Shown: piece by piece, positions 1 through 64,000 of the stretch | Layout of the letters: every line of letters starts with the position of its first letter | How positions within the stretch are numbered: the stretch's first letter is position 1 | DNA from: Planctomycetota bacterium | Lineage (GTDB): Bacteria; Planctomycetota; UBA1135; UBA2386 | Direction of reading: 5' to 3' | Assembly (NCBI GenBank): GCA_050245995.1 | Contig: JBFWWV010000001.1 | Coordinates: 175,437-239,436, forward strand | Length of the DNA: 64,000 bases | Notes under the pieces: generated by a model | Database searches by the model: none | What the model was told of the DNA's origin: nothing | Seen by the model: only the letters and a program-made list of their open reading frames with translations | Position numbers and translations under genes: made by a program

Positions 1-462
1 AGCATCGAGCCGTCGGCGGCGGGGGCGGCGACCGTGCCGGTCGCGACCGGGTCCTCGATCACCGCCAGCGGCCGGCGGTGCCACAGCCGCAGCGTGCCGC
101 CGTTGCGCACCAGGTCGCGGAAGAACCGGTCGAACTCCGGCCACTCGAGGTAGCCGTCACGGCTCTGGTCGAGGCGGCGGAACCAGTCGGTCGTCGACGG
201 GTCGCCGATGTCGGCCATCGCGGCGCGCGTCTCGAACAGGTCGAGACGATCGTCGCCGTCGTCGTCACAGGCGGCGAACAGCGCGCGGCTGCGATTGCCG
301 TCGTACTCGTAGAGCACGGCGCGCTCGGCCTTCGGCGCGTCCTGCGCGCCCTCGCCCTGCGGCGTCATCGATGCGATCACCGCGGCGGTCGGCAGGGCCT
401 GGGCGCGCGGACCGGTGCCCAGCAGGGCGATCAGTCCGAGGGTGCAGAGGCCTTGACGCATC
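1..462 (-). CDS. Secreted EF-hand calcium-binding protein; 3' end runs off the left edge of the window
   Basis: Not in the ORF track because there is no stop in the window. Hand translation from ATG (cat at 460-462) gives MRQGLCTLGLIALLGTGPRAQA (signal-like), then two EF-hand-type loops, DDDGDDRLDLFE and DQSRDGYLEWPEF. Frame stays open to position 1. Confidence 0.55.
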
Positions 463-532
463 GTTGTCGCTGGTTCTTCGGCGCGGGCGCCCGGCGATCA
501 TAACCCGGGCGCCCCGGTTCGGGACCGTCGAA

Positions 533-1792
533 CTACGGAACGAACAGACAGCCCGGCCCCAGTCGCCGCGCCACCGCGCCCGACGGCGCGGTGCCATCGA
601 AGCTCGCGACCTCGATGCGGAAGCCGCCGCCGGCCAGCTCGTCGACGTGGCTCTCGAGCCGCGCGCCGAGCGGCGCCAGCACCAGCGCGTCGATCGGCCA
701 GCGCACCGACAACGCGGCCTCGGCCATCGCCGCCTGGGCCTCGGTGGCGGTCTCGTGCTCGCGCAGCGCGAAGCCGGCGGCGGTCAGCGAGCGCCGCACC
801 GACGGCGCCGTGGCACGCGTGACGAAGCACACGGCCTGCTCGACCGGACAGCCGTGCGCGATGCCCTTCAGCAGCTTGCGGAACGACAGCTCGCCGCCGC
901 GTTCGCGCGCCTGGGCCTGCAGCGCCTCCAGGTCGACCAGCACACCGAGTCGGTCGAGTCGCGGCGGTGGCGGCGCCGGCCGACGCGGGGCCTGGTCGCG
1001 ACGGCCGCGATCGCGATCGTCGCGGTGACGCCCGCCGCGATCCCGTTGCTCGGGATGCCGGTGCTCGGGATGCCGGTGCTCGCGATCCCGGTGCTCGCGA
1101 TCGCGGTCGTCGCGATCCCGGCCGTGGCGATCGCGAGGGTGGCGATCCTGCTCCTGGCGGTGTCGATCGCCGTGCGATAGGTCGTCGCGCACCGGCTCGC
1201 GTTCCGGGTGATGGTCGTCGTGCGGTTCGACGTCGGCCGGCACCTCGCCGTCGGGATGCCGGCGCTCGGCGTGCGCGTCCCGATCGCGGTCGCGGCCCCG
1301 ACCGCGACCGCCGCGGCGTCGACGCCGCGAGCGTCGCTCGTCCTCGCCGTGCGGCGCCGGGCCGTCGGCCTCGGGCTCGTCGGCCGCATGCGGCGCGGAC
1401 CGCGCCAGGTCGGCGTCCTCGAAGCCGTCGTCCGGCGCCGCGTCGTCGGCCGTCGTCGCACGCGGGCGCGAACCCCGCGGCTCCGCGGCCGTGCGCTCCG
1501 CGGCGTGTTCGCCGACGGCGATCTCGGCAGGCGCATACTCGGTTGGCGCATACTCGGTTGGCGCATGCTCGGTTGGCGCATGCGCGGCTGGGGCGGGTTC
1601 CGCGCGGTCCCCGCGCCGTTCGACGGCGGCGTGTCGGGGGGCGGCCGGCTCGGGTCCGGTTCGCGTCGGCGGCGGCGCGGTCTCGTCGTCGGCCGCGTCC
1701 CGGGCCGATGCCTTGCGCCGGGTGCGCGGGGACCTGGGTGGGGGCGGCGGAGGTGGTTCCTCGTCGAAGATGTCGGCCCCGAAGTGGCTCAT
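533..1792 (-). CDS. NYN/LabA-like domain protein with a long Arg/Asp/His-rich disordered N-terminal region
   Basis: Part of track ORF 533..2125. Start moved to internal ATG (MSHFGADIF, cat at 1790-1792). C-terminal ~130 aa (LGVLVDLEALQAQARERGGELSFRKLLKGIA...IDALVLAPLG...GFRIEVASF) resembles the NYN/LabA fold. The middle is RDRDRD/EHRDREHRHPEHRHP low complexity encoded by 15-bp tandem repeats. Confidence 0.5.
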   Translation of the reverse strand: MSHFGADIFDEEPPPPPPPRSPRTRRKASARDAADDETAPPPTRTGPEPAAPRHAAVERRGDRAEPAPAAHAPTEHAPTEYAPTEYAPAEIAVGEHAAERTAAEPRGSRPRATTADDAAPDDGFEDADLARSAPHAADEPEADGPAPHGEDERRSRRRRRGGRGRGRDRDRDAHAERRHPDGEVPADVEPHDDHHPEREPVRDDLSHGDRHRQEQDRHPRDRHGRDRDDRDREHRDREHRHPEHRHPEQRDRGGRHRDDRDRGRRDQAPRRPAPPPPRLDRLGVLVDLEALQAQARERGGELSFRKLLKGIAHGCPVEQAVCFVTRATAPSVRRSLTAAGFALREHETATEAQAAMAEAALSVRWPIDALVLAPLGARLESHVDELAGGGFRIEVASFDGTAPSGAVARRLGPGCLFVP

Positions 1793-2021
1793 GCAGTTGC
1801 GGCGTTCCGCGGCGCGGGCCCCCTGTGGGCGCCAACGCGGCTCGGACACGCTAGCAGACTGCCGCGGCGGCTCCAATGGGCGATCCGGCCCTTCGCCGTC
1901 TGCGGTCGGTCCTTCGGGTCGCTGTCGCAACGGTTTTCGCACGAGACGCTTGTCCCTGCGGCCCTCGCCGGCTTGCATCACGCTCCCCCTCAAGCCCTCC
2001 GACCCCATCGAGGACCTCCCT

Positions 2022-2456
2022 TTGAACGCTCGCAAAGCTCTCCTCGCAGTCACCGTGACCCTGGCCGCGACGCTGGCCTCCTGCGGCTCGCTGCGCCGCG
2101 CCGGCAAGGACGCCTTCATCGGCATCAGCTCGCCGTTCCTGATCCTCTACGGCGGCGCGACCGACGGCTACGGCTCGGCGCGCACCGTGCGTCAGGGGCT
2201 CGACAGCGGCTCCGCCGTCGAAGTGCTGGCGTTCCCGTTCACGTTCTTCTACCACGCAGTCGAGCACGCCCTGTACTGCGGCGTGCACATCCTCGACCTG
2301 CCGTTCACGCCGTTCTACGCGCTCACCGAGCTGCCGCCGGACAGCGCCGAGATCAAGCCGCTCGACTTCTACCAGGGCACCTGGTTCGACGAGCCGGAGA
2401 TGAGCGGCACCGACGCGACCAGCGGCGAGACCACGCCGCCCGGCTACCGCCGCTGA
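2022..2456 (+). CDS. Small lipoprotein, unknown function
   Basis: In frame with track ORF 1491..2456. TTG at 2022 is preceded by GAGGA about 8 nt upstream. N-terminus LNARKALLAVTVTLAATLASCGS has a lipobox (LASC). The rest has normal composition (FPFTFFYHAVEHALYCGVHILDLPF). Confidence 0.5.
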   Translation: MNARKALLAVTVTLAATLASCGSLRRAGKDAFIGISSPFLILYGGATDGYGSARTVRQGLDSGSAVEVLAFPFTFFYHAVEHALYCGVHILDLPFTPFYALTELPPDSAEIKPLDFYQGTWFDEPEMSGTDATSGETTPPGYRR

Positions 2457-2524
2457 GTCCGCGCGACGGCGCCGCGCCGCCCGTCGTCGAGTTCGCGCGG
2501 GCCCGACGCCGTCGGGCCGGAGGT

Positions 2525-3375
2525 TCAGCGCCCCTCGTCCACGCCGACGCGCAGGCGCTCCGCGTAGAGCGGCAGGCGGTCGATCAGCGCGAACGCCGCG
2601 GCTGGCTCGCGCTGCGCCGCCGCGGTCAGCGCCGCCCGCAGGCGGCGCAGCAGTTCGATCTCCGCGGCGGTCAGTTCGCGCTCGCGCAGCCAGCTGTCGA
2701 GGTTGGCCAGCACGCGCTGCCACGCCGCGCCGGCGTCGGCGGGCCACGGCGCCGGGCGCCAGCTGGCGAACGTGATCGCGCGCTCGGCGGCGGCGTCGTC
2801 GCGGCGACCGTCGAGCTCGAGCTGGACGATCTGGTTGGCGCGGATGCGGTCGAGCACCCGCGCCGGGTCGTTGCTCCACGGCAGGTAGCGCGTGCGCGTC
2901 CGGCGCGCACGGGCGCGCCCGGGGTCGGCCTCCTCCGCCGCCGTCTGCGCGGCCGCCAGCACCAGCGGGCGCAGCGGCGGCAGGTGGGTGGCCTGCAGGA
3001 ACGCGCGCAGCGGCGCCCGCGCGCCGGCCGCCAGCTCCAGTTCGCGCTCGAGCACCGGGTCGGCGGCGGCAGTCGGCGACGGCGCGAAGTGCGCGCGCAG
3101 CCCCTCGGGCACGAACCCCAGCTCCGGCGGCGGCGGCGCGTCCACGCCGAGCCGCCGCAGCTCGACGAGCCGGGCGCCGGCGACCATGCGCTCCACCGTC
3201 GGGGCCGCGGCGTCGTCCGCCACGCGCGCGTAGCCGCGCGCCGCGCCCTTCAGGTCGAGGTCGAGGACCTCGCGCAACCAGGCGCGGTGCAGCGAGGGCG
3301 CGTGGTCCTGCGCGGCGGCGCCGGCCGCCATGGCCAGCACCAGGACGAGGCGGGCCGCGTGCGTCGTGGCGTCGA

Positions 3376-3379
<4 letters not shown>
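2525..3379 (-). CDS. Hypothetical secreted protein, last gene of the two-component operon
   Basis: ORF 2525..3379. N-terminal signal-like ARLVLVLAMAAGAAAQD. Its ATG overlaps the response-regulator stop by 4 nt (ATGA at 3376-3379). No domain recognised. Confidence 0.5.
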
Positions 3380-4106
<727 letters not shown>

Positions 4107-4110
<4 letters not shown>

Positions 4111-6284
4111 GACGTCGACTCGGGTGCCGCGGGTGGCGGGGGCTCGGCGCCGGCCGCGGCGGCCGGTCGGTGGACCGGCAGGTGGATGCGGAAGATGCTG
4201 CCGCCGCCGGGGCGCGGCTCGGCGACGACGCGGCCGCCGTGGGCCTCGGCGAACAGGCGCACCAGGCTCAGGCCGATGCCGGCGCCGCGCACCTCGCCGG
4301 CGTTGCTGGCGCGGTAGAAGCTGTCGAACACGGCGCGCAGCTCGCGGGGCGGCACGCCGCGGCCGCGATCGAGCACGCTGACCACGGCGTGGTCGCCGTC
4401 GCGCCGCAGCACCAGCTGCAGCTCGAGGTCCGGGTCCTCGTCGCGGGCGTACTTGACCGCGTTGTCGAGCAGGTTCATCACGGCGCCGGCGAACGCCTCG
4501 CGATCCACCGCGGCGATCACGCCGGACTCGAACTCGGCGCCCAGGTGCGCGCCGCGCGCCGCGAGGTGCGGCTCGTAGGTCCGGGTGATCGCCTCCAGCT
4601 CCCGCTGCAGGTCGGTCGGCTCCGGCGAGTAGTCGCGGGTGCCGGCGTGGTGGCGCGAGAAGTCCAGGATGCGCTGGATCATCGCCGTCAGCCGGCTGGC
4701 CTCGCGCGCGATCACGGCGCCGAACTGCGCGGCCTGGTCGTCGTCGCGCGCGCGCTTCATCGCCAGGGTCTCGCCGTACAGGCTGATGAGCGACAGCGGC
4801 GTCTTGAGCTCGTGCGAGACGCGTGACACCAGGTCGACCTTGAGTTCCAGCAGCTCCGATTCACGCGACGTCGTGCGCCACAGCCACAGGGCGCCGACCA
4901 CCGCGGCCGCGAACAGGCCGAGCACCAGCAGCGTGGTGTTGCGGTCGGCGGCGCGCGCGTCGGCGAGGTAGCCGTCGAGGTCGGCCGGGTAGGCGCGCAG
5001 CATCATGCCGTGGCTCTGCAGGGCGGGCGGCGCGAAGTCGTCGGGCGCGGCGGGCGCCGCTACCACCGGTACGCCGTCGCCGTCCGCGATCGCCAGCACG
5101 AACGATCCGTCGCCGCGCACGAACGGCTCGACCGCCGAGGCCAGCAGTTGGCCCAGGTCGAGCCGCAGGCCGATCCAGTCGGCGCGCTCGGTCTCGGCCA
5201 GGACGGCCGGGCGCAGCAGCAGCAGCGCGCTGGGATTGCCGGCGGTGATGACCTGGCGCAGGTCGCGCTGGGCGTCGTCGCCGGGGTCGAGCGGCGCGTT
5301 CAGGCGCCGTCGCACCGTCTCGCGCAGGTAGCGGCCGTAGTCGGCCGCGAACGCGCGGGTGTGCAGGTGGATGCCGACCTCGGCCAGGGCCGTGGCGGCG
5401 GCGTCGGCGTCGAGCGCGGCCGCCAGCCGTTCGGCCGCGGCCTGCAGCAGCGCGTCGCCCAGGTGGTCGCGGCGGCCGTCGGCGATCGCCGCCAAGAGGG
5501 CGAGCCGGGCGCCGGGGTCGTCGTCGAGTTCGCACAGCGCGGTCTCGGCGAGCAGCCCGCACACCAGCGCGTCGTGGTCGAACAGCCGGTCGAACGACCG
5601 GAAGAACCGGTTGCCGCGCAGGTCGTCGGCGCCGTCGCGCGCGCGCTCGAACGCCGCACGGGCGGCGTCGTCGTCGCCGCGCCGGCGTTCGATGGTGCCG
5701 AGCCGCAGCAGCAGCGGCACCTGCAGCGACAGCTGCTCGACGCGGCGGCGGGCCGGCTCCGCCTCGTCGAGCTCGGCCAGGGCGCCGCGCAGCTGGCGCG
5801 CGGCGTCGTCGAAGCGCTCGTGCAGGAGCAGCAGGTCGACCGCGTGCAGCGTCGCGGCGACCGGGTCGTTGGGGCGCGGGTCGTCGCCGCGCAGCGGGTC
5901 GCGGCCGGCGTCGCGGTGGAACGGCAGTCCGAGCCGCGCGCTGGCCGGCTCCGGATAGCGCAGCCGCCCGCTCTGGCTGACCAGCACCAGGTCCAGCACC
6001 GCGCCGAAGCCGCGCGCCCGCAGCTGCCGCACGGTGCCGGCCGGCCCGTGCTCCGCCAGCAGGTCCTCGGATTCGCGGGCCAGCGTCGGCAGCAGCCGGT
6101 CGAAGCGCTGCTCCAGCGCCTGCGCGGCGGCGCGCAGGAACTGCAGCGCCTCGCGGTCGAGCGCGGCGCGCACCTGGCCGGCCTGGCGGCCCAACTCGGC
6201 GTGACCGATCCAGGCCAGCACACCGAGCGGCACCAGGAAGGTGCACAGGGCGAGCAGGTGGCGGCGGAACGGGCGCTTGTTCAT
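4107..6284 (-). CDS. Sensor histidine kinase with large periplasmic/sensor region
   Basis: N-terminal TM (LLALCTFLVPLGVLAWI), second TM (TTLLVLGLFAAAVVGALWLW), H-box VSHELKTPLS, HATPase boxes LLDNAVKYA, DRGRGV, GAGIGLSLV. 4-nt overlap with the response-regulator start. Confidence 0.9.
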
Positions 6285-6453
6285 CGCAGAGGCAGCAGAA
6301 GGCTATCCGCGCCCTCACGGTCGGCAACGCGCGCCGCCGGGTCGGGACCAACATGGGGCGCCCCGCCGCCGGCCGGCGCGGCGCGGTGCGGCCGCGGACC
6401 GGCCCGGAAATCCGCGGTCGCCGGCGCCGGCCGCGTGGTATTCCTCGGCTGCG

Positions 6454-7239
6454 ATGTCCGTGCCCGCCGCACGTCGAGACCAGCGCCTGCGGCGCCATCC
6501 GCTGCGGCGGCTGCGGCTGCCGGTCGCCGGCGGCACGCTGTCCCTGGTGGTGCCGAAGGACGATTCGGCGGCCCACGCGCGCGCCGCCGGCGCGTCGGCC
6601 GCGCGCCGCGCCGGCGGTGCCGAGCCGCCGTATTGGGCGACGGTGTGGCCGGCCGCGATCGCGCTGGCGCGGTGGCTGTGCCGGCGCGGCGACCTCGCCG
6701 GTCGGCGGGCGCTGGATCTCGGCTGCGGCACCGGCGCGGCCGGCGCCGCCGCGGTGCGGTGCGGCGCGTCGGTGACGTTCGCCGACCGCGACCCCGACGC
6801 GCTGGCGTTCGCCGGCTTCAACGGCCGGGCCCAGCTGCCGGAGGACTCGCAGGACGTCGCCCGGGACCGGGCCGCGCGGGTCCGCGAGCAGCTGCTCGAC
6901 TGGCACACCACCACGCTCGACGGCGCGTTCGACCTGCTGCTGCTGGCCGACGTCAGCTATCGCCCCGTGCACCACGCGCCGCTGCTGCGGCACCTGCGCG
7001 GGTGCCTCCGCCCGGACGGGATGGCGGTGCACGCCGACCCGCTGCGCCGCGAATCGGACGGGTTCCTGGTGCAGGCTCGGGCGGAGTTCGCGCACCGCGA
7101 GCTGCGCGTCGACACCCACTTCGACGGCGCCCGGCGGTCGGTACGCCTCTGGTTCCTCGCGCGCGACGAGGCCGCGCTGACGCGGTGGCTCGGGGCCGGC
7201 GACCGCGCGGCGGCGCCGGCGGCCACGGAGCGGCCATGA
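6454..7239 (+). CDS. Class I SAM-dependent methyltransferase (Methyltransf_16/Nnt1-like)
   Basis: In frame with ORF 6241..7239; start set to ATG 6454 (MSVPAARRDQ). Motifs YWATVWPAAIALARWL and LDLGCGTGAAG (motif I), LLLLADVSY (motif IV-like). Stop overlaps the next start (ATGA at 7236-7239). Confidence 0.7.
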   Translation: MSVPAARRDQRLRRHPLRRLRLPVAGGTLSLVVPKDDSAAHARAAGASAARRAGGAEPPYWATVWPAAIALARWLCRRGDLAGRRALDLGCGTGAAGAAAVRCGASVTFADRDPDALAFAGFNGRAQLPEDSQDVARDRAARVREQLLDWHTTTLDGAFDLLLLADVSYRPVHHAPLLRHLRGCLRPDGMAVHADPLRRESDGFLVQARAEFAHRELRVDTHFDGARRSVRLWFLARDEAALTRWLGAGDRAAAPAATERP

Positions 7240-8183
7240 CGGTGGCGCTCGACCAGGTGGTGATCCGCTACGGCGCGTTCACCGCGGTGCACGGCGTCAC
7301 GGTGACGTTCCCGACCGGCGCGGTCGGTCTGCTGGGCCGCAACGGCGCCGGCAAGAGCTCGATCCTGAAGGCGCTGCTCGGCCTGGTGCGCCCGGCGTCG
7401 GGCACCATGCGGATCCTGGACCTGCCGGCGGACGCGCGGCCGGCCGAGATCCGCGCGCGGGTCGGCTACATGCCCGAGCGCGACTGCCACCTGCCGGGGC
7501 TGAACGGCTTCGAGACGGTCAGCCTGCTCGGACGGCTCAGCGGCCTGCCGGAGCGCACCGCGTACCGCCGCGCGCACGAGGTCCTGTACCTGTGCGGCCT
7601 CGAGGAGCAGCGCTATCGGCCGGTGTCGGGCTACAGCGCCGGCATGCGGCAGAAGGTCAAGCTCGCGCAGGCGCTGGTGCACGACCCGCAGGTGCTGTTC
7701 CTCGACGAGCCGACCAACGGCCTCGACCCCGACGCGCGGGACGAGATGCTGGCGCTGGTCCGGCAGCTCGCCGGCAAGCTCGGCAAGTCGGTGGTGCTGT
7801 CGACGCACATCCTGCAGGACGTCGAGGCGGTCTGTGACGCGGCGGTGGTGCTCGAGCAGGGCGCCGTCGTGGCGCAGGGCCCGATCGGCGAGCTCACGCG
7901 CACCAGCGGGCGGCGCTACCTGCTGCAGGTCGAGCCGCCCGAGCTGGCGCTGCCCGAACACCCGGCGCCGGGGCTGCGGCTGCACGCGCTCGGCGCCGGC
8001 CGCTACGAGGCCGAGGTGCAGGAGGACGATCGCGGCGCGCCGCGGGCGCTGTTCGGCCTCGTCGACCGGGCCGGCGGCGCGGTGCGGCAGCTGGTGCTGC
8101 GGCGGCGGTCGATGGAGGAGGTGTTCCTCGGGGCGGTGCAGCAGCACCAGCACCGGCCAGACGCCAGTGAGGCCGCGCGGTGA
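7236..8183 (+). CDS. ABC transporter ATP-binding protein (ABC-2/CcmA-like)
   Basis: Embedded in shadow ORF 5010..8183. Begins MTVALDQVVIRYG. Walker A GRNGAGKSS, signature YSAGMRQKV, Walker B VLFLDEPTNGLD, H-loop LSTHIL. Confidence 0.9.
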   Translation: MTVALDQVVIRYGAFTAVHGVTVTFPTGAVGLLGRNGAGKSSILKALLGLVRPASGTMRILDLPADARPAEIRARVGYMPERDCHLPGLNGFETVSLLGRLSGLPERTAYRRAHEVLYLCGLEEQRYRPVSGYSAGMRQKVKLAQALVHDPQVLFLDEPTNGLDPDARDEMLALVRQLAGKLGKSVVLSTHILQDVEAVCDAAVVLEQGAVVAQGPIGELTRTSGRRYLLQVEPPELALPEHPAPGLRLHALGAGRYEAEVQEDDRGAPRALFGLVDRAGGAVRQLVLRRRSMEEVFLGAVQQHQHRPDASEAAR

Positions 8184-9076
8184 CGGTCCACGGGCTCGAC
8201 TACCGGCCGGGTCCCTACCGGCCGACCGGCCGGCTGCAGCGGCTGTGGCCGCTGGCCGTCGTCGAGTTCCGGTCCCTGTTCCGCGGCAAGTGGAGCATCG
8301 CGCTGTTCCTGGTGTGCGCGTTCCCGTCGCTCGTGCGCCTGGTGCTGCTGCTGTTCTGGCTCGGGGTGCTCGGCGTCGGCGGGGATCGCGCGCGGCGCGC
8401 CGGCGCGGCGGCGCCCGGCGAGTTCGGCCAGTTCGTGCCGACCAACATCGACTTCTACGTGGAGCAGGTCGTCGCGCCGAACCACGGCCTGCTGCCGCTG
8501 CTGGTGCTGACCGCGCTGACCACGGCGCGGGCCGTCGCCAAGGACCGCGCGACCAACGCGCTCGAGCTGTACTGGACCCGCGGGATCTCGCCGCTGCAGT
8601 ACTTCGCGGGCAAGTGGCTCGGCGCGCTGATGCAGATCGGCACCCTGACCGTCGGCGTGCCGGTGGTGCTGTGGGTGGTCGGCGTGATCTTCGCGGAGGA
8701 CTGGTCGTTCGCGGCGGACACGATCGGCTTCATGCCGCGCGCCGTGCTGGGGCTCGGCGTGTTCACGGCGCTGCTGGCGGCGCTGGGCGTCCTGGTGTCG
8801 GCGTTCTCGGCCGGCGCCAACGTCGCGACGGTGCTGTGGTGCCTGCTGGTCGGCGGTTCGCAGGTCGTGGCCGAACTGCTCGGCATCCTGACGCGCGACG
8901 ACTACGGCGCCTGGATCAGCGTCTGGGACGCGGCGGCGGCGCTGGCCCGCACGGTGGCCGGCAGCGCCGGCCCGGGCGACAGCGCCGCCGGCGCCGCGAT
9001 CCTGCTCGGCGGCCTCGGTGCCCTGCTCGTGGCGCTCGCGCGGCGGCGGCTGCGCATCACGGAGGCGGTCGGGTGA
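8180..9076 (+). CDS. ABC-2-type transporter permease (polytopic membrane protein)
   Basis: GTG start overlaps the previous stop (GTGA). Six or so hydrophobic segments (SIALFLVCAFPSLVRLVLLLFWLGVL, LLPLLVLTALT, TLTVGVPVVLWVVGVIF, etc.). Confidence 0.65.
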   Translation: MTVHGLDYRPGPYRPTGRLQRLWPLAVVEFRSLFRGKWSIALFLVCAFPSLVRLVLLLFWLGVLGVGGDRARRAGAAAPGEFGQFVPTNIDFYVEQVVAPNHGLLPLLVLTALTTARAVAKDRATNALELYWTRGISPLQYFAGKWLGALMQIGTLTVGVPVVLWVVGVIFAEDWSFAADTIGFMPRAVLGLGVFTALLAALGVLVSAFSAGANVATVLWCLLVGGSQVVAELLGILTRDDYGAWISVWDAAAALARTVAGSAGPGDSAAGAAILLGGLGALLVALARRRLRITEAVG

Positions 9077-9987
9077 CCGGCAAGAGCCTCGAGTTCGTCG
9101 GCGTGTCGAAGTGGTACGGTCAGGTGTCCGCGCTGACCGACGTGACGCTGTCGGTCGGCGCCGAGGTGGTGGGCCTCGTCGGCCGCAACGGCGCCGGCAA
9201 GTCGACCCTGATGAAGCTCGCCGCGGGCATGCTGCGGCCCAGCCTCGGCCGCGTCACCGTCGCCGGCGCAGCCGCCGGCCGGCGCGCCGCGAACGCGGCG
9301 ATGGGCTACAGCCCCGACCTCGACCGCCTGTACGAGAGCTGCAGCGGGCGGCAGTTCGTGGCCTGGATGCTGCGCCTGCACGGCACCGGCGCCCGGGCCG
9401 CGCACGACCGCGCCGGCGCCGTGCTCACCGACCTCGGGCTCGGCGCGCACATGCACCGGCGGATCCGCGAGTACAGCAAGGGCATGCGCCAGCGCGTGCG
9501 GCTGGCGCAGGCGCTCGCGCACGAGCCGCGCGTGCTGCTGCTCGACGAGCCGATGACCGGGCTCGACCCGGTCGCTCGCCACGAGATCGCCGCGCGCGTG
9601 GCCGAGTTCGGGCGGCGCGGTCTGGCCGTGCTGGTCAGCAGCCACGTGCTGCACGAACTCGAGGCGCTGGTCGATCGGGTCGCGCTGATCCATCAGGGGC
9701 GGCTGGTGGCCGAGGGCACGGTCGCCGAACTGCGCGGCCAGCTGCGCGAGCAGCCGCACCGCGTGCGGGTCGGCAGCGGCGACCCGCGCGCCCTGGCAAG
9801 GCACCTGTGCGCGATGCCGCACGTCGTCGGCGTCGCCATCGACGGCGACGGACTCGACGTCGCGCTGAACGGGGAGCCGGGCTTCTATCGCGACCTCACC
9901 GCGCTCGGCGCCGCGTCGGAGCTGGTGCGCGACGTCCGGCCGCTGGACGACTCCTTGGCGTCGGTGTTCGGCTACCTGGTCGGGTGA
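9073..9987 (+). CDS. ABC transporter ATP-binding protein (second copy)
   Basis: In frame within ORF 7834..9987. GTG 9073 overlaps the stop (GTGA). VTGKSLEFVGVSKWYG, Walker A GRNGAGKST, signature YSKGMRQRV, Walker B VLLLDEPMTGLD, SSHVLHE. Confidence 0.9.
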   Translation: MTGKSLEFVGVSKWYGQVSALTDVTLSVGAEVVGLVGRNGAGKSTLMKLAAGMLRPSLGRVTVAGAAAGRRAANAAMGYSPDLDRLYESCSGRQFVAWMLRLHGTGARAAHDRAGAVLTDLGLGAHMHRRIREYSKGMRQRVRLAQALAHEPRVLLLDEPMTGLDPVARHEIAARVAEFGRRGLAVLVSSHVLHELEALVDRVALIHQGRLVAEGTVAELRGQLREQPHRVRVGSGDPRALARHLCAMPHVVGVAIDGDGLDVALNGEPGFYRDLTALGAASELVRDVRPLDDSLASVFGYLVG

Positions 9988-10805
9988 CGCGCATGGGCTA
10001 CCTCGGCACGGTCCTCGAAGTCGCAAGGCAGACCCTGGTGCTGCAGCTGCGCTCGGGCATGTTCCGCCTGCTGCTGCTGGCGCTGGCGCTGGTCGCGGTC
10101 GCGCTGTTCGTGGCCGGGTTCGATCCCGACGACAGCCTGCGGAGCCCGCGGCTGTACGCGGTGTTCTGCTGGTGGTTGCTGGGGATGGTGCTGCTGCCGT
10201 GGACGACGATGTACTTCGGCATCCAGGCGGTGCACGGCGACATCGAGGACCGGACCTTCCAGTACCTGTTCGTGCGTCCCGTGGCGCGCAGCGCCGTGCT
10301 GCTGGGGAAGTGGGCCGCCACCGCGGCGATCGCCGCCGGCACCGGCGTCGCCGGCGCCGTGCTGCTGTACGGCGTGGCGCGCATGCATCCGCACCTGTGG
10401 GCGCGCGCCGGCGACGCGACGGTGGTCTATCCGCTGGTGTTCGCGGCGACCGCCGCGCTGCTGGGCGTGGCGTACGCCGCGCTGGCCGCTTGGTTCGGCG
10501 CCATGTGGAAGCGCCCGATGGTCTGGGCCGCCGGCTACGTGGTGGCGCAGATGCTGCTCGCGAACATGCCCGCGCAGATCGGCCTGCGGGCGCTGACGAT
10601 CGCCGATCCGGCGCGGCGCTTCGCCCTGGCCGGCATCGACGCCGACCAGCGGCTGGGGCGCATGCTCTGGGTCGGCGAGCGCCGCTGGGCCGAGGACCTG
10701 ATCGGCCGGCCGCTGCAGGACCTCGCCGTGCTGGTCGGCGCGTCGCTGGTGCTCGCGCTCGCGTCGTACGCGCGCAGCGAGTACGACTCGCGCGAACGCG
10801 AATGA
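9984..10805 (+). CDS. ABC-2-type transporter permease (second copy)
   Basis: In frame within ORF 9018..10805. GTG 9984 (GTGA overlap), or alternatively ATG 9993. Hydrophobic helices FRLLLLALALVAVALFVAG, VFCWWLLGMVLLPW, AATAAIAAGTGVAGAVLLYG, etc. Confidence 0.65.
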   Translation: MTRMGYLGTVLEVARQTLVLQLRSGMFRLLLLALALVAVALFVAGFDPDDSLRSPRLYAVFCWWLLGMVLLPWTTMYFGIQAVHGDIEDRTFQYLFVRPVARSAVLLGKWAATAAIAAGTGVAGAVLLYGVARMHPHLWARAGDATVVYPLVFAATAALLGVAYAALAAWFGAMWKRPMVWAAGYVVAQMLLANMPAQIGLRALTIADPARRFALAGIDADQRLGRMLWVGERRWAEDLIGRPLQDLAVLVGASLVLALASYARSEYDSRERE

Positions 10806-12154
10806 CCGCCGACCCCGACCCGTCCGCCGACCTGCCGCCCGGACTGCTGCTGCCCGACGAGGCCCGTCGCACCCGCGACCTGCTGTCGCAGGTGGCCTGG
10901 TTCAACCGGCTGCGCCTGTTCGCGGCCGCGGCGGTGATCTGGTTCACGGCGCTCGCGACGCATCTGCTCGGCGTGCTGGCCTCGCCGTGGCAGCTGTACT
11001 CGCTGGGCGGCCTGATCGCGGCGGTCGACGGCTGCTACATGCTGTGGTTCCCGCGGCTGGCGCGGCGGCCGGCCCGCAGCGTGCGTGGCCACGTGTTCCT
11101 GCAGATCGCGATCGACCTGCTGATCCTGACGGCGCTGCTGCACTACACCGGCGGCATCACCAATCCGCTGGTGCTGTTCTACCTGTTCCACGCGTTCATC
11201 GCCGCGCTGGTGCTGTCGGTCCGGGCCGCGTTCGCGGTCGGCGCGATGTCGCTGGCGATGGTGGTGGCGCTGGCGGCCGCCGAGCGGCTCGGCGTGCTCG
11301 AGCACCACTCGCTCGGGCTCGGGTTGATGGACCTGCGGACGGTCAGCGGCCTGGGCTTCGCGCTGCTGCTGTTCGCCTACGCGATGACGATCGCGTGCTC
11401 GATCTACTTCGTCGCCACGGTGCTGCGGCGGCTGCGGGCCAACGAACAGCAGCTGGTGCGGCTGGGCCGGCACCTGGCGCTGAGCGAGAAGCTGGCGTCG
11501 ATCGGCACGTTGGCGGCCGGCGTCAGCCACGAGATCAACAACCCGGTCGGTGTCATCACCAACAAGGTGCAGGTGCTGCGCTACCGCGTGGAGGACGGCG
11601 ACCCGCCCGACGCGCTGCTGCAGGAGCTCGACGTGGTCGAGAAGCACGCGCGCCGCATCGGCCAGATCACGGCCGGCCTGCTGACGTTCTCGCGCGAGGC
11701 GCCGTTCGAGCTGCGCGCGGTCGAGCTGGGCACCCTGGTGCGCGAGGCCGGCGACCTCGTGCGGGTGCCGTTCCGCACGGCGCGGGTCGACCTGACGATC
11801 CTGGGCGGGGACCCCGTGCACGTGCGCGGCTCGCAGAACCACCTGCTGCAGGTGCTGATCAACATCCTGCTGAACGCCAAGGACGCGTCGGCGGCGGGCG
11901 CGGTCGTGGAACTGCGCTGGCGCGCGCGCGAGGGGGAGGCCGAGATCGCGATCGCCGACCAGGGCTGCGGCATCGAGCCCGCGGTGCTGGCCAAGGTGTT
12001 CGATCCGTTCTTCACCACCAAGGACGTCGACAAGGGCACCGGCCTCGGCCTTGCCATCAGCCACGGCATCGTCGAACGGCACGGCGGGCGGATCGAAGTG
12101 GAGTCGGCGGTGGGGCGCGGCACGACCTTCCGCGTGTTGCTGCCGCTCGGTTGA
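10802..12154 (+). CDS. Membrane-embedded histidine kinase (multi-TM sensor, HisKA + HATPase_c), no adjacent cognate regulator
   Basis: In frame within ORF 10172..12154. ATG 10802 overlaps the stop (ATGA). About 6 TM helices, H-box GVSHEINNPV, N-box LINILLNAKDA, DQGCGI, GTGLGLAISHGIV. Confidence 0.88.
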   Translation: MTADPDPSADLPPGLLLPDEARRTRDLLSQVAWFNRLRLFAAAAVIWFTALATHLLGVLASPWQLYSLGGLIAAVDGCYMLWFPRLARRPARSVRGHVFLQIAIDLLILTALLHYTGGITNPLVLFYLFHAFIAALVLSVRAAFAVGAMSLAMVVALAAAERLGVLEHHSLGLGLMDLRTVSGLGFALLLFAYAMTIACSIYFVATVLRRLRANEQQLVRLGRHLALSEKLASIGTLAAGVSHEINNPVGVITNKVQVLRYRVEDGDPPDALLQELDVVEKHARRIGQITAGLLTFSREAPFELRAVELGTLVREAGDLVRVPFRTARVDLTILGGDPVHVRGSQNHLLQVLINILLNAKDASAAGAVVELRWRAREGEAEIAIADQGCGIEPAVLAKVFDPFFTTKDVDKGTGLGLAISHGIVERHGGRIEVESAVGRGTTFRVLLPLG

Positions 12155-12246
12155 CGTCGGGGTGCGAACTCGATCGGAAGCGCACCAGGTGGCGCGCTTC
12201 GTGATCCGTTCGTGCCAGATGTGGTGGAGGCAAGTGTCAAAAACCT

Positions 12247-12274
12247 CTTGCCCGTCGACGGCGCCCTCGTATCG
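12247..12274 (+). promoter_or_regulatory. Weak sigma70-like promoter candidate (TTGCCC-16 nt-TATCGT) in a 630-bp noncoding gap
   Basis: ttgccc at 12247-12252 and tatcgt at 12269-12274, in a locally less GC-rich patch. Followed about 200 nt later by a strong terminator. The promoter consensus of this organism is unknown. Confidence 0.2.
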
Positions 12275-12474
12275 TCCGGCGGCGTGTTGGGCGGTCACAC
12301 ATGGGAGGGACCGACGGCACGGGCCGCCAGGCCTAGGCACCCTGGCGGCTCGACTCTGGTAGCCCGCTCTCGAGTTCTGGTCGGTTCGCCGATCGCGGCA
12401 GATTCCGGCTGGGACCCGGATGACAAGGCAAGGCTGCTCCTCGCTGCCGCTGCTCGAGGCGGGCCTGGGTCATT

Positions 12475-12514
12475 GCGCCGTCGGGGTGCGAACCCCGACG
12501 GCGCGTTTTCTTCC
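12475..12514 (+). terminator. Canonical rho-independent terminator (GC stem + T-run)
   Basis: gcgccgtcgggg-tgcgaa-ccccgacggcgc: perfect 12-13 bp stem, followed by gttttcttcc. Lies 320 nt downstream of the kinase stop, with no annotated gene ending there. Confidence 0.6.
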
Positions 12515-12786
12515 GACGCTGCAGTGTGCGGCGCGTCGCGGCGTCCTCCGGTCCGGACGCGCGGCGAGTGACCGACGCGATGCGCCGCGGCCGGGTGGTC
12601 CGCGGCGCTCCTTCCCCGAGGCGTTCCGACCGTCGCGGCGCGCGCGGTCGCCCGGTTGGTCCGATGGTCCGATGGTCCGATCCGACCGGTACGCGCGACG
12701 GGCCGCACGGCTGTTGCCATGCGGCCCGTTCTTCGATCGTGCGCGGCAGCGGCGACGGCCGCGGCGCCCAGAGCGACAACGCGGGG

Positions 12787-13008
12787 CTAGAGCTTCACGT
12801 CGACGACCTGATCGACCCGGAAGTCGAAGCTGATCTCCTCGTCGACGTTGATCAGTCGACCGGTGCCCTTGAACTCGTTGAAGATGATGGCGCCCGCCAT
12901 CTCGCGACCGTCTTCCAGGCACAGTTGCACCCAGTCGGCCTGCCGTGCATTCATCAGCAGGTCGTAGACTTCCTCGCGAGTGGGACGCGTGATGTTCCGC
13001 TCAGCCAT
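12787..13008 (-). CDS. Small conserved-looking protein (73 aa), possibly Sm-like fold
   Basis: ORF 12787..13008 with normal, lower-GC composition. RBS-like GAGAGGAA upstream of the ATG. WVQLCLEDGREMAGAIIFNEFKGTGRLINVDEEISF resembles an Sm/LSm beta-strand pattern (weak). Overlaps the upstream gene by 8 nt. Confidence 0.45.
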   Translation of the reverse strand: MAERNITRPTREEVYDLLMNARQADWVQLCLEDGREMAGAIIFNEFKGTGRLINVDEEISFDFRVDQVVDVKL

Positions 13009-13732
13009 GTGTGGAGTTCCTCTCTGTGCTTCTCGGATGGGCGGGGATGGATCGCCCTACCGGAGGGGCTGCTCGGTGACCAGCACTGCTGTCCTTGGCA
13101 ATGCCAGTCCTGAACAAGCAGGCCCTGAACAAGATTCGTGACCAGGACTCGAATCGGCAAGGATCTTGCCACAGGGTCTGCAGGTCGGCAAGGTGCCGAA
13201 AACCCCCACGCATCTTGGTGGTCTCGCGCACGTATGGGACTTGTTCGTCCGGTGTTCCGACCGGCAGATCGACTGCGAACACGAGTCCGGCGTGCACCCG
13301 ACCGACGGCCTCGCCGTCGTCGTTCAGGAGTCCGAGGAGCTGCGGCTCCACCGGCCGGGCGAGCGGCCAGGACAACTCTTCCTCGAGCTCCTGCCACAGG
13401 GCGCTGGTGAAGAACGCGGCGCCGTCCGCGGGCACGGCCTCGGGCTGCGGATTGACGTGGCCGCCGATGCCGATCGACATGCGATCGTGCAAACGCTGCT
13501 CGGTCTGACCCTTGGAGCGCTGCACGGTCAGGACCTCGCCGCCGCGGCGCACCATGCAGTAGGGGATCAGCTGCTTCCACGCGGGCTCGTCCTCGGCGGG
13601 CGCGCGGTCGACGAAGAATCCGGCTTCCCCGAACTCGGCGAGCGAGGGGGTGCCGGCGCCGGTGCCGACGTAGCCCTGGGGCCAGGCGCCGCCGAAGAAG
13701 TCGGCGCGGGCGACGACGAAGACCTTCTCCAT
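13001..13732 (-). CDS. NUDIX-like phosphoesterase-family protein
   Basis: ORF 13001..13732. IPYCMVRRGGEVLTVQR...IGIGGHVNPQ...ALWQELEEELSW resembles a degenerate Nudix box. Lies 29 nt downstream of Tex on the same strand. Confidence 0.45.
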   Translation of the reverse strand: MEKVFVVARADFFGGAWPQGYVGTGAGTPSLAEFGEAGFFVDRAPAEDEPAWKQLIPYCMVRRGGEVLTVQRSKGQTEQRLHDRMSIGIGGHVNPQPEAVPADGAAFFTSALWQELEEELSWPLARPVEPQLLGLLNDDGEAVGRVHAGLVFAVDLPVGTPDEQVPYVRETTKMRGGFRHLADLQTLWQDPCRFESWSRILFRACLFRTGIAKDSSAGHRAAPPVGRSIPAHPRSTERNSTHG

Positions 13733-13761
13733 CCGGCGGCTCGGCGATCGCCGGGACAGGC

Positions 13762-16455
13762 TCAGACGGACGGCTGGGTCGGCTCGCCGCCGGACGCGGC
13801 CGGCGGCGGCGGGGGCGGCGGCGCCTTCTGCGGCTCGGCCGCGGGCTTCTTGAACAGGCCGGCCAGGCTGGCCAGCGAGGTCAGCTCGCCCTTGTGGCCC
13901 TTGTGCTCCTGCACCTCGCGCTCGCTCTCGACCGTGAAGACGCGCGGGTCACCGCCGCGGCGGCGGTCGCCGCGGTCGTCGTCGCGTTCGCCGCGATCTC
14001 CGCGACCGCCGGGCCGGCCGCCGGGCCGGCCGCCGGGTCGACCGTCCGGACGTCCGCCGCCGAAACCGCCGCGGCTCGGCCGGCCGCCGAAGCCGCCGCC
14101 CTCGCCGCCGCCGGCGGCCGCCGCCGGCCGCTCCGGCTTGCCTTCGGCGGTCAGCGGCGAGCTGCGGTTGCGACCGCGACGCGACTCGGGCGCGCGGGCG
14201 GCGCGCGAGAACACCTGCTGCTCGGGCTCGCGCTGCTGGCGCGGGCGCCGCGCCGGGCGCTTGCCGCGGCCCATGCGTTCGCCGAGCGTCGGCTGGCGGC
14301 CCTCGGCGATGTGCCGCGGGGTGTGCATGGTCAGCGAGATCTTGCGCGTCTGCTGGTCGACGTGTGCGACCCAGACGCGGACCACCTCGCCGACGCGCAG
14401 CATCTGCTGCGGGTCGCGCAGGCGGTGGCCGGGGATCTGCGAGATGTGGATCAGGCCGTCCTGCCCGATGCCGAGGTCGACGAACGCGCCGAACTCGGTC
14501 AGGTTGGCGACGCGACCGGTCAGTTCCTGGTCCGCGTGCAGGTCGGCGATCGTGTGGACGCCGATGTTGGTCGTGGCGCTGAGTTCGCCGCGCGCGTCCT
14601 TGCCGGCGCGACGCAGTCCCTGCACCACTCCGAGCACGCGATCGCGGTCGACGTCCGGGCCGGTGAAGGCGTCCAGATCGACGTCGCGCAGCTCCTGCCC
14701 GAACAGCTCCTCGACCGGCACGCCCTTGCCGGCGGCGATCGCCCGCGCGAGCTCGTAGTCGTCCGGGTGCAGGCGCGTCCGATCGAGCGGCTCGGTGCCG
14801 CCCTCGATCAGCAGGAAGCCCATGACGTAGCGCGCGGCGTCGGCGCCGAGGCCCTCGACCTCGGCGAGCTGCGCCCGGTTCTGGAAGCCGCCGAGGCGCT
14901 TCTTGTGCGCGAGGATCGCCTTGGCGCGGTCCTCGCCGATGCCCGGGACCTGCGCCAGCAGGTGCTGGTCGGCGGTGTTGAGGTCGACGCCGACGGCGGC
15001 GATGCAGGAGCTGACGACGGCGTCGAGCTCGCGGTGCAGCATGCCCTGGTGCACGTCGTCGAGCGTGTGGCCCAGGCCGAGCGTGCGGAACTCCATCCGC
15101 AGCAGCTCGCGCAGCGGGTCCTGCAGGCGGCGACCCAGCGAGATCGCCGTGCGCACGCCGACCTCGACGCCCGGCATCGCGCGGCGGCCGGTGGCGCTGG
15201 TTGCGAAGATCGCCGAGGCGGCCTCGTCGACCGGCACCATCATCGGCAGCTCGTCGCCGAGCGTCGCGCGCAGCTGTTCGACCAGCTTCTCGGTGCCGAC
15301 CTGGCGCTTGCCGTGCGGCAGCGCGATCGCGTGCGGCTGCTCGGTGCGGATGATCGAGGCCAGCTCGTCGAGCAGCTGCTGCCGCTGCTCGTCGTTGTCG
15401 GCGTGCAGGGTCTTGTGCTGCAGGACCGAGCCGTCCTCGCCGAGCAGCGCCAGCCACACGGTCTTGCTGCTGCTGCGCAGCGCCAGGACCTTCTTGTTGC
15501 CGAGCGGCGGCGACAGCAGCTGCGAGCGCAGGTTGCGCGCGAACGTCCGCACCGCCTCGCGATCGGCCTTCTCCTTGATGCGACGGCGGACGTCGCGGCC
15601 GCAGCCGTCGCGCAGCCCGTGCTCCCAGGCGTGGTCGAACACGTGGTCGTAGAACTCGCGCAGCGGCGAGTCCGGCGCGAGGTCCTGGGCGTGCAGCTGC
15701 GCCAGCACCTCGCGGTGCTGGTGCTCGGGCAGACCGAGCTCGAGTTCGAGGATCTTCTCGCGCTCGGCGCGGCGCAGCGCGAGCATCCGCTGGGCCGAGA
15801 TCCGGCCGATCGGCTCCTGGAAGTCGAAGAACTGCTGGTAGCGCTCGGCGCCGCCCTTGCCCGGGTTCACGGCGCGGGCGCGCAGGATGCCGCGGCGCAG
15901 CTCGTCGCGGCAGCGCGCGCGCGTCGCCGGGTCGCTGGCGATCTTCTCGGACAGGATCAGCAGCGCGCCGGCCTGCACGGCCTCGGCGGTCGGCAGACCG
16001 TTCTCCTCGGAGACGTACTCCTGGGCCGCCGCCGGCAGCCCGGCCTCGCCGAGCTGGCGGTGCTGGATCGCCAGCACGAGCGGCATCAGGCCCTTCTCCT
16101 CCATCTGCATCGCCTGCGTCCGGCGGCGCGGCCGCATCGACTGGTAGAGGTCGTCGAGCAGGTCCTGGTCGAAGCAGTTGGCAAGGGTCTGCTGCAGCTC
16201 GGTCGGATCGCGGCCGCGCTCCTGTGCCTGCTGCACGATCGACGCCTTGCGCTGCTCCAGCTCCGACAGGAAGTGCAGGCGATCGGCGATCGCCTGCAGG
16301 CGCTCCTCGGCGAGTCCGCCGGTGGCGGCGGCGCAGTAGCGCGCGACGTAGGCGGGCGGCGCGCCCTGTTCCAGCAGCTGGACGGCGGCAGCGACGTGCG
16401 GCTGCGGGCTGTCGAACTCGGCGTACAGACGTTCGAGGGTGGCTTCGGCGGCCAT
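13762..16455 (-). CDS. tex: Tex-like transcription accessory protein (YqgF/HhH/S1) with C-terminal RGG-rich extension
   Basis: Real part of the 1703-aa track ORF 13762..18873; start set to ATG at 16455 (MAAEATLERLYAEF). HhH LNTADQHLLAQVPGIGEDRAKAILAHKK. S1 domain GRVANLTEFGAFVDLGIGQDGLIHISQI...VWVAHVDQQTRKISLTM. Tail GGFGGRPSRGGFGGGRPDGRPGGRPGGRPGGRGDRGERDDDRGDRRRGG. Confidence 0.9.
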   Translation of the reverse strand: MAAEATLERLYAEFDSPQPHVAAAVQLLEQGAPPAYVARYCAAATGGLAEERLQAIADRLHFLSELEQRKASIVQQAQERGRDPTELQQTLANCFDQDLLDDLYQSMRPRRRTQAMQMEEKGLMPLVLAIQHRQLGEAGLPAAAQEYVSEENGLPTAEAVQAGALLILSEKIASDPATRARCRDELRRGILRARAVNPGKGGAERYQQFFDFQEPIGRISAQRMLALRRAEREKILELELGLPEHQHREVLAQLHAQDLAPDSPLREFYDHVFDHAWEHGLRDGCGRDVRRRIKEKADREAVRTFARNLRSQLLSPPLGNKKVLALRSSSKTVWLALLGEDGSVLQHKTLHADNDEQRQQLLDELASIIRTEQPHAIALPHGKRQVGTEKLVEQLRATLGDELPMMVPVDEAASAIFATSATGRRAMPGVEVGVRTAISLGRRLQDPLRELLRMEFRTLGLGHTLDDVHQGMLHRELDAVVSSCIAAVGVDLNTADQHLLAQVPGIGEDRAKAILAHKKRLGGFQNRAQLAEVEGLGADAARYVMGFLLIEGGTEPLDRTRLHPDDYELARAIAAGKGVPVEELFGQELRDVDLDAFTGPDVDRDRVLGVVQGLRRAGKDARGELSATTNIGVHTIADLHADQELTGRVANLTEFGAFVDLGIGQDGLIHISQIPGHRLRDPQQMLRVGEVVRVWVAHVDQQTRKISLTMHTPRHIAEGRQPTLGERMGRGKRPARRPRQQREPEQQVFSRAARAPESRRGRNRSSPLTAEGKPERPAAAAGGGEGGGFGGRPSRGGFGGGRPDGRPGGRPGGRPGGRGDRGERDDDRGDRRRGGDPRVFTVESEREVQEHKGHKGELTSLASLAGLFKKPAAEPQKAPPPPPPPAASGGEPTQPSV

Positions 16456-16725
16456 GGGCAGGGGACCGTTCGTGGTCGAGGGGGTAGGCCGTGGGCGCGG
16501 GGCCCAGGCGGGCTGGTCAGGAGAGGGTTGCCTGTAGGGTGCGCTGCGCGGTCGGCGGCGCGAGGGGCCAGGGGACCGGCCATCGGGGTCGGGCCGCGGG
16601 CGGCGAAACGGGCCCGGCACGATAACACGGCGCCGCGGCGCCGCCAGCCGGTCCATCGGTCGGAGCGCGGAGCGGCGCGGTTGTCGGTTGCTCCGGCGGG
16701 GTGCGCTGCCCAAGATCGCGCCTCG

Positions 16726-17799
16726 ATGGCGAAGCCTCCGGACCTCTCCCGCGTGCGTCGGATCTACGTCCGCGCGCCGAACTGGGTCGGGGACTTCGTG
16801 ATGGCCACGGCGTCGTTTGCGCGGCTGCGGGCGGCGTTTCCGCAGGCCCACATCGTCCTCGGCGCGCGGCCGATGATGCGCGAGCTGTGCAGCGGCGCCG
16901 GCTGGTTCGACGACTTCCTGCCGATGCCCCGCGCCGGCGGCCTCCGCGGGCTGTGGCGGCAGGTGCGGGCGGTGGCGGCGCAGCGGTTCGATCTGGCCGT
17001 GGTGCTGCCGAATTCGCTCGAGACGGGGCTGGTGCCGTTCCTGGCGCGGGTGCCGCTGCGGCTCGGCTACCGCCAGGGCCGCCCGCTGCTGATGAACCTG
17101 GGCCTGCGCGCGGCGACGCAGCGCGGGCTGCTGGCGCCGCGGGTCGGGCCGCGTCGCGTGCCGGTGCCGATGCCGCGCTACTACCGCGCGCTGCTCGACG
17201 TGCTCGGCATCCCGGGCGACGGGCTGCACCCCGAGCTGGCGGTGACCGACGCCGAGGACGCATGGGTGCGCGCCGAGCTGACGCGACTCGGCGTCGGCGG
17301 CGACGAGCGGCTGCTGGTGATCGTGGTCGGCGCCAACTTCGGTGCCAGCAAGCTGTGGGTGCCCGAGCGCTTCGGCGAGGTCGCGCGCGCCTTCGCCGCG
17401 CGCGGGCTGCGGCCGGTGCTGACGGTCGGGCCGGCCGAGGTCGAACTCGGCCGGCGCATCGCCGCCGGCGCCGGCGACCGCGCGGTCGGGCTGTTCGATC
17501 CGGTGTGGCCGCTCGACAAGCTCAAGGCGCTGGTCGCGCGCGCGGCGCTGATGGTGACGGGCGACACCGGGCCACGGCACCTGGCGGTGGCGTTCGATCG
17601 GCCGGTCGTGTGCCTGATGGGGCCGACCGACCGCCGCTACACCGACTACTGCACCGAGCGCACCGCGCTGATCCAGAAGGACCTCGAGTGCGTCCCGTGC
17701 CAGCGCAAGGTGTGCCCGCTCGGGCACCACCGCTGCATGAAGGACATCACCGTCGACGAGGTCGTGGCCGCCGGCGAGCGACTGCTCGGCGCGCGGTAG
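16726..17799 (+). CDS. Glycosyltransferase family 9 (LPS heptosyltransferase-like)
   Basis: In frame within shadow ORF 13894..17799; ATG 16726. RIYVRAPNWVGDFVMATASFARLR, LLVIVVGANFGASKLW, MVTGDTGPRHLAVAFDRPVVCLMGPTD. Confidence 0.85.
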   Translation: MAKPPDLSRVRRIYVRAPNWVGDFVMATASFARLRAAFPQAHIVLGARPMMRELCSGAGWFDDFLPMPRAGGLRGLWRQVRAVAAQRFDLAVVLPNSLETGLVPFLARVPLRLGYRQGRPLLMNLGLRAATQRGLLAPRVGPRRVPVPMPRYYRALLDVLGIPGDGLHPELAVTDAEDAWVRAELTRLGVGGDERLLVIVVGANFGASKLWVPERFGEVARAFAARGLRPVLTVGPAEVELGRRIAAGAGDRAVGLFDPVWPLDKLKALVARAALMVTGDTGPRHLAVAFDRPVVCLMGPTDRRYTDYCTERTALIQKDLECVPCQRKVCPLGHHRCMKDITVDEVVAAGERLLGAR

Positions 17800-17815
17800 C
17801 CGGGTGCGGAACGAG

Positions 17816-17851
17816 CGACGGCCGCCACCCCGCAGCGGGTGACGGCCGTCG
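17816..17851. terminator. GC-rich hairpin between convergent genes (terminator-like, no T-run)
   Basis: cgacggccg(17816-17824)...cggccgtcg(17843-17851), with inner caccc/gggtg pairing. Sits between the stops at 17799 (+) and 17898 (-). Confidence 0.35.
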
Positions 17852-17897
17852 TCGGCGCGACCCGGCGGGCGGTCGCGCGTCACGCGGGGCGCGGGGC

Positions 17898-19694
17898 TCA
17901 GCTGCCGAGCACGGCGTCGATCGCGTTCATGATGACGGTCTGGCCGCCGCCGACGTTGTCGAAGCGGACCGCCTGCAGGAACAGCGGCACGCCCTGGTAG
18001 AACGGCACGTTCGGCACCGCCAGGTTGTAGAGGCCGCCGCCCGAATAGGTGGTCGCCCCGGTCGGGTCGATCAGCACCTCGCCGCCGAGGAACGGCACCG
18101 GGCCGAACGGCGCCACGCCGATGACCATCAGGGTCAGGATGGTGTTGGGGTTCGGCGAGGTGGTCAGCTGCCAGTTGCCGCCCAGCACCGGGGCGGTCGT
18201 GCACTCGAAGCCGAGGGTGTTGATGCCGTTGCCGTTGCGGATCACGCAGGTGGCGGCGCCGGGGGTGACGCGGAACACGCCCTGGTGCTGCGCCGCGCCG
18301 AGGCCGTTGCGCAGGGTGGCCGTGAACAGCACGTCGCCGTTCGCCAGGACCAGCACGTCGTCGTTGCCGAACGTGTTGAAGAACAGGTCGTCGTCGTAGG
18401 CGCCGTTGCCGTCGAGGTCGACCGGGTCGCCCTCGCGGGCGACGACCTGGCGGTTGCCGACGCCGTCGTCGAGGACGATCACGCCGTCGCGGCTGTCGTC
18501 GGCGTTGTCGGTGACGCCGCCGACGACCCACGCGCCGGAGCCGTTGCCGTCCATCGCGAAGAAGCACGCGGCGAAACCGGTGTCCTCCCAGTGCTCGCCC
18601 GATCCGGGGACGATCTCGTCCAGCCCGTTGGAGAACGCGATGACGACGCCGTTGCGCACGACCCAGTCCTGCTCGGTGACGTCGTTGTTGCCGCGGGCGT
18701 ACCAGTTGCCGCCGTTGTCCAGCCAGCAGAACTCGATGCCGTTGAGGTCGATCGGCTCGGCGAACGGACCGCCGGGGATCGGCTGGTTCTCCTGCAGCAG
18801 GATGACGTTGTTGATCGCCAGGATGTCGTCGTCGGACGTCGTCGGGCCGTCCATGTCGCCCTGCACCAGCCACGTCAGGCCGTCGGCCGAGACGTAGGTG
18901 TCGTTGATGTCGAAGTTCTCCCAGAGGTTGGTGGTGCCGCCGGCCTGCAGCAGCGGGACGTCGACGGCCTCGCGCAGGAAGGCGCCGCCGGGCAGCAGCA
19001 GGATCTCGTCGCTGGTCGTCACCGGGAACGGCGTCCCGTCGCAGCCGTCGGCGCGGAAGATCGGGTCGCCGGCGGTGGTGAGCCGGCAGCAGTCCAGGGA
19101 GTCGTCCCAGGTGCCGCCGGCCAGCGCCGGGATCACGGCGTCCATCAGGCCGCCTTCCTGGGCGATGCTCGACCAGGTGCCGGAGGTGTTGTCGTAGAAG
19201 GCGATCCAGTCGTCGGAGGTCGTCGCGGCCGTGCCGTTCAGGTTGTTGCCGATCAGCAGGTTGCCGGCGTTGTTGAGGCCGTAGTCGTCGTCGACCGTGC
19301 CCCAGAGTTCGCCGGCCGGGGCGAACGGTGCCTGCGTGCCCTCCTGCAGGACGAGCGCGCCGTCGAGCAGCAGGATGTTGTCATTGGTCGTGGAGCCGGT
19401 GTCGGCGTCGGCCTCGATCGCGAAGTGCGTCTCGTCGGGCGACAGGTACGGCTTGATGAACGCGGTCGTCGAGGCACCGCCGGCAGAGAAGGCGACGCCC
19501 AGGCCCGGAACCAGGTTGGTCGGGTGACCGGGGGCGTTGCACAGGACGATCTGCACGTTGCCGCCGGGGATCACCCGCAGCTGCGAAGTGGTGAAGACCT
19601 TGGGCGGCGTACACTCGTCCTGGGCCAGCGCGACAGCTGTGGACGCAGCGAAGGTGAGCAGGGCGCCGATGGCGCGGGGAAGCGGACTCGTCAT
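17898..19694 (-). CDS. Secreted repeat protein, paralog A (NxxGxxxF-type repeats, conserved C-terminal ~125 aa domain)
   Basis: ORF 17898..19802; start moved to ATG 19694 (MTSPLPRAIGALLTFAASTAVALAQ signal peptide). Repeated motifs LNNAGNLLIGNN, CWLDNGGNWYARGNN, FAMDGNGSGAWV, LANGDVLFTATLRNG. Paralogous to 19916..21709. Confidence 0.75.
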   Translation of the reverse strand: MTSPLPRAIGALLTFAASTAVALAQDECTPPKVFTTSQLRVIPGGNVQIVLCNAPGHPTNLVPGLGVAFSAGGASTTAFIKPYLSPDETHFAIEADADTGSTTNDNILLLDGALVLQEGTQAPFAPAGELWGTVDDDYGLNNAGNLLIGNNLNGTAATTSDDWIAFYDNTSGTWSSIAQEGGLMDAVIPALAGGTWDDSLDCCRLTTAGDPIFRADGCDGTPFPVTTSDEILLLPGGAFLREAVDVPLLQAGGTTNLWENFDINDTYVSADGLTWLVQGDMDGPTTSDDDILAINNVILLQENQPIPGGPFAEPIDLNGIEFCWLDNGGNWYARGNNDVTEQDWVVRNGVVIAFSNGLDEIVPGSGEHWEDTGFAACFFAMDGNGSGAWVVGGVTDNADDSRDGVIVLDDGVGNRQVVAREGDPVDLDGNGAYDDDLFFNTFGNDDVLVLANGDVLFTATLRNGLGAAQHQGVFRVTPGAATCVIRNGNGINTLGFECTTAPVLGGNWQLTTSPNPNTILTLMVIGVAPFGPVPFLGGEVLIDPTGATTYSGGGLYNLAVPNVPFYQGVPLFLQAVRFDNVGGGQTVIMNAIDAVLGS

Positions 19695-19871
19695 GGAATG
19701 GGTCTCTCGGGTCGGAAAAGGGTTGGAGAGGCCCGAGACCTTAAGCACTGGCCGGGAGCAGGTGGGCGCATACAGGCCGCCCTGGTCCTGTTTTTTTGCC
19801 ATTGCGGTGACGAGGAAGAAACGGGTCTCCTAAGCCTCGATGCCAAGGGACCTTGCTCGACCGCTGGGGCG

Positions 19872-19900
19872 CGCGCGGCGCCGTATGCCGGCGCCGCGCG
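19872..19900 (-). terminator. Perfect 12-bp GC hairpin just downstream of paralog B stop
   Basis: cgcgcggcgccg-tatgc-cggcgccgcgcg. No T-run. Confidence 0.35.
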
Positions 19901-19915
19901 GCGGGCAGGCCCGGC

Positions 19916-21709
19916 TCAGTTGCCGAGGACGGCGTCGATCGCGTTCATGATGACGGTCTGGCCGCCACCGACGTTGTCGAAGCGCACCGCCTGCAGGAAC
20001 AGCGGGACGCCCTGGTAGAACGGCAGCGGCGGCACCGCCAGGTTGTAGGTGCCCGGGCCCGAGAAGGTGATCGCCCCGGTCGGGTCGATCAGCACCTCGC
20101 CGCCGAGGAACGGCACCGGGCCGAACGGCGCGACACCGACGACCATCAGGGTCAGCACGGTGTTGACGTTGGGCGAGGTGGTCAGCTGCCAGTTGCCGCC
20201 GACGACCGGCGCCGTGGTGCACTCGAAGCCGAGGGTGTTGATGCCGTTGCCGTTGCGGATCACGCAGCTGGCGGCACCCGGCGTGACGCGGAACACGCCC
20301 TGGTCGGTCGCGGCGCCGGCGCCGTTGCGCAGCGTCGCGGTGAACAGCACGTCGCCGTTCTCGAGCAGCAGCACGTCGTCGTTGCCGAACGTGTTGAGGA
20401 AGCGGTCCTCGTCGTACTGGCCGTTGCCGTCGACGTCGACCGGCGTGCCTTCGCGCACGACGACCTGGCGGTTGCCGAAGCCGTCGTCGAGGACGATCAC
20501 GCCGTCGCGGGTGTCGTCGACGTGGTCGGTGACGCCGGCGATCAAGAACGCGCCGCTCGAGTTGCCGTCCATGGCGAAGAAGCAGTCGCCGAAGCCGGTG
20601 TCGTCCCAGTGCTCACCGGAGCCGGTGACGATCTCGTTCAGGCCGTTGGAGAACGCCACGACGACGCCGTTGCGCACGACCCAGTCCTGCTCGGTGACGT
20701 CGTTGTTGCCGCGGGCGTACCAGTTGCCGCCGGCGTCCAGCCACGACTTGACGATGCCGGTCAGGTCGATCGGCTCGACGAACGGGCCGCCGGGGATCAC
20801 CTGGTTCTCCTGCAGGACCACCACGTTGTTGATGGTGACGACGTTGTCGTCGGTGGTGGCGGCGATGGTGTCACCCTGGATCAGCCAGGTGAGCCCGTCG
20901 CCCGACACGAACATGTCCTCGACGCCGAAGTTCTCCCAGGTGGCGGTCGCGCCGCCGGCCTGCAGCAGCGGGAAGTCGATGCCCTCCTGCAGGAACGCGC
21001 CGTTCGGCAGCATCACCACCTCGTCGGTGGTGGTGGTGAACGGGAGGCCGTCGAGCAGGTCCGAGCGCCAGGTGGCGACGCCGCCGTTGGTCAGGCGGCA
21101 GGTGTCCATGCCGTCATCCCAGGTGCCGCCCGCCAGCGCGGGGATCACCGGGTCGATCAGGCCGCCCTCCTGCGCCAGGGCGGTCCAGGTGCCCAGCGCG
21201 TTGTTGTAGAGCACCACGTAGTCGTCGGCGGTGGTGGCGGCGGTGCCGTTGGTGTTGTTGCCGATCAGCAGGTCGCCGGCGTTGTTCAGGCCGTACTCGT
21301 CGTCGATCGTGCCCCAGATCTCACCGACGGGCGCGAACGGCGCCGGGGCGCCTTCCTGGACCAGCAGCGCGCCGTCGAGCAGCAGCACGTTGTCGTCGGC
21401 GGTCGACGCCGAGTTGGTCTCGCACTCGAGCGCGAAGTGCAGGCCGTCCGGCGACACGATCGGGCGCACGAAGTTGGTGGTGCCGCTGCCCGGGTTGAAC
21501 GGGATGCCGAGGCCGGGGACGAGGTTGGTCGGCGCGCCGGGGAAGTTGACGTAGACGACGTTGATGTTGCCGCCGGGGATCACGCGCAGCTGCGCGCCCG
21601 TCATCTTCGGCGGGTCGCACCCGTCCTGGGCGAGGGCTGAGGGAGCGAGCGCGAAGAGCGCCAGCATGGCGGAGCGCGCAGGGCCGCGCGAAGCATTGCG
21701 AATGGACAT
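19916..21709 (-). CDS. Secreted repeat protein, paralog B
   Basis: ORF 19916..21709. Signal peptide MSIRNASRGPARSAMLALFALAPSALAQ, then QDGCDPPK (A has QDECTPPK). Colinear with paralog A throughout. The C-terminal ~125 aa are nearly identical. Confidence 0.75.
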   Translation of the reverse strand: MSIRNASRGPARSAMLALFALAPSALAQDGCDPPKMTGAQLRVIPGGNINVVYVNFPGAPTNLVPGLGIPFNPGSGTTNFVRPIVSPDGLHFALECETNSASTADDNVLLLDGALLVQEGAPAPFAPVGEIWGTIDDEYGLNNAGDLLIGNNTNGTAATTADDYVVLYNNALGTWTALAQEGGLIDPVIPALAGGTWDDGMDTCRLTNGGVATWRSDLLDGLPFTTTTDEVVMLPNGAFLQEGIDFPLLQAGGATATWENFGVEDMFVSGDGLTWLIQGDTIAATTDDNVVTINNVVVLQENQVIPGGPFVEPIDLTGIVKSWLDAGGNWYARGNNDVTEQDWVVRNGVVVAFSNGLNEIVTGSGEHWDDTGFGDCFFAMDGNSSGAFLIAGVTDHVDDTRDGVIVLDDGFGNRQVVVREGTPVDVDGNGQYDEDRFLNTFGNDDVLLLENGDVLFTATLRNGAGAATDQGVFRVTPGAASCVIRNGNGINTLGFECTTAPVVGGNWQLTTSPNVNTVLTLMVVGVAPFGPVPFLGGEVLIDPTGAITFSGPGTYNLAVPPLPFYQGVPLFLQAVRFDNVGGGQTVIMNAIDAVLGN

Positions 21710-21859
21710 GGAATCTCCGTTCGAAGTTGGGAAAGCGCGAAGACTCTAGCGAGCCGTTGGGGGCCGCCTAGGGGGGTGCAGCGGCGGAATGACGCCCGAT
21801 ACCGGTTCCTTGCAAGGCGCCCTTCCCTGGCTGCCGGTCGGCGGCTGCAGCGGCGTGGC

Positions 21860-23086
21860 TCAGCCGAATGACGCTGCGCAGTACGTGACGGCCTGGTGAC
21901 CGTCGTCGGCAGCTGCCTGCCCGTAGTGCAGCAGCGTCGCCGAGCCGCCCGCGAGCGCCGCGACCAGGGTGATCGCCGCGGCCGAACACACGCGGTCGGC
22001 GTTGCCGCAGCCCTCGGTCTCGCGGTGGAACGCGCCCGGCCGGCCGACCTCGAGGTGGCGGAGTCGGGAGCGGTCCCGAAGTCCGAGCTGCTGCAGCGCC
22101 GCGCCGCCGACCGGCTCGGGGTCTCCGAACATCGGGCCCACGTGCGCGAGGTCGGCGCCGGCCAGCCAGCACACCGTGCCGCCGCTCGCAGCGGCCGCGT
22201 CGCGGAAGGCGGCGAGGGTGCGCCCGAACCACGGCTCCGCGGTCGGGTCGCCGGCGGTCGACGGCAGCGCCCCGCACAGGAACCCGGCGATCCGCGGCGG
22301 CGGCAGTCCGCGCCGTTCGGCCAGGTGCTGCAGCAGCACGACCTGGAGCTCCAGCGAGTGCTCGGCGCGGTGCTGCAGCAGGTCGTCGGGCGACGGGGCG
22401 CCGAGCCGGTCGTGCACCCGGGCGAGGAACGCGCGGTCGGTCGTCGCCGTGCCCAGCGGCGTGGCCCAGTCGAGCGCGAGGCCGGTGACGGCGTCGGCGG
22501 GGCCCTGGTGGCCGGTCCCGAACACGACGTAGAGGTCGGCGGGGGGCGCCTGCAGCAGCCGGCCATAGGCCGCCGCATAGCCCGGGCCGCCGCGGCCGTA
22601 GTCGATGTGCGGCGCGATCAGGCCGCGCGGCGCCGCCGCGGCGTCGGGCGACGGATCGGGCACCATCGCCCGCAGCGCCGCGCGCAGCGGCGTCGGCCCG
22701 GCCGGGTAGCCGGCCGAGCCGTGGTGCCGGCTCGGCCGCGTCGGCTGGCCCAGGAATGCGGCCACCGCGCGGTCGCGCGCCGCCACGAACCGGGGCGACG
22801 CCAGCAGCAGACGCCGGTCGAGGTCGGCGGCGATCGCCGCGACCGCGCCGGCGTCGATCGGCCGCCGCAGGTCGCGCGTCGCCAGAGCGGCGATCTCGGC
22901 CGCCGTGTGGTCGCCGTCCATGCGCGTCAGCACGGGCAGCAGGGCGCGGGGCACGAACACCGGCTCGCACAGCTCGAGCGGGCAGCTCAGGGCGAGGCCG
23001 GGGCGACCGTCGCTGGTGACGCGCTCGGCCCGCAGCGAGCGCAGGCGCGGGCGCCCGGCGGGATCGTCGAGTTCGGCGCCGTCCAT
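21860..23086 (-). CDS. Memo-family (AmmeMemoRadiSam system protein B-like) protein with ~130-aa N-terminal extension
   Basis: APHIDYGRGGPGYAAAY, VVFGTGH, HRAEHSLELQVVLLQH, LAGADLAHVG are Memo/extradiol-like motifs. N-terminal LELCEPVFVPRALLPVLTRMDGDHTAAEIAALATRDL...AIAADLDRRLLL looks PqqD/RRE-like. Confidence 0.78.
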   Translation of the reverse strand: MDGAELDDPAGRPRLRSLRAERVTSDGRPGLALSCPLELCEPVFVPRALLPVLTRMDGDHTAAEIAALATRDLRRPIDAGAVAAIAADLDRRLLLASPRFVAARDRAVAAFLGQPTRPSRHHGSAGYPAGPTPLRAALRAMVPDPSPDAAAAPRGLIAPHIDYGRGGPGYAAAYGRLLQAPPADLYVVFGTGHQGPADAVTGLALDWATPLGTATTDRAFLARVHDRLGAPSPDDLLQHRAEHSLELQVVLLQHLAERRGLPPPRIAGFLCGALPSTAGDPTAEPWFGRTLAAFRDAAAASGGTVCWLAGADLAHVGPMFGDPEPVGGAALQQLGLRDRSRLRHLEVGRPGAFHRETEGCGNADRVCSAAAITLVAALAGGSATLLHYGQAAADDGHQAVTYCAASFG

Positions 23087-23181
23087 GCCCGGGGTAGGAT
23101 ATCCGATGCGCCGTCGCGCCAGGCGGGACCGTGCGTTACGAAGCAGATCGCGCCCGCTAGAGAGGCCGGCGCCCCGAGAGC

Positions 23182-25199
<2,018 letters not shown>

Positions 25200-25203
<4 letters not shown>

Positions 25204-28200
25204 GCTTCGCGCAGCCGTTCCAGGACTACGAGATCCTCGACCGGGTCGGCGCCGGCGCGATGGGCACCGTGTTCAAGGCGCGGCACAAGAAGCTCGGGCG
25301 CATCGTCGCGCTGAAGGTCCTGCGGCCGTCGTTGGCGCGGGACGTGCGCTACGTCGACCGGCTGCGCCGCGAGGCGCGGATCGTCGCGGCGCTCAACCAC
25401 CCGAACATCGTCACCGGCTACGACATCGGCGAGGAGGGCGGCTACCACTACTTCGTGATGGAGTTCGTCGAGGGCAAGTCGCTGCGCGGCCTGCTGTCGG
25501 AGTGGGGGATCTTCCCCGAGGACCAGGTGCTGAAGGTCGGTCAGCAGGTCGCGGCCGCCCTGGACCACGCGTTCCAGCGCAACGTCATCCACCGCGACAT
25601 CAAGCCCGGCAACATCCTCATCGACGAGGCCGGCACGGTGAAGCTGACCGACATGGGCCTCGCCAAGGGGCCCGCCGACCTGACGCTCACGCGCGACGGC
25701 GCCACCGTCGGCACGCCGCAGTACATCTCGCCGGAGCAGGCCCGCAACCCGCAGGACGTCGACGTGCGCAGCGACCTGTACTCGCTGGGCGCGACGCTGT
25801 ACCACATGGCCACCGGCCAGCCGCCGTTCCGCGGCGAGACGATGGCCGAGGTCATCACGCAGGTGCTGCACGAGGTGCCGATCGCGCCGCGGGTGATCAA
25901 CCGGCACATCAGCGAGGGCATGGCCCTGGTGATCCGCAAGCTGCTCGCCAAGAACCTGCGGCTGCGGTACCAGACCCCGCGCGAGCTGCTCGACGACCTC
26001 GAGCGCGTCGGCAACGAGCAGCCGCCGCAGGTCGACGAGAGCCGGCTCAGCGCCGGAGAGGTCGACCGGCCGGCGAACGTCTGGCTGTGGTCGCTGGGCA
26101 TCGTCGCCGGCGCCGCGCTGCTGGCCGCGGCGGTCTGGCTGGGCATGCAGATCGGCACCGGCGACCCCGCTCGGGAATCGCCCGACCGCTGGGTGCAGCA
26201 GTTGCGCGAGGATCTGCAGTCGATGCCGCCGGCGATGCGCATGGCGCGCCTGCGGGTCGAACAGGCCCAGGCGCCGACCGGCACCGCGCAGGCGCTGGAG
26301 CTGCTGCAGCGCGAGGTCATCGGCGAGATGCAGCTGTCGGTGGACCAGCTCACGCAGCAGCTGCGCGGCGACCTGTGGCCGGCGGTGGCGCAGTTCACCC
26401 GCGACCCGCAGCGCTGGCCGGACGTGCGCGAGGTCGTCGCCGAGCACGTCACGCGCCGGCTGCTGCTGGCCACCGGCCTCCTGCGCGAGCAGCTCCCGGC
26501 CGGCGTGCACGTCCAGGGGCTCGACCGCCTGGTCGCCGACATCGAGCGGCTGGTCGCCGAGCGCAACCGAGGCCTGGAGGAGCGCGCCGCGGTGCACTTC
26601 GAGGTGGCGCTGCCGGCGCGCGCCGAGGAGCGGCTGCGGCAGGGCGACTTCGCCGGCGCCGAGCGGGTGTGGCGCGAGGGCTACGCCGGCTTCTTCGACG
26701 GGCTGCGGCAGCCGCTGCCCGAGCGCGTCGAGCCGGCAGTGCGCGCCGCCGCGGAGGAGCGCTACGTGCGGGCGCGCGACGCGGGCCTCGCCGACATCGA
26801 CGCCGCCGAGGCGCGGGTCGCGGCGGCGCTGCTGCGCGAGAGTGACGAGGGGATCGCGGCGCTGCGGCTGCTGCTCGAAGGCGGGACGGCGCCGGCGGAG
26901 GTGCGCGCGCGCACGGCGCGGCTGCGCGACCAGCTGGGGCAGGCATACCCGTCGAGCGGCAGGTTCCGGTCGGCGGCCGACCCCTGGCCCGGCGTGGCGG
27001 CCCGGTTCGACGCGCTGGCGCACGAGCTGCAGGTGCGCGAACTGCAGTGGCAGCAACGGGCCGGCGACGCCGCGATCGACCTGGCGTGGCGCGCGTTCTG
27101 TGACGGCTCCGCCGACGCGGCGCTCGGCGTGCTGGGCGCGCCGCAGCGCGATCCCGACTCGCTCGCGCCGCTGCTGGCGCGGCACCGTCAGACGCTGCAG
27201 TCGGCGCGCCTGGTGGGCGACGCCGTGGTCCGGGCGCTGCAGAACGCGCCGCCGCCGATCCCGGCCTGGCCGCGCAACGGCGGCGTGCCGGTGGAGCTGC
27301 GGGCCGACGCCGGCCAGGAGCCCAGGCTGCAGGCGCAGGTCGCCGGCGGCAGCTGGCGCACGGCGCGCATCACCGAGTTCCGCTTCGAGGACCTGTGGCA
27401 GCGGGCGCGGGCCGCGACCCCGGACGCGTTCTCGGCGCTGCCCGCCGAGGACCTGCAGCGCGGACGCGCGGTGCTGGCGATGGCGTGCGACGAGCTGTCG
27501 CTGCTGACCGAGAGCATGGCCACCGACGACCGCGACTTCCTGCGCGACGAGGTCTGGCCGCGGCTGCTGCGCGTGCGCGGCGAGCGGGTCGGCACCGGGG
27601 TCGACCGGGCGCTGGCGCTGCGCCGCCTGCGCGAGGCGTTCGAGCGCGCGCGCGCCCAGGACCAGACCCGCGAGCTCGAGTCGGCGCTCGCGACCTGGCG
27701 CGCCGGGTTCGCCGCCGAGGCGTCGCTGCCGGAGACCCAGCTCGCGACCGAGGCCGGGCGCTGGCTCACGCGCGAGAAGGCGCGGCAGGTCCGCCTGCAG
27801 GAGCTGCAGCGGCAGGTGCCCGAGGACGCCCGCGTGGTCCTGCACGACGACGGCACCGAGCTGCTAGCCGAGGTCACGTTGCCGCCGTCGGCGCTGCGCG
27901 GCGCCGGCGAGGGTTGGCAGCTGCGCGGCGGCCGGCTGGAGTTCGCCTGCACGGCGCCGGTGCTGGCCGACGTCGACCGGCGGCGGCTCGAGGTCGACGC
28001 CGGCCTCGCGACCGCGTCGCGGCAGGTCGCCGCAGAGGTCGACCTGGCGATGCCGATCGCCACACACGGCGAGCGCGTCTACGTGCTCGAGTTCCGCGGC
28101 GTCGCCTGCGCGGTGGTGGCCAGCGCCGATGACCGCGTGTACGCGGCGATGGTGCAGGGCGAGTCGCTGCGCACCCAGTCGGTGCAGGCGGCGTTGCGGC

Positions 28201-28451
28201 GCGCGCTGGTCGCCCGGCTGGACCCGCGGCATCGGGCCCCGCTGCTGCTGCCCGGCGCGATCCATCGGCTGGCGCTGGTGGTCGACGTGCCGCCGCAGCG
28301 GCGCTCGGGCACGGCGCGGGTCATGCTCGACGGCGAGGTGCTGTGCCAGGAGCTGGTGCAGATCGAGCCGTCGCGGCTGCCGACGATGGTGCTCTACCCG
28401 CTGCAGGACGTGACCATCGATCGCGTGCGGCTGCGCGCGATCGAGCTCTGA
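25200..28451 (+). CDS. Ser/Thr protein kinase, single TM, ~730-aa extracytoplasmic Ala/Arg/Leu-rich domain
   Basis: In frame within ORF 22905..28451. ATG 25200 overlaps the activator stop (ATGA). VGAGAMGTVFKA, VALKVL, HRDIKPGNIL, LTDMGLAK, GTPQYISPEQ. TM VWLWSLGIVAGAALLAAAVWLGM. Confidence 0.9.
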
Positions 28452-28452
28452 C

Positions 28453-29703
28453 TCACTTGGGCGGCGCCGCCAGCGCCTGCTGCGCCCGGGCCCAGCGCTC
28501 GGCCGCCGCTGCGGCCAGGTCGCGGCCGGCGGTGCGCAGCTCGTCGAGCATCTCGAGCGGCAGCTGCCGCAGCATCATCCGGGCGCCGGCGCGGTGCGCC
28601 AGCTGCCAATGGCCGACGCGGGCGAAGTCCTCCGCCAGCAGGTCGTCGACCGCAGGATCGGTGCGCGCGTACTCGCGCAGCAGCAGCGCGGTGCCGAGCG
28701 AGCCCAGCGGGTCGCCCTGGGTGCGCTGCAGGCGATGACGCAGGCGCAGGTCGGCGACCGCGTCGGGATCGGTGGCGCGCGCGGCGTGCGCCAGGGCCAG
28801 CGCGGACTCGAAGCGACCGGCGGCCAGCTGCGCGAGCGCGTCGTCGCGCAGCGAGTCGCCGGGCGCTGCCGTGGCGCGCTGCTGCGACGCGCGCGCCGCC
28901 AGCGCGGCGAGGCTGCGTTGGCCCTGGTCGGCGGAGCGGCGGCTGGCCGCGCGCAGGCGCGGGACGGCGAGGCGGTCCTGACCGAGCGCGCGGTCGAGCG
29001 CGCCGATCCGGTACTCGAGCTCGGCCAGGTGCGGCGCCTGGGCCAGAGCGGCGCGCAGGGCGTCGCGCGCGATCAGCAGCTCGCCGCGCCGTTCGGCGCC
29101 GAGGCCGGCGTGCACCCAGGCGACGGCGCACCAGGGCGCATGGCGGGCGCAGCATGGGCGCAGCGGCGCCGGCGTGGCCGGGGCGGGCTCGGCGGCGGCG
29201 GCCGTCAGCTCGGTCGCGAACCGGACGGCGTCGGGCAGGTGGCGTTCGAGCGCCGGCTGCTCGCAGCCGTGCGCGCTGCTGCGCACGATGACGCCTTGCC
29301 GATCGCGTTCGACGCGCACCACGAACTCGGCGACCGGCGCGCTCCAGCCGAGCAGTTCGTCGGTCGCGCGCCATTCGACGGCGTCCGGCACCCGGCCGTC
29401 CGCGGCCGGCCGCGCCAGCAGGCGACCGTCGGCGCGCGCGGTCCAGCGGCCGTCGGCGCGCTGCTGGTAGCGGATCTCGAAGCGATGGTCGTCGAGGCGC
29501 GTGGCCGGGGCGCCCGCATGGTACGGCAGCGGGTCGGCGCTCGCGAACTCGACGCGACAGGCGTCGGCGCACAGCCAGGCCACGAACTCCAGCGGCGCCG
29601 GGGCGGTGACCTCGGGCAGCACCCTGGTCACGGCACAGGCAGAACCCAGCCCGCCGACGAGCAGGAGCAGGAGTTGGCAGAGCGGTCGCACGCGTGCGGC
29701 CAC
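28453..29703 (-). CDS. Hypothetical exported protein with TPR-like C-terminal half
   Basis: ORF 28453..29703. N-terminal LCQLLLLLVGGLGSACAV (signal, possible lipobox). Stop lies 1 nt from the convergent kinase stop. No firm domain call. Confidence 0.45.
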   Translation of the reverse strand: MAARVRPLCQLLLLLVGGLGSACAVTRVLPEVTAPAPLEFVAWLCADACRVEFASADPLPYHAGAPATRLDDHRFEIRYQQRADGRWTARADGRLLARPAADGRVPDAVEWRATDELLGWSAPVAEFVVRVERDRQGVIVRSSAHGCEQPALERHLPDAVRFATELTAAAAEPAPATPAPLRPCCARHAPWCAVAWVHAGLGAERRGELLIARDALRAALAQAPHLAELEYRIGALDRALGQDRLAVPRLRAASRRSADQGQRSLAALAARASQQRATAAPGDSLRDDALAQLAAGRFESALALAHAARATDPDAVADLRLRHRLQRTQGDPLGSLGTALLLREYARTDPAVDDLLAEDFARVGHWQLAHRAGARMMLRQLPLEMLDELRTAGRDLAAAAAERWARAQQALAAPPK

Positions 29704-29813
29704 GATCGAACCGGGCCCGGAGTCGCTTGAGTCCCCGCTTGGCGCACGGCGGCGGCGGCGACGGCGGGCGGCCGCACGGCGGCCGGCGCCGCCCGCTGCC
29801 AGCGGCGGCTCGC

Positions 29814-30191
29814 TCAGCCCTCGGCGATCGCGAACGCGACCGCGCTGTGCTCATTGTGGGACAGACTGAGCAGCACGCGGCGGATCCCGAGCGACTCGGC
29901 ACGCCGAGCGGCGCCGCCGTGCAGACGCACCGAGACGGCGCCGTCCGTCGCCCGCACGACCTCGATGTCGCGCGCGGCGACGCCGCTGGCGAAGCCGGTG
30001 CCGAGGCACTTGGCGACGGCCTCCTTGGCGCAGAAGCGCGCCGCGAGCGCCGCGCCGGGCCGCTCGCGCGCCAGCACCAGCCGGCGCTCGTCGTCGCGGC
30101 ACAGGCGCGCCAGCAGGCGGTCGCCGCCGCGCTGCAGCAGCCGCTCGATGCGCCCGATGGCCACCGTGTCGACGCCGATGCCGACGATCAC
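29814..30191 (-). CDS. acpS: Holo-[acyl-carrier-protein] synthase
   Basis: Tail of shadow ORF 29814..32267. GTG 30191 (VIVGIGVDTVAIGRIERLL), ARFCAKEAVAKCLGTG, DIEV, LSLSHNEHSAVAFAI. GTGA overlap with the upstream gene. Confidence 0.85.
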   Translation of the reverse strand: MIVGIGVDTVAIGRIERLLQRGGDRLLARLCRDDERRLVLARERPGAALAARFCAKEAVAKCLGTGFASGVAARDIEVVRATDGAVSVRLHGGAARRAESLGIRRVLLSLSHNEHSAVAFAIAEG

Positions 30192-30676
30192 CGCGTCACC
30201 AGCGGCAGGGCCGTGAAGCCGCGGGCCGCGGCCCAGAACGCGGCGAGCGCGCAGGCGCCGCCGGCGTCCGGCGCGGTGATGACCTGCAGGCAGTCGCGCC
30301 ACAGCTCGGCGCGGTCCTGGGTCGAGGGGCGCGGCGCGCCGAACGGGTGGCTGTGGGCGAACCCGAGCACCTCGAGGCCGCGCGCGAGCAGCCGGGCGCG
30401 AGCCGCGAGGAACTCCAGCGGGTCGAACGCGAACCGTCGGCCGGCCACGTCGGCGTCGGCCCGGTTCTCCAGCGCGACGAACTCCAGCACCCGCAGCTCC
30501 GAACCGCGGCGCCGGCCGCCGAGCACGCCGCCGGACTCGCGCGGCAGCAGGCGCAGCGCCGCCGCACACAGATCGCGGTGCACGGTCGGCAGCATCGCCA
30601 CGGCGGTCGGCGCAGCCGGCGCCAACGCTGTTGCGTTCGGGCCGTAGAAGGCGTCTCCTGCCGTGCGAGTGGTCAT
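30188..30676 (-). CDS. JAB/MPN (Mov34) domain metalloprotein
   Basis: ORF 30188..30676. JAMM motif GFAHSHPFGAPRPSTQD, with upstream E (LPRESGGVL). The true start may be the internal ATG (MLPTVHRDL, about 30595), because 30676 overlaps the divergent M28 start. Confidence 0.7.
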   Translation of the reverse strand: MTTRTAGDAFYGPNATALAPAAPTAVAMLPTVHRDLCAAALRLLPRESGGVLGGRRRGSELRVLEFVALENRADADVAGRRFAFDPLEFLAARARLLARGLEVLGFAHSHPFGAPRPSTQDRAELWRDCLQVITAPDAGGACALAAFWAAARGFTALPLVTR

Positions 30677-32234
30677 CCGAGTTGCCGTTGTTGCCCGGGC
30701 GTGGCTGTGGGCCGCGGTCGCCGCCGCCGTGCCCGCGGCGGAGCCGCCCGGGATCGGCCCGCAGGAGGTCCCCGCGTCGAGCCGGGGCGCGCCGCCGGCG
30801 ACCGCGGACGCGGCGGCAGCATACCGCGAAGTGCTGACGCGGCTGTGCGATCCGGAGATGGGCGGCCGCTCTGCCGGCAGCCCGGGCGGTGCGCGCGCGA
30901 TCGCCTGGATCGAGGGTCGGCTGCTCGCGCTGGGCCTCGAACCTGCGGTCGGCGAGAGCCTGCGTCAGGAGTTCGCGGTGCCCGAGCCGCTGCCGCCGGT
31001 CGTGCTGCCGGCGACCGCGTGCGCGCTGCTGGGCCCTGTGCCGCGGGCGCTGGCGCCGCGCGAGTTCGAGCCGTTCCCGTTCAGCCCCGACGGTCGCGTG
31101 TCGGCCGAGGTCGTGTTCGCGGGGCACGGGCTGGTGATCCCGGAGCTCGGGCTCGACGACTACCGCGACCTCGACGTGCGCGACAAGGTGGTGCTGCTGC
31201 TGCGTGGCGGCCCCGACTGGCGCGCCGACGGTGCGCCGGTGCGGCGCCACATGGCGCGCCTGTCGTTCCGCAGCAAGACGGCCGAGGCGGCGAATCGCGG
31301 CGCCGCCGCGGTGCTGATGGTCGAGCGCGGCGATCGGGCCACGGGCGCGCTCGACGCCGGCGTCGTGCGCCGCTGCCAGGGCGGCGCGGCGGTGCCGTTC
31401 GTCTGGCTGGATCGCGACGCCGTGGCGCCGTGGTTCGAGCACGGGCTCGACGACGCGCAGCGGCGGCTCGACCGCGGCGAGGCGCCGGTCCCGCTGCGCG
31501 CCGGCGCCGCCATCGAGCTCGACGTGGCGCTGCAGCGGCATCCGCCGCGGCTCACCGCCAACGTGCTCGCCCGCCTGCGCGGGCGCGTCGACGGCGACCG
31601 CGACGAGATCGTGGTGGTGGCGGCGCACCACGATCACATCGGGCGCGGCGAGATCGGCTCCCTCGGCCGGGGCGAGGAGATCGGTCGCCTGCATCCCGGC
31701 GCCGACGACAACGCGAGCGGCGTGGCCGCCCTGCTCGAGCTGGCGCGGCGCTGGCGCGACCGCGGCGCCGGTCGGCGCACGCTGGTGTTCGCCGCGTTCG
31801 GCGCCGAGGAGATCGGCCAGGCCGGCAGCCGCTGGCTGCTCGATCACCCGCCGGCGGGCGGTGTGGTGGTCGCGATGCTGGACCTCAACATGATCGGCCG
31901 CGCCGCGAGCAACGGGGCGACGGTCTACGGCGTCGGCACCGGCGAGGGGCTGGACCATGTGGTGACCGCTGCCGGCGCCCGGCTGCCGGAGCTGCGGCTG
32001 GAACTGCGCGATCGCACCAGCTACCGCTCGGACCAGAGCCGCTTCCTCGGCGCGGGGATTCCGGCCCTGCTGATCACGACCGGCCTGCACGCGCAGTACC
32101 ATCGCCCGGCCGACGTGCCGGAGCTGGTCGAGGTCGACGCCGCTCTGCAGGTGGTGGACCTCGCGGACGCGGTGCTGCGCGAGCTGGTGGACGGCCCGCG
32201 GCGCCGGTTCGTGCCGGCGCGCGACCGCAAGTAA
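30663..32234 (+). CDS. M28-family aminopeptidase with PA (protease-associated) insert
   Basis: Signal-like start. VVAAHHDHIG, HPGADDNASGVAALLELAR, FAAFGAEEIGQAGS, LDLNMIG, YHRPAD. PA-like DLDVRDKVVLLLRG. Confidence 0.85.
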   Translation: MRVVIRVAVVARAWLWAAVAAAVPAAEPPGIGPQEVPASSRGAPPATADAAAAYREVLTRLCDPEMGGRSAGSPGGARAIAWIEGRLLALGLEPAVGESLRQEFAVPEPLPPVVLPATACALLGPVPRALAPREFEPFPFSPDGRVSAEVVFAGHGLVIPELGLDDYRDLDVRDKVVLLLRGGPDWRADGAPVRRHMARLSFRSKTAEAANRGAAAVLMVERGDRATGALDAGVVRRCQGGAAVPFVWLDRDAVAPWFEHGLDDAQRRLDRGEAPVPLRAGAAIELDVALQRHPPRLTANVLARLRGRVDGDRDEIVVVAAHHDHIGRGEIGSLGRGEEIGRLHPGADDNASGVAALLELARRWRDRGAGRRTLVFAAFGAEEIGQAGSRWLLDHPPAGGVVVAMLDLNMIGRAASNGATVYGVGTGEGLDHVVTAAGARLPELRLELRDRTSYRSDQSRFLGAGIPALLITTGLHAQYHRPADVPELVEVDAALQVVDLADAVLRELVDGPRRRFVPARDRK

Positions 32235-32253
32235 CGCCCGCCCGACTGCCCGC

Positions 32254-32331
32254 CCGTTCGACTGCACCGTTCGACTGCACCGCTCGACTGCACAGCCCTA
32301 CTGCACTGCCCTACTGCACTGCCCTACTGGG
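32254..32331. repeat. 13-bp tandem repeat array, ~6 units in two subfamilies
   Basis: cgttcgactgcac x2, cgctcgactgcac, agccctactgcac, tgccctactgcac, tgccctactgggg. Lies in the 112-bp gap between the M28 stop and the PLP-enzyme start. Confidence 0.85.
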
Positions 32332-32346
32332 GCGGCCCCGCACTCC

Positions 32347-33513
32347 ATGCACCCACCGCTCTACGGCACGCCCGCTCCCGACGAGGTCCCGCTCGGCGCG
32401 TTGTCCCAGCCGCTCGACCGCGCCTCGACCGCGGCACAGCCGGACGCCGATACGGTGCGCGCGCTGGGCGCGGGCGAGCGGCGCGCGCCGTTCTACCAGC
32501 GGCTCTGTCACCCCAACGGCGTGCGCTTCGAGAGCCTCGTGGCCGCGCGCGAGGGCGCCGACGGCGCCGTCGCGTTCGCGAGCGGGATGGCAGCGATGAG
32601 CGCCGCGCTGCTGGCGCACCTGAGCGCCGGCGACCGCGTGCTGATCGCACGCGAGATCTACGGCGGCACCGACGCGCTGGCGACGCACGACCTGCCGCGC
32701 TTCGGCATCGACGTCGAGCGGTTCCCGGCGCTGGCCGCGGGCGCGCTCGAGCGCGCGCTGCAGCGGCCGGCGCGCGCGGTGGTGTTCGAGACGCCGATCA
32801 ATCCGACCCTGCGGCTGGTCGACCTGCGCGCGGTCGCCGACCTGTGCCGGGCGCGCGGCGCGCTGTCGATCGTCGACGGGACCTTCGCGCCGCCGCCGGT
32901 GCAGCAGCCGCTGGCGCACGGCGTCGATCTGGTCGTGCACTCGGCCACCAAGTTCTACGGCGGCCACTCCGACGTGCTGGCCGGCGTCGTCGCGGGGCGA
33001 CACGAGCTGCTCGGGCCGATCGAAGGCCTGCGGCGGCGCACCGGCGGCGTGCTCGGTCCCGACGCGGCGTGGCTCCTGTGTCGGTCGTACCCGACCATGG
33101 ATCTGCGCCTCGCGGCGCAGCAGGCGGCCGCGCTCGAGCTGGCCGGTCGCCTGGGCCGGCTGCCGGCCGCGGTCGTGCGCGCGGTGCACCACCCGGGCCT
33201 CGACGAGCATCCGGACCACGCGCTCGCGTCGCGGCAGATGCGAGGCGGCGGCACGATGCTGAGCTTCGAGGTCGAGGGCGGCCTGCCGCGTGCGCGCGCG
33301 GTGTTCGACCGGTTCGAGCGCTTCGCGCGGGCGCCGTCGCTCGGCGGCGTCGAGTCGCTGGCGTCGCTGCCGGCCTACACGACCCACGCGTCGTTGACCG
33401 AGGAGGCGCGCCGCGCTGCGGGGATCCCGGAGGGGTTGGTGCGGCTGTCGGTCGGGCTCGAGGGGGTGGAGGTGCTCTGGGGGGATCTGCTGCGGGCGCT
33501 GGGAGTGGTCTAG
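32347..33513 (+). CDS. Cys/Met-metabolism PLP-dependent enzyme (cystathionine gamma-synthase/beta-lyase/methionine gamma-lyase family)
   Basis: FASGMAAMSAALL, VFETPINPTL, VHSATKFYGGHSD (PLP lysine), SLGGVESL, RLSVGLE. Confidence 0.9.
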   Translation: MHPPLYGTPAPDEVPLGALSQPLDRASTAAQPDADTVRALGAGERRAPFYQRLCHPNGVRFESLVAAREGADGAVAFASGMAAMSAALLAHLSAGDRVLIAREIYGGTDALATHDLPRFGIDVERFPALAAGALERALQRPARAVVFETPINPTLRLVDLRAVADLCRARGALSIVDGTFAPPPVQQPLAHGVDLVVHSATKFYGGHSDVLAGVVAGRHELLGPIEGLRRRTGGVLGPDAAWLLCRSYPTMDLRLAAQQAAALELAGRLGRLPAAVVRAVHHPGLDEHPDHALASRQMRGGGTMLSFEVEGGLPRARAVFDRFERFARAPSLGGVESLASLPAYTTHASLTEEARRAAGIPEGLVRLSVGLEGVEVLWGDLLRALGVV

Positions 33514-33537
33514 TTGGGTTCTCGCGCCGGGTGTGCC

Positions 33538-33738
33538 CCGGCCCTAGCCCTTGGCCCAAGCCCAAGCCCTAGCCTTTGCCTTTGCCCGAGCCTTTGCCTT
33601 TGCCCTGGCTGTGCGGTCGGCATCACTTCGCGGATGCTCTCTGCTTGGGGCGTGAGGGACGCATTCGCGACTCCAGCCAGCCGGCAATGCTCGGAGACCT
33701 GCGAGGGCCAGGGCCAGGGCTAGGGCAAAGGCAAGGCC
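33538..33738. repeat. Degenerate hexamer microsatellite (~12 units) with an inverted partner tract ~95 nt downstream
   Basis: 33538-33610: gccctagcccttggcccaagcccaagccctagcctttgcctttgcccgagcctttgcctttgccctgg. 33704-33738: agggccagggccagggctagggcaaaggcaaggcc, which is its reverse complement in kind. Intergenic. Confidence 0.8.
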
Positions 33739-33781
33739 AACGGCGGAGCAGCCGCGCCTCAGCGCGGCCGCTCCGCCGTTG
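33738..33781 (+). promoter_or_regulatory. Near-perfect 19-bp stem hairpin about 30 nt upstream of hutU start
   Basis: caacggcggagc/gctccgccgttg (12 bp) plus inner gccgcgc/gcgcggc (7 bp), loop ctca. No T-run after it. Confidence 0.5.
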
Positions 33782-33813
33782 CCCGGATCGCCGCGACTTG
33801 CTTGGCTGTACAC

Positions 33814-35457
<1,644 letters not shown>

Positions 35458-35461
35458 GGCC

Positions 35462-35482
35462 ACGGCGGCGCGCGGCCGCCGT
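35462..35482 (+). terminator. Short GC hairpin 5 nt after hutU stop
   Basis: acggcggc-gcgcg-gccgccgt. No T-run. Confidence 0.35.
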
Positions 35483-35551
35483 TCCCGAAGTGCGGCCGAG
35501 GGAAAAGTCTTGGTGGCCACAAGTCCGACAAGATGATGCACCACCGCATCG

Positions 35552-36313
35552 ATGTTCCGCTCCCGTAAGGACAAACAGGCTGCCTCCGCGCGCGAGCTGC
35601 GCGACGACATGGTCGTGATCGTCGATCGCGCCGTGAACCCGTACCTGGTGCTGTTCCACGAGCCGGCGTCGTACCGCGCCGAACAGGTGCGGGCGCTGCG
35701 CAACCGTCTGGTGGCGCTCAATCCCGACGGCGAGCCCAAGACCCTGGTGGTGACCTCGGCGGGCCGCAGCGAGGGCAAGACCGTCACCGCCCTCAACCTG
35801 GCGATGGCGCTCGCCGAGCTCGAGCGCCAGCAGGTGCTGATCGTCGACGCCGACCTGCGGCGCCCGTCGGTCGAGCACTACCTGAACATCAACCCGGCGG
35901 CTGGCCTCAGCGACCTGCTGCTCGGCAACACGTCGCTGGACAAGGCCCTGCGGCCGGTCGGCTTCCGCCGGCTGATGCTGCTCGGCGCCGGCACGCGCGT
36001 CGGCAACCCGGCCGAGGTGCTCGGGACGTCGCGGCTCGACGAGCTGTTCGCGCGGCTCAAGGAGCGCTTCCAGTACATCGTCATCGACACGCCGCCGGTG
36101 CTGCCGTCGACCGACGCCGGGGTGCTCGCGGCGCGGGCCGACGGGACGCTGTTCGTCCTGCGGCTCGAGCACACTCTCAAGGGGCGCGCGCGCGACGCGA
36201 TCCGCACGCTGCAGGACCTCGGCGCCAACGTGCTCGGCACGTTCGTCAGCGAGCTGCGCGGCGCCGATCCGGACACCGACCCCGAACTGCGCTACGGCAG
36301 CCTGGAGGAATGA
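35552..36313 (+). CDS. BY-kinase-type (CpsD/CapB/Wzc C-terminal domain) P-loop ATPase, lacking a C-terminal tyrosine cluster
   Basis: HEPASYRAEQVRALRNRL, Walker A VTSAGRSEGKT, Walker A' VLIVDADLRRP, Walker B YIVIDTPPV. The C-terminal tail ELRGADPDTDPELRYGSLEE has a single Tyr. No TM segment, and no Wzz-like partner nearby. Confidence 0.75.
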   Translation: MFRSRKDKQAASARELRDDMVVIVDRAVNPYLVLFHEPASYRAEQVRALRNRLVALNPDGEPKTLVVTSAGRSEGKTVTALNLAMALAELERQQVLIVDADLRRPSVEHYLNINPAAGLSDLLLGNTSLDKALRPVGFRRLMLLGAGTRVGNPAEVLGTSRLDELFARLKERFQYIVIDTPPVLPSTDAGVLAARADGTLFVLRLEHTLKGRARDAIRTLQDLGANVLGTFVSELRGADPDTDPELRYGSLEE

Positions 36314-37104
36314 CCGTCGTGGCGGGGTTCAGGGAGGCGCTGAAGCAGGCGGTGCGGCAGATCGCGTTCCGCACCGACCTCGACTCCCTGAAGCGTCAGG
36401 GCGTCGAGCAGGTCAGCGTGCTCGGCATCGACCGTATCGTCGCGTTGGTCGAGGAGGCGGTGCACCGGAGCCTCAAGAGCCGGCTGGTCGGCATCGAGCG
36501 CGAGGCCGTCGCCGACGCCACCAAGTCCGAGTTCCTGCGCCTGCTGCGCACCAACCAGGACCTGCAGCGCGAGAAGTCGGAGCTCGAGCGCCTGAAGGAG
36601 CGCGCCGAGGACGAGGTCGACCAGCTGCGCCGCGAGCTCGGCGCCGAGAAGCAGGCGCTGGAGCAGCGGCTGCAGTGGAACAGCCTGGCCGACACCTCGC
36701 GCTACGAGGGCGAGAACGCCGCGATCGCCGTCAAGGTGCGCGACATGATCGGCCACATGTTCGACGACGGCGCCGACGCCACCGTGCTGCGCGACCGCGT
36801 GCTGGCGCTGGTGATCGACACCGTCGACAAGGAGCGCCGCTCGGCCGACCAGGCGCGCCGCGCGCTGCGCGACCGCGAGGTCGAGAACCTGCAGCGGCGC
36901 ATCGAGAAGCTGACGCAGTCGCTCGACACCACCGAGCACCGCCTGCGGCAGGTCGCGGCGATGAAGAACATCGACGACGGGATCTCGTCGATCTACCGCG
37001 AGGTCCAGGGCCTCAGCGCCGAGGCCGCCGACTTCGGCAAGAAGAAGGAACTGATGTCCGCCATCTTCCAGGCCAACATGCGCCTGCAGAAGCGGGCGAA
37101 GTGA
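36310..37104 (+). CDS. Cytoplasmic coiled-coil protein, unknown function
   Basis: ATGA overlap with the upstream ATPase gene. Long heptad-like charged stretches (LRTNQDLQREKSELERLKERAEDEVDQLRRELGAEKQALEQRLQ; RALRDREVENLQRRIEKLTQSLDTTEHRLRQ). No TM or signal peptide. Confidence 0.6.
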   Translation: MTVVAGFREALKQAVRQIAFRTDLDSLKRQGVEQVSVLGIDRIVALVEEAVHRSLKSRLVGIEREAVADATKSEFLRLLRTNQDLQREKSELERLKERAEDEVDQLRRELGAEKQALEQRLQWNSLADTSRYEGENAAIAVKVRDMIGHMFDDGADATVLRDRVLALVIDTVDKERRSADQARRALRDREVENLQRRIEKLTQSLDTTEHRLRQVAAMKNIDDGISSIYREVQGLSAEAADFGKKKELMSAIFQANMRLQKRAK

Positions 37105-37132
37105 GCTACCGACAGACCCAGGAAGGATTGAG

Positions 37133-38230
37133 ATGACCGACGAGACGACCATGACTCCGCCGCAGCCGACCACGGAACCCGCCGCGCCCAAGAAGGAACA
37201 CGGCGTGCTCTACATCGGCATGGACCTCGGCACCTCCCGCACGTCGGTGTCCGCCAGCAACGGCGTGCGCGAGTCCGTGTACTCGGTGGTGGGCTACCCG
37301 AAGGACGTCGTCAGCCGCAAGCTGCTGAAGAAGGACGTCCTGTTCGGCAAGGAGGCCATCGAGAAGCGCCTGTCGCTGAAGATGTTCAAGCCGCTCGAGA
37401 AGGGCGTGCTGAAGTACACCGGCGACGGCTCGATGACCGACGAGGCCAAGCAGAACCTCAAGGCCGCCAAGGACCTGATCGGCGAGGCCATCCGTCTGGC
37501 GCGGCCGCGCAAGGACGAGCTGGTCTACTGCGTCATCGGCGCGCCGGCCGAGGCCTCGATCAAGAACAAGGAGGCCATCATCGAGGCCGCGCGCGAGCAC
37601 GTCGACTCGGTGATGCTGTGCAGCGAGCCGTTCTCGGTCGCCTACGGCCTCGACTGGCTCGAGGACGTGCTGGTCATCGACATCGGCGCCGGCACCACGG
37701 ACCTCTGCCGAATGCACGGCACGATGCCGGAGGAGACCGACCAGGAGATGTTCGACATCGCCGGCGACGCCGTCGACGCCGAGCTGGCGCGCCTGATCCG
37801 CGAGACCTGCCCCGGGGCGCAGTTCTCCGAGCTGATGATCAAGGAGATCAAGGAGCGCCACTCGTTCGTCGGCGACACCGCCGAGCGCGTGAAGGTCGAG
37901 CTGCCCGTCGACGGCAAGCCGACGCAGTTCGACATCACCGACCAGATCCAGAAGGCCTGCTCGATCCTGATCGACCCGATCGTGCAGGGCATCCGCACGC
38001 TGATCGGCACCTTCGACCCCGAGTTCCAGGCCAGGCTGAAGAACCGCGTGCTGCTCGCCGGCGGCGGCTCGCTGGTCAAGGGGCTCGACGGCGCGGTCGA
38101 GAAGGCCATGCGCGAGCAGCTCGGCGGCGGCCGCGTGATCCGCATCGAGGAGCCGATCTACGGCGGCGCCAACGGCGCGCTGAAGATCGCCCACGACATG
38201 CCCGAGGAGTTCTGGGAGAAGCTCAAGTAG
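37133..38230 (+). CDS. MamK-family bacterial actin (MreB/ParM superfamily ATPase)
   Basis: RBS AGGAAGGA before the ATG. Phosphate-1 IGMDLGTSRT, SVVGYPKDV, CSEPFSVAYGLD, phosphate-2 VIDIGAGTTDLC, HSFVG, adenosine LLAGGGS, C-terminal GGANGALKIAHDMPEEFWEKL. These blocks line up with MamK as I remember it (SVVGYPKDV, VSEPFMVGYGLD, IVDIGAGTTDIC, FSFVG, FAGGGS, ...PPQYWRQL). Confidence 0.85.
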   Translation: MTDETTMTPPQPTTEPAAPKKEHGVLYIGMDLGTSRTSVSASNGVRESVYSVVGYPKDVVSRKLLKKDVLFGKEAIEKRLSLKMFKPLEKGVLKYTGDGSMTDEAKQNLKAAKDLIGEAIRLARPRKDELVYCVIGAPAEASIKNKEAIIEAAREHVDSVMLCSEPFSVAYGLDWLEDVLVIDIGAGTTDLCRMHGTMPEETDQEMFDIAGDAVDAELARLIRETCPGAQFSELMIKEIKERHSFVGDTAERVKVELPVDGKPTQFDITDQIQKACSILIDPIVQGIRTLIGTFDPEFQARLKNRVLLAGGGSLVKGLDGAVEKAMREQLGGGRVIRIEEPIYGGANGALKIAHDMPEEFWEKLK

Positions 38231-38236
38231 GAGCAT

Positions 38237-38640
38237 GCTGCGGTGCAAGTGAGGGCGCCGAAGGCGCCCTCACGCACCGCGCGCACGGACGCGGTCCGCG
38301 CGCCAGAGCCGATCGGACGTCAGGGCGCGGGGACACAACACCCGGATCGGGCGCATCCGCGGGACTCGGAACGCAGCTGCTTCGGGGCCGCAGCGGCCGG
38401 TCCGGCTGGCACGAGGCGCGCCGCGTCAGCACATCCGCAATAGCTGGAGCAGCGGACGCGTCACGCCGCGTGCGGGCCGGCCCTTGGCCGCTGCTGCGGC
38501 CCCGACGCTCGGGCGGGGTCGCGCTCTTGCTGCCCGCGAGAGCGGGGGCAGCAAAGCTGAATACCAGGAAGTCGGGACGCGAGAGCTGACGCTTACAGCC
38601 CAGCTAGCGGCTCCGGCTCGGCGCGTAGCCTCGCGCGCCG
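38237..38640 (+). repeat. Left arm of a ~400-bp imperfect inverted repeat
   Basis: Hand alignment to the reverse complement of 39125-39514. Long shared blocks include gacgcggtccgcgcgc, gcagcggc-ggtccggctggcac, and gcgtgcgggccggccc-tggccgctgct...ctgcccgcgaga-gggggcagcaaagctgaa...cgcgagagctgacg. Begins 7 nt after the stop at 38230. Confidence 0.8.
38249..38273 (+). terminator. Perfect 11-bp hairpin 19 nt after the actin-gene stop (inside the left inverted repeat)
   Basis: gtgagggcgcc-gaa-ggcgccctcac. No T-run. Confidence 0.45.
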
Positions 38641-38718
38641 CGGCATCTGCGCGGAACCTCGGTGGGAGCCTGCGAGCGGGCAATCGCATCGTCGCCGGCG
38701 CAGGGAGCGGTCTCGTTG

Positions 38719-39132
38719 ATGGTGAGGATCGCAGTGGAGGAGGCGTTGCGGGTGCTGGCGCGCGCCGAGGTCGACGCGTTGGCGGAGCTGTGCGGGTCCC
38801 GCGACGCAGCGGCGCGGCACCTGACGATGTTCGTGCTGGGGCACGCGCGGGATGCCGGCGCGGTCCCGGCGCTGCTGCGCGTGCTCGTGCACCAGCAGGA
38901 CGACTTCGATCACGACTGGTTCGATCACGATTGGGCGTTCGAGGCGATCGCGCAGCTCGGACCGGTCGCGCTCGAACCGCTGGCGCGCGTGGCGCTCGAG
39001 GGCGGCGACACCGAGGCTGAGCACGCCACGCAGGCCCTCGGCCAGTGCCACGGCCCTGGGGTCTGGCCGCAGCTCGAACGCATCCACCGTCAACGTCGAC
39101 CGCTGCCCCGCGGCTTCTACGCCGCCTGCTAG
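38719..39132 (+). CDS. Small HEAT/PBS-lyase-type repeat protein
   Basis: In frame within ORF 38662..39132; ATG 38719 preferred (MVRIAVEEALRVL). AARHLTMFVLGHARDAGAVPALLRVL and AFEAIAQLGPVALEPLARVALEGG are HEAT-like. Contains a duplicated FDHDW. Confidence 0.45.
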   Translation: MVRIAVEEALRVLARAEVDALAELCGSRDAAARHLTMFVLGHARDAGAVPALLRVLVHQQDDFDHDWFDHDWAFEAIAQLGPVALEPLARVALEGGDTEAEHATQALGQCHGPGVWPQLERIHRQRRPLPRGFYAAC

Positions 39133-39514
39133 CGCGCAGCGCCCGAGCCGAAGCCGCGAGCTCAGCGGCTCCGTCAGCTCTCGCGAGACGGTTTCTCCGG
39201 TTGTTCAGCTTTGCTGCCCCCGTCTCGCGGGCAGTAAGGCGCGACCGCGCGCGGGGTCGGGACCGGAGCAGCGGCCAGGGGCCGGCCCGCACGCGCCGCG
39301 ACGCGGCTTCGGTGTCGGCTCGCGGCGGTGTTGTCGCGGCGCGGCGGGTGCCAGCCGGACCTGCCGCTGCGCTAGCCGGAGCGGCTGCTCTCCATCGGAG
39401 CAGTGCCCTCGGCTGGGCGGTGGCGTTCCTGCCGCGGATGTTGCCCCTTCTGCGCGCGGACCGCGTCCGCGCGTCGCTGTGCGCGAGGGTGCTCTGCACC
39501 CGAGCTTGCACAGC
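39125..39514 (-). repeat. Right arm of the inverted repeat
   Basis: Reverse complement aligns with 38237-38640. Ends 3 nt from the HAD-gene stop at 39517. Confidence 0.8.
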
Positions 39515-39516
39515 AA

Positions 39517-40239
39517 TCACCGGATCGCGAAGTGCCCCTGCAGGATCGTCTGCAGCTCGAAGAAGTCGCGCACTTCCCAGTTCGGCTGGGTCTTGCCGGT
39601 CTCGGTCGAGTGGCGGCCGCTGCGGCGGATGCGGACGGTGAACCAGCCCTCCTGGTTGCACGGGTCGATGTCGTGCGTGGGATTGTCGCCGACGTACAGG
39701 CAGCGGCTGGGCTCGAGCTGCATGCGCTGCAGCACGCGGCGGTAGAGCTTCGGGTTGGGCTTGCTGAAGCCGATCTGGTCGGTGAAGAACACCGCCGAGG
39801 GCGTCATGAACTCGACCAGCTTGAGGCGCACCAGCTTCTCGGCCTGCTTGATGGTGATGCCGGCGGACACGATGCCGCGGATCAGCCGGGTGCTGGCCAG
39901 CCACTTGAGCACCTCGTAGACGTCGTCGTGGACCTGCAGCTCGCGCCACTTGGTCTCGTGGTAGGCGACGACGCCGGCAGCGACGATGACGGCGCGGTTG
40001 ACGCCCTGGCTGGCCTCGGGCGGCAGGCGATCGACGACCTTGTCGAAGTGGTTGCCGTAGTTGCTGCTGAACTCGGTCAGCACCTCGTCGAGCTCGCGCA
40101 GCGCGTCGTTGCGATCGGCGCGCAGGCCGGCGCGGATCATCGCGTCGATGGCGGCGCGGCGCGCCTTGTCGGCGAACACGGTGGTGGAGAACAGCGTGTC
40201 GTCGATGTCGAAGAAGATCGCGTCGAGGGGCGTGCTCAC
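39517..40239 (-). CDS. HAD-superfamily hydrolase, subfamily IA
   Basis: Motif I FFDIDDTLF, motif II VSAG, motif III KPNPK, motif IV YVGDNPTHDI. Confidence 0.85.
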   Translation of the reverse strand: MSTPLDAIFFDIDDTLFSTTVFADKARRAAIDAMIRAGLRADRNDALRELDEVLTEFSSNYGNHFDKVVDRLPPEASQGVNRAVIVAAGVVAYHETKWRELQVHDDVYEVLKWLASTRLIRGIVSAGITIKQAEKLVRLKLVEFMTPSAVFFTDQIGFSKPNPKLYRRVLQRMQLEPSRCLYVGDNPTHDIDPCNQEGWFTVRIRRSGRHSTETGKTQPNWEVRDFFELQTILQGHFAIR

Positions 40240-40588
40240 TGACCTCCGCTGGCGGGCCGGAGTCTAGGAGCCTGCGCCGCGGGAATGCAAGCTGCCGGTC
40301 GCGACCTCCATCGCCCCGGCTCGCGCCGCGAACGCCCCGAGGAATCCACCGATTCGCCTGCGCTTCCGCGGCGCGACCCGGAACGAACCCCACGCACCCG
40401 GGCGGCTCGCCTCCCGTGACGCAGCCTCCTGGCCGGACGGGGGGCCTCGACAAGGGCGCATCGGCCGTCGGCGGCGACCGATCGCGTCCGCGGAGGGGCC
40501 GGGGGCGCCGCGGCGCGCAAGGGCCGCGGCAGGGAGCGGGCGCGCAGGCCGGTGGGGATCGCCGGCCGCGCTCGGCCCTGCGTCCCGG

Positions 40589-43207
40589 CTACTTTCCGAC
40601 CATGGCGCGGTTCTCGAGATCGCGGATGTCCGTGATCCAGGCGCGCACCATGACCATCAGGCTGCGGTTCTCGTCGGCCATGCCTTCCTGCTTGAAGAAG
40701 AACGACAGCAGCGGCAGGCGGGCCAGCAGCGGCACCTCGGCGCGGCGCTCCTTGGTGAGCACCTGGCGAAGGCCGCCGAGCAGCACGGTGCCGCCGTCCG
40801 GCACGCGGGCCGTGGTGGCGAAGCTGGTGACCGTGAGGTTCGGCAGCTGCAGGGTGACCGGCAGCGTCGAGCCGGCGAGCGACGTCGTGAACGTCGGGAT
40901 CGGGCGGGTCAGCTCGGCGATGGTGGGGTTGAGGTTCAGGACGATGTACTTCCGGCTCTGCTCGATCACCGGCTGGACGTCGAGGACGATGCCGTCCTGG
41001 ATCACGTCGACCTTCGGGTCGGCGATGAACGACGCCTGCGCGACCTCGACGTCGAAGTCGCGGACGTAGGCGGTCTGGTTGATCACCGCGACGTGGCCGC
41101 GCTCGCGGTCCAGCACCGACAGGATCTGGCTGTTGACCACCTCGGCCTCCTCCTGCTTCTCGATGGCCTGCAGGACCATGTTGAGCTGGATGTCGTCGAG
41201 CCAGGTCCAGCTCGCGGTCAGGCCGCCGTCGGTCGACAGCGCGCGGCCGAGGTCGGACGCGAAGAAGTTCTCGCTGCGGCCGCGAACGTCGCCGTCGCCG
41301 CCGTCGTTGAAGAACGCGCCGGCCAGCGGGTTGGCGGCCGCGTCGCCGGTGCCGCCGTTGTCGAGGCCGCGCGACGCGTTGTTCTGCAGGCCGTTGGTGA
41401 CGTCGTCGAGGGTCGCGGTCGCGCCCTTGTTGCCGGCGCCGCCGAGGCCGCGGAAGTCGACGCCGACCTCCTGCAGGAAGTTGCGCGTGATCGTCAGGAA
41501 CTTGCTGTCGATCGTGACCACCGGCGTCGCGAAGCGGCGCATGTCCGAGAGCACGCCCTCGATGCGGCGCTGCATGTTCGGGCTGGCCTTGACGATCAGG
41601 TAGCCCGTGTCCTCGGGGCTGATGCTGACGCCCTCGTTCTCCCAGTAGGTCGGGTCGGTGGCGTCCTGCACGTTGGTGACGAGGTCGGCGATCTCGATGT
41701 AGGAGACCTTGTCGTCGCCCTCGCCGCCGGCGCGCGGCGTCTCGTCGAAGCTGTCGCCGCCGGGGATGTCGCGGATGCGCGGCGGCAGGAACTGCGTGCG
41801 CTGGAAGACCAGGTCCATCACGTTGTAGACCCGGCTGACGATGGTGCCCGACGCCTCGGACTTGTTGCCCATCACCACGACGCCGTTGCGCACGGTCCAG
41901 GCCAGGTTGGTGGCCTTCTGCACCATCAGGTCGAGGAAGTTGTCGAGCGTGATCGAGCTCACCAGCTCGACCGTCATCGTCAGGCTCTCCTCACCGATCA
42001 CGTCGCGGCCCTGCGGCGTGATGATGATCGGCACGTTGGTGACGGTCTGCAGGTTCTGCACGACCTCGAGGTAGTCGACCTCGCTGTAGTTCAGCTGGCC
42101 GACCGGCACGGTGCGGACCAGGTCCCAGACGGCGGCGTCCTGCGGGTCGATCGACTCGCGCGTGTCGACCGTGCCGACGCGGCGCTGGGCGCGCTCCCAG
42201 GTGGCCTCGTCGAGCTGCAGCACCTTGGTGTAGGGGACCTTCAGCTCCTCGCGCGCCTCGAGCAGGGAGCGGATCTCCTTGGCCTTCTGGTTGTAGTAGT
42301 CGTCGGCCGCCTGGTCGCGGGCCGCCTTGGTGGCGGCGTGCACCATGTCCTGGGCGATGGGGCTGCTCGGGTCGACGTCGAGGGCCTTCAGCGCGACGTC
42401 GCGCGAGTGCGCGAAGCGGCGGTTCTCGAACGCCATCTGCGCCTCGCGCAGCAGCAGGTCCATCTTGGCGCGGCGGCGGGCCTCGCTCGCCTGGCGCTCG
42501 GCGGCCAGCTTCTGCGCCAGCTCGTCGGCGAACTGCGTCGACACCTGGCGCTCCTGGGCGGCGAGCTGCTGCTCGGCGTCGCTGAGCAGGCCGTCGACCT
42601 GCGCGGGCAGGTTCATCCAGTCGATGCGGTCGCGGGTCTCGATGATGCGCTGCGCGTGCTGCAGCTCCTCGACCGCGCCGGCGAAGTCCTGGCTGCCCAT
42701 CCGCTGACGCGCGCGGTCCATCTTCTCGGTGACCAGGGCGCGACCGCGCTCGGCGGCGATCTGCTCCTGTTCGACCCACAGCTGGTGGATGTCCACCACG
42801 CCGCCGACCGGCACGCCCATCTCGGCCTGCACCGCGGCGATCATGTTGCGCACGCGCTCGTTCTCGGGCTGCAGGTCCTTGGCCTTCAGCAGTTCGCTGA
42901 GCGCGGCCTCGAGCTTGCCGTCCAGCCGCAGGCGCTCGCCCAACTCGAGGTAGCGGGTGACGAGCGCGGCGGTGCGCTGCTGGTCGAGCGTGCGCGGGCC
43001 CTGGCCCTGACCCTGCGGATCCTGCGCCGCGGTGGACGAGCCGGAGTCGTCCGTCATCGGCGCCAGGTCGCCCGGCATGTCCTCGGTCCCGGAGGTCCGA
43101 TCGGCCATGGCGGGGTCCGTGGCGTTGTCGCTCGACGTGGAGCAGGAGGTGCCGACGAGCGCGGCGACGAGGGAAGCAGCGAGCAGGCGCGGATGTTCGA
43201 AGGCCAT
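40589..43207 (-). CDS. Secretin-family outer-membrane channel (GspD/PilQ superfamily) with long helical N-terminal module
   Basis: ORF 40589..43387; start moved to ATG 43207 (MAFEHPRLLAASLVAALVGTSCS; signal, possible lipobox). About 350 aa TPR/coiled-coil-like. N0/STN-like block YLEVVQNLQTVTNVPIIITPQGRDVIGEESLTMTVELVSSITLDNFLDLMVQKATNLAWTVRNGVVVM. Secretin core ...TARVPDGGTVLLGGL...EVPLLARLPLLSFFFK. Confidence 0.88.
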   Translation of the reverse strand: MAFEHPRLLAASLVAALVGTSCSTSSDNATDPAMADRTSGTEDMPGDLAPMTDDSGSSTAAQDPQGQGQGPRTLDQQRTAALVTRYLELGERLRLDGKLEAALSELLKAKDLQPENERVRNMIAAVQAEMGVPVGGVVDIHQLWVEQEQIAAERGRALVTEKMDRARQRMGSQDFAGAVEELQHAQRIIETRDRIDWMNLPAQVDGLLSDAEQQLAAQERQVSTQFADELAQKLAAERQASEARRRAKMDLLLREAQMAFENRRFAHSRDVALKALDVDPSSPIAQDMVHAATKAARDQAADDYYNQKAKEIRSLLEAREELKVPYTKVLQLDEATWERAQRRVGTVDTRESIDPQDAAVWDLVRTVPVGQLNYSEVDYLEVVQNLQTVTNVPIIITPQGRDVIGEESLTMTVELVSSITLDNFLDLMVQKATNLAWTVRNGVVVMGNKSEASGTIVSRVYNVMDLVFQRTQFLPPRIRDIPGGDSFDETPRAGGEGDDKVSYIEIADLVTNVQDATDPTYWENEGVSISPEDTGYLIVKASPNMQRRIEGVLSDMRRFATPVVTIDSKFLTITRNFLQEVGVDFRGLGGAGNKGATATLDDVTNGLQNNASRGLDNGGTGDAAANPLAGAFFNDGGDGDVRGRSENFFASDLGRALSTDGGLTASWTWLDDIQLNMVLQAIEKQEEAEVVNSQILSVLDRERGHVAVINQTAYVRDFDVEVAQASFIADPKVDVIQDGIVLDVQPVIEQSRKYIVLNLNPTIAELTRPIPTFTTSLAGSTLPVTLQLPNLTVTSFATTARVPDGGTVLLGGLRQVLTKERRAEVPLLARLPLLSFFFKQEGMADENRSLMVMVRAWITDIRDLENRAMVGK

Positions 43208-43769
43208 CGATTTCACGCTCAAGGCTTGTGGGGTGCGAGCACCCACAAGGGGAGGGGACGATACTCCGATCCGTCGGTCCCGCCCTGGGCCGTGGGCGAG
43301 AGGGGCTGCATCGCTTGACGTTGCGGAACCGAGCGAGAGGGGAGCTGGGGGTATTCGTCGTCGCAGGCTCCCGAACGGGCGGCCCACGGCGCCGAAGTGG
43401 GCCAGAACCTAGCCGTGCCGGGGGGGCTGCGCCAGCGGTTTCTGCCGGTCAAACTGCGGTTGCCGGCATCGGTTGTCGCCCGCGCGCGCGGTCGCCAGCC
43501 GGGGGCGAGTCGTCGAGGTCCACCGGTGGAGCGGCCGGCGGGACGTCCATCGCATCGCGCCGCCGGTGCGGTGTGGGGCCCACGGCGGGATCCCGGCGGG
43601 GGAGTGGGCGAAGCGCCCGGAACGGTGCGTCGCCGGACCTGCTGCGGGAGCGCGCCGGGACGATCGGGCGATCGCGACAGCCGGCGGAGGCGCGGCTGCG
43701 CAGCCTGGCTCGGGCCGGTGTCGGCTCGGGCGGCGCCGCGGCGGGGGTGCCGCGGCGCGGAGGGGGCGG

Positions 43770-44336
43770 TTACTTGCCGACCGGCTGCGCGCCGAGGCCG
43801 CCGCCGAAGTTGATCTCGTCGAAGCCGGCCTTCTTGACCACGTCGGTGGTCCGCGCCACGTCGTTGTAGAACGTGCCGGGGTGCGGCTCGACGACCACGG
43901 GCATCGCCTTCTTCTGGCCGGGGTTGTCCTTGTCGTCCTGCCAGGTGTCGCGGTTGTTGTAGATCCGCTGCAACTGGCTCAGGAGGTCGTCCTCGTTGGT
44001 GACGAGCGTCGGACCGACCATCCACTTGATGGTGTGGTTCTGCAGCGCGAACCGGAACGGGCGACTGGTGTGCTCGTTGATCTGGTTGATGCCGCCGCCC
44101 TGCGGGAAGATCGGCTGACCAGGCTGATCGACGTAGACGCCGACCGACAGCTGCTCCTGCGGCTCGACCTGGGTGCTCTGGCTGCCCTTGTCCTTCGGCA
44201 GGTACGCCGGGAGCTTGGCCTCGAGCACTTTGAAGTCGATGCAGATGAAGAAGATGATCATCAGGAAGACGCAGTCGATCATCGGCGTCATGTCCGGCTT
44301 GGATTCTTCCTGGGCCTGTTCGAGTGCATTGCTCAT
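43770..44336 (-). CDS. exbD: ExbD/TolR-family biopolymer transport protein
   Basis: DMTPMIDCVFLMIIFFICI (signature TM). Periplasmic domain ends VVVEPHPGTFYNDVARTTDVVKKAGFDEINFGG. Confidence 0.9.
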   Translation of the reverse strand: MSNALEQAQEESKPDMTPMIDCVFLMIIFFICIDFKVLEAKLPAYLPKDKGSQSTQVEPQEQLSVGVYVDQPGQPIFPQGGGINQINEHTSRPFRFALQNHTIKWMVGPTLVTNEDDLLSQLQRIYNNRDTWQDDKDNPGQKKAMPVVVEPHPGTFYNDVARTTDVVKKAGFDEINFGGGLGAQPVGK

Positions 44337-44345
44337 GATCGACTC

Positions 44346-44876
44346 CTACTTTGCCAGGCCTTTGCCCTTCAGCATCTTGAGCTCCTTGTCCTCCTCGGAC
44401 ATCGCGAGCTCGACCATCCAGAACGCAGCCTCGGGTTGGCTGCACTGCTTCATCACCTCGCCGACGTAGTGCCACTCGGTCCACTTGTCGGCGCGCAACA
44501 GGATCGGCTCGTCGACCAGCACCACGTCGCGTCCGCCGATGTTCTCGGTCGAGGTCTTGAGGTCGGTGGTCTGCTTGATGAGCTTCAGCATCGTCATGAT
44601 GCCGGAGTAGTCCTTGCCGTGGACGGCCGGATCGTACTGCACCTTGCCCTTGTAGTAGACCGCGCCGGTCTGCAGCAGGTTGATCACCGGACGGTTCTCG
44701 GAGGGCTGCTCGTCGGGCTCCTGGTACTTGGCCTCGGGGAGGATCAGGTCCTCGAGGTTCTGCTGGCTCAGGTCGATGATCAGCACGAAGAAGATCATCA
44801 GCAGGAAGACGCAGTCGATCATGGGCGTCATGTCCATCTCGACTGTCTCCTGCGCGATTTTGTTGAGGTTGGCCAT
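44346..44876 (-). CDS. exbD: ExbD/TolR-family biopolymer transport protein (second copy)
   Basis: DMTPMIDCVFLLMIFFVLII. 9-nt gap to the next exbD. Confidence 0.9.
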   Translation of the reverse strand: MANLNKIAQETVEMDMTPMIDCVFLLMIFFVLIIDLSQQNLEDLILPEAKYQEPDEQPSENRPVINLLQTGAVYYKGKVQYDPAVHGKDYSGIMTMLKLIKQTTDLKTSTENIGGRDVVLVDEPILLRADKWTEWHYVGEVMKQCSQPEAAFWMVELAMSEEDKELKMLKGKGLAK

Positions 44877-44961
44877 GGGTTGCTCCTAGGGGGTCACAAC
44901 GGGAGGGCTGGGGTCTCGGCTCACTCCCGTTGCGGATCCCGGGGCGGGGCTCAATCGCAGG

Positions 44962-45675
44962 TCACTTGTCCTTGCGGAAGCGCTCGAAGAGGTCTTCGGC
45001 GATCGCGTTCACCTCGGTCGACATGCGCACCACGCGGTTGCGCAGGATGAAGAAGCAGACGCCCACGGGGATGGCGACCGTCAGACCCAGAATGGTCGTG
45101 ATCAGCGCCATCTTGATGCCCTTGGCGAGGATCGCCGGGCTGACCGAGCCGCCCGCGTCGGCGATGGTGCCGAACGTGACGAACATGCCCGACACCGTGC
45201 CGAACAGTCCCATCATCGGCGCGATGGCCGACATCAGCGACAGCCAGCCGATCTTCTGGAACAGCTTCACGGCCTCCTCGGTCTCCATTTCACGCACCGT
45301 GATCTGGATGGTCTCGAAGGGGTGGCCGAGCTTGCTGAGGCCGGCGCCGACGCAGCGGGTCAGGTAGTTCTTCTCCTGCTCGCACAGCTCGGCGGCCTCC
45401 TGGAAGTTCTCTTCGTCGAACAGCGCCTCGAGCTCGTCGATCATGTCCGGCGGCGCGAGCTTCTCGCGCTTGATGCTCATGAAGTTCTCGATGATGAGCG
45501 CGAGCGCCAGCACCGACATGAGCACGATCAGGTAGCCGATCGGGCCGGCGTTCTCGTAGGCGAAGATGTCGCCGATGACGCTGCGCGACTCGCCCTCCTG
45601 GGCGGTGGCGAAGGACGGCAGCAGCAGCGGCGTGGCCAGAGCGGCGAGACGGACGACAGGCGCGGGCAGATTCAT
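44962..45675 (-). CDS. exbB: MotA/TolQ/ExbB-family proton channel
   Basis: Real part of ORF 44962..46449; ATG at 45675 (MNLPAPVVRLAALATPLLLPSFATAQ, signal-like). IGYLIVLMSVLALALIIE, SAIAPMMGLFGTVSGM, KGIKMALITTILGLTVAIPV. Confidence 0.9.
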   Translation of the reverse strand: MNLPAPVVRLAALATPLLLPSFATAQEGESRSVIGDIFAYENAGPIGYLIVLMSVLALALIIENFMSIKREKLAPPDMIDELEALFDEENFQEAAELCEQEKNYLTRCVGAGLSKLGHPFETIQITVREMETEEAVKLFQKIGWLSLMSAIAPMMGLFGTVSGMFVTFGTIADAGGSVSPAILAKGIKMALITTILGLTVAIPVGVCFFILRNRVVRMSTEVNAIAEDLFERFRKDK

Positions 45676-45893
45676 GGAGCAGCGACTCCGTGGGAAGGGA
45701 CCAGCTTGCAGGGGGGAAGGGAGAGGGAGCGACCGCGAGGGCAGCGCGCGATCGGCGGTACGTGGGGGTGCAGAGTGTGCGCAGAACCCGCTCGGCGCGA
45801 AAGTCCCCACCGCGAAAGAACCTGCTGCCGACTGCGGCGCGGCCGGCCGGGCGCGGGTGGCGGTGGGGGCCGCGGGTGCGGGTGCTGTGCGGT

Positions 45894-47036
45894 TCACTTG
45901 GCGAGTTCCGCCCGGGCGGCGGCGGCCCAACGCGAGGTCGGGTAGCTGCGCGTCACGATCTGGAAGTAGGCCTTGGCGTCGCCGCCGGAGCCCTCGCCGA
46001 GGGCCCGCATGACGCGGCCCAGGTAGTAGTTGGCCTTGGCGCTGGTGTCGCCGGCGCCGGTGTCCAGCACGCAGGCCTCGGCCAGCGCGATCTGCGCCTC
46101 GCGCAGCTTCGCGGGGTTCTTGCTGTCGGCGGCGGCCAGGAACGTGGCCTCGCCCTGGCCGGCCTTGCCGGAGGCCGCCAGCGACGGATCCGGGTTCTGC
46201 GACAGCGAGCGGAAGTAGTCGGCGGCGCGCTGGAACTCCTTCTCGCGCACCAGGGTCTCGCCCTCGCCGACCTTCGAGTTGATCTTGATCGCCTCGAACT
46301 CGGGCCCCTTGCCGCCGGCCTGCGCCAGCGCGGTGTCGGCGGCCGATGCGGCGCTCTGGAACGCGCCGCGAGCCTCCAGGGTCTTGCCCTGGTCGAGCAG
46401 GCACAGCGCCAGCTCGTACTTGGCGCGGGCGCTCCACACGGCGCCCCAACCGTCGCGCACGGAGCGGTCGTCGAGCTCCTTGAGCGTGGTCTCGGCGTCG
46501 GCCTGGACCTGGCCCAGCCGCAGCGCGCGACCGAGCAGGTACATCGCCTCGGGCAGGTGCCAGTGCTCCGGGAATTCACTGATCCAGGCGCGCAGCGCGC
46601 CGGCCGCGTTGGCTGCCGCCGCGGGATCCGCGGCGCCGGCGCCTACCGCCGCCTTGCCCTGCAGGAAACGCGCCTCGGCCTTGAGCAGCTCGCGCTCGGT
46701 GCCGTTGGCGGCCTCGCCGTACAGCTGCTGCGCGGTCGCGAACTCGCCGCGCTCGAGCGCGGCCTCGGCGCCGACGAACGCGTCCGGGGCGCCGCCCCAA
46801 CGGATGCCGGCCACGAGGTGCGGCGGAATGTCGACCTCCTCGGTGCCGCGCAGCACCTTGACCGCACTCAGCGTGAACGTCTGCACCTTGACGCCGCGCA
46901 TGCTCGACCCGTCGGTCTTGAGCACGGTGTCGAGGGCTTCCTGCGCCGGGGCCAGCGCCGCGGCGAGCGCCAGGGCGAGGGCGGCGGACCCGGCGCGGAG
47001 GCGCGGGCGGGGCGTGGGGGACTGGTGCGTGGACAT
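45894..47036 (-). CDS. Periplasmic TPR-repeat protein (380 aa)
   Basis: Real C-terminal part of the 1407-aa track ORF 45894..50117; ATG at 47036 (MSTHQSPTPRPRLRAGSAALALALAAALAPAQE). TPR-like pairs (GEFATAQQLYGEAA, EAMYLLGRALRLG, AKYELALCLLDQGK, KANYYLGRVMRALG). Start shares 1 nt with the upstream stop (TGATG). Confidence 0.7.
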   Translation of the reverse strand: MSTHQSPTPRPRLRAGSAALALALAAALAPAQEALDTVLKTDGSSMRGVKVQTFTLSAVKVLRGTEEVDIPPHLVAGIRWGGAPDAFVGAEAALERGEFATAQQLYGEAANGTERELLKAEARFLQGKAAVGAGAADPAAAANAAGALRAWISEFPEHWHLPEAMYLLGRALRLGQVQADAETTLKELDDRSVRDGWGAVWSARAKYELALCLLDQGKTLEARGAFQSAASAADTALAQAGGKGPEFEAIKINSKVGEGETLVREKEFQRAADYFRSLSQNPDPSLAASGKAGQGEATFLAAADSKNPAKLREAQIALAEACVLDTGAGDTSAKANYYLGRVMRALGEGSGGDAKAYFQIVTRSYPTSRWAAAARAELAK

Positions 47037-49933
47037 CACGGGCGGTTCAGGTCGAAGTAGGTGAACAGGGTCATGCCGTCCTGGCCGAGCGCCTTGAGGC
47101 CGGCGAACTTGTCGAGCGCGCCGGTCACGCGGAAGATCGACGCGGCGTACTCCTTGTACGTGCTGTCCTTCTCGCCTGCCTGCTTGGCGAACCAGTAGCT
47201 CTCCCACTGGAAGCGGTACCAGTCGAGCGTGTACTTCTGGTTGTCGCGCAGCGCCCAGGTCCGGTACTCGGTGAAGTACTTGTCGTACGCCTCCTTGAAC
47301 CGACCGAGCGCCGGCTCCTTCACGCCGCGGCCGCTCTGGTTGATGTAGAACCAGCCGCCGAGCGCCTTGCAGATCAGCCGCTTGAGCTCGTACTGGTTGG
47401 GGTTCGCCTGCTCGGCGGCGAGCAGCATGTCGAGCGCCTGCTGGAACTGCCGCTGCTGCAGCAGCGCCTCGCCGATCTTCGGCCGCACGGTCAGGTCGAT
47501 CACGTCCTTGGTGCGCTCGTCGGTCTCGCTGCCGTAGAGCTGCAGCGCCTTCTGCGCGACCTCGTCGACCTTCTTCCAGTCGCCGAGCCGCTCGAAGGCG
47601 TTCATGGTGTGCACCAGGATGCCGAGCTGCGGCTGCTGCGAGTTGCGCATGTACTCGATGCCGAGGCCGGTCAGCTGCGTGCGCGCCTGGCGCAGGTCGT
47701 TGCGGAGCTTCTCGACGTCGGCGCCGGGCTTGTCGGTCGCGAACGCGGCGTCGAGCTCCTTGCTGATGTTCTCGGCGTGGTCGAGCTGGGCGGCGAAGAT
47801 CACGCTGGCGAGGCGCGAGGCGCGGCCCTCGTCGAGGTCCTTGAGCTGCATGTAGGCGGTGTTGGCCTTGGCGAGGTCGCCGAGGTCGCTGTGCAGGCGG
47901 CCGAGGTAGTCGATGGCCTGCGCCAGGCTGCTCTCCTTGGACTGGCCGTGGTTGGCGACGAACGCCTGCAGCAGTTCGATCGCGCGCGGGTACTTCGCGG
48001 TGTCCTTCTCGATCTTCAGACCGCTGTCGCCGTAGGCCTCGGCATAGGCCATGAAGGCCTGCGTGAAGTCCATCTCGCGGACGGCGAACTCGCGCACCTG
48101 CGCCTTGTCCGTGCGCTTGGGGTCGAGCACCGCCTCCTTGGTCTCGAGCCACTGCCGGTAGGCGTCGATGCCCGCGCGTGCCTTCTGGAAGTCGCCGGCG
48201 CCGCTGTAGGCCTTGACCATGCGCGCGCGCGCCAGCTCGTAGTAGAGGAAGTCCAGCGGCACCTGCGCGTAGGCCGCGGCCGCGGCCTCCCAGTTGCGCT
48301 CGCCGAAGTTCTTGTTGCCGTTCTTCCAGTGCACCTTGCCGGCGCCGGCGGTCGAGAACTCGAGCACCAGCGGCTCGGCGCCGTCGAACACCGGCTTCAG
48401 GTTGGCGTCGTTCTTGGTCACCGACTTCAGCGCCGTGACCGCGCGGTCGAGGCGGTCGGCGACGTCGCTGGCGGAGTCCGCCTCGCTGCCGTCGCCCTTG
48501 TTGCCGAACTTGCGCAGGCCCTGCTGCAGCGCCAGCACCGACTCCAGGTAGCGGTCGGTCGCGGCGAAGCACTTGCCGAGCATGTCGTAGGCCTCGAGGC
48601 CCAGCTCCTGCTGCTCGTCGGCGTTCATCGCCGCCAGCGCGCGACGCAGGCCCTGGATCGCGGCCTCGTGATTGTTGTTCTGGTACTCGCCCTTGGCGAT
48701 CTCGAACAACAGCTTGCCCGACACCAGGCTCTTCTGCGCCTCGAGGATGTCGCTGAGAACGGCCTTGGCCTTCACGCCGACGTAGTCGCTCGGGTGCTTG
48801 TCGTTGATCTTCTGCACCATCGCGAGCGCCTGCTGCACCTTCTTCGGGTCGCCCGACTCGGCCAGGAAGCGGCACTCGACCAGGAAGGTCAGGTGGCCGT
48901 GGCGCGGGTGGCAGACGTCGAGCGGGTCGAGGCCCTTCTCGCCGAACTTGGCCAGGTTGTCGTGGAACGACTGGAACAGGTCCTTGGCCGCGTCCATCTG
49001 GCCCTGCTCGAACAGCAGCTCGCTGAGGTGCGCGTAGACCTCCTGCATCATGTCGAACAGGAACGCGAGCGTCTCGCCGCTGAGCTCGGTGTCCTCCGAG
49101 TTGAGCGTCATCGCGATCGAGTCGATCGTGCCGCGGTAGGCGTCGATCGCGGTCGGCACCTTGCCGGCGACCTCGTAGCACTGCGCGATCTCGAACAGGC
49201 CGCGCAGGCCGAGCGCGGTCTCCTCGCCGACCTCGAGCACCATCTCCTCGAGCTCGCCGATCGCGCGGTCGATCAGGTGGCCGCGGTCCTGCTTGACCGC
49301 GCGGCCGTGCTCGCGCATCAGCACGCCCTTGCGCATCCACGTGAGGCCGTACTCGAGCTTCTTCTGCGGGTCCTTGGTCTCGGGCTCGAGCGTGCGCATC
49401 ACGCTGTCGCACGACTCGACGCCGAGGATGAAGACCTCCTTGGCCTCGTTCTCGAGCTCCTCGACGGTCTCGGGCGCGTCGACGCGCGCGATCTCGAGCT
49501 CCTCGTTGAGGAACTGGCCGAACTCCTGCGCCGCCTCGGCGAGCGTCGCGCGCGCGTCGCGCTGCACGACCGTGTCGCTGGAGCGTTCGAGCAGCTCCTT
49601 GCTCTGGTCGAGCGCCTTCTTGTAGTCGGCGCGCTGCTCGGTGCGGTTCTGCTTGATGCGCGCGCCGAACAGCGACACCTCGACGCGCAGCTGCAGGATG
49701 CGGTCCTGGTCGGAGGACGACTTGTAGGACTGCTCGAGCCGCGCCAGCTCGCTCTGCGCCAGCGACACGAGGCCCAGTTCGCGGGCCAGGCCGCGCACGA
49801 AGGTCATCTCGCGGTCGATCGGGGTCGGCGCTTGCGCTGCGGCGCTGGTGACCAGGGTGCCCAGCGCGATGGCCGTGGCGAAGAAGGAACGCGTCGCAGG
49901 GCCGCTGGGGCGGCACCGGGTGCGGTGGATCAC
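47036..49933 (-). CDS. Large periplasmic all-helical TPR-like protein (~965 aa)
   Basis: ORF 47036..49996. GTG 49933 preferred (GGAG 9 nt upstream), giving VIHRTRCRPSGPATRSFFATAIALGTLVTSAAAQA as signal. Normal, lower-GC composition, many helix-pair repeats (GDFQKARAGIDAYRQWL, LAKANTAYMQL, QFQQALDMLLAAEQANP). Confidence 0.7.
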   Translation of the reverse strand: MIHRTRCRPSGPATRSFFATAIALGTLVTSAAAQAPTPIDREMTFVRGLARELGLVSLAQSELARLEQSYKSSSDQDRILQLRVEVSLFGARIKQNRTEQRADYKKALDQSKELLERSSDTVVQRDARATLAEAAQEFGQFLNEELEIARVDAPETVEELENEAKEVFILGVESCDSVMRTLEPETKDPQKKLEYGLTWMRKGVLMREHGRAVKQDRGHLIDRAIGELEEMVLEVGEETALGLRGLFEIAQCYEVAGKVPTAIDAYRGTIDSIAMTLNSEDTELSGETLAFLFDMMQEVYAHLSELLFEQGQMDAAKDLFQSFHDNLAKFGEKGLDPLDVCHPRHGHLTFLVECRFLAESGDPKKVQQALAMVQKINDKHPSDYVGVKAKAVLSDILEAQKSLVSGKLLFEIAKGEYQNNNHEAAIQGLRRALAAMNADEQQELGLEAYDMLGKCFAATDRYLESVLALQQGLRKFGNKGDGSEADSASDVADRLDRAVTALKSVTKNDANLKPVFDGAEPLVLEFSTAGAGKVHWKNGNKNFGERNWEAAAAAYAQVPLDFLYYELARARMVKAYSGAGDFQKARAGIDAYRQWLETKEAVLDPKRTDKAQVREFAVREMDFTQAFMAYAEAYGDSGLKIEKDTAKYPRAIELLQAFVANHGQSKESSLAQAIDYLGRLHSDLGDLAKANTAYMQLKDLDEGRASRLASVIFAAQLDHAENISKELDAAFATDKPGADVEKLRNDLRQARTQLTGLGIEYMRNSQQPQLGILVHTMNAFERLGDWKKVDEVAQKALQLYGSETDERTKDVIDLTVRPKIGEALLQQRQFQQALDMLLAAEQANPNQYELKRLICKALGGWFYINQSGRGVKEPALGRFKEAYDKYFTEYRTWALRDNQKYTLDWYRFQWESYWFAKQAGEKDSTYKEYAASIFRVTGALDKFAGLKALGQDGMTLFTYFDLNRP

Positions 49934-50202
49934 GGGGCGGACTCCGGAATGCACGTGGGAAGCTGTAGTTACTGCCGGTCCAGGGTGCGGCCGCACCCGG
50001 ATCGGACAAAGACCAGCGCGGAGGGGGCCTCGATCCGCGCCGTCGGAGGAACGGGGAGCATAGCGAGCGGTTCAGTGGATCCAACCGCGACCGACGCGGG
50101 GATCCACGGGGACCCACCGCGATGGATGGTGTGCCGGCGGGGGAAGCCGGCGCGCGGCGCAGGTCCGCGTGGGGAAGGGCCGCGTCGGAAAGGGCCGCGC
50201 GG

Positions 50203-50228
50203 CGCCGACGCCAGCGCGGGCGTCGGCG
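50203..50228 (-). terminator. Perfect 10-bp GC hairpin ~30 nt downstream of the second secretin stop
   Basis: cgccgacgcc-agcgcg-ggcgtcggcg. No T-run. Confidence 0.35.
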
Positions 50229-50259
50229 GGGCGGCGCCGCGGGCGCCGCCGGGCCGCGT

Positions 50260-52905
50260 TCAGCGGCTCGACGTCAGGATGCTGCCGTCCGGCAGCGCGA
50301 TCGCCTCGGGCTGCAGCTCCTCCATGATCACGATCTTGGCGTTGATCAGGATCAGGATCTTGCGGTTCTGCAGCGAGGTGCCCTTGCGGCTGAACAGGAA
50401 CGACAGGCCCGGCAGGTCCTTGAGGAAGGGCACGCCCGACGTCAGGTTCTGGCGTTCCACCAGGCGCATGCCGCCCAGCATCATCGTGCCTCCGTCCGGC
50501 ATCGTCACCGTGGTGCGCACGCGCTGCAGGGTCACCTCCGGCAGCTGGATCGAGATCGGCTGACCGACGCCCAGCGTGGTGGTGAAGTTCGGGATCGGCA
50601 GCTGCAGCGTCATCACCGTCGGGCGCAGCTCCATCGTGATGAACTTGAGGTCGCTGTCGACGACCGGGCGCACGTCCAGCGCGACGCCGTCGTGGACCGT
50701 GCCGATCACCGGGTTGGCGACCGCCGCGGCCTGCGCGATCTCGACCTCGAAGTCGCGGATGTAGCTGATGTTGCGCAGCACGTGCATGCTGGCGCGGGTG
50801 TTGTTGTAGATCAGCAGGCGCGGCGCCTCGATCTGCTCGCTGCGCTCCTGCTTGCTGACCGCGCGCAGCACGGCCTCGACCTCGGTGTCGTCGAGGAAGG
50901 CGTACTGCAGCGACAGGCCGCCCGCGTTGGTGAGGCCGTCCGACGTGCCGCCGAGCGTGCTGTCGAACAGGTTCTCGGCGCGCGCCATCAGGTCGCCGTC
51001 GTTGCCGTCGTCGAAGAACAGGCCGGGCTCGGTGCCGGTGCCGACCGGGCCGGGGGTGGCCGGGTTCTGCTGCTGGCTCGGGCCGAAGTCGTCGAAGCCG
51101 GCGTTCTGGCGCGGGCCCTGCTTCTCGAGGCCGCGACCGGCCAGGCCCTGGGCCGCCTGGTTGCCCAGGCCGCGGAGGTCGACGCCGACGTCCTCGAGGA
51201 AGTTGTCCTCGACCTTCAGGAAGCGCGACTCGACGTCGACCTGGATGCCGACGTTGCGGCGCAGGTCGGCGAGCAGCTTGACGATGCCGTTGTGCGTGTC
51301 GCGGTCGGCGCGCACCAGCAGCATGCCGGCCTGGAAGTTCATCGTGAACGGGCTGCCTTCCCACATGCCCTCGGCGATCGCCTCCTTCAGGATGTCCTGC
51401 AGGCGGCTCTCGTCGACGACCGACGGCATCGGGTCCTCGTCGACCTCGGGGAACAGCGGCGAATCGTCGTCGGGGGCCTTCAGCTTCAGGTTCGGGCCCG
51501 GCTTGCTGCGGAAGCCCTGCACCAGGTCGCTGACCTTGTAGCGCTCGTAGTAGAGCGTGCCGATCGCGTTCTCGGGCGTGACCAGCTGCACGAGGCCGTG
51601 GTTGACGCGGTAGCCGACGCCGGTCTGCGCGCGGATCACCTTCAGCGCGTCGGCGACCGAGCGGCGCGACAGGCGGAAGTCGGTCAGCGTGGTGGTGTCG
51701 GCGTCCATGCCCTCGACGTCGGCGCCGACCAGGAAGGTCACGCCGGTGAGGTTGCCGTAGTAGGTCGCCCAGTCCTGCACCGTCGCGCTCGGGAAGTTGT
51801 GCTCCAGCACGGTCTCCTCGAGCTTCTTGGCGATGGCCTGGTTCTCCGGGCTGTCGAGCTCGCTCGGCGACGTGAACGACGCCGACTTGCGCTGCGACAC
51901 CTCGGCCCAGCGGATCGGGTCGAAGACCACCGTGTCGGTCTGCGGCAGGTTGGCCTGGCGCAGCTCGAGGATGGTGGCGTTCCACTCCTGGCGCCAGCGC
52001 TCGCGGTGCAGCTCGAGCGCGGCGTTGTGGCGCGCGCGGTCGGCCAGGTCGCGCAGCGCGACGGTGGCGGCGTTGGTCGGGTCGATCAGCAGCGCCTGGT
52101 CGACGCGCTCGACGGCGGCCGCGTACTGGCCCGACTGGAACTGCAGGTTGGCGTCCTCGAGCAGGCGCTCGATGCGCACCTCGCGGGCCTGCTGCTGGTC
52201 GCGGGCGATGCGGGCGAGCTCGGCCTCCGAGGCGGCGCGCATCGACTCGAGGTTCTGCTTGTCGGCCTCGACCTTGCGGCCCTGCGCGCTCTGCAGCTCC
52301 ATCTCGGCGCGGCGCAGCAGCGGGTCGTTGGGCTGGAAGTGCGGCGACAGGCGCAGCGTCGCCAGCGCGCGCTGGTAGCTCTCGATCGCGCGGCCGAAGG
52401 CCTGCTGCTCCATGTAGGCGTTGGCCTGCTCCAGCTCGCGCTCGACCAGCGTGCGGTCGCGCTCGGCGGCGATGCGGTTCTGCAGGATCTGGTCGCCGAA
52501 GCGGTCGCCGGTGCTGGCCACGCGATCGCCCAGCACCGCGTTGCAGCGGCGCAGGATGTCGCGGGCCTCCTCGTTCTGGTTGTCCAGCTCGAGCGCGAAG
52601 GCGGCCTCGTTGCGCGCGTCCTCGAACAGGCGCGCCTGCATCGAGCGGCGGGCGTTCTCCAGCGCCTGCTGGACGAGGGCCTGGTTGCCCTGGCGGCCCT
52701 GGCCCTGGGGGTCCTGGGGCGCAGCGGCGCCGAAGTCGTCGAACGGCGCGCTGGCGAGCGTCTCGGCCGCGGCGGGCGCGGGTTCGCCCATCGCCTGTCC
52801 GTTGTTCCCCGTGCCGGGGTTCGCCGTCGTGCCGGAGCAGGCGGCCAATGCGAGCAGCGAGGACGCATAGAGGCCGCGAAGGCGCAGGGTCTCAACCTTG
52901 ATCAT
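50260..52905 (-). CDS. Secretin-family outer-membrane channel, lipoprotein-type, paralog of 40589..43207
   Basis: MIKVETLRLRGLYASSLLALAACSG (lipobox LAAC). About 350 aa TPR-like (YMEQQAFGRAIESYQRAL, FQSGQYAAAVERVDQALLIDP). N0-like VQDWATYYGNLTGVTFLVGADV...SVADALKVIRAQTGVGYRVNHGLVQLV. Secretin core TVTMPDGGTMMLGGM...GVPFLKDLPGLSFLFS. Confidence 0.88.
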   Translation of the reverse strand: MIKVETLRLRGLYASSLLALAACSGTTANPGTGNNGQAMGEPAPAAAETLASAPFDDFGAAAPQDPQGQGRQGNQALVQQALENARRSMQARLFEDARNEAAFALELDNQNEEARDILRRCNAVLGDRVASTGDRFGDQILQNRIAAERDRTLVERELEQANAYMEQQAFGRAIESYQRALATLRLSPHFQPNDPLLRRAEMELQSAQGRKVEADKQNLESMRAASEAELARIARDQQQAREVRIERLLEDANLQFQSGQYAAAVERVDQALLIDPTNAATVALRDLADRARHNAALELHRERWRQEWNATILELRQANLPQTDTVVFDPIRWAEVSQRKSASFTSPSELDSPENQAIAKKLEETVLEHNFPSATVQDWATYYGNLTGVTFLVGADVEGMDADTTTLTDFRLSRRSVADALKVIRAQTGVGYRVNHGLVQLVTPENAIGTLYYERYKVSDLVQGFRSKPGPNLKLKAPDDDSPLFPEVDEDPMPSVVDESRLQDILKEAIAEGMWEGSPFTMNFQAGMLLVRADRDTHNGIVKLLADLRRNVGIQVDVESRFLKVEDNFLEDVGVDLRGLGNQAAQGLAGRGLEKQGPRQNAGFDDFGPSQQQNPATPGPVGTGTEPGLFFDDGNDGDLMARAENLFDSTLGGTSDGLTNAGGLSLQYAFLDDTEVEAVLRAVSKQERSEQIEAPRLLIYNNTRASMHVLRNISYIRDFEVEIAQAAAVANPVIGTVHDGVALDVRPVVDSDLKFITMELRPTVMTLQLPIPNFTTTLGVGQPISIQLPEVTLQRVRTTVTMPDGGTMMLGGMRLVERQNLTSGVPFLKDLPGLSFLFSRKGTSLQNRKILILINAKIVIMEELQPEAIALPDGSILTSSR

Positions 52906-53235
52906 GCTATGCCTGCAGAGGGGAGGAGCGGTCCGTGGGGTGGGGCGAGCGGGAGGGGCTGTGGCTGGACGATCGGGGATCGCCGCGCCTTTGGCGCTTG
53001 GGGTGCAGTGCCGAAAGAACGAACCGCGCCGGTGCGGCCTCGTTGCGAAACACGGCGGCGTGGGCGAGCCGCGGTTGCGAGCATGTTTCGGCGAGAGGCT
53101 GCGGGGCGGGGTCTCCGAACCCAGGACGGATCCTGGGGCCAGGGTCGGCGGACGCTAGCGGCTGAGGAGGGGGCGGTCAAGATTTGCAATGGCTTGAACC
53201 GGCGGTGGCAAGGGCGCCTCTGGCCGTCCGCGGCC

Positions 53236-53295
53236 CAGTCGATGGCCCAGTCTGGGGCCCAGTCGGGGATTCAGTCGGGGATTCAATCGGGGCCT
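53236..53295. repeat. 12-bp tandem repeat, 5 units, abutting the UDG stop codon
   Basis: cagtcgatggcc cagtctggggcc cagtcggggatt cagtcggggatt caatcggggcct. Confidence 0.85.
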
Positions 53296-54209
53296 CAGCC
53301 CGGCGCGGTCGGCGGCACCTCGGGGCGGCCGAGCAGGCGATTGACCCGCTTGATGTCCTCCCAGGTGTCGCGCTTCCTGGCCGGCTCGCGCAGCAGGTAG
53401 GCGGGGTGCCAGGTCACCACGACCGGGGTGCCGCAGTAGGACAGGTCGCGCCCGCGCAGCGCGCGCATCGGCTCGGTGGTCGACAGCAGGTTGTGGGCGG
53501 CGACGCGGCCCATCGCCACGATCACCTTGGGCTGCAGCAGCTCCACCTGCTGCTTGAGGTACGGCAGGCACGCCGCGACCTCGTCGGGCTCCGGGTCGCG
53601 ATTGCCCGGCGGGCGGCACTTGTTGACGTTGGCGATGAACACGTCCTCGCGGCGCAACCCCATGGCGCCTTCGAGGATGCGGTCGAGCAGCTGGCCGGCC
53701 GGACCGACGAACGGGCGGCCAGTGCGGTCCTCGACGGCGCCCGGCGCCTCGCCGACGAACAGCACCGGCGGGGTCGAGGTGCCCTCGCCGAAGACGACCG
53801 AGCGCCGGCCCTCGCACAGCTTGCACTTGCGGCACTGGAGGACCTCGGCGCGCAGCGCGGCGATCGCGGGGTGCTCGGCGCCGGCTGGGGGCTCGGGTGT
53901 TGGCGGCGAGGCCGCAGGGGCAGCGGCCGCCGCAGCGGGCGTCGATGCCGGCGTCCTGGGTGCGGGCGCGGGGCGGCTCCCGACTGGAGTCGAGGCTGGC
54001 GGGCTCGCGGCCGCCGGCGCGGCGCCGGGGCGCCAGCCGCGGGTCGGGCGCGCCGGGGCCGATTCGGCTTCCTCCCGATCGTCGGCCGCGCCCGCCTTGG
54101 CGGGGTGCGACGTCGCGGGCGGCGGCTTCACCGGCAGCAGCAGGTCGGGCCCGTAGGCTGCGAGCGCGCCCTCCAGGTGCTGCAGCAGGGGATCGCGCGC
54201 GGGGGCCAC
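53295..54209 (-). CDS. Uracil-DNA glycosylase, family 4, with Pro/Ala-rich N-terminal extension
   Basis: CRKCKLCEGR, FVGEAPGAVED, GPAGQLLD, NVNKCRPPGNRDP, VTWHPAYLLR. Confidence 0.9.
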   Translation of the reverse strand: MAPARDPLLQHLEGALAAYGPDLLLPVKPPPATSHPAKAGAADDREEAESAPARPTRGWRPGAAPAAASPPASTPVGSRPAPAPRTPASTPAAAAAAPAASPPTPEPPAGAEHPAIAALRAEVLQCRKCKLCEGRRSVVFGEGTSTPPVLFVGEAPGAVEDRTGRPFVGPAGQLLDRILEGAMGLRREDVFIANVNKCRPPGNRDPEPDEVAACLPYLKQQVELLQPKVIVAMGRVAAHNLLSTTEPMRALRGRDLSYCGTPVVVTWHPAYLLREPARKRDTWEDIKRVNRLLGRPEVPPTAPG

Positions 54210-54218
54210 GACGCCGTT

Positions 54219-55388
54219 CTACCGCGAGCGCCGGCGGCGGGCCACGGCGCGCCGGGCCGGCGCACGGCGGTCCGGCTGCTCGGCCGCGACCGCGCGCGGG
54301 AACACGCCGTAGCTGTGCGCCAGGCTCGCGGTCGCGCCGAGCGCGAACACCGAGTGCCAGGCGACGTCGTCGAAGCCGTTCGACGGCAGCAGGATCGTGT
54401 CGCCGGCCTCGAGCACGAACAGCGCGCCCGCGGCGGCGAGCCGCTGCGCGAACGCGGCGTCGCGGTTGAGCCGGCGCCACAGCCAGCGGTCGTCGGTGTC
54501 GTCGAGCCGGCGCAGCCAACGCGCGTCGGCGCTGCGGCTGCGGTCGCCTTCGTTCGCCGCGAGCAGCCGCGCCAGCCGCCGCTTGCCGAGCGCGAGCCAC
54601 GCCGTGTGCCCCTGGAGCTGGCTGAAGCACACGCCGAGCTGACCGGGCTCGGCGTCGTGGTGGAACATCGCGCCGCCGCCCGGCGCGTTGTTGTAGACGA
54701 TCCGTTCGGACAGCCGGAACGGCCGCGGGATCAGGTGCTGCAGCAGGTCCTGCAGCGGCTCGCACGCGTCGATCGCCGCGCACTCGGGGAAGCTGCTGCG
54801 CGCGAACGCGTCGACCGCGCACGACACCGCCTCGCTGGCGTGCTGCCAGCCGTCGGGGCTGCCGTCGCCGCTGCTGAAGCGGATCCGCATCGACGCGTCG
54901 GACTGGTCGTCGGCGATCCACGCCAGGGCGGCCCACAGGTCGCGCGCGATGGCGCCGTCGAGATCCGTGTGGTCGACCCACACGCGCTCGCGATCGCGCG
55001 GGTCGTCGTTCTCTTCGCTGCTGCCCGTGTACTCGAACGCGGTGGCGCCGCGGAGCCGCGCCTCCAGCTCGTCGAGGAAGTCGCCGCCCGCGCGCAGCCG
55101 GTCGAACATCGCCAGCGAATCGGCGATCGCCGCGCGCCACAGCACAGGACCGTCGCCGAGCGCGCCCGGCACGAACACCGGTTCGCCCGCGCGCCACAGC
55201 CGGAGCGCCGTCGCGCGGTCGTGCACCGTGCGGTGCACCGGCAGCGCGAAGCCGAAGTCGACGCCGCGGCGGTGGACCGGCCACGCGGTGCGGCCGCGCT
55301 GTTCCCAAGACCGGGCGAGCGCGTCGCTGCCCGGCGGCAGCAGGCGGGCGGCGGCGGGCAGCAGCGGGCGGGCGGGGGCGGCGGGCAC
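54219..55388 (-). CDS. Cupin/JmjC-like (possible 2OG-Fe(II) oxygenase fold) hypothetical protein
   Basis: Tail of ORF 54219..56381. There is no ATG; GTG 55388 is proposed. GGGAMFHHDAEPGQLG (HxD), FVLEAGDTILLPSNG...AWHSVF (distal His). Start uncertain. Confidence 0.4.
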   Translation of the reverse strand: MPAAPARPLLPAAARLLPPGSDALARSWEQRGRTAWPVHRRGVDFGFALPVHRTVHDRATALRLWRAGEPVFVPGALGDGPVLWRAAIADSLAMFDRLRAGGDFLDELEARLRGATAFEYTGSSEENDDPRDRERVWVDHTDLDGAIARDLWAALAWIADDQSDASMRIRFSSGDGSPDGWQHASEAVSCAVDAFARSSFPECAAIDACEPLQDLLQHLIPRPFRLSERIVYNNAPGGGAMFHHDAEPGQLGVCFSQLQGHTAWLALGKRRLARLLAANEGDRSRSADARWLRRLDDTDDRWLWRRLNRDAAFAQRLAAAGALFVLEAGDTILLPSNGFDDVAWHSVFALGATASLAHSYGVFPRAVAAEQPDRRAPARRAVARRRRSR

Positions 55389-55481
55389 GCGCGGGAGCGT
55401 AGCCGGGCGCCGGCGCAGAGCAGCGGCTCTGGTCGTTGTTGGAGAACGGGCGGGGTGGACGCCGGCTGCCCGCCGTGCATC

Positions 55482-58478
55482 ATGTCGGGCCGCACTGGCC
55501 CGGCCGCGATCGCGCCGGGCGACCCCTCGGTGACGATCTCTTCTGCTCCTCCTGCCGCGCGGCCCTGCCCAGCCGACCTGCCGCTCGACCCGTCCGCGCT
55601 GCGGGCGCGGTCGTGGTGGTTCGGCCTGCCCGGGTGCCTGCTGTTGGCGCTGCTGGCGTGGCTGCCGACGGCGCTGCGGGCCGAGTTCCTGAACTTCGAC
55701 GACCCGTTCTTCTTCGGGCCGGACAACCCGCTGTTCCGCGCCGCCGCGGAGCGGGCGCAGGAGCACGGGGTGCTGGCCGGGCTGGCTACGGTGCTCGATC
55801 CGCGGCAGCTGGTCGCCGACGTCTACCTGCCGGTCGCGCACGGCTCGCTGTGGCTCGACTACTGGTGGTTCGCGCCGGACCCGCGCGGGCCGCACGTGAT
55901 GGCGGTGCTGCTGCACGCGCTGGCCGGCTTCGCGCTGCTGCGCTGGCTCACGGCGATGCGGCTGCCGGCGGCGCTGGCCGCGACGGCGACCGCGGTGTTC
56001 CTGGTGCACCCGGCGCTCGGCGAGTCGGTCGCCTGGGTCAGCAGCCGCAAGGACGTGCTGAGCGGCCTGTTCGTGTTCGCCGGCATGGCGCTGGTCGCGC
56101 GCGCCGGGCGCGGCGCAGGCCTCGGGCTGCTGGTGGCGCTCGCCGCGTGCGGCGTGCTGGCGATGTACTCGAAGGCCACCGCCGTCGTGCAGCCGCTGCT
56201 GGCGGTGCTGGTGTGCCTCTACACCGGCGGCGCGCGCAGCCGGTGGCTGGCGCCGCTGGTGCTGCTGCTGGTGACCGCGCCGATCGCGTGGCATCACCAG
56301 CTCAACGCCGCGACCGCGGGCACGATGGTGGCCGGCGGCGCGGCCGAGCGGCTGACGCAGGTGCCGGGCGCGTTCGCGCACTACCTGGCGACGGCGCTGT
56401 GGCCGCGCGGGCTCAACGTGCTCTACCCCGAGGTCGCGACGCTCGAACGGTTCCGCGATGCGCTGTGGTGGACCGCGCCGCTCGTGCTGGTCGTCGTGGC
56501 GCTCGGAATCTGGAGCTGGACGCGGCCGCGGCTGCGCGCGGTGGGCTTAGGCGCCATCGGCTTCCTGCTGGCGCTGCTGCCGTTCAACACCGCGTGGCCG
56601 GCGTCGGTGATCGCGGTCGCCGATCGCTACCTGTACCTCGCGGTGCCGTTCGCGGCGGTCGCGGTGCTGGCCTCGCTGCGGCCGCTGCTGCGGCGGCCGG
56701 CGCTGGTCGGCGTCGCGCTCACCGTGCCGCTGCTGCTGGCGACGTGGTCGCGCGCGCCCGCATTCGCGAGCAGCGGCGAGCTGTGGGAACGGAGCCTCGC
56801 CGCCGACGCCGACAACGCCGTCGCGCTGCTGAACCTGATCCAGGCGCGTTCGCCGTTCGCCGTCGACGTCGCGTGGGCGCGGCCGCTGGCCGAGCGCGCC
56901 GCCGAGGCCGCGCGCTACCCCGAGCACGCGCGAAGGGCGCACCTGCTGCTCGCGCAGTACGCGCTCGCCGAGCACCGCTACCAGGAGGCCGCGCAGCAGA
57001 CCGACGCGGCGCTGGCGGCCACCGAGCGCATCGGCGAGTCGGGCCGCGTGCTGCCGGCGGTCGTCGACGCGCTGCGCGCCCGCACGCTGGTGCTGGCGAT
57101 CACGCCGTACCGGCTGGCCGGCCGGCTCGACGACGCGCGCCGCGCGCTGCAGCGCGCCGAGCAGGTGGCGCCCGACGATCCCGGCGTCGTCGCCGCGGCG
57201 GTGCTGCTCGAGGTCGAGGCGTTGGCGGCGGAGCTCGCGGCGCCTTCCGCACCGGCACCCGATGGCGCGGCCCCATCGACGGCCCCATCGACCAAGCCGC
57301 GGCTCGCCGACGACGACCCACGCGTGCGCACCGTGGCCGAACGCATCCAGCGCGCGCGCGCGACGACGCCGGACGCGCCCGAGGTCGAGTGCGCCGCCGG
57401 CACGTTCGCGCGGCTGCGCGGTCGGCAGCTCGAGGCGATCGCCTGCTTCCGCCGCGCGCTCGCCAAGAACCCGGGCATGGTCGACGCGTGGCTCGGCGCC
57501 GCCGAGGTCTGCCTCGACAACGGGCTGTGCGCGGAGGCCGAGGACTACGCGCGGTCGGGCATCGCCACCAGCCGCCAGCTCGGCCAGCCGGTCGACCCGC
57601 GCCTTCGCCTCGCGCTGGTGCGCGGCCTGCAGGGGCTCGGCCGCATCGACGAGGCGATCGAGTCGCTGCGCGTCTACGTCGAGCAGCGGCCGCGCGACCG
57701 CGACGCGGCGCGGCTCTACTCGGGTCTCCTGATGCACAAGGCGCGGCAGCGGCTCGCCGACCCCGAGGTCACGCACGCCGAGCTGGAGCGGCTGGTCGAG
57801 CGCGCGCTGGCGGCCAATCCGCAGGAGCCGGCGGTCGACCTGGTGCGCGCGCGCATGCTGCGCGACCGGCGCGAGTTCGCGGCCGCGGTCGAGGCGCTCG
57901 ATCGGCTGGCTCTGGCGCTGCCCGACTTCGAGGACACCCGCGCGATGCTGGCCGAGAACCTGCGCGACCTCGGCTACGAACGGCTGTTCGCCGGCGACGA
58001 CGACGGCGCGGCCGCAGCCTGGGTGCGGTTCGTCGGGCTGGCGCCGCGGCAGGTCGACACCGAGGCGGTGCGCATGCAGCTGAAGGCGATCTGGCGCCGC
58101 GCCGAGGAGCGCGGCATCGCCGCGCGGCAGGCGGGCGACGAGGTCGCGGCGCAGCGCGCGTTCCGGCAGTGCCTGCAGATCGACCCGGACCACCACTGGG
58201 CGGCGTGGCTGCTGCTGACCGGGTTGCTCGACGACCCGGCGGCGGATCCGGTCGAGCTGCAGGACCTCAGCGACAAGGCGCTGCGCTGGCAGCAGCAGCA
58301 CGGCCTCGACCGCAGCCGGCAAGTGGCCGCGCGCGCCATGGTGCTGCGCCGCGTCGGGCGCGGCGAGGAGGCGCTTGCGCTGGTCGACGGCTACCTCGAA
58401 GGGCCCGACGCCGAGGCGCCGCCGCCGGTGCTGTCGATGCTGCGCCAGCTGCGCGGCGACCTGGCGGAAGGCCGCTGA
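55482..58478 (+). CDS. TMTC-like membrane protein: polytopic N-terminal glycosyltransferase-C-like/DUF1736-type domain + C-terminal TPR array
   Basis: In frame within ORF 53184..58478; ATG 55482. About 10 TM helices after FLNFDDPFFFGPDNPLF. HPALGESVAWVSSRKDVLSGLF. C-terminal TPR-like repeats (AIACFRRALAKNPGMVDAWLGAAEVCL, etc.). Confidence 0.7.
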   Translation: MSGRTGPAAIAPGDPSVTISSAPPAARPCPADLPLDPSALRARSWWFGLPGCLLLALLAWLPTALRAEFLNFDDPFFFGPDNPLFRAAAERAQEHGVLAGLATVLDPRQLVADVYLPVAHGSLWLDYWWFAPDPRGPHVMAVLLHALAGFALLRWLTAMRLPAALAATATAVFLVHPALGESVAWVSSRKDVLSGLFVFAGMALVARAGRGAGLGLLVALAACGVLAMYSKATAVVQPLLAVLVCLYTGGARSRWLAPLVLLLVTAPIAWHHQLNAATAGTMVAGGAAERLTQVPGAFAHYLATALWPRGLNVLYPEVATLERFRDALWWTAPLVLVVVALGIWSWTRPRLRAVGLGAIGFLLALLPFNTAWPASVIAVADRYLYLAVPFAAVAVLASLRPLLRRPALVGVALTVPLLLATWSRAPAFASSGELWERSLAADADNAVALLNLIQARSPFAVDVAWARPLAERAAEAARYPEHARRAHLLLAQYALAEHRYQEAAQQTDAALAATERIGESGRVLPAVVDALRARTLVLAITPYRLAGRLDDARRALQRAEQVAPDDPGVVAAAVLLEVEALAAELAAPSAPAPDGAAPSTAPSTKPRLADDDPRVRTVAERIQRARATTPDAPEVECAAGTFARLRGRQLEAIACFRRALAKNPGMVDAWLGAAEVCLDNGLCAEAEDYARSGIATSRQLGQPVDPRLRLALVRGLQGLGRIDEAIESLRVYVEQRPRDRDAARLYSGLLMHKARQRLADPEVTHAELERLVERALAANPQEPAVDLVRARMLRDRREFAAAVEALDRLALALPDFEDTRAMLAENLRDLGYERLFAGDDDGAAAAWVRFVGLAPRQVDTEAVRMQLKAIWRRAEERGIAARQAGDEVAAQRAFRQCLQIDPDHHWAAWLLLTGLLDDPAADPVELQDLSDKALRWQQQHGLDRSRQVAARAMVLRRVGRGEEALALVDGYLEGPDAEAPPPVLSMLRQLRGDLAEGR

Positions 58479-58625
58479 CCCGCGGGTTTTTCGGACCGCC
58501 GCCAGTGCCTTGTTTCGGTCGGCGCGCGTCGCTACGTTCGTCCCCTCGGCTCCGGGCGGTCACCCGGAGGTGGTCCCAGCGGTTTCCACGGATCCGGCGC
58601 TCCGGTCAGGGCGCGGGAGGGTGTC

Positions 58626-59267
58626 TTGGCTCGCAAGGCTAGCGATCTCATGAGTCTGTTGGCGCATCGCGGCAGCATGCGCCGGCGTTCCCGGTCGTCC
58701 GGGTGGTTCCAGAAGGCCGTGTCCTCGGTCCGGACGCTGGTGTCGGGGCGCGACGAGTCGCCGGTCGGCCGCCGCAAGGGGCAGAGCGGCAACACGGCGA
58801 TCGTCGGCATCGTGCTCGGCTGCGTCGGGGTCGGCTACCTGCTGGGCAACGCGTTCCCGTGGACCGCTGCCGCCAGCGAGGGCGGTCTGCGCGCCGACGC
58901 CGGCACCGGCGGCACGCCGGGGGCGAACCGCGGCATCGCGCCCGGCCCGATCGGCGAGCAGGAGGACCTGCGGCCGCTGGCCGAGAGCTGGTTCTTCACG
59001 TCGGTCTACGACGACCTGGCGTCGGCCCGAGCTGCCGCGACCTGGCTGCGCGACCACGAACTGCCGACTGCCCGGCCGCGCGAGTTCCCGCTCAACGGCA
59101 AGCTGACCTACAGCCTGGTGGTCTACTTCGACGGGCCCAGCCAGCGCGACCAGTTCCGGCAGCAGTTGCTGGCCGTGGAGCCGTCGGACGAGCAGTTCGC
59201 CAGCTTCCGACTCGGCACCCCGAACTGGCCGATCGTGCAGGGCCGCGAGGCCAGCCGGCCGCGCTGA
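58626..59267 (+). CDS. Hypothetical single-TM protein, possible SPOR-like C-terminal domain
   Basis: Track start is TTG 58626; ATG 58650 is the alternative. TM AIVGIVLGCVGVGYLLGNAF. C-terminal WFFTSVYDDLASARAAATWLRDHELP...YSLVVYFDG. Confidence 0.4.
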   Translation: MARKASDLMSLLAHRGSMRRRSRSSGWFQKAVSSVRTLVSGRDESPVGRRKGQSGNTAIVGIVLGCVGVGYLLGNAFPWTAAASEGGLRADAGTGGTPGANRGIAPGPIGEQEDLRPLAESWFFTSVYDDLASARAAATWLRDHELPTARPREFPLNGKLTYSLVVYFDGPSQRDQFRQQLLAVEPSDEQFASFRLGTPNWPIVQGREASRPR

Positions 59268-59310
59268 CGCCCGCAAGTGCGGACGGTCGGCGCCCGCCGG
59301 CCGCGCCGCT

Positions 59311-59339
59311 CTTGCCCACGGGCCGCCCGAATCGTAGAC
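59311..59339 (+). promoter_or_regulatory. Sigma70-like promoter candidate TTGCCC-17 nt-TAGACT upstream of the small basic protein gene
   Basis: ttgccc 59311-59316, tagact 59334-59339, about 45 nt before ATG 59385. Confidence 0.3.
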
Positions 59340-59384
59340 TCCTCGCCCCTTTTGGCACCGGCCGCGGCCGGTCGCCCAGCAGTC

Positions 59385-59588
59385 ATGACGATCCACACCA
59401 GTCTGAAGATCTCCGGCGCCGGCGGCGGCCAGCGCAACGTCTGGTCCCGCATGGAGCGCATCGCCGCCCTCAAGAAGGCCGGCCGCTGGTCCGACGGCGG
59501 CAAGGTCACCGGGCTGCCGAAGGTCCGCACGCGCTTCAAGGTCAAGGCCAAGAAGAAGGCCGCGGACAAGGACGAAGCGAAGAAGTGA
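59385..59588 (+). CDS. Small basic protein (67 aa; resembles the conserved small-basic-protein family, TIGR04137-like, from memory)
   Basis: In frame within ORF 59277..59588. MTIHTSLKISGAGGGQRNVWSRMERIAALKKAGRWSDGGKVTGLPKVRTRFKVKAKKKAADKDEAKK. Confidence 0.6.
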   Translation: MTIHTSLKISGAGGGQRNVWSRMERIAALKKAGRWSDGGKVTGLPKVRTRFKVKAKKKAADKDEAKK

Positions 59589-59700
59589 CCCGCGGCGGCG
59601 CCGCGGGGCCCGCGACCACCGTGGCCCGCACCAACCCACAGCGCGGCGGGCGACCGCCGGAGTCCGGCCCGCGTGAGCCCGCGCGGCGGAGGACCTGAAC

Positions 59701-60840
59701 GTGCTGTCCGAACGCGTGGGGCGCATCGAGCCGAGCGGCATCCGCCGCATCTTCGAGCTGATGTCGACGATGGAGGACCCGATCAACCTGTCGATCGGGC
59801 AGGCGCACTACGAGGCGCCCGAGGCGCTCGTCGAGGCGGCGTGCCGCGCGCTGCGCCAGGGCTTCAACCGCTACACGGTGACGCAGGGGCTGCCGGCGCT
59901 GAACGCGCGCATCCTCGACCAGGTCACGGCGCGCTACGGCCGCCGCCCCGAGTCGTGCCTCGTCACGTCGGGCGTATCGGGCGGCATCGCGCTGGCGTTC
60001 CTTGCCCTGCTCGATCCGGGCGACGAGATCCTGCTGCCGGACCCCGGGTTCATGATGTACCGCACGCTGGCCACGGTGCTGGGGGCGGTACCGAAGTTCT
60101 ATTCGACCTACCCGCGCGGGCCGGGCGAGGGCGGCCGCGACGCGCGGTTCGCGCTCGACGCGGCCGAGCTGGAGGCGCGGATCACCGACCGCACGCGCGT
60201 GCTGTTCCTGAACTCGCCGTCGAACCCGACCGGCGCAGTGCTTTCGCGCGCGGAGGTCGAGGCCGCGTGCGCGGTCGCCGACAAGCACGGCCTCACGCTG
60301 GTCAGCGACGAGATCTACGACTTCTTCGTCTACGACGGCGAGTTCACCTCGCCGGTCGCGCTGTCGGACCGCTGCGTGCAGCTCGGCGGCTTCAGCAAGA
60401 CGTTCGGCGTGCCGGGCTGGCGCATGGGCTACGCGACCGGGCCGGCCAACGTCCTCGACGCGATGAAGACGCTGCAGCAGTTCAGCTTCGTCTGCGCGCC
60501 GGCGCCGTTCCAGCACGCGCTGCTGGACGCCGCGTTCGACCTCGACATGCGGCCGTACCGCGACGACTACCGCCACAAGCGCGACCTCGTCACGCGCGAG
60601 CTGCACCCGTCGTACGGCCTGCGCGCGCCCGAGGGCTCGTTCTACGCGTTCCCGCGGCTGCCCGCCGGCAACACTGGCGCCGACTTCCTGCAGGCGGCGA
60701 TCGATCACCGCCTGCTGATCGTGCCCGGCAAGGCGTTCTCGCAGCGCGACACGCACTTCCGCCTGTCGTTCGCCGCCGACGACGCCACGCTGCGGCGCGG
60801 CATCGCGGTGCTCAACGAACTCGCCGCGGGCCGCGCGTAG
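59701..60840 (+). CDS. Class I/II pyridoxal-phosphate aminotransferase (aspartate/aromatic aminotransferase-like)
   Basis: GTG start. PSGIRRIFEL, NRYTVTQGLPAL, LNSPSNPTGAV, SDEIYD, GFSKTFGVPGWRMGY (PLP Lys), RLSF. Confidence 0.9.
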   Translation: MLSERVGRIEPSGIRRIFELMSTMEDPINLSIGQAHYEAPEALVEAACRALRQGFNRYTVTQGLPALNARILDQVTARYGRRPESCLVTSGVSGGIALAFLALLDPGDEILLPDPGFMMYRTLATVLGAVPKFYSTYPRGPGEGGRDARFALDAAELEARITDRTRVLFLNSPSNPTGAVLSRAEVEAACAVADKHGLTLVSDEIYDFFVYDGEFTSPVALSDRCVQLGGFSKTFGVPGWRMGYATGPANVLDAMKTLQQFSFVCAPAPFQHALLDAAFDLDMRPYRDDYRHKRDLVTRELHPSYGLRAPEGSFYAFPRLPAGNTGADFLQAAIDHRLLIVPGKAFSQRDTHFRLSFAADDATLRRGIAVLNELAAGRA

Positions 60841-60847
60841 GACCGCC

Positions 60848-61603
60848 GTGGGCGACGAGCGCGCGCCGCTGGTCGAGATGTTCTGGTCGGTCCAGGGCGA
60901 GGGCCGCTGGGTCGGCCGGCCGATGGCGTTCGTGCGCGTGGCGACGTGTCCCCTGCGCTGCACCTACTGCGACACCGTGACCAGCTACAAGGCGCCGGCG
61001 GTGCTGCCGGTGCGCTGCGACTCCGGCGAGGAGCTGCAGGAGCCCAACCCGGTGGCCGCCGCGCGCGCCGACGAACTGCTGCAGCGGCTGATGCCGGTCG
61101 GCAGCGGGCGCGCGGTGTCGGTGACCGGCGGCGAGCCGCTGGTGGCGCCGGCGTTCGTGCACGCGCTCGGCGCCCGCCTGCGCGCGCGCGGCGACCGCCT
61201 GCACCTCGAGACCGCGGCGATCGACCCGGGCGCGCTCGCGCGCTGCGTCGCCGAGGTCGATCACCTGTCGGCCGACTACAAGCTGCCGGAGACGATCGGC
61301 GGCGCCGACCACGGCGAGGCCCACGCGGCCTGCTGTGCCCTGGCGCTCGAGCGCGGCGCGACGGTCGACGTGAAGATCGTGCTGACGCCAGGCGCGGCCG
61401 AGCGTTCGCTGGTGCGGGCGCTCGAGCGCCTGCGCCCGCTGCGCGAGCGCGTGCTGCTGGTGCTGCAGCCGGTGACCCCGTGCCTCGACGAGCCCGCGCC
61501 GGTGCCCCCGGCGCAGCTGCGCCGCGCCATCGCGCTGGCGCACGAACGCGGCTTCGACCTGCGGGTCCTGCCGCAGGTGCACAAGGCGCTGCAGGTGCCC
61601 TGA
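60848..61603 (+). CDS. queE: Radical SAM enzyme, 7-carboxy-7-deazaguanine synthase (QueE)-like
   Basis: GTG start. EMFWSVQGEGRWVGRPMAFVRVATCPLRCTYCDT (CxxxCxxC), SVTGGEPL. No queC/queD/queF in the window. Confidence 0.7.
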   Translation: MGDERAPLVEMFWSVQGEGRWVGRPMAFVRVATCPLRCTYCDTVTSYKAPAVLPVRCDSGEELQEPNPVAAARADELLQRLMPVGSGRAVSVTGGEPLVAPAFVHALGARLRARGDRLHLETAAIDPGALARCVAEVDHLSADYKLPETIGGADHGEAHAACCALALERGATVDVKIVLTPGAAERSLVRALERLRPLRERVLLVLQPVTPCLDEPAPVPPAQLRRAIALAHERGFDLRVLPQVHKALQVP

Positions 61604-61704
61604 CCGGCGCCCGCCGCGCGCGGCGCCGCGGCGTCCCGGACCGGGCCCGGCAGGGAGTTCGGCGCGTTACGTCGGCGTCTCCGGGCGCTACTCTGGCCCG
61701 CGCC

Positions 61705-62913
61705 ATGCAACCGCACCGCATCCGTTCGCCGCGACGTGCCGCGTTCGCCCTGGTGGCGTCGGCGCTCGCGGCGTTGGCATCGGGCGCTCCCGTCCGCGGG
61801 CAGGACGCGCCGCCGGTCGTGACCTGCCGCAACTGCGGCAACCACGGCATGCACGACTGCAGCAAGCACAAGAAGGGCTGGCTCGAGCGCGAGCAGGCGA
61901 TCCTGTTCTGCAGCGTCGCGCAGGAGTGCAAGACCTGCGCCGGCGCCCTGGCCGTCGACTGCAAGGTGTGCCGCAACGAGGCGGCCGAGGCCGAGCTGGA
62001 GCGCCGGCGCAAGCTGGCGCAGGAGTGGCGCGAGGCACTGCGCACCGGGATCGACGAGCACGCCAAGGGCGAACCGCTGCTGCACCTGAAGACCGAGAAC
62101 GTCGACCTCGGCTGCGGCATCGAGCGGCTGACGGTGGGCCGCGACAAGCTCGACACCCACGAGATCCTGCACCTCTACGGCGAGCGGATCGAGGCGCTGC
62201 GCGCGCTGTTCCTCGGCGAGCTGCAGCTCGAGGAGGGCGACTTCTCGACGCGGCTGCGGGTCTACATGTGCCGCGACGGCCGCCAGTCGTCCAACCTCGC
62301 GCCGCGCGTCACCGGCATCGGCGGCAACATGGCGGTCGGCGTCAAGCTGATGGGCATCGAGGCCGTCTACTGCATGTGGCAGAACCCGCGCGGCCTGCCC
62401 GACGACGAGGCCCTGCACCGCAACATCGTGCACAACGTCACGCACCTTCTGCTCGCGAACATGGCGCCCGCCGGCTACTTCGGCAACCCGAAGAACGGCT
62501 GGGTCGACGAGGGGTTGGCGCACTGGTTCGAGGAGAAGCTCGACGGCAAGTGCACCAACTACTGCTTCGAGGAGGTGCTGCTGCAGCAGGGGCAGCTCTA
62601 CAAGGGCGGTCGCTGGAAGGTGCCGGTGCGCAGGTCGCTCGAGGCCGGCGAGCTGGTGAGCCTCGCCGAGCTCGGCGAGAAGAACACCGATCAGCTCACG
62701 TTCCCCGAGCACGCGCAGTCGTTCGCGATGGTCGACTACCTGATGCAGGTGTTCGGCGGCGACAAGATGCGCGAGTTCCTGCGCCTGCTGAAGGGCAAGA
62801 CCGAGATGCGCGACGCGCTGCAGAAGGTGTACGGGATGAATCCGTTGCAGTTCGACCCCGCGTTCCACGAGTGGGTGCGCGAGACCTATCCCCTGGTGGA
62901 GCCGCCGCGGTGA
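61705..62913 (+). CDS. Secreted protein: DnaJ-type Cys-rich zinc-finger module + DUF1570/peptidase-MA-like domain
   Basis: In frame within ORF 60946..62913; ATG 61705, signal FALVASALAALASGAPVRGQ. CRNCGNHGMHDC...CKTCAGALAVDCKVC. HRNIVHNVTHLLL...GWVDEGLAHWFEE. Confidence 0.65.
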   Translation: MQPHRIRSPRRAAFALVASALAALASGAPVRGQDAPPVVTCRNCGNHGMHDCSKHKKGWLEREQAILFCSVAQECKTCAGALAVDCKVCRNEAAEAELERRRKLAQEWREALRTGIDEHAKGEPLLHLKTENVDLGCGIERLTVGRDKLDTHEILHLYGERIEALRALFLGELQLEEGDFSTRLRVYMCRDGRQSSNLAPRVTGIGGNMAVGVKLMGIEAVYCMWQNPRGLPDDEALHRNIVHNVTHLLLANMAPAGYFGNPKNGWVDEGLAHWFEEKLDGKCTNYCFEEVLLQQGQLYKGGRWKVPVRRSLEAGELVSLAELGEKNTDQLTFPEHAQSFAMVDYLMQVFGGDKMREFLRLLKGKTEMRDALQKVYGMNPLQFDPAFHEWVRETYPLVEPPR

Positions 62914-64000
62914 GGTCGCGGCGAACGGCGGCCGGGTTCGTGCTGGCGCTCGGCCTGGCGCCCGCGCTGGACGCGCAGGGGCCGCTCTACCGCGAGCGGT
63001 GGACCGACCTGCACCTCGAACGGCTGCGCCTGCTGGTGCAGCACGAGGCCGAGGGCCGCGACGACGCTGTGCTGCAGCGGGTCGCCGACCTGCTGACGGA
63101 GGACGGGCGCGGCATCCCGTTCGTGCCGGCGGCCCGCGCATTGGCGCACCTGCGCGGCGTCGAGCCCGACCCGGCGTTCGTCCTGCGGGCGACGATGGGG
63201 GTGTTCCTGCTGCCCGAAGTGGTCGATCCCGAGGCGACGGTCGAGGACTGCCACCGGCTCAACGTGACGCCGGTGCTCCCGTACGAGCTGCCGTTGCCGG
63301 GGGCGATCACCTTCGCGATCGAGGTCGTCGACGCGGCCGGCGCGGTGGTGCACGCCGCTCGCGACGAGGAGGCGGTGGAGAACCACGACCTGCGCATGGG
63401 CCACCGCACGCTGACCGTGCCGGGCGCCGAGCTCGGCGACGGCACCTACCGGCTGCGGCTGCGCACGCTGATCGACGGCGCCGAGCCGCGCGACGGCGAC
63501 CCGGTGCTGGAGCACCGGTTCCACGTGCTACGCGGCTATCAGCAGCGGGCGCTCGCGGCGCGGGACGGCGTCGCCGCCGCCGTCGCCGCCGGCATGGAGC
63601 CGACGATGGAGGCCGTCCTGCGCGGGATGGACCTCGAGATCCTGCGCGCCTACACCGGCGAGGCGTTCGACGGCTTCAGCGACGCCGTCGGTGACCTGCG
63701 CCGCGCCGAGCGCGCGCTGCAGAATCTCGCCGAGGACGCGCCGCTGCTGCGCGGCTTCGACGGCGAACTGCCGGCGGCGCTGCCCACCGGCGGCTCGGAG
63801 TTGCTGGGGGCCACGTGGCGGTGGCCGAGCGCGGCGAAGGGGACCGAGCCCCGGCCGCTGGTCGTGGTCATCGGCGCCGCGCCGTCGCTCGACGTCGCGG
63901 CACGTCGGCCGTCGGCGCCGGCGACCCGCAGCAGCCGCTGGACCCGCCTGCGGCTCGGCGACTTCGGGCTCGGCGGCGCCTGGCCGATCGCCTGGCTGCA
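62910..64000 (+). CDS. Hypothetical exported protein; 3' end beyond the window
   Basis: Not in the track because there is no stop. GTG 62910 overlaps the previous stop (GTGA). Hand translation VRSRRTAAGFVLALGLAPALDAQGPLYRERW... stays open to 64000. Confidence 0.45.
   Translation, partial: MRSRRTAAGFVLALGLAPALDAQGPLYRERWTDLHLERLRLLVQHEAEGRDDAVLQRVADLLTEDGRGIPFVPAARALAHLRGVEPDPAFVLRATMGVFLLPEVVDPEATVEDCHRLNVTPVLPYELPLPGAITFAIEVVDAAGAVVHAARDEEAVENHDLRMGHRTLTVPGAELGDGTYRLRLRTLIDGAEPRDGDPVLEHRFHVLRGYQQRALAARDGVAAAVAAGMEPTMEAVLRGMDLEILRAYTGEAFDGFSDAVGDLRRAERALQNLAEDAPLLRGFDGELPAALPTGGSELLGATWRWPSAAKGTEPRPLVVVIGAAPSLDVAARRPSAPATRSSRWTRLRLGDFGLGGAWPIAWL

What the first reader, a model, noticed from the sequence alone, without database searches (positions are those of the whole stretch)
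35552..38230. MamK-family actin with a Tyr-cluster-less BY-kinase-type ATPase and a coiled-coil protein, outside any magnetosome context
Seen in sequence:
- Three co-oriented genes: 35552-36313, 36310-37104 (ATGA-coupled to the first), and 37133-38230 (28-nt gap, strong RBS).
- The third gene has all actin-fold ATPase motifs. It shares distinctive blocks with MamK as I remember it (SVVGYPKDV, SEPFxVxYGLD, VIDIGAGTTDLC, xSFVG, C-terminal ...P..FW..L).
- The first gene has BY-kinase Walker A/A'/B motifs but only one Tyr in its tail and no TM segment. There is no Wzz/CapA-type activator nearby.
- No mamA/B/E/I/L/M/O/P/Q-like genes are in the window.

Established knowledge:
- MamK filaments position magnetosomes.
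- ParA/MinD-superfamily ATPases paired with coiled-coil partners (for example PomXYZ) position cellular structures.
- BY-kinases belong to that superfamily.

Inference: this is a filament + ATPase + adaptor module for positioning some organelle, envelope complex or division site. If the host is a planctomycete lacking FtsZ, it would be a candidate cytoskeletal or division element.
Basis: partly seen in the sequence, partly recalled or inferred. Interest (0 to 1): 0.72.

Follow-up and report, generated by a model that had tools for sequence, protein, structure and literature searches.

The report
Saltatorellin actin operon with regulatory partners
This is the already-named MamK-like actin "saltatorellin" of a shape-shifting group of planctomycete-like bacteria, and what looks new is that it always sits beside a helical partner protein whose conserved tail goes with the actin while its head is tied either to a tyrosine-kinase-type ATPase (as here) or to a probable c-di-GMP sensor domain.

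Summary
The three genes are real and tightly linked. Gene 3 is a MamK-family actin (NCBIfam MamK 403 bits, cutoff 400; 39% identical to Magnetospirillum MamK). It is not new. It belongs to the clade published in 2019 as "saltatorellin", whose S. ferox member forms filaments in heterologous hosts. NCBI already labels this exact protein "MamK family".

Gene 1 is a BY-kinase-type P-loop protein. It has Walker A/A'/B and EX2RX2R motifs and its best PDB matches are CapB, BceF and Wzc. Its acidic tail keeps one or two conserved tyrosines. It is not a ParA/MinD-type ATPase.

Gene 2 is an all-helical protein with no known family.

The apparently new result concerns gene 2:
- A ~75-residue C-terminal "tail" domain is encoded next to the actin in every informative locus with actin identity of 65% or more.
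- The N-terminal module co-occurs strictly with the ATPase.
- In sister lineages the head is a degenerate GGDEF domain that keeps its I-site.

No magnetosome, EPS or centromere features are present. Best reading: a signal-regulated actin, adaptor and regulator module. The mechanism is inferred, not shown.

The parts
35498..35542 (+). Conserved upstream element (GGGAAAAGTCTTGGTG..AAGTCCGACAAGATGATGCAC), a candidate promoter or operator of the operon
   Evidence: It is conserved in the window, L007, L012, L028 and L010, and partly in L024, while the rest of the hutU-ATPase spacer is not. No sigma-70 consensus match was found. Its function is inferred.
35552..36313 (+). BY-kinase-type P-loop ATPase (253 aa), cytosolic, with EX2RX2R, Walker A, A' and B motifs and an acidic tail carrying one conserved Tyr (Y248)
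   Evidence: TIGR01007 scores 120.5 bits against a cutoff of 108. Best PDB matches are the CapA/CapB chimera, BceF, VpsO, Etk and Wzc at E 1e-29 to 1e-19, against about 1e-8 for MinD/ParA. Motifs and the tail Tyr are conserved in 15 aligned sequences. No TM segment.
36319..37104 (+). Helical partner/adaptor protein (261 aa from GTG 36319; the ORF extends to ATG 36310). No known family.
   Evidence: 329 homologs, essentially unannotated and clade-restricted. No Pfam or NCBIfam family reaches its cutoff. The AF2 model is all-helical: H37-150, H155-233, H242-263, pLDDT 72.8. No structural match in the PDB.
36322..36594 (+). Partner N-terminal module (about residues 5-95), which is ATPase-linked
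   Evidence: Highly conserved in 45 homologs. An HMM of this module hits every locus that has the ATPase, and none of the 9 loci that have the tail but no ATPase.
36871..37104 (+). Partner C-terminal 'tail' domain (about 75 aa; ..LQRRI.KL...L..TE..L.....G[IV][SA]S[IL]YR.VQGL......KK.LM..IF.AN..LQK)
   Evidence: An HMM of the tail finds it (E 1e-24 to 1e-36) next to the actin in every locus with actin identity of 65% or more that has the sequence to show it, under three different head architectures. The reverse test gave actin adjacency in 4 of 4 informative metagenome loci.
37133..38230 (+). MamK-family actin of the saltatorellin clade (365 aa)
   Evidence: NF040964 MamK scores 403.1 bits against a cutoff of 400. 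It is 39.1% identical to MamK 5jyg over 330 aa. The exact protein is in NCBI as 'MamK family actin-like protein [Planctomycetota bacterium]'. The termini resemble those encoded by the S. ferox saltatorellin primers. It sits in a discrete clade in the NJ tree.

Best explanation
The locus is a three-gene operon that encodes a regulated cytoplasmic actin-filament system.

The actin (saltatorellin clade of the MamK family) polymerises into filaments. This has been shown for the S. ferox member in heterologous hosts and is inferred here.

The helical partner is a dedicated adaptor or regulator. Its conserved C-terminal tail domain is the part that acts on the actin filament, by binding, nucleating, anchoring or bundling it. 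That role is inferred from strict gene adjacency under changing head architectures.

The partner's N-terminal module couples it to the BY-kinase-type ATPase. This is inferred from strict co-occurrence and near-abutting genes.

The ATPase keeps everything a BY-kinase needs: a catalytic Walker A/A'/B set, the EX2RX2R ring-forming motif and a tail tyrosine. It most likely works as BY-kinases do. It would cycle between oligomeric and dissociated states through ATP binding and tyrosine (auto)phosphorylation, and so switch the adaptor's clustering or activity, and with it filament assembly.

In sister lineages the same tail is fused to a degenerate GGDEF domain that keeps its RxxD I-site. There, c-di-GMP probably supplies the equivalent input.

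The cellular output is unknown. Cell-shape change or motility, as proposed for saltatorellin, is the leading candidate.
For: - Actin identity.
- Published filament formation and an FtsZ-less host clade: preprint 10.1101/817700.
- Operon structure: 5-nt and 28-nt spacers with RBSs, and a conserved upstream element.
- Trio synteny in 14 distinct genomes whose flanks vary.
- The tail domain lies next to the actin in all informative loci at 65% identity or more, across genomes of 50-72% GC, with ATPase-linked, GGDEF-fused and short head architectures.
- Reverse test: 4 of 4 informative loci.
- N-module and ATPase co-occur: present in all ATPase loci, absent from all 9 ATPase-less loci.
- ATPase catalytic and oligomerisation motifs and the tail Tyr are conserved, and its closest solved relatives are BY-kinases.
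- The GGDEF heads pass the Pfam cutoff, keep RxxD plus 5 residues, and have lost GG[DE]EF.
- The distant clade (actin 47-49%) also has an upstream partner in 5 of 5 loci, sharing at least the terminal helix.
Against: - No physical interaction was tested.
- Co-occurrence is confounded by shared ancestry, because all cases lie in one Planctomycetota clade.
- The tail's terminal helix is moderately amphipathic and basic (muH 0.44, +3), so it could bind membrane rather than actin.
- The ATPase has only one tail tyrosine and no identifiable activator, so kinase activity is unproven.
- One ortholog (L010) has Walker A Lys->Arg.
- The partner's invariant Tyr229 is Phe in ATPase-containing L017, which argues against it being the obligatory substrate.
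- Homology of the distant-clade partner is weak (hhalign probability 42%, 23 columns).
Confidence: 0.5

Rival explanations
1. ParA/MinD-style positioning system, as the first reader proposed (PomXYZ-like). The ATPase would form ATP-dependent dimers on a surface, and the coiled-coil partner would stimulate it to position an organelle or division site, with the actin as cargo or track.
For: BY-kinases belong to the same P-loop superfamily. There are weak Pfam hits to MipZ, ParA and CbiA. Pairing with a coiled-coil partner is reminiscent of PomXY. The host clade reportedly lacks FtsZ.
Against: The Walker A is SAGRSEGKT, with no deviant signature lysine. MinD, ParA, McdA and FleN match at about 1e-8, against 1e-29 for BY-kinases. 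The BY-specific Walker A' DxDxR, the EX2RX2R motif and a tail Tyr are all conserved. The ATPase is dispensable for the actin-partner pair in sister lineages.
Confidence: 0.1
2. The actin module is the cytoplasmic track or anchor for the adjacent envelope machine (secretin, TPR proteins, ExbB/ExbD-type motor). This would resemble Myxococcus Agl-Glt gliding complexes, which depend on MreB and the coiled-coil protein AglZ, and could explain the amoeba-like surface locomotion.
For: A HAD-secretin-ExbD-ExbD block lies convergent to the actin in the window and in L001, L004, L007, L012, L014, L017, L024 and L030. Saltatorellota show unusual locomotion.
Against: The block is on the opposite strand. 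The unrelated upstream gene hutU is conserved to about the same extent, which points to general collinearity. The block is missing next to the trio in L013, L015 and L022, and next to all GGDEF-type loci. In the window a 1.2 kb insertion separates the two.
Confidence: 0.1
3. Type II (ParMRC-like) DNA segregation system. The actin would push DNA, and the helical partner would be a ParR-like centromere-binding adaptor.
For: An actin plus a small adaptor encoded side by side. In ParMRC, ParR C-terminal peptides bind ParM filament ends (established knowledge), which resembles the proposed role of the tail.
Against: The ParM model scores 19 bits against a cutoff of 417. The adaptor is upstream, not downstream. 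No centromere-like direct or tandem repeat arrays flank the operon. The locus is chromosomal, single-copy and syntenic across a whole clade. The partner has no recognisable DNA-binding domain.
Confidence: 0.05
4. Ordinary EPS/capsule BY-kinase that merely happens to sit beside an unrelated actin gene.
For: The best NCBIfam hits are polysaccharide-associated autokinases: TIGR03018 at 149 bits, EpsG at 128 and eps_fam at 120.5.
Against: Only the generic domain model reaches its cutoff, and the specific EPS equivalogs are far below theirs. The window has no Wzz/CapA activator, Wza, Wzx/Wzy or polysaccharide export cluster. The ATPase is glued to partner and actin in 14 genomes with 2-16 nt spacers. 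Its presence predicts the partner's N-module exactly.
Confidence: 0.03

Closest known systems
Saltatorellin (MamK-like actin of Saltatorellus ferox and relatives; Wiegand et al. 2019, bioRxiv 10.1101/817700)
   Same: A MamK-closest actin in high-GC, FtsZ-less Planctomycetota-related bacteria, outside any magnetosome context. The primer-encoded termini MTDITTD.../...YWEQLK compare with MTDETTM.../...FWEKLK here, and YWEQLK is the C-terminus of 23 of 120 family members. This is almost certainly the same protein family.
   Different: The full Poly30 sequence could not be retrieved, so orthology rests on the termini, the clade and the description. The preprint describes only the actin. Searches of its text for operon, coiled, tyrosine and ParA found nothing on the partner genes.
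MamK with its partners (MamJ, McaA/McaB in Magnetospirillum; coiled-coil Mad20/23/25/26 and Mad28 in Desulfovibrio magneticus, PMC12748827)
   Same: Same actin family (39% identity, 245 bits to 5jyg; catalytic Glu of SEPF and the phosphate loops conserved). Shares the general logic of an actin filament organised by dedicated helical or acidic partner proteins.
   Different: No magnetosome genes are nearby. It is a separate clade from Magnetospirillum MamK and sits at the edge of the NCBIfam model: 403-421 bits against 508 for a Magnetospirillum-type sequence. The partner has no detectable similarity to any described family. Regulation by a BY-kinase or GGDEF head is not known for MamK.
BY-kinases with separate activators (S. 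aureus CapA/CapB; B. subtilis TkmA/PtkA, which can also be activated and localised by MinD)
   Same: Stand-alone cytosolic kinase domain with Walker A, A' (DxDxR), B (DTPP), the EX2RX2R oligomerisation motif and an acidic C-terminal tail bearing Tyr.
   Different: One or two tail tyrosines instead of a cluster. No transmembrane activator and no polysaccharide genes. Genetically coupled to a cytoskeletal adaptor and an actin. Activity and substrate are unknown.
ParMRC-type actin-adaptor systems
   Same: An actin and a small dedicated adaptor encoded together. The proposed adaptor contact through a C-terminal segment parallels ParR binding to ParM.
   Different: Not the ParM family. No centromere repeats. 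Different gene order. Chromosomal core-genome locus. Carries an extra regulatory ATPase.
BeeR (Verrucomicrobiota three-stranded tubular actin, PMC11929497)
   Same: Another non-magnetotactic PVC-superphylum offshoot of the MamK lineage, with a disordered N-terminal extension.
   Different: BeeR model scores 209 bits against a cutoff of 530. PDB 8r2n scores 140 bits against 245 for MamK. This is not a BeeR.

Membership tests
MamK family actin (NCBIfam NF040964) | Whole-protein score at or above the curated cutoff (400 bits) | tested here: met
   403.1 bits, only just above the cutoff. Clade members score 409-421. A Magnetospirillum-type representative scores 508.
MamK family actin | Closest solved structure is MamK, and the actin-fold nucleotide motifs and catalytic Glu (E143 of SEPF) are conserved | tested here: met
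   5jyg/5ljv at E 8e-72, 39.1% identity over 330 aa. DLGTS, SEPF, DIGAGTTD and GGGS all align.
MamK family actin | Encoded in or with a magnetosome gene cluster, with magnetosome positioning as its function | tested here: not met
   No Mam-like families in 33 window proteins. The rest of the genome could not be examined.
MamK family actin | ATP-dependent polymerisation into filaments | not testable with these tools
   Reported for the S. ferox homolog as an mCherry fusion in E. coli and in M. gryphiswaldense delta-mamK. Not tested for this protein.
Saltatorellin | Sequence orthology to the S. ferox Poly30 protein | tested here: inconclusive
   Only the primer-encoded termini were available. 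They resemble the window protein and match many clade members. GC content and phylum label are consistent.
BeeR / MreB / ParM / PilM / FtsA | Score at or above each family's curated cutoff | tested here: not met
   BeeR 209 of 530, MreB 67 of 293, ParM 19 of 417, PilM 16 of 133, FtsA 20 of 176.
BY-kinase (bacterial tyrosine autokinase) | Catalytic domain model TIGR01007 at or above cutoff, with Walker A, Walker A' (hhhDxDxR) and Walker B (hhhDTPP) | tested here: met
   120.5 bits against 108.05. SAGRSEGKT, LIVDADLRRP and YIVIDTPP are conserved across the aligned sequences. The best PDB matches are all BY-kinases.
BY-kinase | EX2RX2R oligomerisation motif | tested here: met
   AEQVRALRNRL, conserved in all 14 orthologs that cover the region.
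BY-kinase | C-terminal tyrosine cluster (typically 3-7 Tyr) | tested here: not met
   One Tyr (Y248) in the window protein and one or two in orthologs, in an acidic tail at the equivalent position.
BY-kinase | Transmembrane activator domain or partner (Wzz/CapA/TkmA type) and polysaccharide assembly genes | tested here: not met
   No TM segment in the ATPase. No Wzz-type or export genes in the window or in the flanks of syntenic loci.
BY-kinase | Tyrosine autophosphorylation | not testable with these tools
   Needs biochemistry or phosphoproteomics.
ParA/MinD deviant Walker A ATPases | Deviant Walker A KGGxxGK[ST] with the signature lysine, and closest relatives being ParA/MinD | tested here: not met
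   No signature Lys. MinD models score 37-40 bits against cutoffs above 200. PDB MinD/ParA/McdA match at about 1e-8.
ParMRC type II partition system | ParM-family actin, a downstream ParR adaptor and a repeat-containing centromere | tested here: not met
   The gene order is the reverse.
GGDEF-domain c-di-GMP receptor (partners in sister lineages, not in the window) | GGDEF fold with a degenerate active site and a retained RxxD I-site | tested here: met
   PF00990 scores 31-57 bits against a cutoff of 23.8 in the L018, L019, L023 and L032 partners. RxxD plus 5 residues is followed by IDSQF, VEDRL, VDDRL or LAGSF. Ligand binding was not tested.

The most novel reading that the evidence does not exclude
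Saltatorellin filaments are a signal-controlled bacterial actin cytoskeleton. A dedicated tail domain delivers interchangeable inputs to the filament: tyrosine-kinase-type ATPase cycling in one lineage and c-di-GMP sensing in another. This regulated assembly drives the shape-shifting, pseudopod-like protrusion or FtsZ-independent division seen in this clade. It would be the first BY-kinase co-opted from polysaccharide export to cytoskeletal control.
Probability: 0.25. Interest if true: 0.85.

Novelty: new variant of a known kind. Interest (0 to 1): 0.58.

Why it matters
The actin has been named since 2019, but the only functional data are heterologous filaments, and the clade has no genetics. 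This analysis supplies concrete, testable partners:
- a previously undescribed adaptor family with a defined actin-linked tail domain;
- a BY-kinase-type ATPase outside its usual polysaccharide role;
- a GGDEF-head variant.

Together these turn 'how do these FtsZ-less bacteria change shape?' into specific binding, phosphorylation and c-di-GMP experiments that can be done in vitro or in heterologous hosts. It would also widen the known roles of BY-kinases, and add a modular adaptor logic to bacterial actin systems alongside ParR/ParM and MamJ/MamK.

Tried and rejected
- Foldseek of the partner model against the PDB found nothing (best E 2.9, generic helices). The model's pTM is 0.27.
- A homolog search with the tail-only profile returned mostly short fragments and added no new architectures.
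- The tail profile was too diverse for a metagenome pattern scan, so the GGDEF-type full-length proteins were used instead.
- The exact S. ferox protein was not among the top 120 hits.
- Sigma-70 promoter scan: no hits. Terminator scan: at background level.
- Rfam on 33000-41000: no hits.
- Searches for centromere-like repeats were negative.
- No natural fusion of tail, N-module or ATPase to any MamK-family protein.
- Literature search for a BY-kinase linked to an actin-like protein found nothing relevant.
- Functional linkage to the secretin/ExbD block was considered and judged most likely to be collinearity.
- The convergent HAD hydrolase was considered as a cognate phosphatase. It is an unsupported idea: a generic TIGR02253-like HAD below its cutoff, and absent from several trio loci.
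Full report
**1. Observation**

The three co-oriented ORFs are present at the stated coordinates: 35552-36313, 36310-37104 and 37133-38230. In a window of ~72% GC their third-position GC is 0.95-0.99 with low second-position GC, the signature of real genes in such DNA.

The junction sequences are as described. The sequence ggaggaATGAcc lies at the first junction. At the second there is a 28-nt spacer with AGGAAGGA 5 nt before the ATG.

One refinement concerns gene 2. Independent gene calls and the NCBI protein give 261 aa, starting at GTG 36319. That start is 9 nt from the GGAGGA and matches the orthologs' MAGF[KR]E N-termini. The ATG at 36310 abuts the RBS with no spacing. The genes are therefore separated by about 5 nt rather than necessarily overlapping. 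Relatives have 2-16 nt spacers at the same junction.

None of the three proteins has a TM segment.

**2. The actin**

- NCBIfam places it in 'MamK family actin-like protein' at 403.1 bits (cutoff 400). BeeR scores 209 (cutoff 530), MreB 67, ParM 19 and PilM 16.
- Against solved structures, MamK (5jyg, 5ljv) is best at 245 bits. Identity is 39.1% over 330 residues, and the phosphate loops, SEPF and DIGAGTTD align. BeeR (8r2n) scores 140 and MreB 54.
- The identical protein is in NCBI as 'MAG: MamK family actin-like protein [Planctomycetota bacterium]' on a 527-kb contig. More than 100 clusters at 90% identity share 74-90% identity with it, and almost all the labelled ones are Planctomycetota MAGs.
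- A rough NJ tree without bootstraps puts it in a discrete clade, apart from the Magnetospirillum-type MamK branch.
- On the MamK model, a Magnetospirillum-type representative scores 508 and this clade scores 403-421. Other non-fused relatives score 351-375. The clade sits at the edge of the curated family.

**3. It is already described**

The bioRxiv preprint 10.1101/817700 (2019) names a MamK-closest actin of Saltatorellus ferox and relatives 'saltatorellin'. According to that preprint:
- an mCherry fusion forms filaments in E. coli and in M. gryphiswaldense delta-mamK;
- these bacteria lack FtsZ, have MreB, change shape and show amoeba-like locomotion.

The cloning primers encode MTDITTD... 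and ...YWEQLK. The window protein reads MTDETTM... and ...FWEKLK, and 23 of 120 family members end in YWEQLK. Reported GC contents of 67-70.5% fit the window.

I could not retrieve the Poly30 sequence itself, so orthology is very likely but not proven. Text searches of the preprint for operon, coiled, tyrosine and ParA found nothing about neighbouring genes. The only later paper in the library that uses the name merely cites it.

**4. The ATPase**

- The generic BY-kinase domain model TIGR01007 is passed (120.5 against 108). The specific EPS equivalogs are far below their cutoffs.
- The closest solved proteins are CapA/CapB chimeras, BceF, VpsO, Etk and Wzc (E 1e-29 to 1e-19). MinD, FleN, McdA and ParA lie around 1e-8.
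- An alignment of the window protein with 14 orthologs taken from the loci shows conserved EX2RX2R (AEQVRALR), Walker A (SAGRSEGKT, no deviant signature lysine), Walker A' (VDADLRRP) and Walker B (VIDTPP).
- The same alignment shows an acidic tail in which one tyrosine, sometimes two, is retained in every sequence. In the window protein this is Y248.

It is therefore a BY-kinase-type protein with a minimal tyrosine tail. It is not a ParA/MinD-type switch. No Wzz/CapA-type activator and no polysaccharide genes are in the window.

**5. The partner**

- It has no Pfam or NCBIfam family.
- It has 329 homologs, essentially all unannotated and from the same clade.
- AF2 with 45 homologs predicts an all-helical protein: H37-150, H155-233 and a separate terminal helix H242-263 (pLDDT 72.8, pTM 0.27).
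- Foldseek finds nothing in the PDB.
- Conservation is bimodal. Residues ~5-95 and ~180-262 are strongly conserved, and the middle is variable.

**6. Comparative genomics (the main result)**

Starting from the actin, 28 genome loci were retrieved, plus loci from three look-ups.

- *Trio.* The ATPase-partner-actin trio is present in 14 distinct genomes (actin identity 66-85%). The flanks vary. hutU is upstream in many but is replaced by MMPL or other genes in others. The convergent HAD-secretin-ExbD block is present in many but absent in L013, L015 and L022.
- *Tail.* An HMM of the partner's last ~75 residues finds that 'tail' (E 1e-24 to 1e-36) next to the actin in every locus with actin identity of 65% or more that has the sequence to show it. 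This includes genomes of 50-72% GC.
- *Other heads.* Where the ATPase is absent, the tail is carried by other proteins. Some have an N-terminal GGDEF domain (PF00990 above cutoff; RxxD I-site retained with canonical 5-residue spacing; GG[DE]EF degenerate). Others are short basic proteins of 164-182 aa. In L018 and L021 two tail proteins flank the actin.
- *N-module.* An HMM of the partner's N-terminal module hits all loci with the ATPase and none of the 9 loci with a tail but no ATPase. The two apparent exceptions, L006 and L011, are contigs truncated at that point.
- *Reverse test.* Starting from GGDEF-tail proteins in metagenomes, the actin follows immediately in 4 of 4 loci that have downstream sequence.
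- *Distant clade.* Where the actin is only 47-49% identical, a different 250-265 aa protein lies directly upstream in 5 of 5 loci. It shares only the terminal helix (..LLEIFETNLKLQRG against ..LMSAIFQANMRLQKRAK; hhalign probability 42%, E 2.6e-4). This is suggestive only.

**7. Context**

Pfam scans of 30 further window ORFs show:
- histidine kinases and a response regulator;
- a sigma-54 activator with FHA and GAF domains;
- amino-acid metabolism genes (urocanase, a Cys/Met PLP enzyme, an aminotransferase);
- an M28 peptidase, a JAB protein and a GT9 glycosyltransferase;
- two secretins, TPR proteins and two ExbD genes.

There are no cation-efflux, magnetochrome-protease, LemA or other Mam-like proteins. 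No centromere-like repeats flank the operon. No Rfam family is present. A ~45-nt element just upstream of the ATPase start is conserved in five genomes, and partly in a sixth, while the rest of the spacer is not. This is consistent with a dedicated promoter or operator.

**8. Interpretation**

Shown:
- family assignments;
- operon-like arrangement;
- clade-wide synteny;
- tail-actin adjacency in both directions;
- N-module and ATPase co-occurrence;
- swapping of heads.

Inferred:
- the tail is the actin-directed effector;
- the N-module docks to, or is regulated by, the ATPase;
- the ATPase works through the usual BY-kinase cycle of oligomerisation and tyrosine phosphorylation;
- the GGDEF heads sense c-di-GMP.

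The cellular role (shape change, motility or division) is carried over from the preprint's hypothesis and is untested.

The main caveats:
- there is no interaction evidence;
- all cases share ancestry within one clade;
- the tail could be membrane-binding (muH 0.44, +3);
- kinase activity is unproven.

**9. Rivals**

- *ParA/MinD-like positioning.* Disfavoured by the motif and similarity tests.
- *ParMRC-like segregation.* Disfavoured by family scores, gene order and the lack of a centromere.
- *Ordinary EPS kinase.* Essentially refuted by synteny.
- *Functional coupling to the neighbouring secretin/ExbBD machine.* This remains possible. However, the linkage is no stronger than for the unrelated hutU gene, and it is lost in several lineages.

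**10. Verdict**

The actin is a known entity (saltatorellin, MamK family). The conserved partner family, its modular tail and head logic, and the recruitment of a BY-kinase-type ATPase appear undescribed in the searched literature. I classify it as a new variant of a known kind, an actin-plus-adaptor system, and of moderate to high interest.

Noticed in passing
window 38264-39473: A ~1.2 kb segment lies between the actin stop and the convergent HAD gene. It is bounded by long imperfect inverted repeats (arms ~38264-38569 and ~39196-39473, collinear pieces 84-95% complementary). It encloses a 156-aa ORF (38662-39132, HEAT-like sequence, no family hit). Relatives have only ~13-270 nt at this position, so this looks like an insertion specific to this genome, possibly a non-autonomous mobile element.
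   Followed up: partly
P0336 (from the representative search, not in the window): A 768-aa protein that fuses a complete FtsZ (Tubulin + FtsZ_C domains) to a C-terminal MamK-family actin domain. It groups with Magnetospirillum-type MamK in the rough tree.
   Followed up: no
P0292, P0293, P0295, P0298, P0300 and others (representative search): Many of the closest MamK-family relatives outside this clade (42-49% identity) are C-terminal domains of 500-1232 aa proteins. They have long acidic, repeat-rich N-terminal extensions and a conserved basic segment (..FSVKRI[KR]SRFSLRK..) just before the actin domain. This is reminiscent of a MamJ-like acidic adaptor fused to the actin.
   Followed up: partly
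window 35498-35542: A ~45-nt element immediately upstream of the ATPase start codon is conserved across five genomes and partly in a sixth. It contains two AAGTC half-sites about 19 nt apart. The rest of the intergenic region is not conserved.
   Followed up: partly
window 39517-52905, minus strand: An envelope gene block: HAD hydrolase, a 932-aa secretin (MshL/PilQ-like), two ExbD genes, a 986-aa TPR protein and a second secretin with TPR repeats (881 aa). The HAD-secretin-ExbD part is syntenic with the trio in many relatives but not all.
   Followed up: partly
L018 9403-13367 and L021 3931-8037: In these genomes the actin is flanked by two tail-domain genes. A short basic one lies upstream and a GGDEF-type one downstream, and a DUF3810 membrane protein lies between the actin and the downstream one.
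   Followed up: partly
L010 7858-8613: This ATPase ortholog has Arg in place of the Walker A lysine (EGRT instead of EGKT). It could be a sequencing error or a catalytically altered variant.
   Followed up: no
L026, L027, L029, L031, L033 (gene directly upstream of the actin): The distant-clade partner begins MRYRFRGLLRETGKAVEGHVEAPTVDQAYDLMADNGIV. From memory, this resembles the N-terminal motif of GspF/PilC-type platform proteins. No Pfam hit.
   Followed up: no
window 23182-25203, plus strand: A sigma-54 enhancer-binding protein with an unusual FHA + GAF + AAA+ + HTH_8 architecture, about 10 kb upstream of the trio.
   Followed up: no
window 17898-21709, minus strand: Two large adjacent genes (634 and 597 aa, GC3 0.95-0.97) have no Pfam family at E <= 1e-3.
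   Followed up: no

Follow-up and report, generated by a model that had tools for sequence, protein, structure and literature searches.

A lineage-specific insertion with long, diverged inverted repeats and a truncated HEAT-repeat gene between two convergent genes of a Planctomycetota bacterium

What is the 1286-bp unit that separates the stop codons of two convergent genes in a Planctomycetota genome, and how did it come to lie there? The unit was noticed in a 64,000-nucleotide stretch of one contig, referred to here as the window, where the initial annotation had described a pair of imperfect inverted repeats enclosing a small HEAT-repeat gene. The two genes that it separates are:

37133-38230, plus strand: left flank, a MamK-family actin-like protein of 365 aa, outside the insertion (Pfam MreB_Mbl, Actin, Salactin)
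39517-40239, minus strand: right flank, a HAD-family hydrolase of 240 aa, outside the insertion (Pfam Hydrolase, HAD_2)

The actin-like protein, named 'MamK family actin-like protein' at NCBI, is highly conserved in Planctomycetota and is 84-90% identical in the relatives that we compared, 90% being the figure for GCA_965191875.1, and the HAD gene is syntenic in all of them. The neighbourhood as a whole, with ParA-like, actin-like, HAD, secretin and ExbBD genes, is as in the relatives, where the gene order runs ParA-like, hypothetical, actin-like and convergent HAD, followed by secretin where the contig extends that far. The unit itself is absent from all of the syntenic loci compared (L003, L004, L005, L006, L052 and L053, counted as five or six): the stop-to-stop spacer of the relatives measures 24-216 bp (216, 65, 24 and 50 bp), as against 1286 bp here, both the HEAT gene and arm-like DNA are missing from these spacers (by blastn, L003-L006 have no similarity to the unit), and each spacer folds into hairpin structures. 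Since the unit is absent at these loci, the whole 1286 bp is one lineage-specific insertion, which, to judge from the synteny, replaced the short hairpin spacer of the relatives.

The inverted repeat that gives the insertion its shape, described at first as about 400 bp long and imperfect, is real, and it divides the unit as follows:

38239-38624, plus strand: left arm of the inverted repeat, non-coding and hairpin-rich, aligning with the right arm and without codon periodicity
38305-38379, plus strand: mosaic break in the left arm, with essentially no right-arm homology
38625-39138: unique core between the arms, 514 bp by the alignment end points
39139-39515, minus strand: right arm of the inverted repeat, whose modules, on that strand, follow the order of those in the left arm

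In a Smith-Waterman alignment, the left arm and the reverse complement of the right arm, about 385 bp each, match at 298 of 399 columns, or 74.7%, which bears out the earlier estimate of roughly three quarters or better, and the score of 250 stands against 25.7 ± 3.2 (maximum 40) in 200 shuffles. The same pairing gives E=1e-49 by blastn and a series of colinear inverted blocks, I1-I4 and I6, in the repeat search, and the long identical blocks that had been quoted are present. That the outer ends adjoin the two stop codons also held, although the gaps are 8 nt (38231-38238) after the actin-like TAG (38228-38230) and 1 nt (39516) before the HAD stop (39517-39519), and not 7 and 3 nt as had been claimed. 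The arms do not encode protein, as GC content shows no periodicity by codon position, indel lengths do not keep to multiples of three and no translated similarity to the remaining HEAT-family sequence was found in them. A mutation bias of the DGR type was likewise rejected, the substitutions between the arms (45 transitions, 46 transversions) having an unbiased spectrum with no adenine-specific pattern.

The identity between the arms is mosaic, a feature that the initial annotation had missed. The outer 65 nt match at about 75% and 38380-38560 at 80-93%, while in the approximately 75 nt between these (38305-38379) identity amounts to 43-57% in 30-column windows and local alignment is no better than for shuffles. 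The longest exact run shared by the arms is 19 nt, and at least 13 indel events separate them. In the extreme 30 nt, identity is 57-67%, below that of the inner blocks, so that the ends are less well kept than the interior, which is the opposite of what would be expected for ends bound by a transposase.

Much of what is conserved between the arms lies in local hairpins:

38240-38280, plus strand: H1, hairpin at the outer end of the left arm, which begins 10 nt past the actin-like stop
38281-38303, plus strand: H2, GCGCACGGACGCGGTCCGCGCGC, the second hairpin, roughly 87% conserved from one arm to the other (block I4)
38379-38508, plus strand: H3, an imperfect palindrome of about 130 nt in the left arm, whose stems are the best-conserved blocks
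38530-38551, plus strand: H4, hairpin CTGCCCGCGAGAGCGGGGGCAG, then conserved CAAAGCTGAA (blocks I3 and I6)
39474-39516, minus strand: H1', hairpin at the outer end of the right arm, immediately past the HAD stop

Each arm thus starts with a hairpin of its own, as had been noted. The 75 nt containing H1 and H2 (38231-38305) fold at -53.6 kcal/mol, and the 76 nt containing H1' and H2' (39441-39516, minus strand) at -43.7 kcal/mol. H3 is seen as a self reverse-complement match in blastn, as alifold pairs at columns 171-255 and as an opposite-strand self-match of the covariance model. GC-rich hairpins without a U-tract trail many other genes in the window, and H1 and H1' resemble both these and the spacers of the relatives; a consensus terminator scan found no U-tract at the H1 and H1' sites. 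Being strong, stop-proximal, kept through three compensatory changes and similar to other gene ends, H1 and H1' are probably the terminators or 3'-end hairpins of the flanking genes. Background on GC-rich hairpins at gene ends, bidirectional intrinsic terminators and REP-like palindromes is given in one report (PMC3733652). H1 and H1' share with such elements their position directly after convergent stops, but they form part of a far longer repeat, do not occur in many copies and lack a U-tract. The genome is 73% GC, and its other gene-end hairpins lack a U-tract as well.

These hairpins raise the possibility that the arms are two selected functional copies, either of a structured 3'-UTR RNA that follows both genes or of a protein-binding DNA module. 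The inverted layout would then simply follow from the convergent orientation of the genes, each arm having the same orientation relative to its upstream gene. The folding of the arms agrees with this, since it is better than that of shuffles (z=-6.1 for 38231-38640 and z=-4.2 for 39125-39520), as do the clustering of identity into blocks that coincide with H2, H3 and H4 (P≈0.001) and the consensus fold of the two arms, in which nine of 102 pairs are compensatory, three of them in H1. In the folds of the single arms, compensatory changes outnumber those of the permutations in two of four tests (P from 0.003 to 0.33, by arm and strand). However, the changed pairs of the sense-strand minimum-free-energy structure are mostly broken in the other arm (36/49 and 35/49), and the compensatory signal, which comes from two sequences and so has almost no covariation power, is at least as strong on the antisense strand as on the sense strand, which is expected of DNA palindromes. 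A like pattern can be produced without any RNA function by templated correction of quasi-palindromes together with patchy gene conversion, and no homologue of the arms was found in the 3' regions of the relatives. A known RNA family was rejected, as Rfam 15 gave no gathering-score match in the whole window and only noise at E>6 in 38000-39800. Conservation of structure between the arms is local only, and we regard the functional-copy account as unlikely.

The proposal that the arms form one giant stem is less probable still. According to it, the arms of a read-through transcript would pair as an imperfect duplex of about 390 bp and sequester the HEAT mRNA or make it less stable, for instance by way of RNase III. 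In a fold of the whole 1286 nt, 262 of 503 pairs do form between the arms, and the arms co-fold at -624 kcal/mol, against -479 kcal/mol when folded separately, but any inverted repeat would give the same thermodynamic result, and the strong local hairpins next to the stops should either terminate transcription or be the first to fold as it proceeds. Termination of both convergent transcripts, which had been ascribed to such a stem, would be explained more simply by the outer hairpins, and we hold the giant stem to be very unlikely.

The core, 514 bp instead of the 480 bp or so first given, contains the single small ORF that had been described:

38719-39132, plus strand: HEAT-repeat ORF of 137 aa, a stand-alone N-terminal HEAT domain and, by its alignments, a truncated derivative of a family of about 400-430 aa
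38905-38934, plus strand: 15-nt in-frame tandem duplication (FDHDW twice, found by TRF), absent in all family members

Its description as a small HEAT-repeat gene was right as to the homology and wrong in so far as it implied a normal gene. The ORF matches residues 43-162 of the family protein P0122 (phmmer E=1.2e-19) and several HEAT_2 proteins of 400-430 aa (E=1.2e-19 to 1e-12), covering residues 40-165, approximately, of this rare family. The Pfam profile HEAT_2 (PF13646) scores 20.0 bits on the ORF, below its cutoff of 27.7, while the full-length homologues score above it. Where the full-length proteins run on, the alignment of the ORF ends with GFYAAC and a stop, and translated homology to the family is restricted to 38662-39168 (tblastn), with a GTG at 38662 that may be the start of the HEAT homology. 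On these alignments the ORF is an incomplete gene, the N-terminal third of a family of about 420 aa. It breaks off 7 nt before the right arm, and this coincidence of the break point with the inner edge of the arm had escaped the initial annotation.

Even so, the fragment looks usable: its reading frame is intact, the invariant residues of the family are retained in the protein alignment, and the AF2 model is confident (pLDDT 94.3), all-helical and a compact solenoid, which in the PDB comes closest to alphaRep and HEAT-like repeat proteins, at TM ~0.5. The fragment probably still yields a small helical-repeat protein. The FDHDW duplication forms a block of lower pLDDT at residues 61-70. The codon use of the ORF (GC3 0.89, CAI 0.54) lies outside the range of all 20 host genes compared (0.94-0.99 and 0.69-0.88), which suggests a foreign origin or relaxed selection. 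While the arms took on at least 13 indels, the ORF frame stayed open. A full-length paralogue was sought in the same MAG, but a single-sequence search returned the ORF alone, and among the six proteins found by a profile search for the family the only one from this MAG was the ORF itself. The short stretches available around full-length family members (L049, L050 and L051) contain no arm-like DNA.

The unit is real and matches nothing known, and it bears no sign of moving, of flipping or of a conserved RNA. Nevertheless, the reading that we favour, tentatively and with confidence somewhat short of even, is that it was acquired once, as a cassette bracketed by inverted repeats, whose outer hairpins now serve as terminators, and that it has since been fixed and has decayed. 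The cassette would consist of a truncated, still open HEAT gene between two inverted, diverged and mosaic modules of about 385 nt, and would have arrived in the manner of a foldback element or of a mobile insertion cassette without a transposase. By taking the place of the short single-hairpin spacer that lay between the mamK-like gene and the HAD gene convergent with it, the cassette would have removed the ancestral hairpin, the terminator or 3'-end role of which could be taken over by the outermost hairpin of each arm, and both convergent genes and the small HEAT gene would thereby be insulated from one another.

What counts against such a cassette is that it has no target-site duplication and no second copy, that its termini are less conserved than its interior and that its arms include a non-homologous segment. 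When boundary pairs were scanned systematically, direct repeats did not exceed 4 nt and none of them fitted the repeat ends, though it is possible that a target-site duplication was lost by decay. In the 64-kb window neither blastn nor a covariance model found a second copy of the arms, and a model of H3-H4 recovered only the two arms from the window and nine loci. Sensitive blastn gave no arm match in plasmids (PLSDB) or phages (INPHARED). The best-conserved 18-mer had 17 matches in GTDB species genomes and 25 in JGI metagenomes, all at chance level and without extension past the seed, and none in IMG/VR, these collections being ones that do not contain the source genome. The suggestion of a genome-wide repeat, present here in two copies, found no support in the window, in the relatives or in the collections scanned, from which the source genome is absent. 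Two further matches were set aside: a 19-bit covariance match at 2924-3090 of L005, which spans two coding gene ends and was treated as noise, and a match at 56680-56720, which is compositional and lies inside a coding region. As initially stated, there is no transposase or recombinase, either in the unit, which codes for the HEAT ORF only, or in the conserved syntenic neighbourhood, where the genes are those of the relatives; we know of no transposase with ends that match the unit. Of the four readings first offered, the one that comes closest is that of a foldback or MITE-like element carrying a passenger, in that the insertion is absent in the relatives, but two defining features of a mobile element, a target-site duplication and a second copy, were not found in the scanned data.

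Several of these same observations would be accounted for by a one-off, non-mobile rearrangement, in which ectopic DNA, made up of the 5' third of a HEAT gene and about 390 bp upstream of it, was captured at a break between the two genes, the upstream DNA was copied in inverted orientation by snap-back or template switch, and the arms then diverged in place. It would fit with a single copy in all data searched, with the missing target-site duplication and with termini that are not preferentially conserved, and the coincidence of the HEAT break with the right arm's inner edge is what would be expected at a template-switch joint. However, no donor locus or full-length paralogue in the same genome was found, inspection of the sequence revealed no clear microhomology at the inner junctions, the non-homologous 75-nt segment of the mosaic arms demands further, later events, and an arm divergence of 25% contrasts with the intact frame of the ORF. 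We consider this pathway possible, if somewhat unlikely. Snap-back or template-switch inverted duplications are a proposed route to bacterial tandem inversion duplications; they usually copy adjacent local DNA and are unstable. The unit resembles them in its inverted repeat with a unique spacer, in lacking a recombinase and a target-site duplication, in being single-copy and in having a junction at an arbitrary point within a gene, but differs in that its arms and core have no counterpart in the loci of the relatives and in that the structure is old, as judged by the 25% divergence.

The favoured cassette reading also invites comparison with non-autonomous elements. Bacterial mobile insertion cassettes (MICs) and MITE-like non-autonomous elements, terms used in three reports (PMC5444012, PMC4337579, PMC6542083) and in one review (PMC3184786), have IS-type terminal inverted repeats around passenger genes and lack a transposase. 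Like these, the unit is intergenic, is bounded on either side by inverted repeats, carries a small passenger ORF, lacks a transposase and is absent at the same site in relatives. The repeats of a typical MIC or MITE are tens of bp long, whereas the arms here are about 385 bp, 75% identical and mosaic, with termini less conserved than the interior; moreover, neither a target-site duplication nor a second copy nor a cognate IS was present in the data searched, and the passenger is a gene fragment. Eukaryotic foldback elements and capture of the Pack-MITE type share with the unit long inverted arms with internal sub-repeats or hairpins and a short core that holds a fragment of a cellular gene, but those are families of many copies, with target-site duplications and well-defined termini, and nothing of the kind was seen for this unit.

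A bolder variant, decidedly unlikely in our view, would make the unit the first sampled member of an undescribed, recombinase-less Planctomycetota cassette with long, hairpin-rich inverted arms. Such a cassette would insert at the terminator hairpin of a convergent gene pair, bring with it a HEAT-domain gene that stands alone and provide both neighbours with homologous, structured 3' ends. Its arms would be functional, as RNA or as DNA, and not decaying, which would explain both the block-wise conservation and the intact ORF. If the cassette does belong to a family, it would represent a way to add small genes between convergent Planctomycetota genes without disturbing them, since the arms bring their own terminators, and a bacterial counterpart to the foldback elements and the captors of gene fragments known from eukaryotes. 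As a one-off event, it would mainly be a natural example of an inverted duplication making a small, domain-only protein from a larger gene, and also a clean example of the replacement of a terminator hairpin. In either case, the ORF should be annotated as a truncated paralogue and not as a normal HEAT gene.

The left junction is confirmed as far as 38496 by two Logan assemblies, SRR27751815 and SRR27751816, whose contigs both end exactly at this position, inside the best-conserved block. The right junction and the core come from the MAG contig, and exact look-ups of the HEAT and HAD proteins gave no record by which the right junction could be confirmed. The shared end point could reflect a branch in the assembly graph, as might arise if recombination between the arms flipped the HEAT core as a phase-variable segment, and inverted repeats around a small gene agree with this. 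However, arms that are 75% identical and share no exact stretch longer than 19 nt offer too little for homologous recombination to be efficient, they would have been homogenised had exchange been frequent, and neither the unit nor the conserved neighbourhood encodes a site-specific recombinase. Known invertons likewise have inverted repeats around a short segment, but theirs are short and near-perfect, while those of the unit are long and diverged, there is no invertase and the segment is a gene fragment, not a promoter. The invertible segment proposed at first is thus extremely unlikely. An assembly artefact or a chimeric join in the MAG would agree with the lack of an independent assembly across the right junction and core, but seems hardly credible, since the left junction is identical in two independent assemblies, palindromes made by an assembler are perfect and not 75%-identical mosaics, and the remote homologues of the ORF are genuine. 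Short-read assemblies tend to break at this locus.

The 1286 bp between the stop codons of the convergent actin-like and HAD genes are a real feature and an insertion specific to this lineage. Conservation of the actin-like protein is high within one Planctomycetota clade, and we compared six loci of relatives in which it is 84-90% identical (L003, L004, L005, L006, L052 and L053). The gene order ParA/MipZ-like, ~260-aa protein, actin-like and convergent HAD is common to all six, with secretin and ExbD/ExbB beyond HAD where the contig is long enough. The stop-to-stop distance in the relatives' loci is 216, 65, 24 and 50 bp, hairpins are predicted by folding in each spacer, and none of the six has a HEAT gene between the two stops; L003-L006 show no blastn similarity to the unit, and the coding-region ends of both flanking genes are unaltered in the window. 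Given these short hairpin spacers lacking the unit, the 1286 bp have therefore replaced a short terminator-like spacer. The best reading is that the unit is a fossil cassette, bracketed by inverted repeats, and that what remains of a HEAT gene inside it is about one domain in size. The features are as follows.

37133-38230, + strand: MamK-family actin-like protein, left neighbour
38240-38280: H1, strong outermost hairpin (right-arm copy H1', 39474-39516)
38281-38303: H2, second hairpin
38305-38379: ~75-nt stretch, non-homologous between the arms
38379-38508: H3, imperfect palindrome of ~130 nt
38530-38551: H4, short hairpin, then conserved CAAAGCTGAA
innermost part of each arm: arm tail, ~70 nt
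39517-40239, - strand: HAD hydrolase, right neighbour

The cluster at 35552-38230 (ParA/MipZ-like ATPase, ~260-aa protein without a Pfam domain, MamK-family actin-like protein) is conserved and syntenic across many Planctomycetota MAGs, with 75-90% identity among the actin-like proteins of the clade. Here and in L003, L005 and L052 the cluster adjoins HAD, secretin and ExbB/ExbD genes, and it may represent a module for the cytoskeleton or for partitioning that occurs beyond the magnetotactic bacteria.

The initial annotation had described inverted repeats of about three-quarters similarity, each starting with its own hairpin, and both points held: by local alignment 38239-38624 is 74.7% identical over 399 columns to the reverse complement of 39139-39515 (score 250; shuffles 25.7±3.2), and H1 and its copy open the two arms. 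Window GC is 72.9%. A repeat search finds the colinear blocks, and blastn of arm against arm gives E=1e-49. The arms do begin just past both stops, at 8 nt (actin-like) and a single nt (HAD) rather than the 7 and 3 nt first read, and the core unique to the inter-arm space does hold a single ORF, although it measures 514 bp (38625-39138) and not ~480 bp. The arms are non-coding, because they lack GC third-position periodicity (GC3 is 0.98-1.0 in neighbouring genes and about 0.9 in the central ORF) and their indels are mostly of 1-2 nt. Identity is uneven along the arms, at 57-67% in their outermost parts and 80-93% over 38380-38560, with matches clustered more than chance predicts (P≈0.001). 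Transitions equal transversions (45:46), which shows no directed pattern of mutation. The proposed invertible segment is unlikely, because the arms are only 75% identical, their longest exact run is 19 nt and a recombinase is absent.

It is also unlikely that the unit is an assembly artefact, since the left junction is reproduced in two independent Logan assemblies and the palindromes made by assemblers are perfect. Logan contigs L001 and L002 (SRR27751815 and SRR27751816, separate runs) stop at the same base, 38496, within the left arm's best-conserved block, while their 5' ends lie 3 nt apart. The shared end suggests a reproducible assembly-graph branch (other copy, variant or orientation isomer) and not a random coverage drop.

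The small HEAT-repeat gene noted in the core has HEAT homology, but on its alignments it is a truncated gene and not an ordinary one. The ORF (38719-39132, 137 aa) exactly matches the NCBI entry 'MAG: hypothetical protein AB7O97_00800 [Planctomycetota bacterium]', encoded on a contig of 527 kb. A word-indexed protein search returned nothing but the ORF itself, and exhaustive phmmer gave 207 matches, the best of which (E=1e-19 to 1e-12, 41-47% identity) align the entire ORF with residues ~40-165 only of 400-430-aa HEAT_2/PBS-lyase-like proteins. The ORF ends in RRPLPRGFYAAC and a stop, where the full-length proteins go on with FFMACYNLRDPR for ~260 more residues; the break point is 7 nt from the right arm's inner edge, and neither arm holds a translated trace of the missing part. 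The family's invariant residues are kept, and the frame is still open while the arms took at least 13 indel events, suggesting either that the ORF is under selection or that the arms were never identical. Codon use (GC3 0.89, CAI 0.54) falls outside the host range from 20 window genes (0.94-0.99 and 0.69-0.88). Structure prediction gives the ORF product a compact solenoid fold made of helices throughout (pLDDT 94.3, pTM 0.88), and its resemblance to alphaRep and HEAT-like repeat proteins is only generic. It also carries a private in-frame tandem duplication of 15 nt at 38905-38934, TTCGATCACGACTGG twice with one mismatch, which doubles the family's conserved FDHD motif and corresponds to the sole lower-confidence block in the model.

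Mobile insertion cassettes and foldback elements have a similar layout. We do not class the unit with either, because features that define them were not seen here; of the suggested foldback or MITE-like element, the layout and insertion status stand, and the target-site duplication was not found. As had been observed, recombinases and transposases are absent from the unit; they are also absent from the conserved neighbourhood. Neither blastn nor a covariance model built on the H3-H4 block finds a second copy in the window, and plasmid and phage collections gave no matches. The best-conserved arm 18-mer has 17 matches in 185,579 species genomes, where by our own estimate about 17 are expected by chance, 25 in JGI metagenomes and none in IMG/VR; in these collections, which lack the source genome, no match extends past the seed and no Planctomycetota has two sites. 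The fossil cassette has a close rival in a one-off snap-back inverted duplication, and a weaker one in a two-copy element under selection. One short extra blastn match in the window was rejected as compositional and within a gene. The only non-self covariance match below E=0.1, at L005 2924-3090 (minus; 19 bits, rough E≈0.01), is weak, spans the junction of two convergent genes and was taken as noise.

Rfam has no match to the unit. Both arms fold more stably than their own shuffles (z=-6.1 and -4.2), and their consensus fold has 9 compensatory pairs, 3 of them in H1. When one arm's fold is applied to the other, 36/49 and 35/49 changed pairs are broken (sense strands), and compensatory changes are not consistently in excess (P 0.003 to 0.33), nor is their excess any stronger in sense than antisense, two sequences giving little power. 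These tests fit locally maintained DNA or RNA hairpins and not a globally conserved RNA. A giant stem is predicted to be preferred when the whole unit is folded as one strand, with 262/503 pairs joining the arms (arms alone: -624 kcal/mol co-folded, -479 folded separately), but any inverted repeat would do the same, and local hairpins would come first during transcription. H1 and H1' come immediately after the stops of the actin-like and HAD genes. The outermost 75-76 nt of the left arm, with H1 and H2, have a folding energy of -53.6 kcal/mol and those of the right arm, with H1' and H2', one of -43.7 kcal/mol; the first 60 nt past each stop give -41.9 and -31.8 against a background of -24.6±5.8. 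A consensus terminator scan requiring a U-tract found none at the unit. As putative terminators, the outer hairpins would now serve in place of the hairpin in the ancestral spacer.

Elsewhere in the window, perfect GC-rich U-less hairpins lie directly past many genes, namely those ending at 19916, 43770, 50260, 58626+ and 40589 (-33 to -44 kcal/mol over 60 nt), suggesting that 3' ends in the host genome are marked by hairpins of a kind that standard terminator scans miss, lacking a U-tract. Short tandem arrays of 12-18-nt units occur at 1523-1588, 32254-32329, 33566-33605 and 53260-53292, and for the last three the array start is at most about 55 nt away from a gene end. A CGACTG core is common to the array at 32254 (CCGTTCGACTGCA) and the one at 53260 (CAGTCGGGGATT, or AATCCCCGACTG as its reverse complement).

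Follow-up and report, generated by a model that had tools for sequence, protein, structure and literature searches.

Two lipoprotein-type secretins are encoded in the planctomycete window analysed here (the whole stretch of 64 kb), on either side of a set of TPR and proton-channel genes. To which group of secretins do they belong, what might the helical region ahead of their ring domains contribute, and are the genes between them part of the same machine?

Two paralogous secretins

A secretin reading frame had been proposed in the preliminary description of this DNA for each of the two intervals below. Both are present and lie on the minus strand; the plus-strand reading yields no protein.

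50260..52905, minus strand: Sec1, an 881-aa lipoprotein-type secretin (NCBI AB7O97_00840, "hypothetical protein"), based on its translation, Pfam and an AlphaFold2 model
40589..43207, minus strand: Sec2, an 872-aa lipoprotein-type secretin and paralogue of Sec1 (NCBI AB7O97_00810)

Sec1 begins with MIKVETLRLRGLYASSLLALAAC/SG and Sec2 with MAFEHPRLLAASLVAALVGTSC/S, where the stroke marks the lipobox cut. The NCBI call of AB7O97_00810 is 33 residues too short. Sec1 was recovered as a 100% match to entry P0001 in the homologue search. The Pfam Secretin domain (PF00263, cut-off 27.5 bits) scores 86.8 bits in Sec1 and 78.8 bits in Sec2 at residues ~681–859, and no other Pfam domain exceeds its cut-off in either protein. 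The same domain is above its gathering score in all 55 family members scanned. Sec1 and Sec2 align end to end with 32% identity (E = 8e-99), and Sec1-like and Sec2-like orthogroups split cleanly in every locus. The two are ancient paralogues.

Lipobox, tether and helical module

The N-terminal part of each protein consists of a lipoprotein signal, a linking segment and a helical module.

52837..52905, minus strand: Sec1 signal peptide and lipobox (residues 1–23; LAAC, Cys23)
52696..52836, minus strand: Sec1 low-complexity tether (residues 24–70; pLDDT 31–39 in the model)
51952..52695, minus strand: Sec1 helical module (residues 71–318; AlphaFold2 models, sub-threshold TPR matches)
42107..43018, minus strand: Sec2 helical/TPR module (residues 64–367, aligned to Sec1 residues 66–365 in alignments A3 and A4)

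Lipoprotein signals had been claimed for both proteins, and each signal peptide indeed ends in a lipobox with an invariant Cys (LAAC in Sec1, GTSC in Sec2), as in the liposecretins HxcQ, BfpB, TcpC and PilN, the Cys being conserved among orthologues. The sequence LAAC/SG with Cys23 occurs in 105 of 120 Sec1 orthologues, the rest being largely gene calls truncated at the N-terminus. Of 113 Sec2 orthologues, 96 have a PROSITE-type lipobox, typically G[TAV]SC/ST with the Cys at approximately position 22. The GTSC of Sec2 itself fits the PROSITE PS51257 pattern, applied as a regular expression. Cys23 is at least 90% conserved in alignment A2, which contains 55 diverse homologues at 23–63% identity; this family-wide conservation rules out a chance match to the lipobox. 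A relaxed lipobox rule is satisfied by 57 of the 74 full-length representatives at 50% identity. Because approximately one-fifth of the distant full-length members have an SPase-I-type signal or no detectable signal (some of them are truncated gene calls), the family does not strictly require a lipid anchor.

The tether sequence shows no conservation among orthologues, and AlphaFold2 predicts residues 1–72 of Sec1 (signal peptide and tether) to be disordered. The module that follows is predicted with a pLDDT of 83–95 in the full-length model and 86.4 when modelled alone. It contains three TPR-like hairpins with connecting helices of 34, 63 and 40 residues, and short helices extend beyond it to residue 364. 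The preliminary description had assigned ~350 residues of helical-repeat or coiled-coil sequence to this region. Its helical character stands, in the form of TPR-like hairpins and long helices, and all four of the TPR-like peptides that it quoted are present in the translations. The length does not stand, because the disordered residues 1–72, the module at 71–318 and the helices up to 364 leave a structured part of ~250–295 residues. The all-helical models also bear out the proposal that the module takes the place of N1-N2 or AMIN domains. AMIN domains, which occur in many but not all PilQ proteins, were found neither in Sec1 or Sec2 nor in the 55 family members, and an ordinary N0-N3 or AMIN N-terminus was rejected on these grounds.

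The TPR matches of the individual proteins in Pfam are sub-threshold (residues 160–182 and 253–283 in Sec1; TPR_11/TPR_2 at 86–131 in Sec2). Across the family, TPR_2 is found at E ≤ 1e-3 in 49 of 55 members, and a consensus TPR matches profile positions 84–131.

Secretin arrival and assembly in the outer membrane usually depend on separate pilotins. The best Foldseek matches of the module were consensus TPR designs (E = 1e-4, TM ~0.2), and the pilotin PilF (2ho1; E = 0.014, TM 0.16–0.21) matched no better than BamD. No pilotin was among the best 60 PDB profile matches of the module. The PilW and Tgl models of NCBIfam match neither Sec1 nor Sec2, and PilW matches one of the 55 family members (1.1e-7). 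The similarity of the module is that of a generic TPR with nothing pilotin-specific; neither its sequence nor its fold showed a specific relation to PilF, PilW, Tgl or TadD. Of the roles suggested in the preliminary description, namely a built-in pilotin, a docking platform for the neighbouring TPR proteins or a peptidoglycan-spanning spacer, such matches favour none over the others.

Ring domains and secretin core

The remainder of Sec1 is divided as follows.

51811..51951, minus strand: conserved linker (residues 319–365), motif PQTxxxVFDPxRWAxVSxR
51535..51810, minus strand: N0/STN domain (residues 366–457; AlphaFold2 secondary structure)
51208..51411, minus strand: single N3-like ring domain (residues 499–566; AlphaFold2 model)
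50908..51171, minus strand: Gly-rich insert, predicted to be disordered (residues 579–666; pLDDT <50)
50326..50907, minus strand: secretin beta-barrel core (residues 667–860; Pfam PF00263)

In the linker, Arg339 is invariant in 75 sequences, Trp333 is at least 90% conserved, and Pro321 is invariant in alignment A3. Positions 372–455 of the family profile match the N0 structure of PilQ (4ar0), and Pfam STN is detected in 14 of the 55 family members. Positions 521–860 align to Vibrio cholerae PilQ (6w6m), and both the AlphaFold2 model and the profile matches give Sec1 an N0 domain together with an N3-type ring domain. The G/D/F positions of the Gly-rich insert are conserved in the family consensus. 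In Foldseek, the top match of the Sec1 core was PilQ 6w6m (4.9e-13), followed by BfpB 9u5s (1.2e-12). A single N0 followed by the secretin core is what had been described from the sequence, and one N3-like domain can be placed between the two. The pTM of the full-length model is 0.38, which makes its domain orientations unreliable.

Relationship to known secretins

Sec1 and Sec2 score far below the cut-offs of all the curated secretin subfamilies, so that the subtype assigned here rests on ranking and context. The PilQ model (TIGR02515, cut-off 284) gives 73.7 bits for Sec1 and 60.9 bits for Sec2, and the GspD model (TIGR02517, cut-off 351) gives 62.7 and 59.3 bits. NF042912, the "Amuc_1098 family type IV pilus outer membrane protein", is matched by all 55 family members, far below its cut-off, and is the top family by best E-value (8.6e-42); PilQ and MshL rank after it. 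The Sec1 match spans residues 214–720 and so includes a portion of the helical module along with N0 and N3. At 89.9 bits for Sec1 and 45.4 bits for Sec2 against a cut-off of 750, neither protein is a member of this equivalog.

Amuc_1098 is the PilQ of Akkermansia muciniphila, for which three N-terminal TPRs "resembling pilotins" and an outer-membrane location were described in 2016 (PMC4960237). Its characterisation is confined to abundance and outer-membrane location (PMC4960237), and a 2026 paper on the protein is silent on domains. Like Sec1, it is a ~900-aa secretin with N-terminal TPRs, and Sec1 and Sec2 share its architecture of a TPR region fused to a secretin in the PVC superphylum. 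The architecture and the pilotin idea are therefore not new, as both are already published for Amuc_1098. That the architecture might turn out to be a well-annotated, characterised family had been named as a point against the preliminary reading, and this holds in part, for Amuc_1098 and its model NF042912. The Planctomycetota proteins are annotated as "hypothetical", and JGI names many homologues "GspD/PulD". Akkermansia has one such gene, whereas there are two ancient paralogues here. Its cluster contains the FtsA-like Amuc_1101 (PMC4960237, PMC5332112), whereas the Sec genes adjoin an ExbB/ExbD/TPR module, with no PilM-like gene in the window.

Among solved structures, profile and Foldseek searches place V. 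cholerae PilQ and BfpB, a lipoprotein secretin, closest to the family. The liposecretins HxcQ and BfpB/TcpC (type IVb) have a lipobox Cys and a flexible tether, as Sec1 does. HxcQ continues with N0-N3 after its linker, and none of HxcQ, BfpB and TcpC is known to have a TPR module. The HxcQ of Pseudomonas aeruginosa is described as self-piloted by its lipid anchor (Viarre 2009, as cited in PMC12475490). In the PilQ systems with PilF, PilW or Tgl, and in the Tad system with RcpA and TadD, a secretin and a lipidated TPR element also meet at the outer membrane, but as separate proteins. In Sec1 the TPR element is fused, has only three hairpins with long helices between them, and is accompanied by no AMIN domain.

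Genomic context points to a type IV pilus-type secretin family. A PilM_2/FtsA-like gene and two to three other genes lie directly upstream of the Sec1 orthologue in five relatives (L083, which is Ca. Uabimicrobium helgolandensis, L085, L084, L052 and L053). This order resembles both the Amuc_1098-1102 cluster of Akkermansia and the pilM...pilQ-like gene order of type IVa PilQ. Among the genes of the 64-kb window that were examined, tblastn included, none is of the pilM/N/O/P type, and the search for PilM-like genes, pilins, PilB/PilT and PilC was negative. Upstream of the UDG gene lies a 389-aa gene that matches no family and is dissimilar to the PilM-like genes of the relatives.

Distribution of the family

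How widespread the architecture is had been raised as a point for a survey, and it proved to span several hundred sequence clusters in Planctomycetota. A search with Sec1 residues 24–451 alone retrieved 397 representatives at E ≤ 1e-3 (127 at E ≤ 1e-10), most of which are 860–950 aa long with the module at the N-terminus. The architecture defines this family. At least 424 loci were located in species-representative genomes. The best 80 of these are nearly all labelled Planctomycetota or planctomycete, with a few "bacterium" and one Gemmatimonadales. The locus search used alignment A3 because the diverse alignment A2 was too divergent, and with this narrower query the 80 loci kept are biased to one clade. 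A further homologue search with the family profile returned mostly the same close orthologues.

A proposed lipid-anchored secretin with a pilotin-like module

We consider it somewhat likely, with a probability of roughly 55%, that Sec1 and Sec2 are duplicated PVC-type liposecretins of the PilQ lineage, which includes Amuc_1098, that they belong to a type IV pilus-like machine, and that the TPR module is a pilotin-like element in cis. Both proteins would be exported by the Sec system and lipidated at the conserved Cys, which implies cleavage by signal peptidase II. The Ser-Gly or Ser-Thr after the Cys, with no Asp at position +2, would direct the anchor to the inner leaflet of the outer membrane, although such sorting rules are not established for Planctomycetota. 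From the anchor, a flexible tether of ~47 residues would lead to a rigid helical module of ~250 residues, and then to N0, one N3-like ring domain and the secretin barrel. The anchor and TPR module would most likely supply in cis what PilF/PilW/Tgl, TadD or the bare anchor of HxcQ supply elsewhere, namely Lol-dependent targeting to the outer membrane and stabilisation of the multimer. The module may also offer periplasmic partners a place to dock. Self-piloting and a role in a pilus are likewise predicted from the architecture and its context, and the two channels would form part of the pilus-like machine.

Genes between the two secretins

Five genes separate Sec1 from Sec2.

47036..49933, minus strand: secreted helical-repeat/TPR protein, 965 aa (start codon uncertain), with a signal-peptide-like N-terminus and sub-threshold to weak TPR matches
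45894..47039, minus strand: secreted TPR protein P381, 381 aa, weakly CpoB/YbgF- and BamD-like
44962..45675, minus strand: ExbB/TolQ/MotA-family proton channel, 237 aa (PF01618, 82.7 bits; GTVSGM and ITTILGL motifs; PDB ExbB and TolQ both matched at ~1e-7 to 1e-8)
44346..44876, minus strand: ExbD/TolR-family protein 1, 176 aa (PF02472, 58.3 bits; transmembrane Asp in TPMIDCVF)
43770..44291, minus strand: ExbD/TolR-family protein 2, 173 aa (PF02472, 46.3 bits; transmembrane Asp in TPMIDCVF)

Neighbouring TPR proteins had been predicted, and these are the 965-aa and 381-aa proteins. PDB sequence searches were empty for both, and the larger one has no NCBIfam match. The 965-aa gene and the P381 gene share 4 nt, at the stop of the former and the start of the latter. 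The MotA_ExbB and ExbD domains are above their cut-offs, and the transmembrane Asp and Thr motifs of a stator are intact. No energy transducer of the TonB, TolA or GltG type was found among the cluster genes. The 560-nt gap ahead of Sec2 has no coding signal.

The new point of this study is that in many related genomes Sec1 and Sec2 stand on either side of a TolQ/TolR-like, proton-driven motor. Two secreted TPR genes and ExbB-ExbD-ExbD lie between the secretins on the same strand in 43 of the 50 loci with enough flank. The arrangement is kept down to 34% Sec1 identity and both in a genome of 52.5% GC (L086) and in others of 73% GC. In the other seven loci the motor is absent between the secretins, and in some loci (L060, L076 and L077) Sec2 follows Sec1 directly. 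Mostly, the gene after the Sec1 orthologue is that of the 965-aa TPR protein. The UDG-family and HAD genes on the flanks show the same degree of synteny, and gene order by itself therefore does not demonstrate function. The median gaps beside the secretins (275 nt between Sec1 and the 965-aa gene, 448 nt between ExbD2 and Sec2) are as large as that between UDG and Sec1 (427 nt). True coupling is limited to two pairs, the 965-aa and P381 genes (21 nt, 41 loci) and the two ExbD genes (9 nt). Synteny as proof of cooperation between motor and secretins was accordingly rejected.

These gaps and flanks fit a tentative alternative for the motor, which is compatible with the PilQ-lineage explanation and which we regard as less likely than not. 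ExbB-ExbD-ExbD and the CpoB-like and TPR genes would form a Tol-like envelope-maintenance system unrelated to the secretins, positioned by inherited synteny, and the only partner of the secretins would be a pilus machine whose genes lie elsewhere. P381 weakly resembles YbgF/CpoB (TIGR02795, E = 1.9e-11) and BamD; in NCBIfam the first-ranked model is TolQ for ExbB and TolR for ExbD, and in some loci the two secretins are adjacent. However, all Tol-type matches are far below their cut-offs. TolA, TolB and Pal are absent from the cluster, and the arrangement is preserved in genomes that differ widely in base composition.

That persistence speaks for the opposite view, which we consider rather unlikely: that the two secretins, the two secreted TPR proteins and ExbB-ExbD-ExbD are one trans-envelope machine driven by the proton-motive force. 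The modules would dock the TPR proteins and link the channels to the motor, with gating, macromolecule uptake or an Agl/Glt-like surface function as possible outcomes. In L052, PilM-like genes, Sec1, two TPR genes, ExbB, two ExbD and Sec2 form a single co-directional run; L058 has the same layout, its PilM-like genes being unconfirmed. In two loci that lack ExbBD (L011 and L035), the 965-aa TPR gene still follows Sec1. The composition also matches the core of the Agl/Glt system of Myxococcus, in which one TolQ-like and two TolR-like proteins (AglR/Q/S) accompany the secreted TPR proteins GltD/E (PMC3169522). The weakly CpoB-like TPR protein is a point in common with Tol-Pal. Unlike Agl/Glt, Tol-Pal and Ton, the Sec cluster has no TonB/TolA/GltG-like transducer and no GltA/B/H/K, TolB or Pal, and its outer-membrane partners, if any, would be the secretins. 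Against a single machine stand this missing transducer, the synteny and gaps described above, the seven loci without a motor between the secretins, and the distant members L083 and L085, in which ExbBD is not nearby. Our literature search found no paper linking secretins to ExbBD in Planctomycetota, and nothing relevant on crateriform structures and secretins. Less probable still is the specific proposal that the block from Sec1 to Sec2 is an undescribed Planctomycetota envelope machine, in which two lipid-anchored rings would be coupled mechanically through their helical TPR modules and the secreted TPR proteins to a TolQR/AglRQS-like stator; PilM-like genes precede the block in some lineages, and the proton-motive force, not solely a cytoplasmic ATPase, would power or gate it.

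It is very unlikely that Sec1 and Sec2 are GspD-type secretins for folded proteins or nozzles for slime or exopolysaccharide, with the TPR region guiding the polymer as in the TPR-porin fusions BcsC, PgaA and PelB: the JGI names, the GspD structures among the Foldseek matches, a BY-kinase-type ATPase gene 4 kb away and the PilQ/GspD slime nozzles reported in cyanobacteria and myxobacteria (PMC12475490) favour this, but the GspD model scores lowest among the pilus/T2SS secretin models, N0 and one N3-like domain are present instead of N0-N3, no gsp gene was found in the window or its flanks, relatives have PilM-like neighbours, and the conserved cluster contains no polysaccharide synthase.

Implications for Planctomycetota

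If the adjacency is mere synteny, the gain is one of annotation: ~400 proteins called "hypothetical" or "GspD" become PVC-type PilQ-like liposecretins, and the Sec2 start codon is corrected. If the motor link is functional, it would connect secretins to energisation by the proton-motive force and would be relevant to the envelope biology of Planctomycetota, which is poorly understood. These bacteria have few TonB-dependent receptors and, to our knowledge, no canonical Tol-Pal system, and macromolecule uptake has been reported in them. In this large family from uncultured Planctomycetota, a single polypeptide has both a lipid anchor and a TPR module. The family supports the idea, raised for the Akkermansia PilQ, that PVC bacteria fused a pilotin-like element to the channel, and it offers a natural setting in which to test the actual contribution of pilotins.

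Two secretin genes and their translation starts

The window, with a G+C content of 73%, encodes two paralogous secretins, Sec1 and Sec2, which share 32% identity in an alignment spanning the full length of both. The third-codon-position G+C confirms that the two ORFs named in the preliminary description are real genes, both on the minus strand.

Secretin genes of the window
50260-52905, minus strand: Sec1, 881 aa
40589-43207, minus strand: Sec2, 872 aa if read from the ATG at 43207

The ATG of Sec1 is the first start codon past the upstream stop, and the protein matches the record 'MAG: hypothetical protein AB7O97_00840 [Planctomycetota bacterium]' with 100% identity. The Sec2 start at 43207 is supported by the N-termini of its orthologues and by the loss of coding signal upstream. 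The NCBI record of Sec2 (AB7O97_00810, 839 aa) starts at Met34 and therefore omits the signal peptide and lipobox (43106-43207, minus strand). Because 96 of 113 orthologues carry these elements, the start codon is probably mis-annotated there.

The lipoboxes previously noted in both secretins are retained among their orthologues. LAAC|SG (Cys23) occurs in 105 of 120 Sec1 orthologues, and a PROSITE-type lipobox, typically G[TAV]SC|ST (Cys about 22), in the same 96 Sec2 orthologues; sequences without it are mostly truncated gene calls in both sets. Among 55 homologues (23-63% identity), the cysteine is at least 90% conserved, unlike the residues that follow it. A relaxed lipobox rule is satisfied by 57 of 74 full-length 50%-identity representatives, and several of the others have ordinary signal peptides. 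From these motifs, we infer that Sec1 and Sec2 are lipidated.

Domain architecture

The C-terminal Secretin domain is the sole domain above the Pfam cut-off in Sec1 and Sec2, and TPR matches lie below the threshold. AlphaFold2, run on Sec1 with a 48-sequence alignment (mean pLDDT 70.9), divides the protein as follows.

Segments of the Sec1 model (AlphaFold2)
Residues 1-72: disordered, signal peptide and tether
Residues 71-318: helical module, pLDDT 83-95
Residues 330-364: short helices
Residues 366-457: N0
Residues 499-566: single N3-like domain
Residues 579-666: Gly-rich insert, low confidence
Residues 667-860: secretin barrel

Modelled alone, the helical module reaches a pLDDT of 86.4; it consists of three TPR-like hairpins in the model, with first helices lengthened to 34, 63, and 40 residues. 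In the family profile, positions 84-131 match a consensus TPR, 372-455 the PilQ N0 domain (4ar0), and 521-860 Vibrio cholerae PilQ (6w6m). A Foldseek search with the whole model places PilQ 6w6m at the top, followed by the lipoprotein secretin BfpB. The modelled segments and the profile and Foldseek matches indicate that the N-terminus is neither N0-N3 nor AMIN, in agreement with the preliminary description. The helical module proposed there is present, but its structured part comprises about 250-295 residues rather than ~350.

A pilotin function built into this module, also suggested earlier, gained no specific support from the searches. A Foldseek search with the module alone returned consensus TPR designs (E 1e-4, TM about 0.2) and, at E 0.014, PilF beside BamD and many unrelated TPR proteins, and no pilotin was found among the 60 best PDB profile matches; the similarities are those of generic TPRs.

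A linker motif, PQTxxxVFDPxRWAxVSxR, is located between the helical module and N0 (Sec1 residues 319-365; 51811-51951, minus strand). The highest conservation in the N-terminal half is found in this linker (P321, W333, and R339), not in the TPRs; R339 does not vary across 75 sequences, and W333 is conserved to at least 90%. The linker may be a partner-binding site.

Relation to Akkermansia PilQ and spread of the family

The layout of Sec1 and Sec2 is shared with Akkermansia PilQ (Amuc_1098, 907 aa), whose secretin domain spans 650-876 and whose N-terminal domain carries three TPRs 'resembling the pilotin proteins' (Ottman et al. 2016, PMC4960237). The NCBIfam model of the Amuc_1098 family, NF042912, is the top-ranking family and is matched by all 55 diverse members scanned (best E 8.6e-42). 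Sec1 (89.9 bits) and Sec2 (45.4 bits) fall far below its cut-off of 750, and the Planctomycetota proteins constitute a separate, unannotated branch. The earlier interpretation is supported in part, but in view of Ottman et al. 2016 and NF042912, neither the TPR-secretin layout nor the idea of a built-in pilotin is new. Judged from sequence, Sec1 and Sec2 are PVC-type TPR-PilQ proteins, and what is new here is a duplicated, putatively lipidated branch in Planctomycetota.

With the N-terminal 428 residues of Sec1 as the query, 397 representatives among 1.84 billion were matched at E<=1e-3, of which 127 reach E<=1e-10; the matches are mostly 860-950 aa long. The 55 sampled members contain Secretin (55), TPR_2 (49), and STN (14) domains. 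Species-representative genomes hold at least 424 family loci, and almost all of the best 80 carry Planctomycetota or planctomycete-lineage labels; one named member comes from Ca. Uabimicrobium helgolandensis.

The Amuc_1098-1102 cluster contains, together with Amuc_1098, the FtsA-like Amuc_1101 (PMC5332112). In two loci with distant members (L083 and L085), a PilM_2/FtsA-like gene precedes the secretin together with two or three unknown genes, and a third locus (L084) has the order UDG / PilM-like / two genes / Sec1-like / Sec2-like. PilM-like genes, the TPR/ExbBD module, and both secretins form one run in L052; L058 has the same layout with putative PilM-like genes, and L053 has PilM-like genes without the ExbBD module and Sec2 downstream. 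The PilM-like genes upstream in these relatives argue that the family is one of pilus-type (PilQ-like) secretins.

Gene neighbourhood

Five genes lie between Sec1 and Sec2.

Genes between Sec1 and Sec2 (all minus strand)
Secreted 965-aa helical-repeat protein (TPR965)
Secreted 381-aa TPR protein (P381), weak CpoB/YbgF and BamD similarity
ExbB/TolQ, one gene
ExbD/TolR, two genes (ExbD1 and ExbD2)

The motor residues of the ExbB and ExbD proteins are intact, and the cluster has no TonB-, TolA-, or GltG-like gene. The recurrent order in related loci is UDG / Sec1 / TPR / TPR / ExbB / ExbD / ExbD / Sec2 / HAD. Of 50 loci with sufficient flank, 43 have the motor between the two secretins, among them one in a genome of 52.5% GC (L086), and 7 lack it there. 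Sec1-like and Sec2-like orthogroups are distinct in every locus, which makes the duplication an ancient one. Sec1-like and Sec2-like genes adjoin without the TPR/ExbBD module in L084 (10001-15573), L060, L076, and L077; in L011 and L035, the TPR gene(s) alone are left after Sec1.

The ExbD2-Sec2 gap (43208-43769, about 560 nt) shows no coding signal. L002 has two genes at this position, one of 177 aa and one globin+ankyrin, and L086 has a sulfatase+TPR gene; the site seems to be a variable insertion point.

Other genes of the window
53295-54209, minus strand: UDG-superfamily gene flanking the cluster, N-terminal extension of roughly 140 residues
39517-40239, minus strand: HAD hydrolase gene, on the other side
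55401-58478, plus strand: TPR protein of about 1000 aa, hydrophobic N-terminal segment
35552-36313, plus strand: BY-kinase-type P-loop ATPase (TIGR01007, 120.5 bits, cut-off 108)
36310-37104, plus strand: 264-aa coiled-coil protein, beside the ATPase gene
37133-38230, plus strand: MamK-family actin-like protein (NF040964, 403 bits, cut-off 400)
17898-19694 and 19916-21667, minus strand: pair of neighbouring ORFs, each about 590 aa, strong coding signal, no Pfam match to either
23182-25203, plus strand: FHA-GAF-sigma54 activator, 4-nt overlap with the start of the next gene
25200-28451, plus strand: Ser/Thr protein kinase, 1083 aa, next to the activator

The gene of the ~1000-aa TPR protein is divergent, lies upstream of UDG, and keeps this position in most loci whose upstream flank is long enough; its product matches the Tgl pilotin model weakly, below threshold (25 bits, cut-off 225). 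In L002, L011, and L035, the BY-kinase, coiled-coil, and MamK genes are likewise grouped next to HAD/Sec2.

Possible coupling of the motor to the secretins

Most of the 80 related loci carry the UDG gene, and many of those with enough downstream flank carry HAD. These genes, which have no evident tie to the cluster, are just as syntenic as the motor, and synteny is therefore weakened as evidence of function. Median gaps are 275 nt for Sec1-TPR965, 448 nt for ExbD2-Sec2, and 427 nt for UDG-Sec1; those within the module are 21 nt (TPR965-P381) and 9 nt (ExbD1-ExbD2). In the Myxococcus Agl/Glt core (PMC3169522), a single TolQ-like gene is combined with two TolR-like genes and secreted TPR proteins, a composition that the cluster resembles. 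Functional coupling of the secretins to the ExbB-ExbD-ExbD motor is conceivable, and we consider it rather unlikely. What deserves follow-up in these loci is the conserved placement of the secretins next to a TolQR-like stator.
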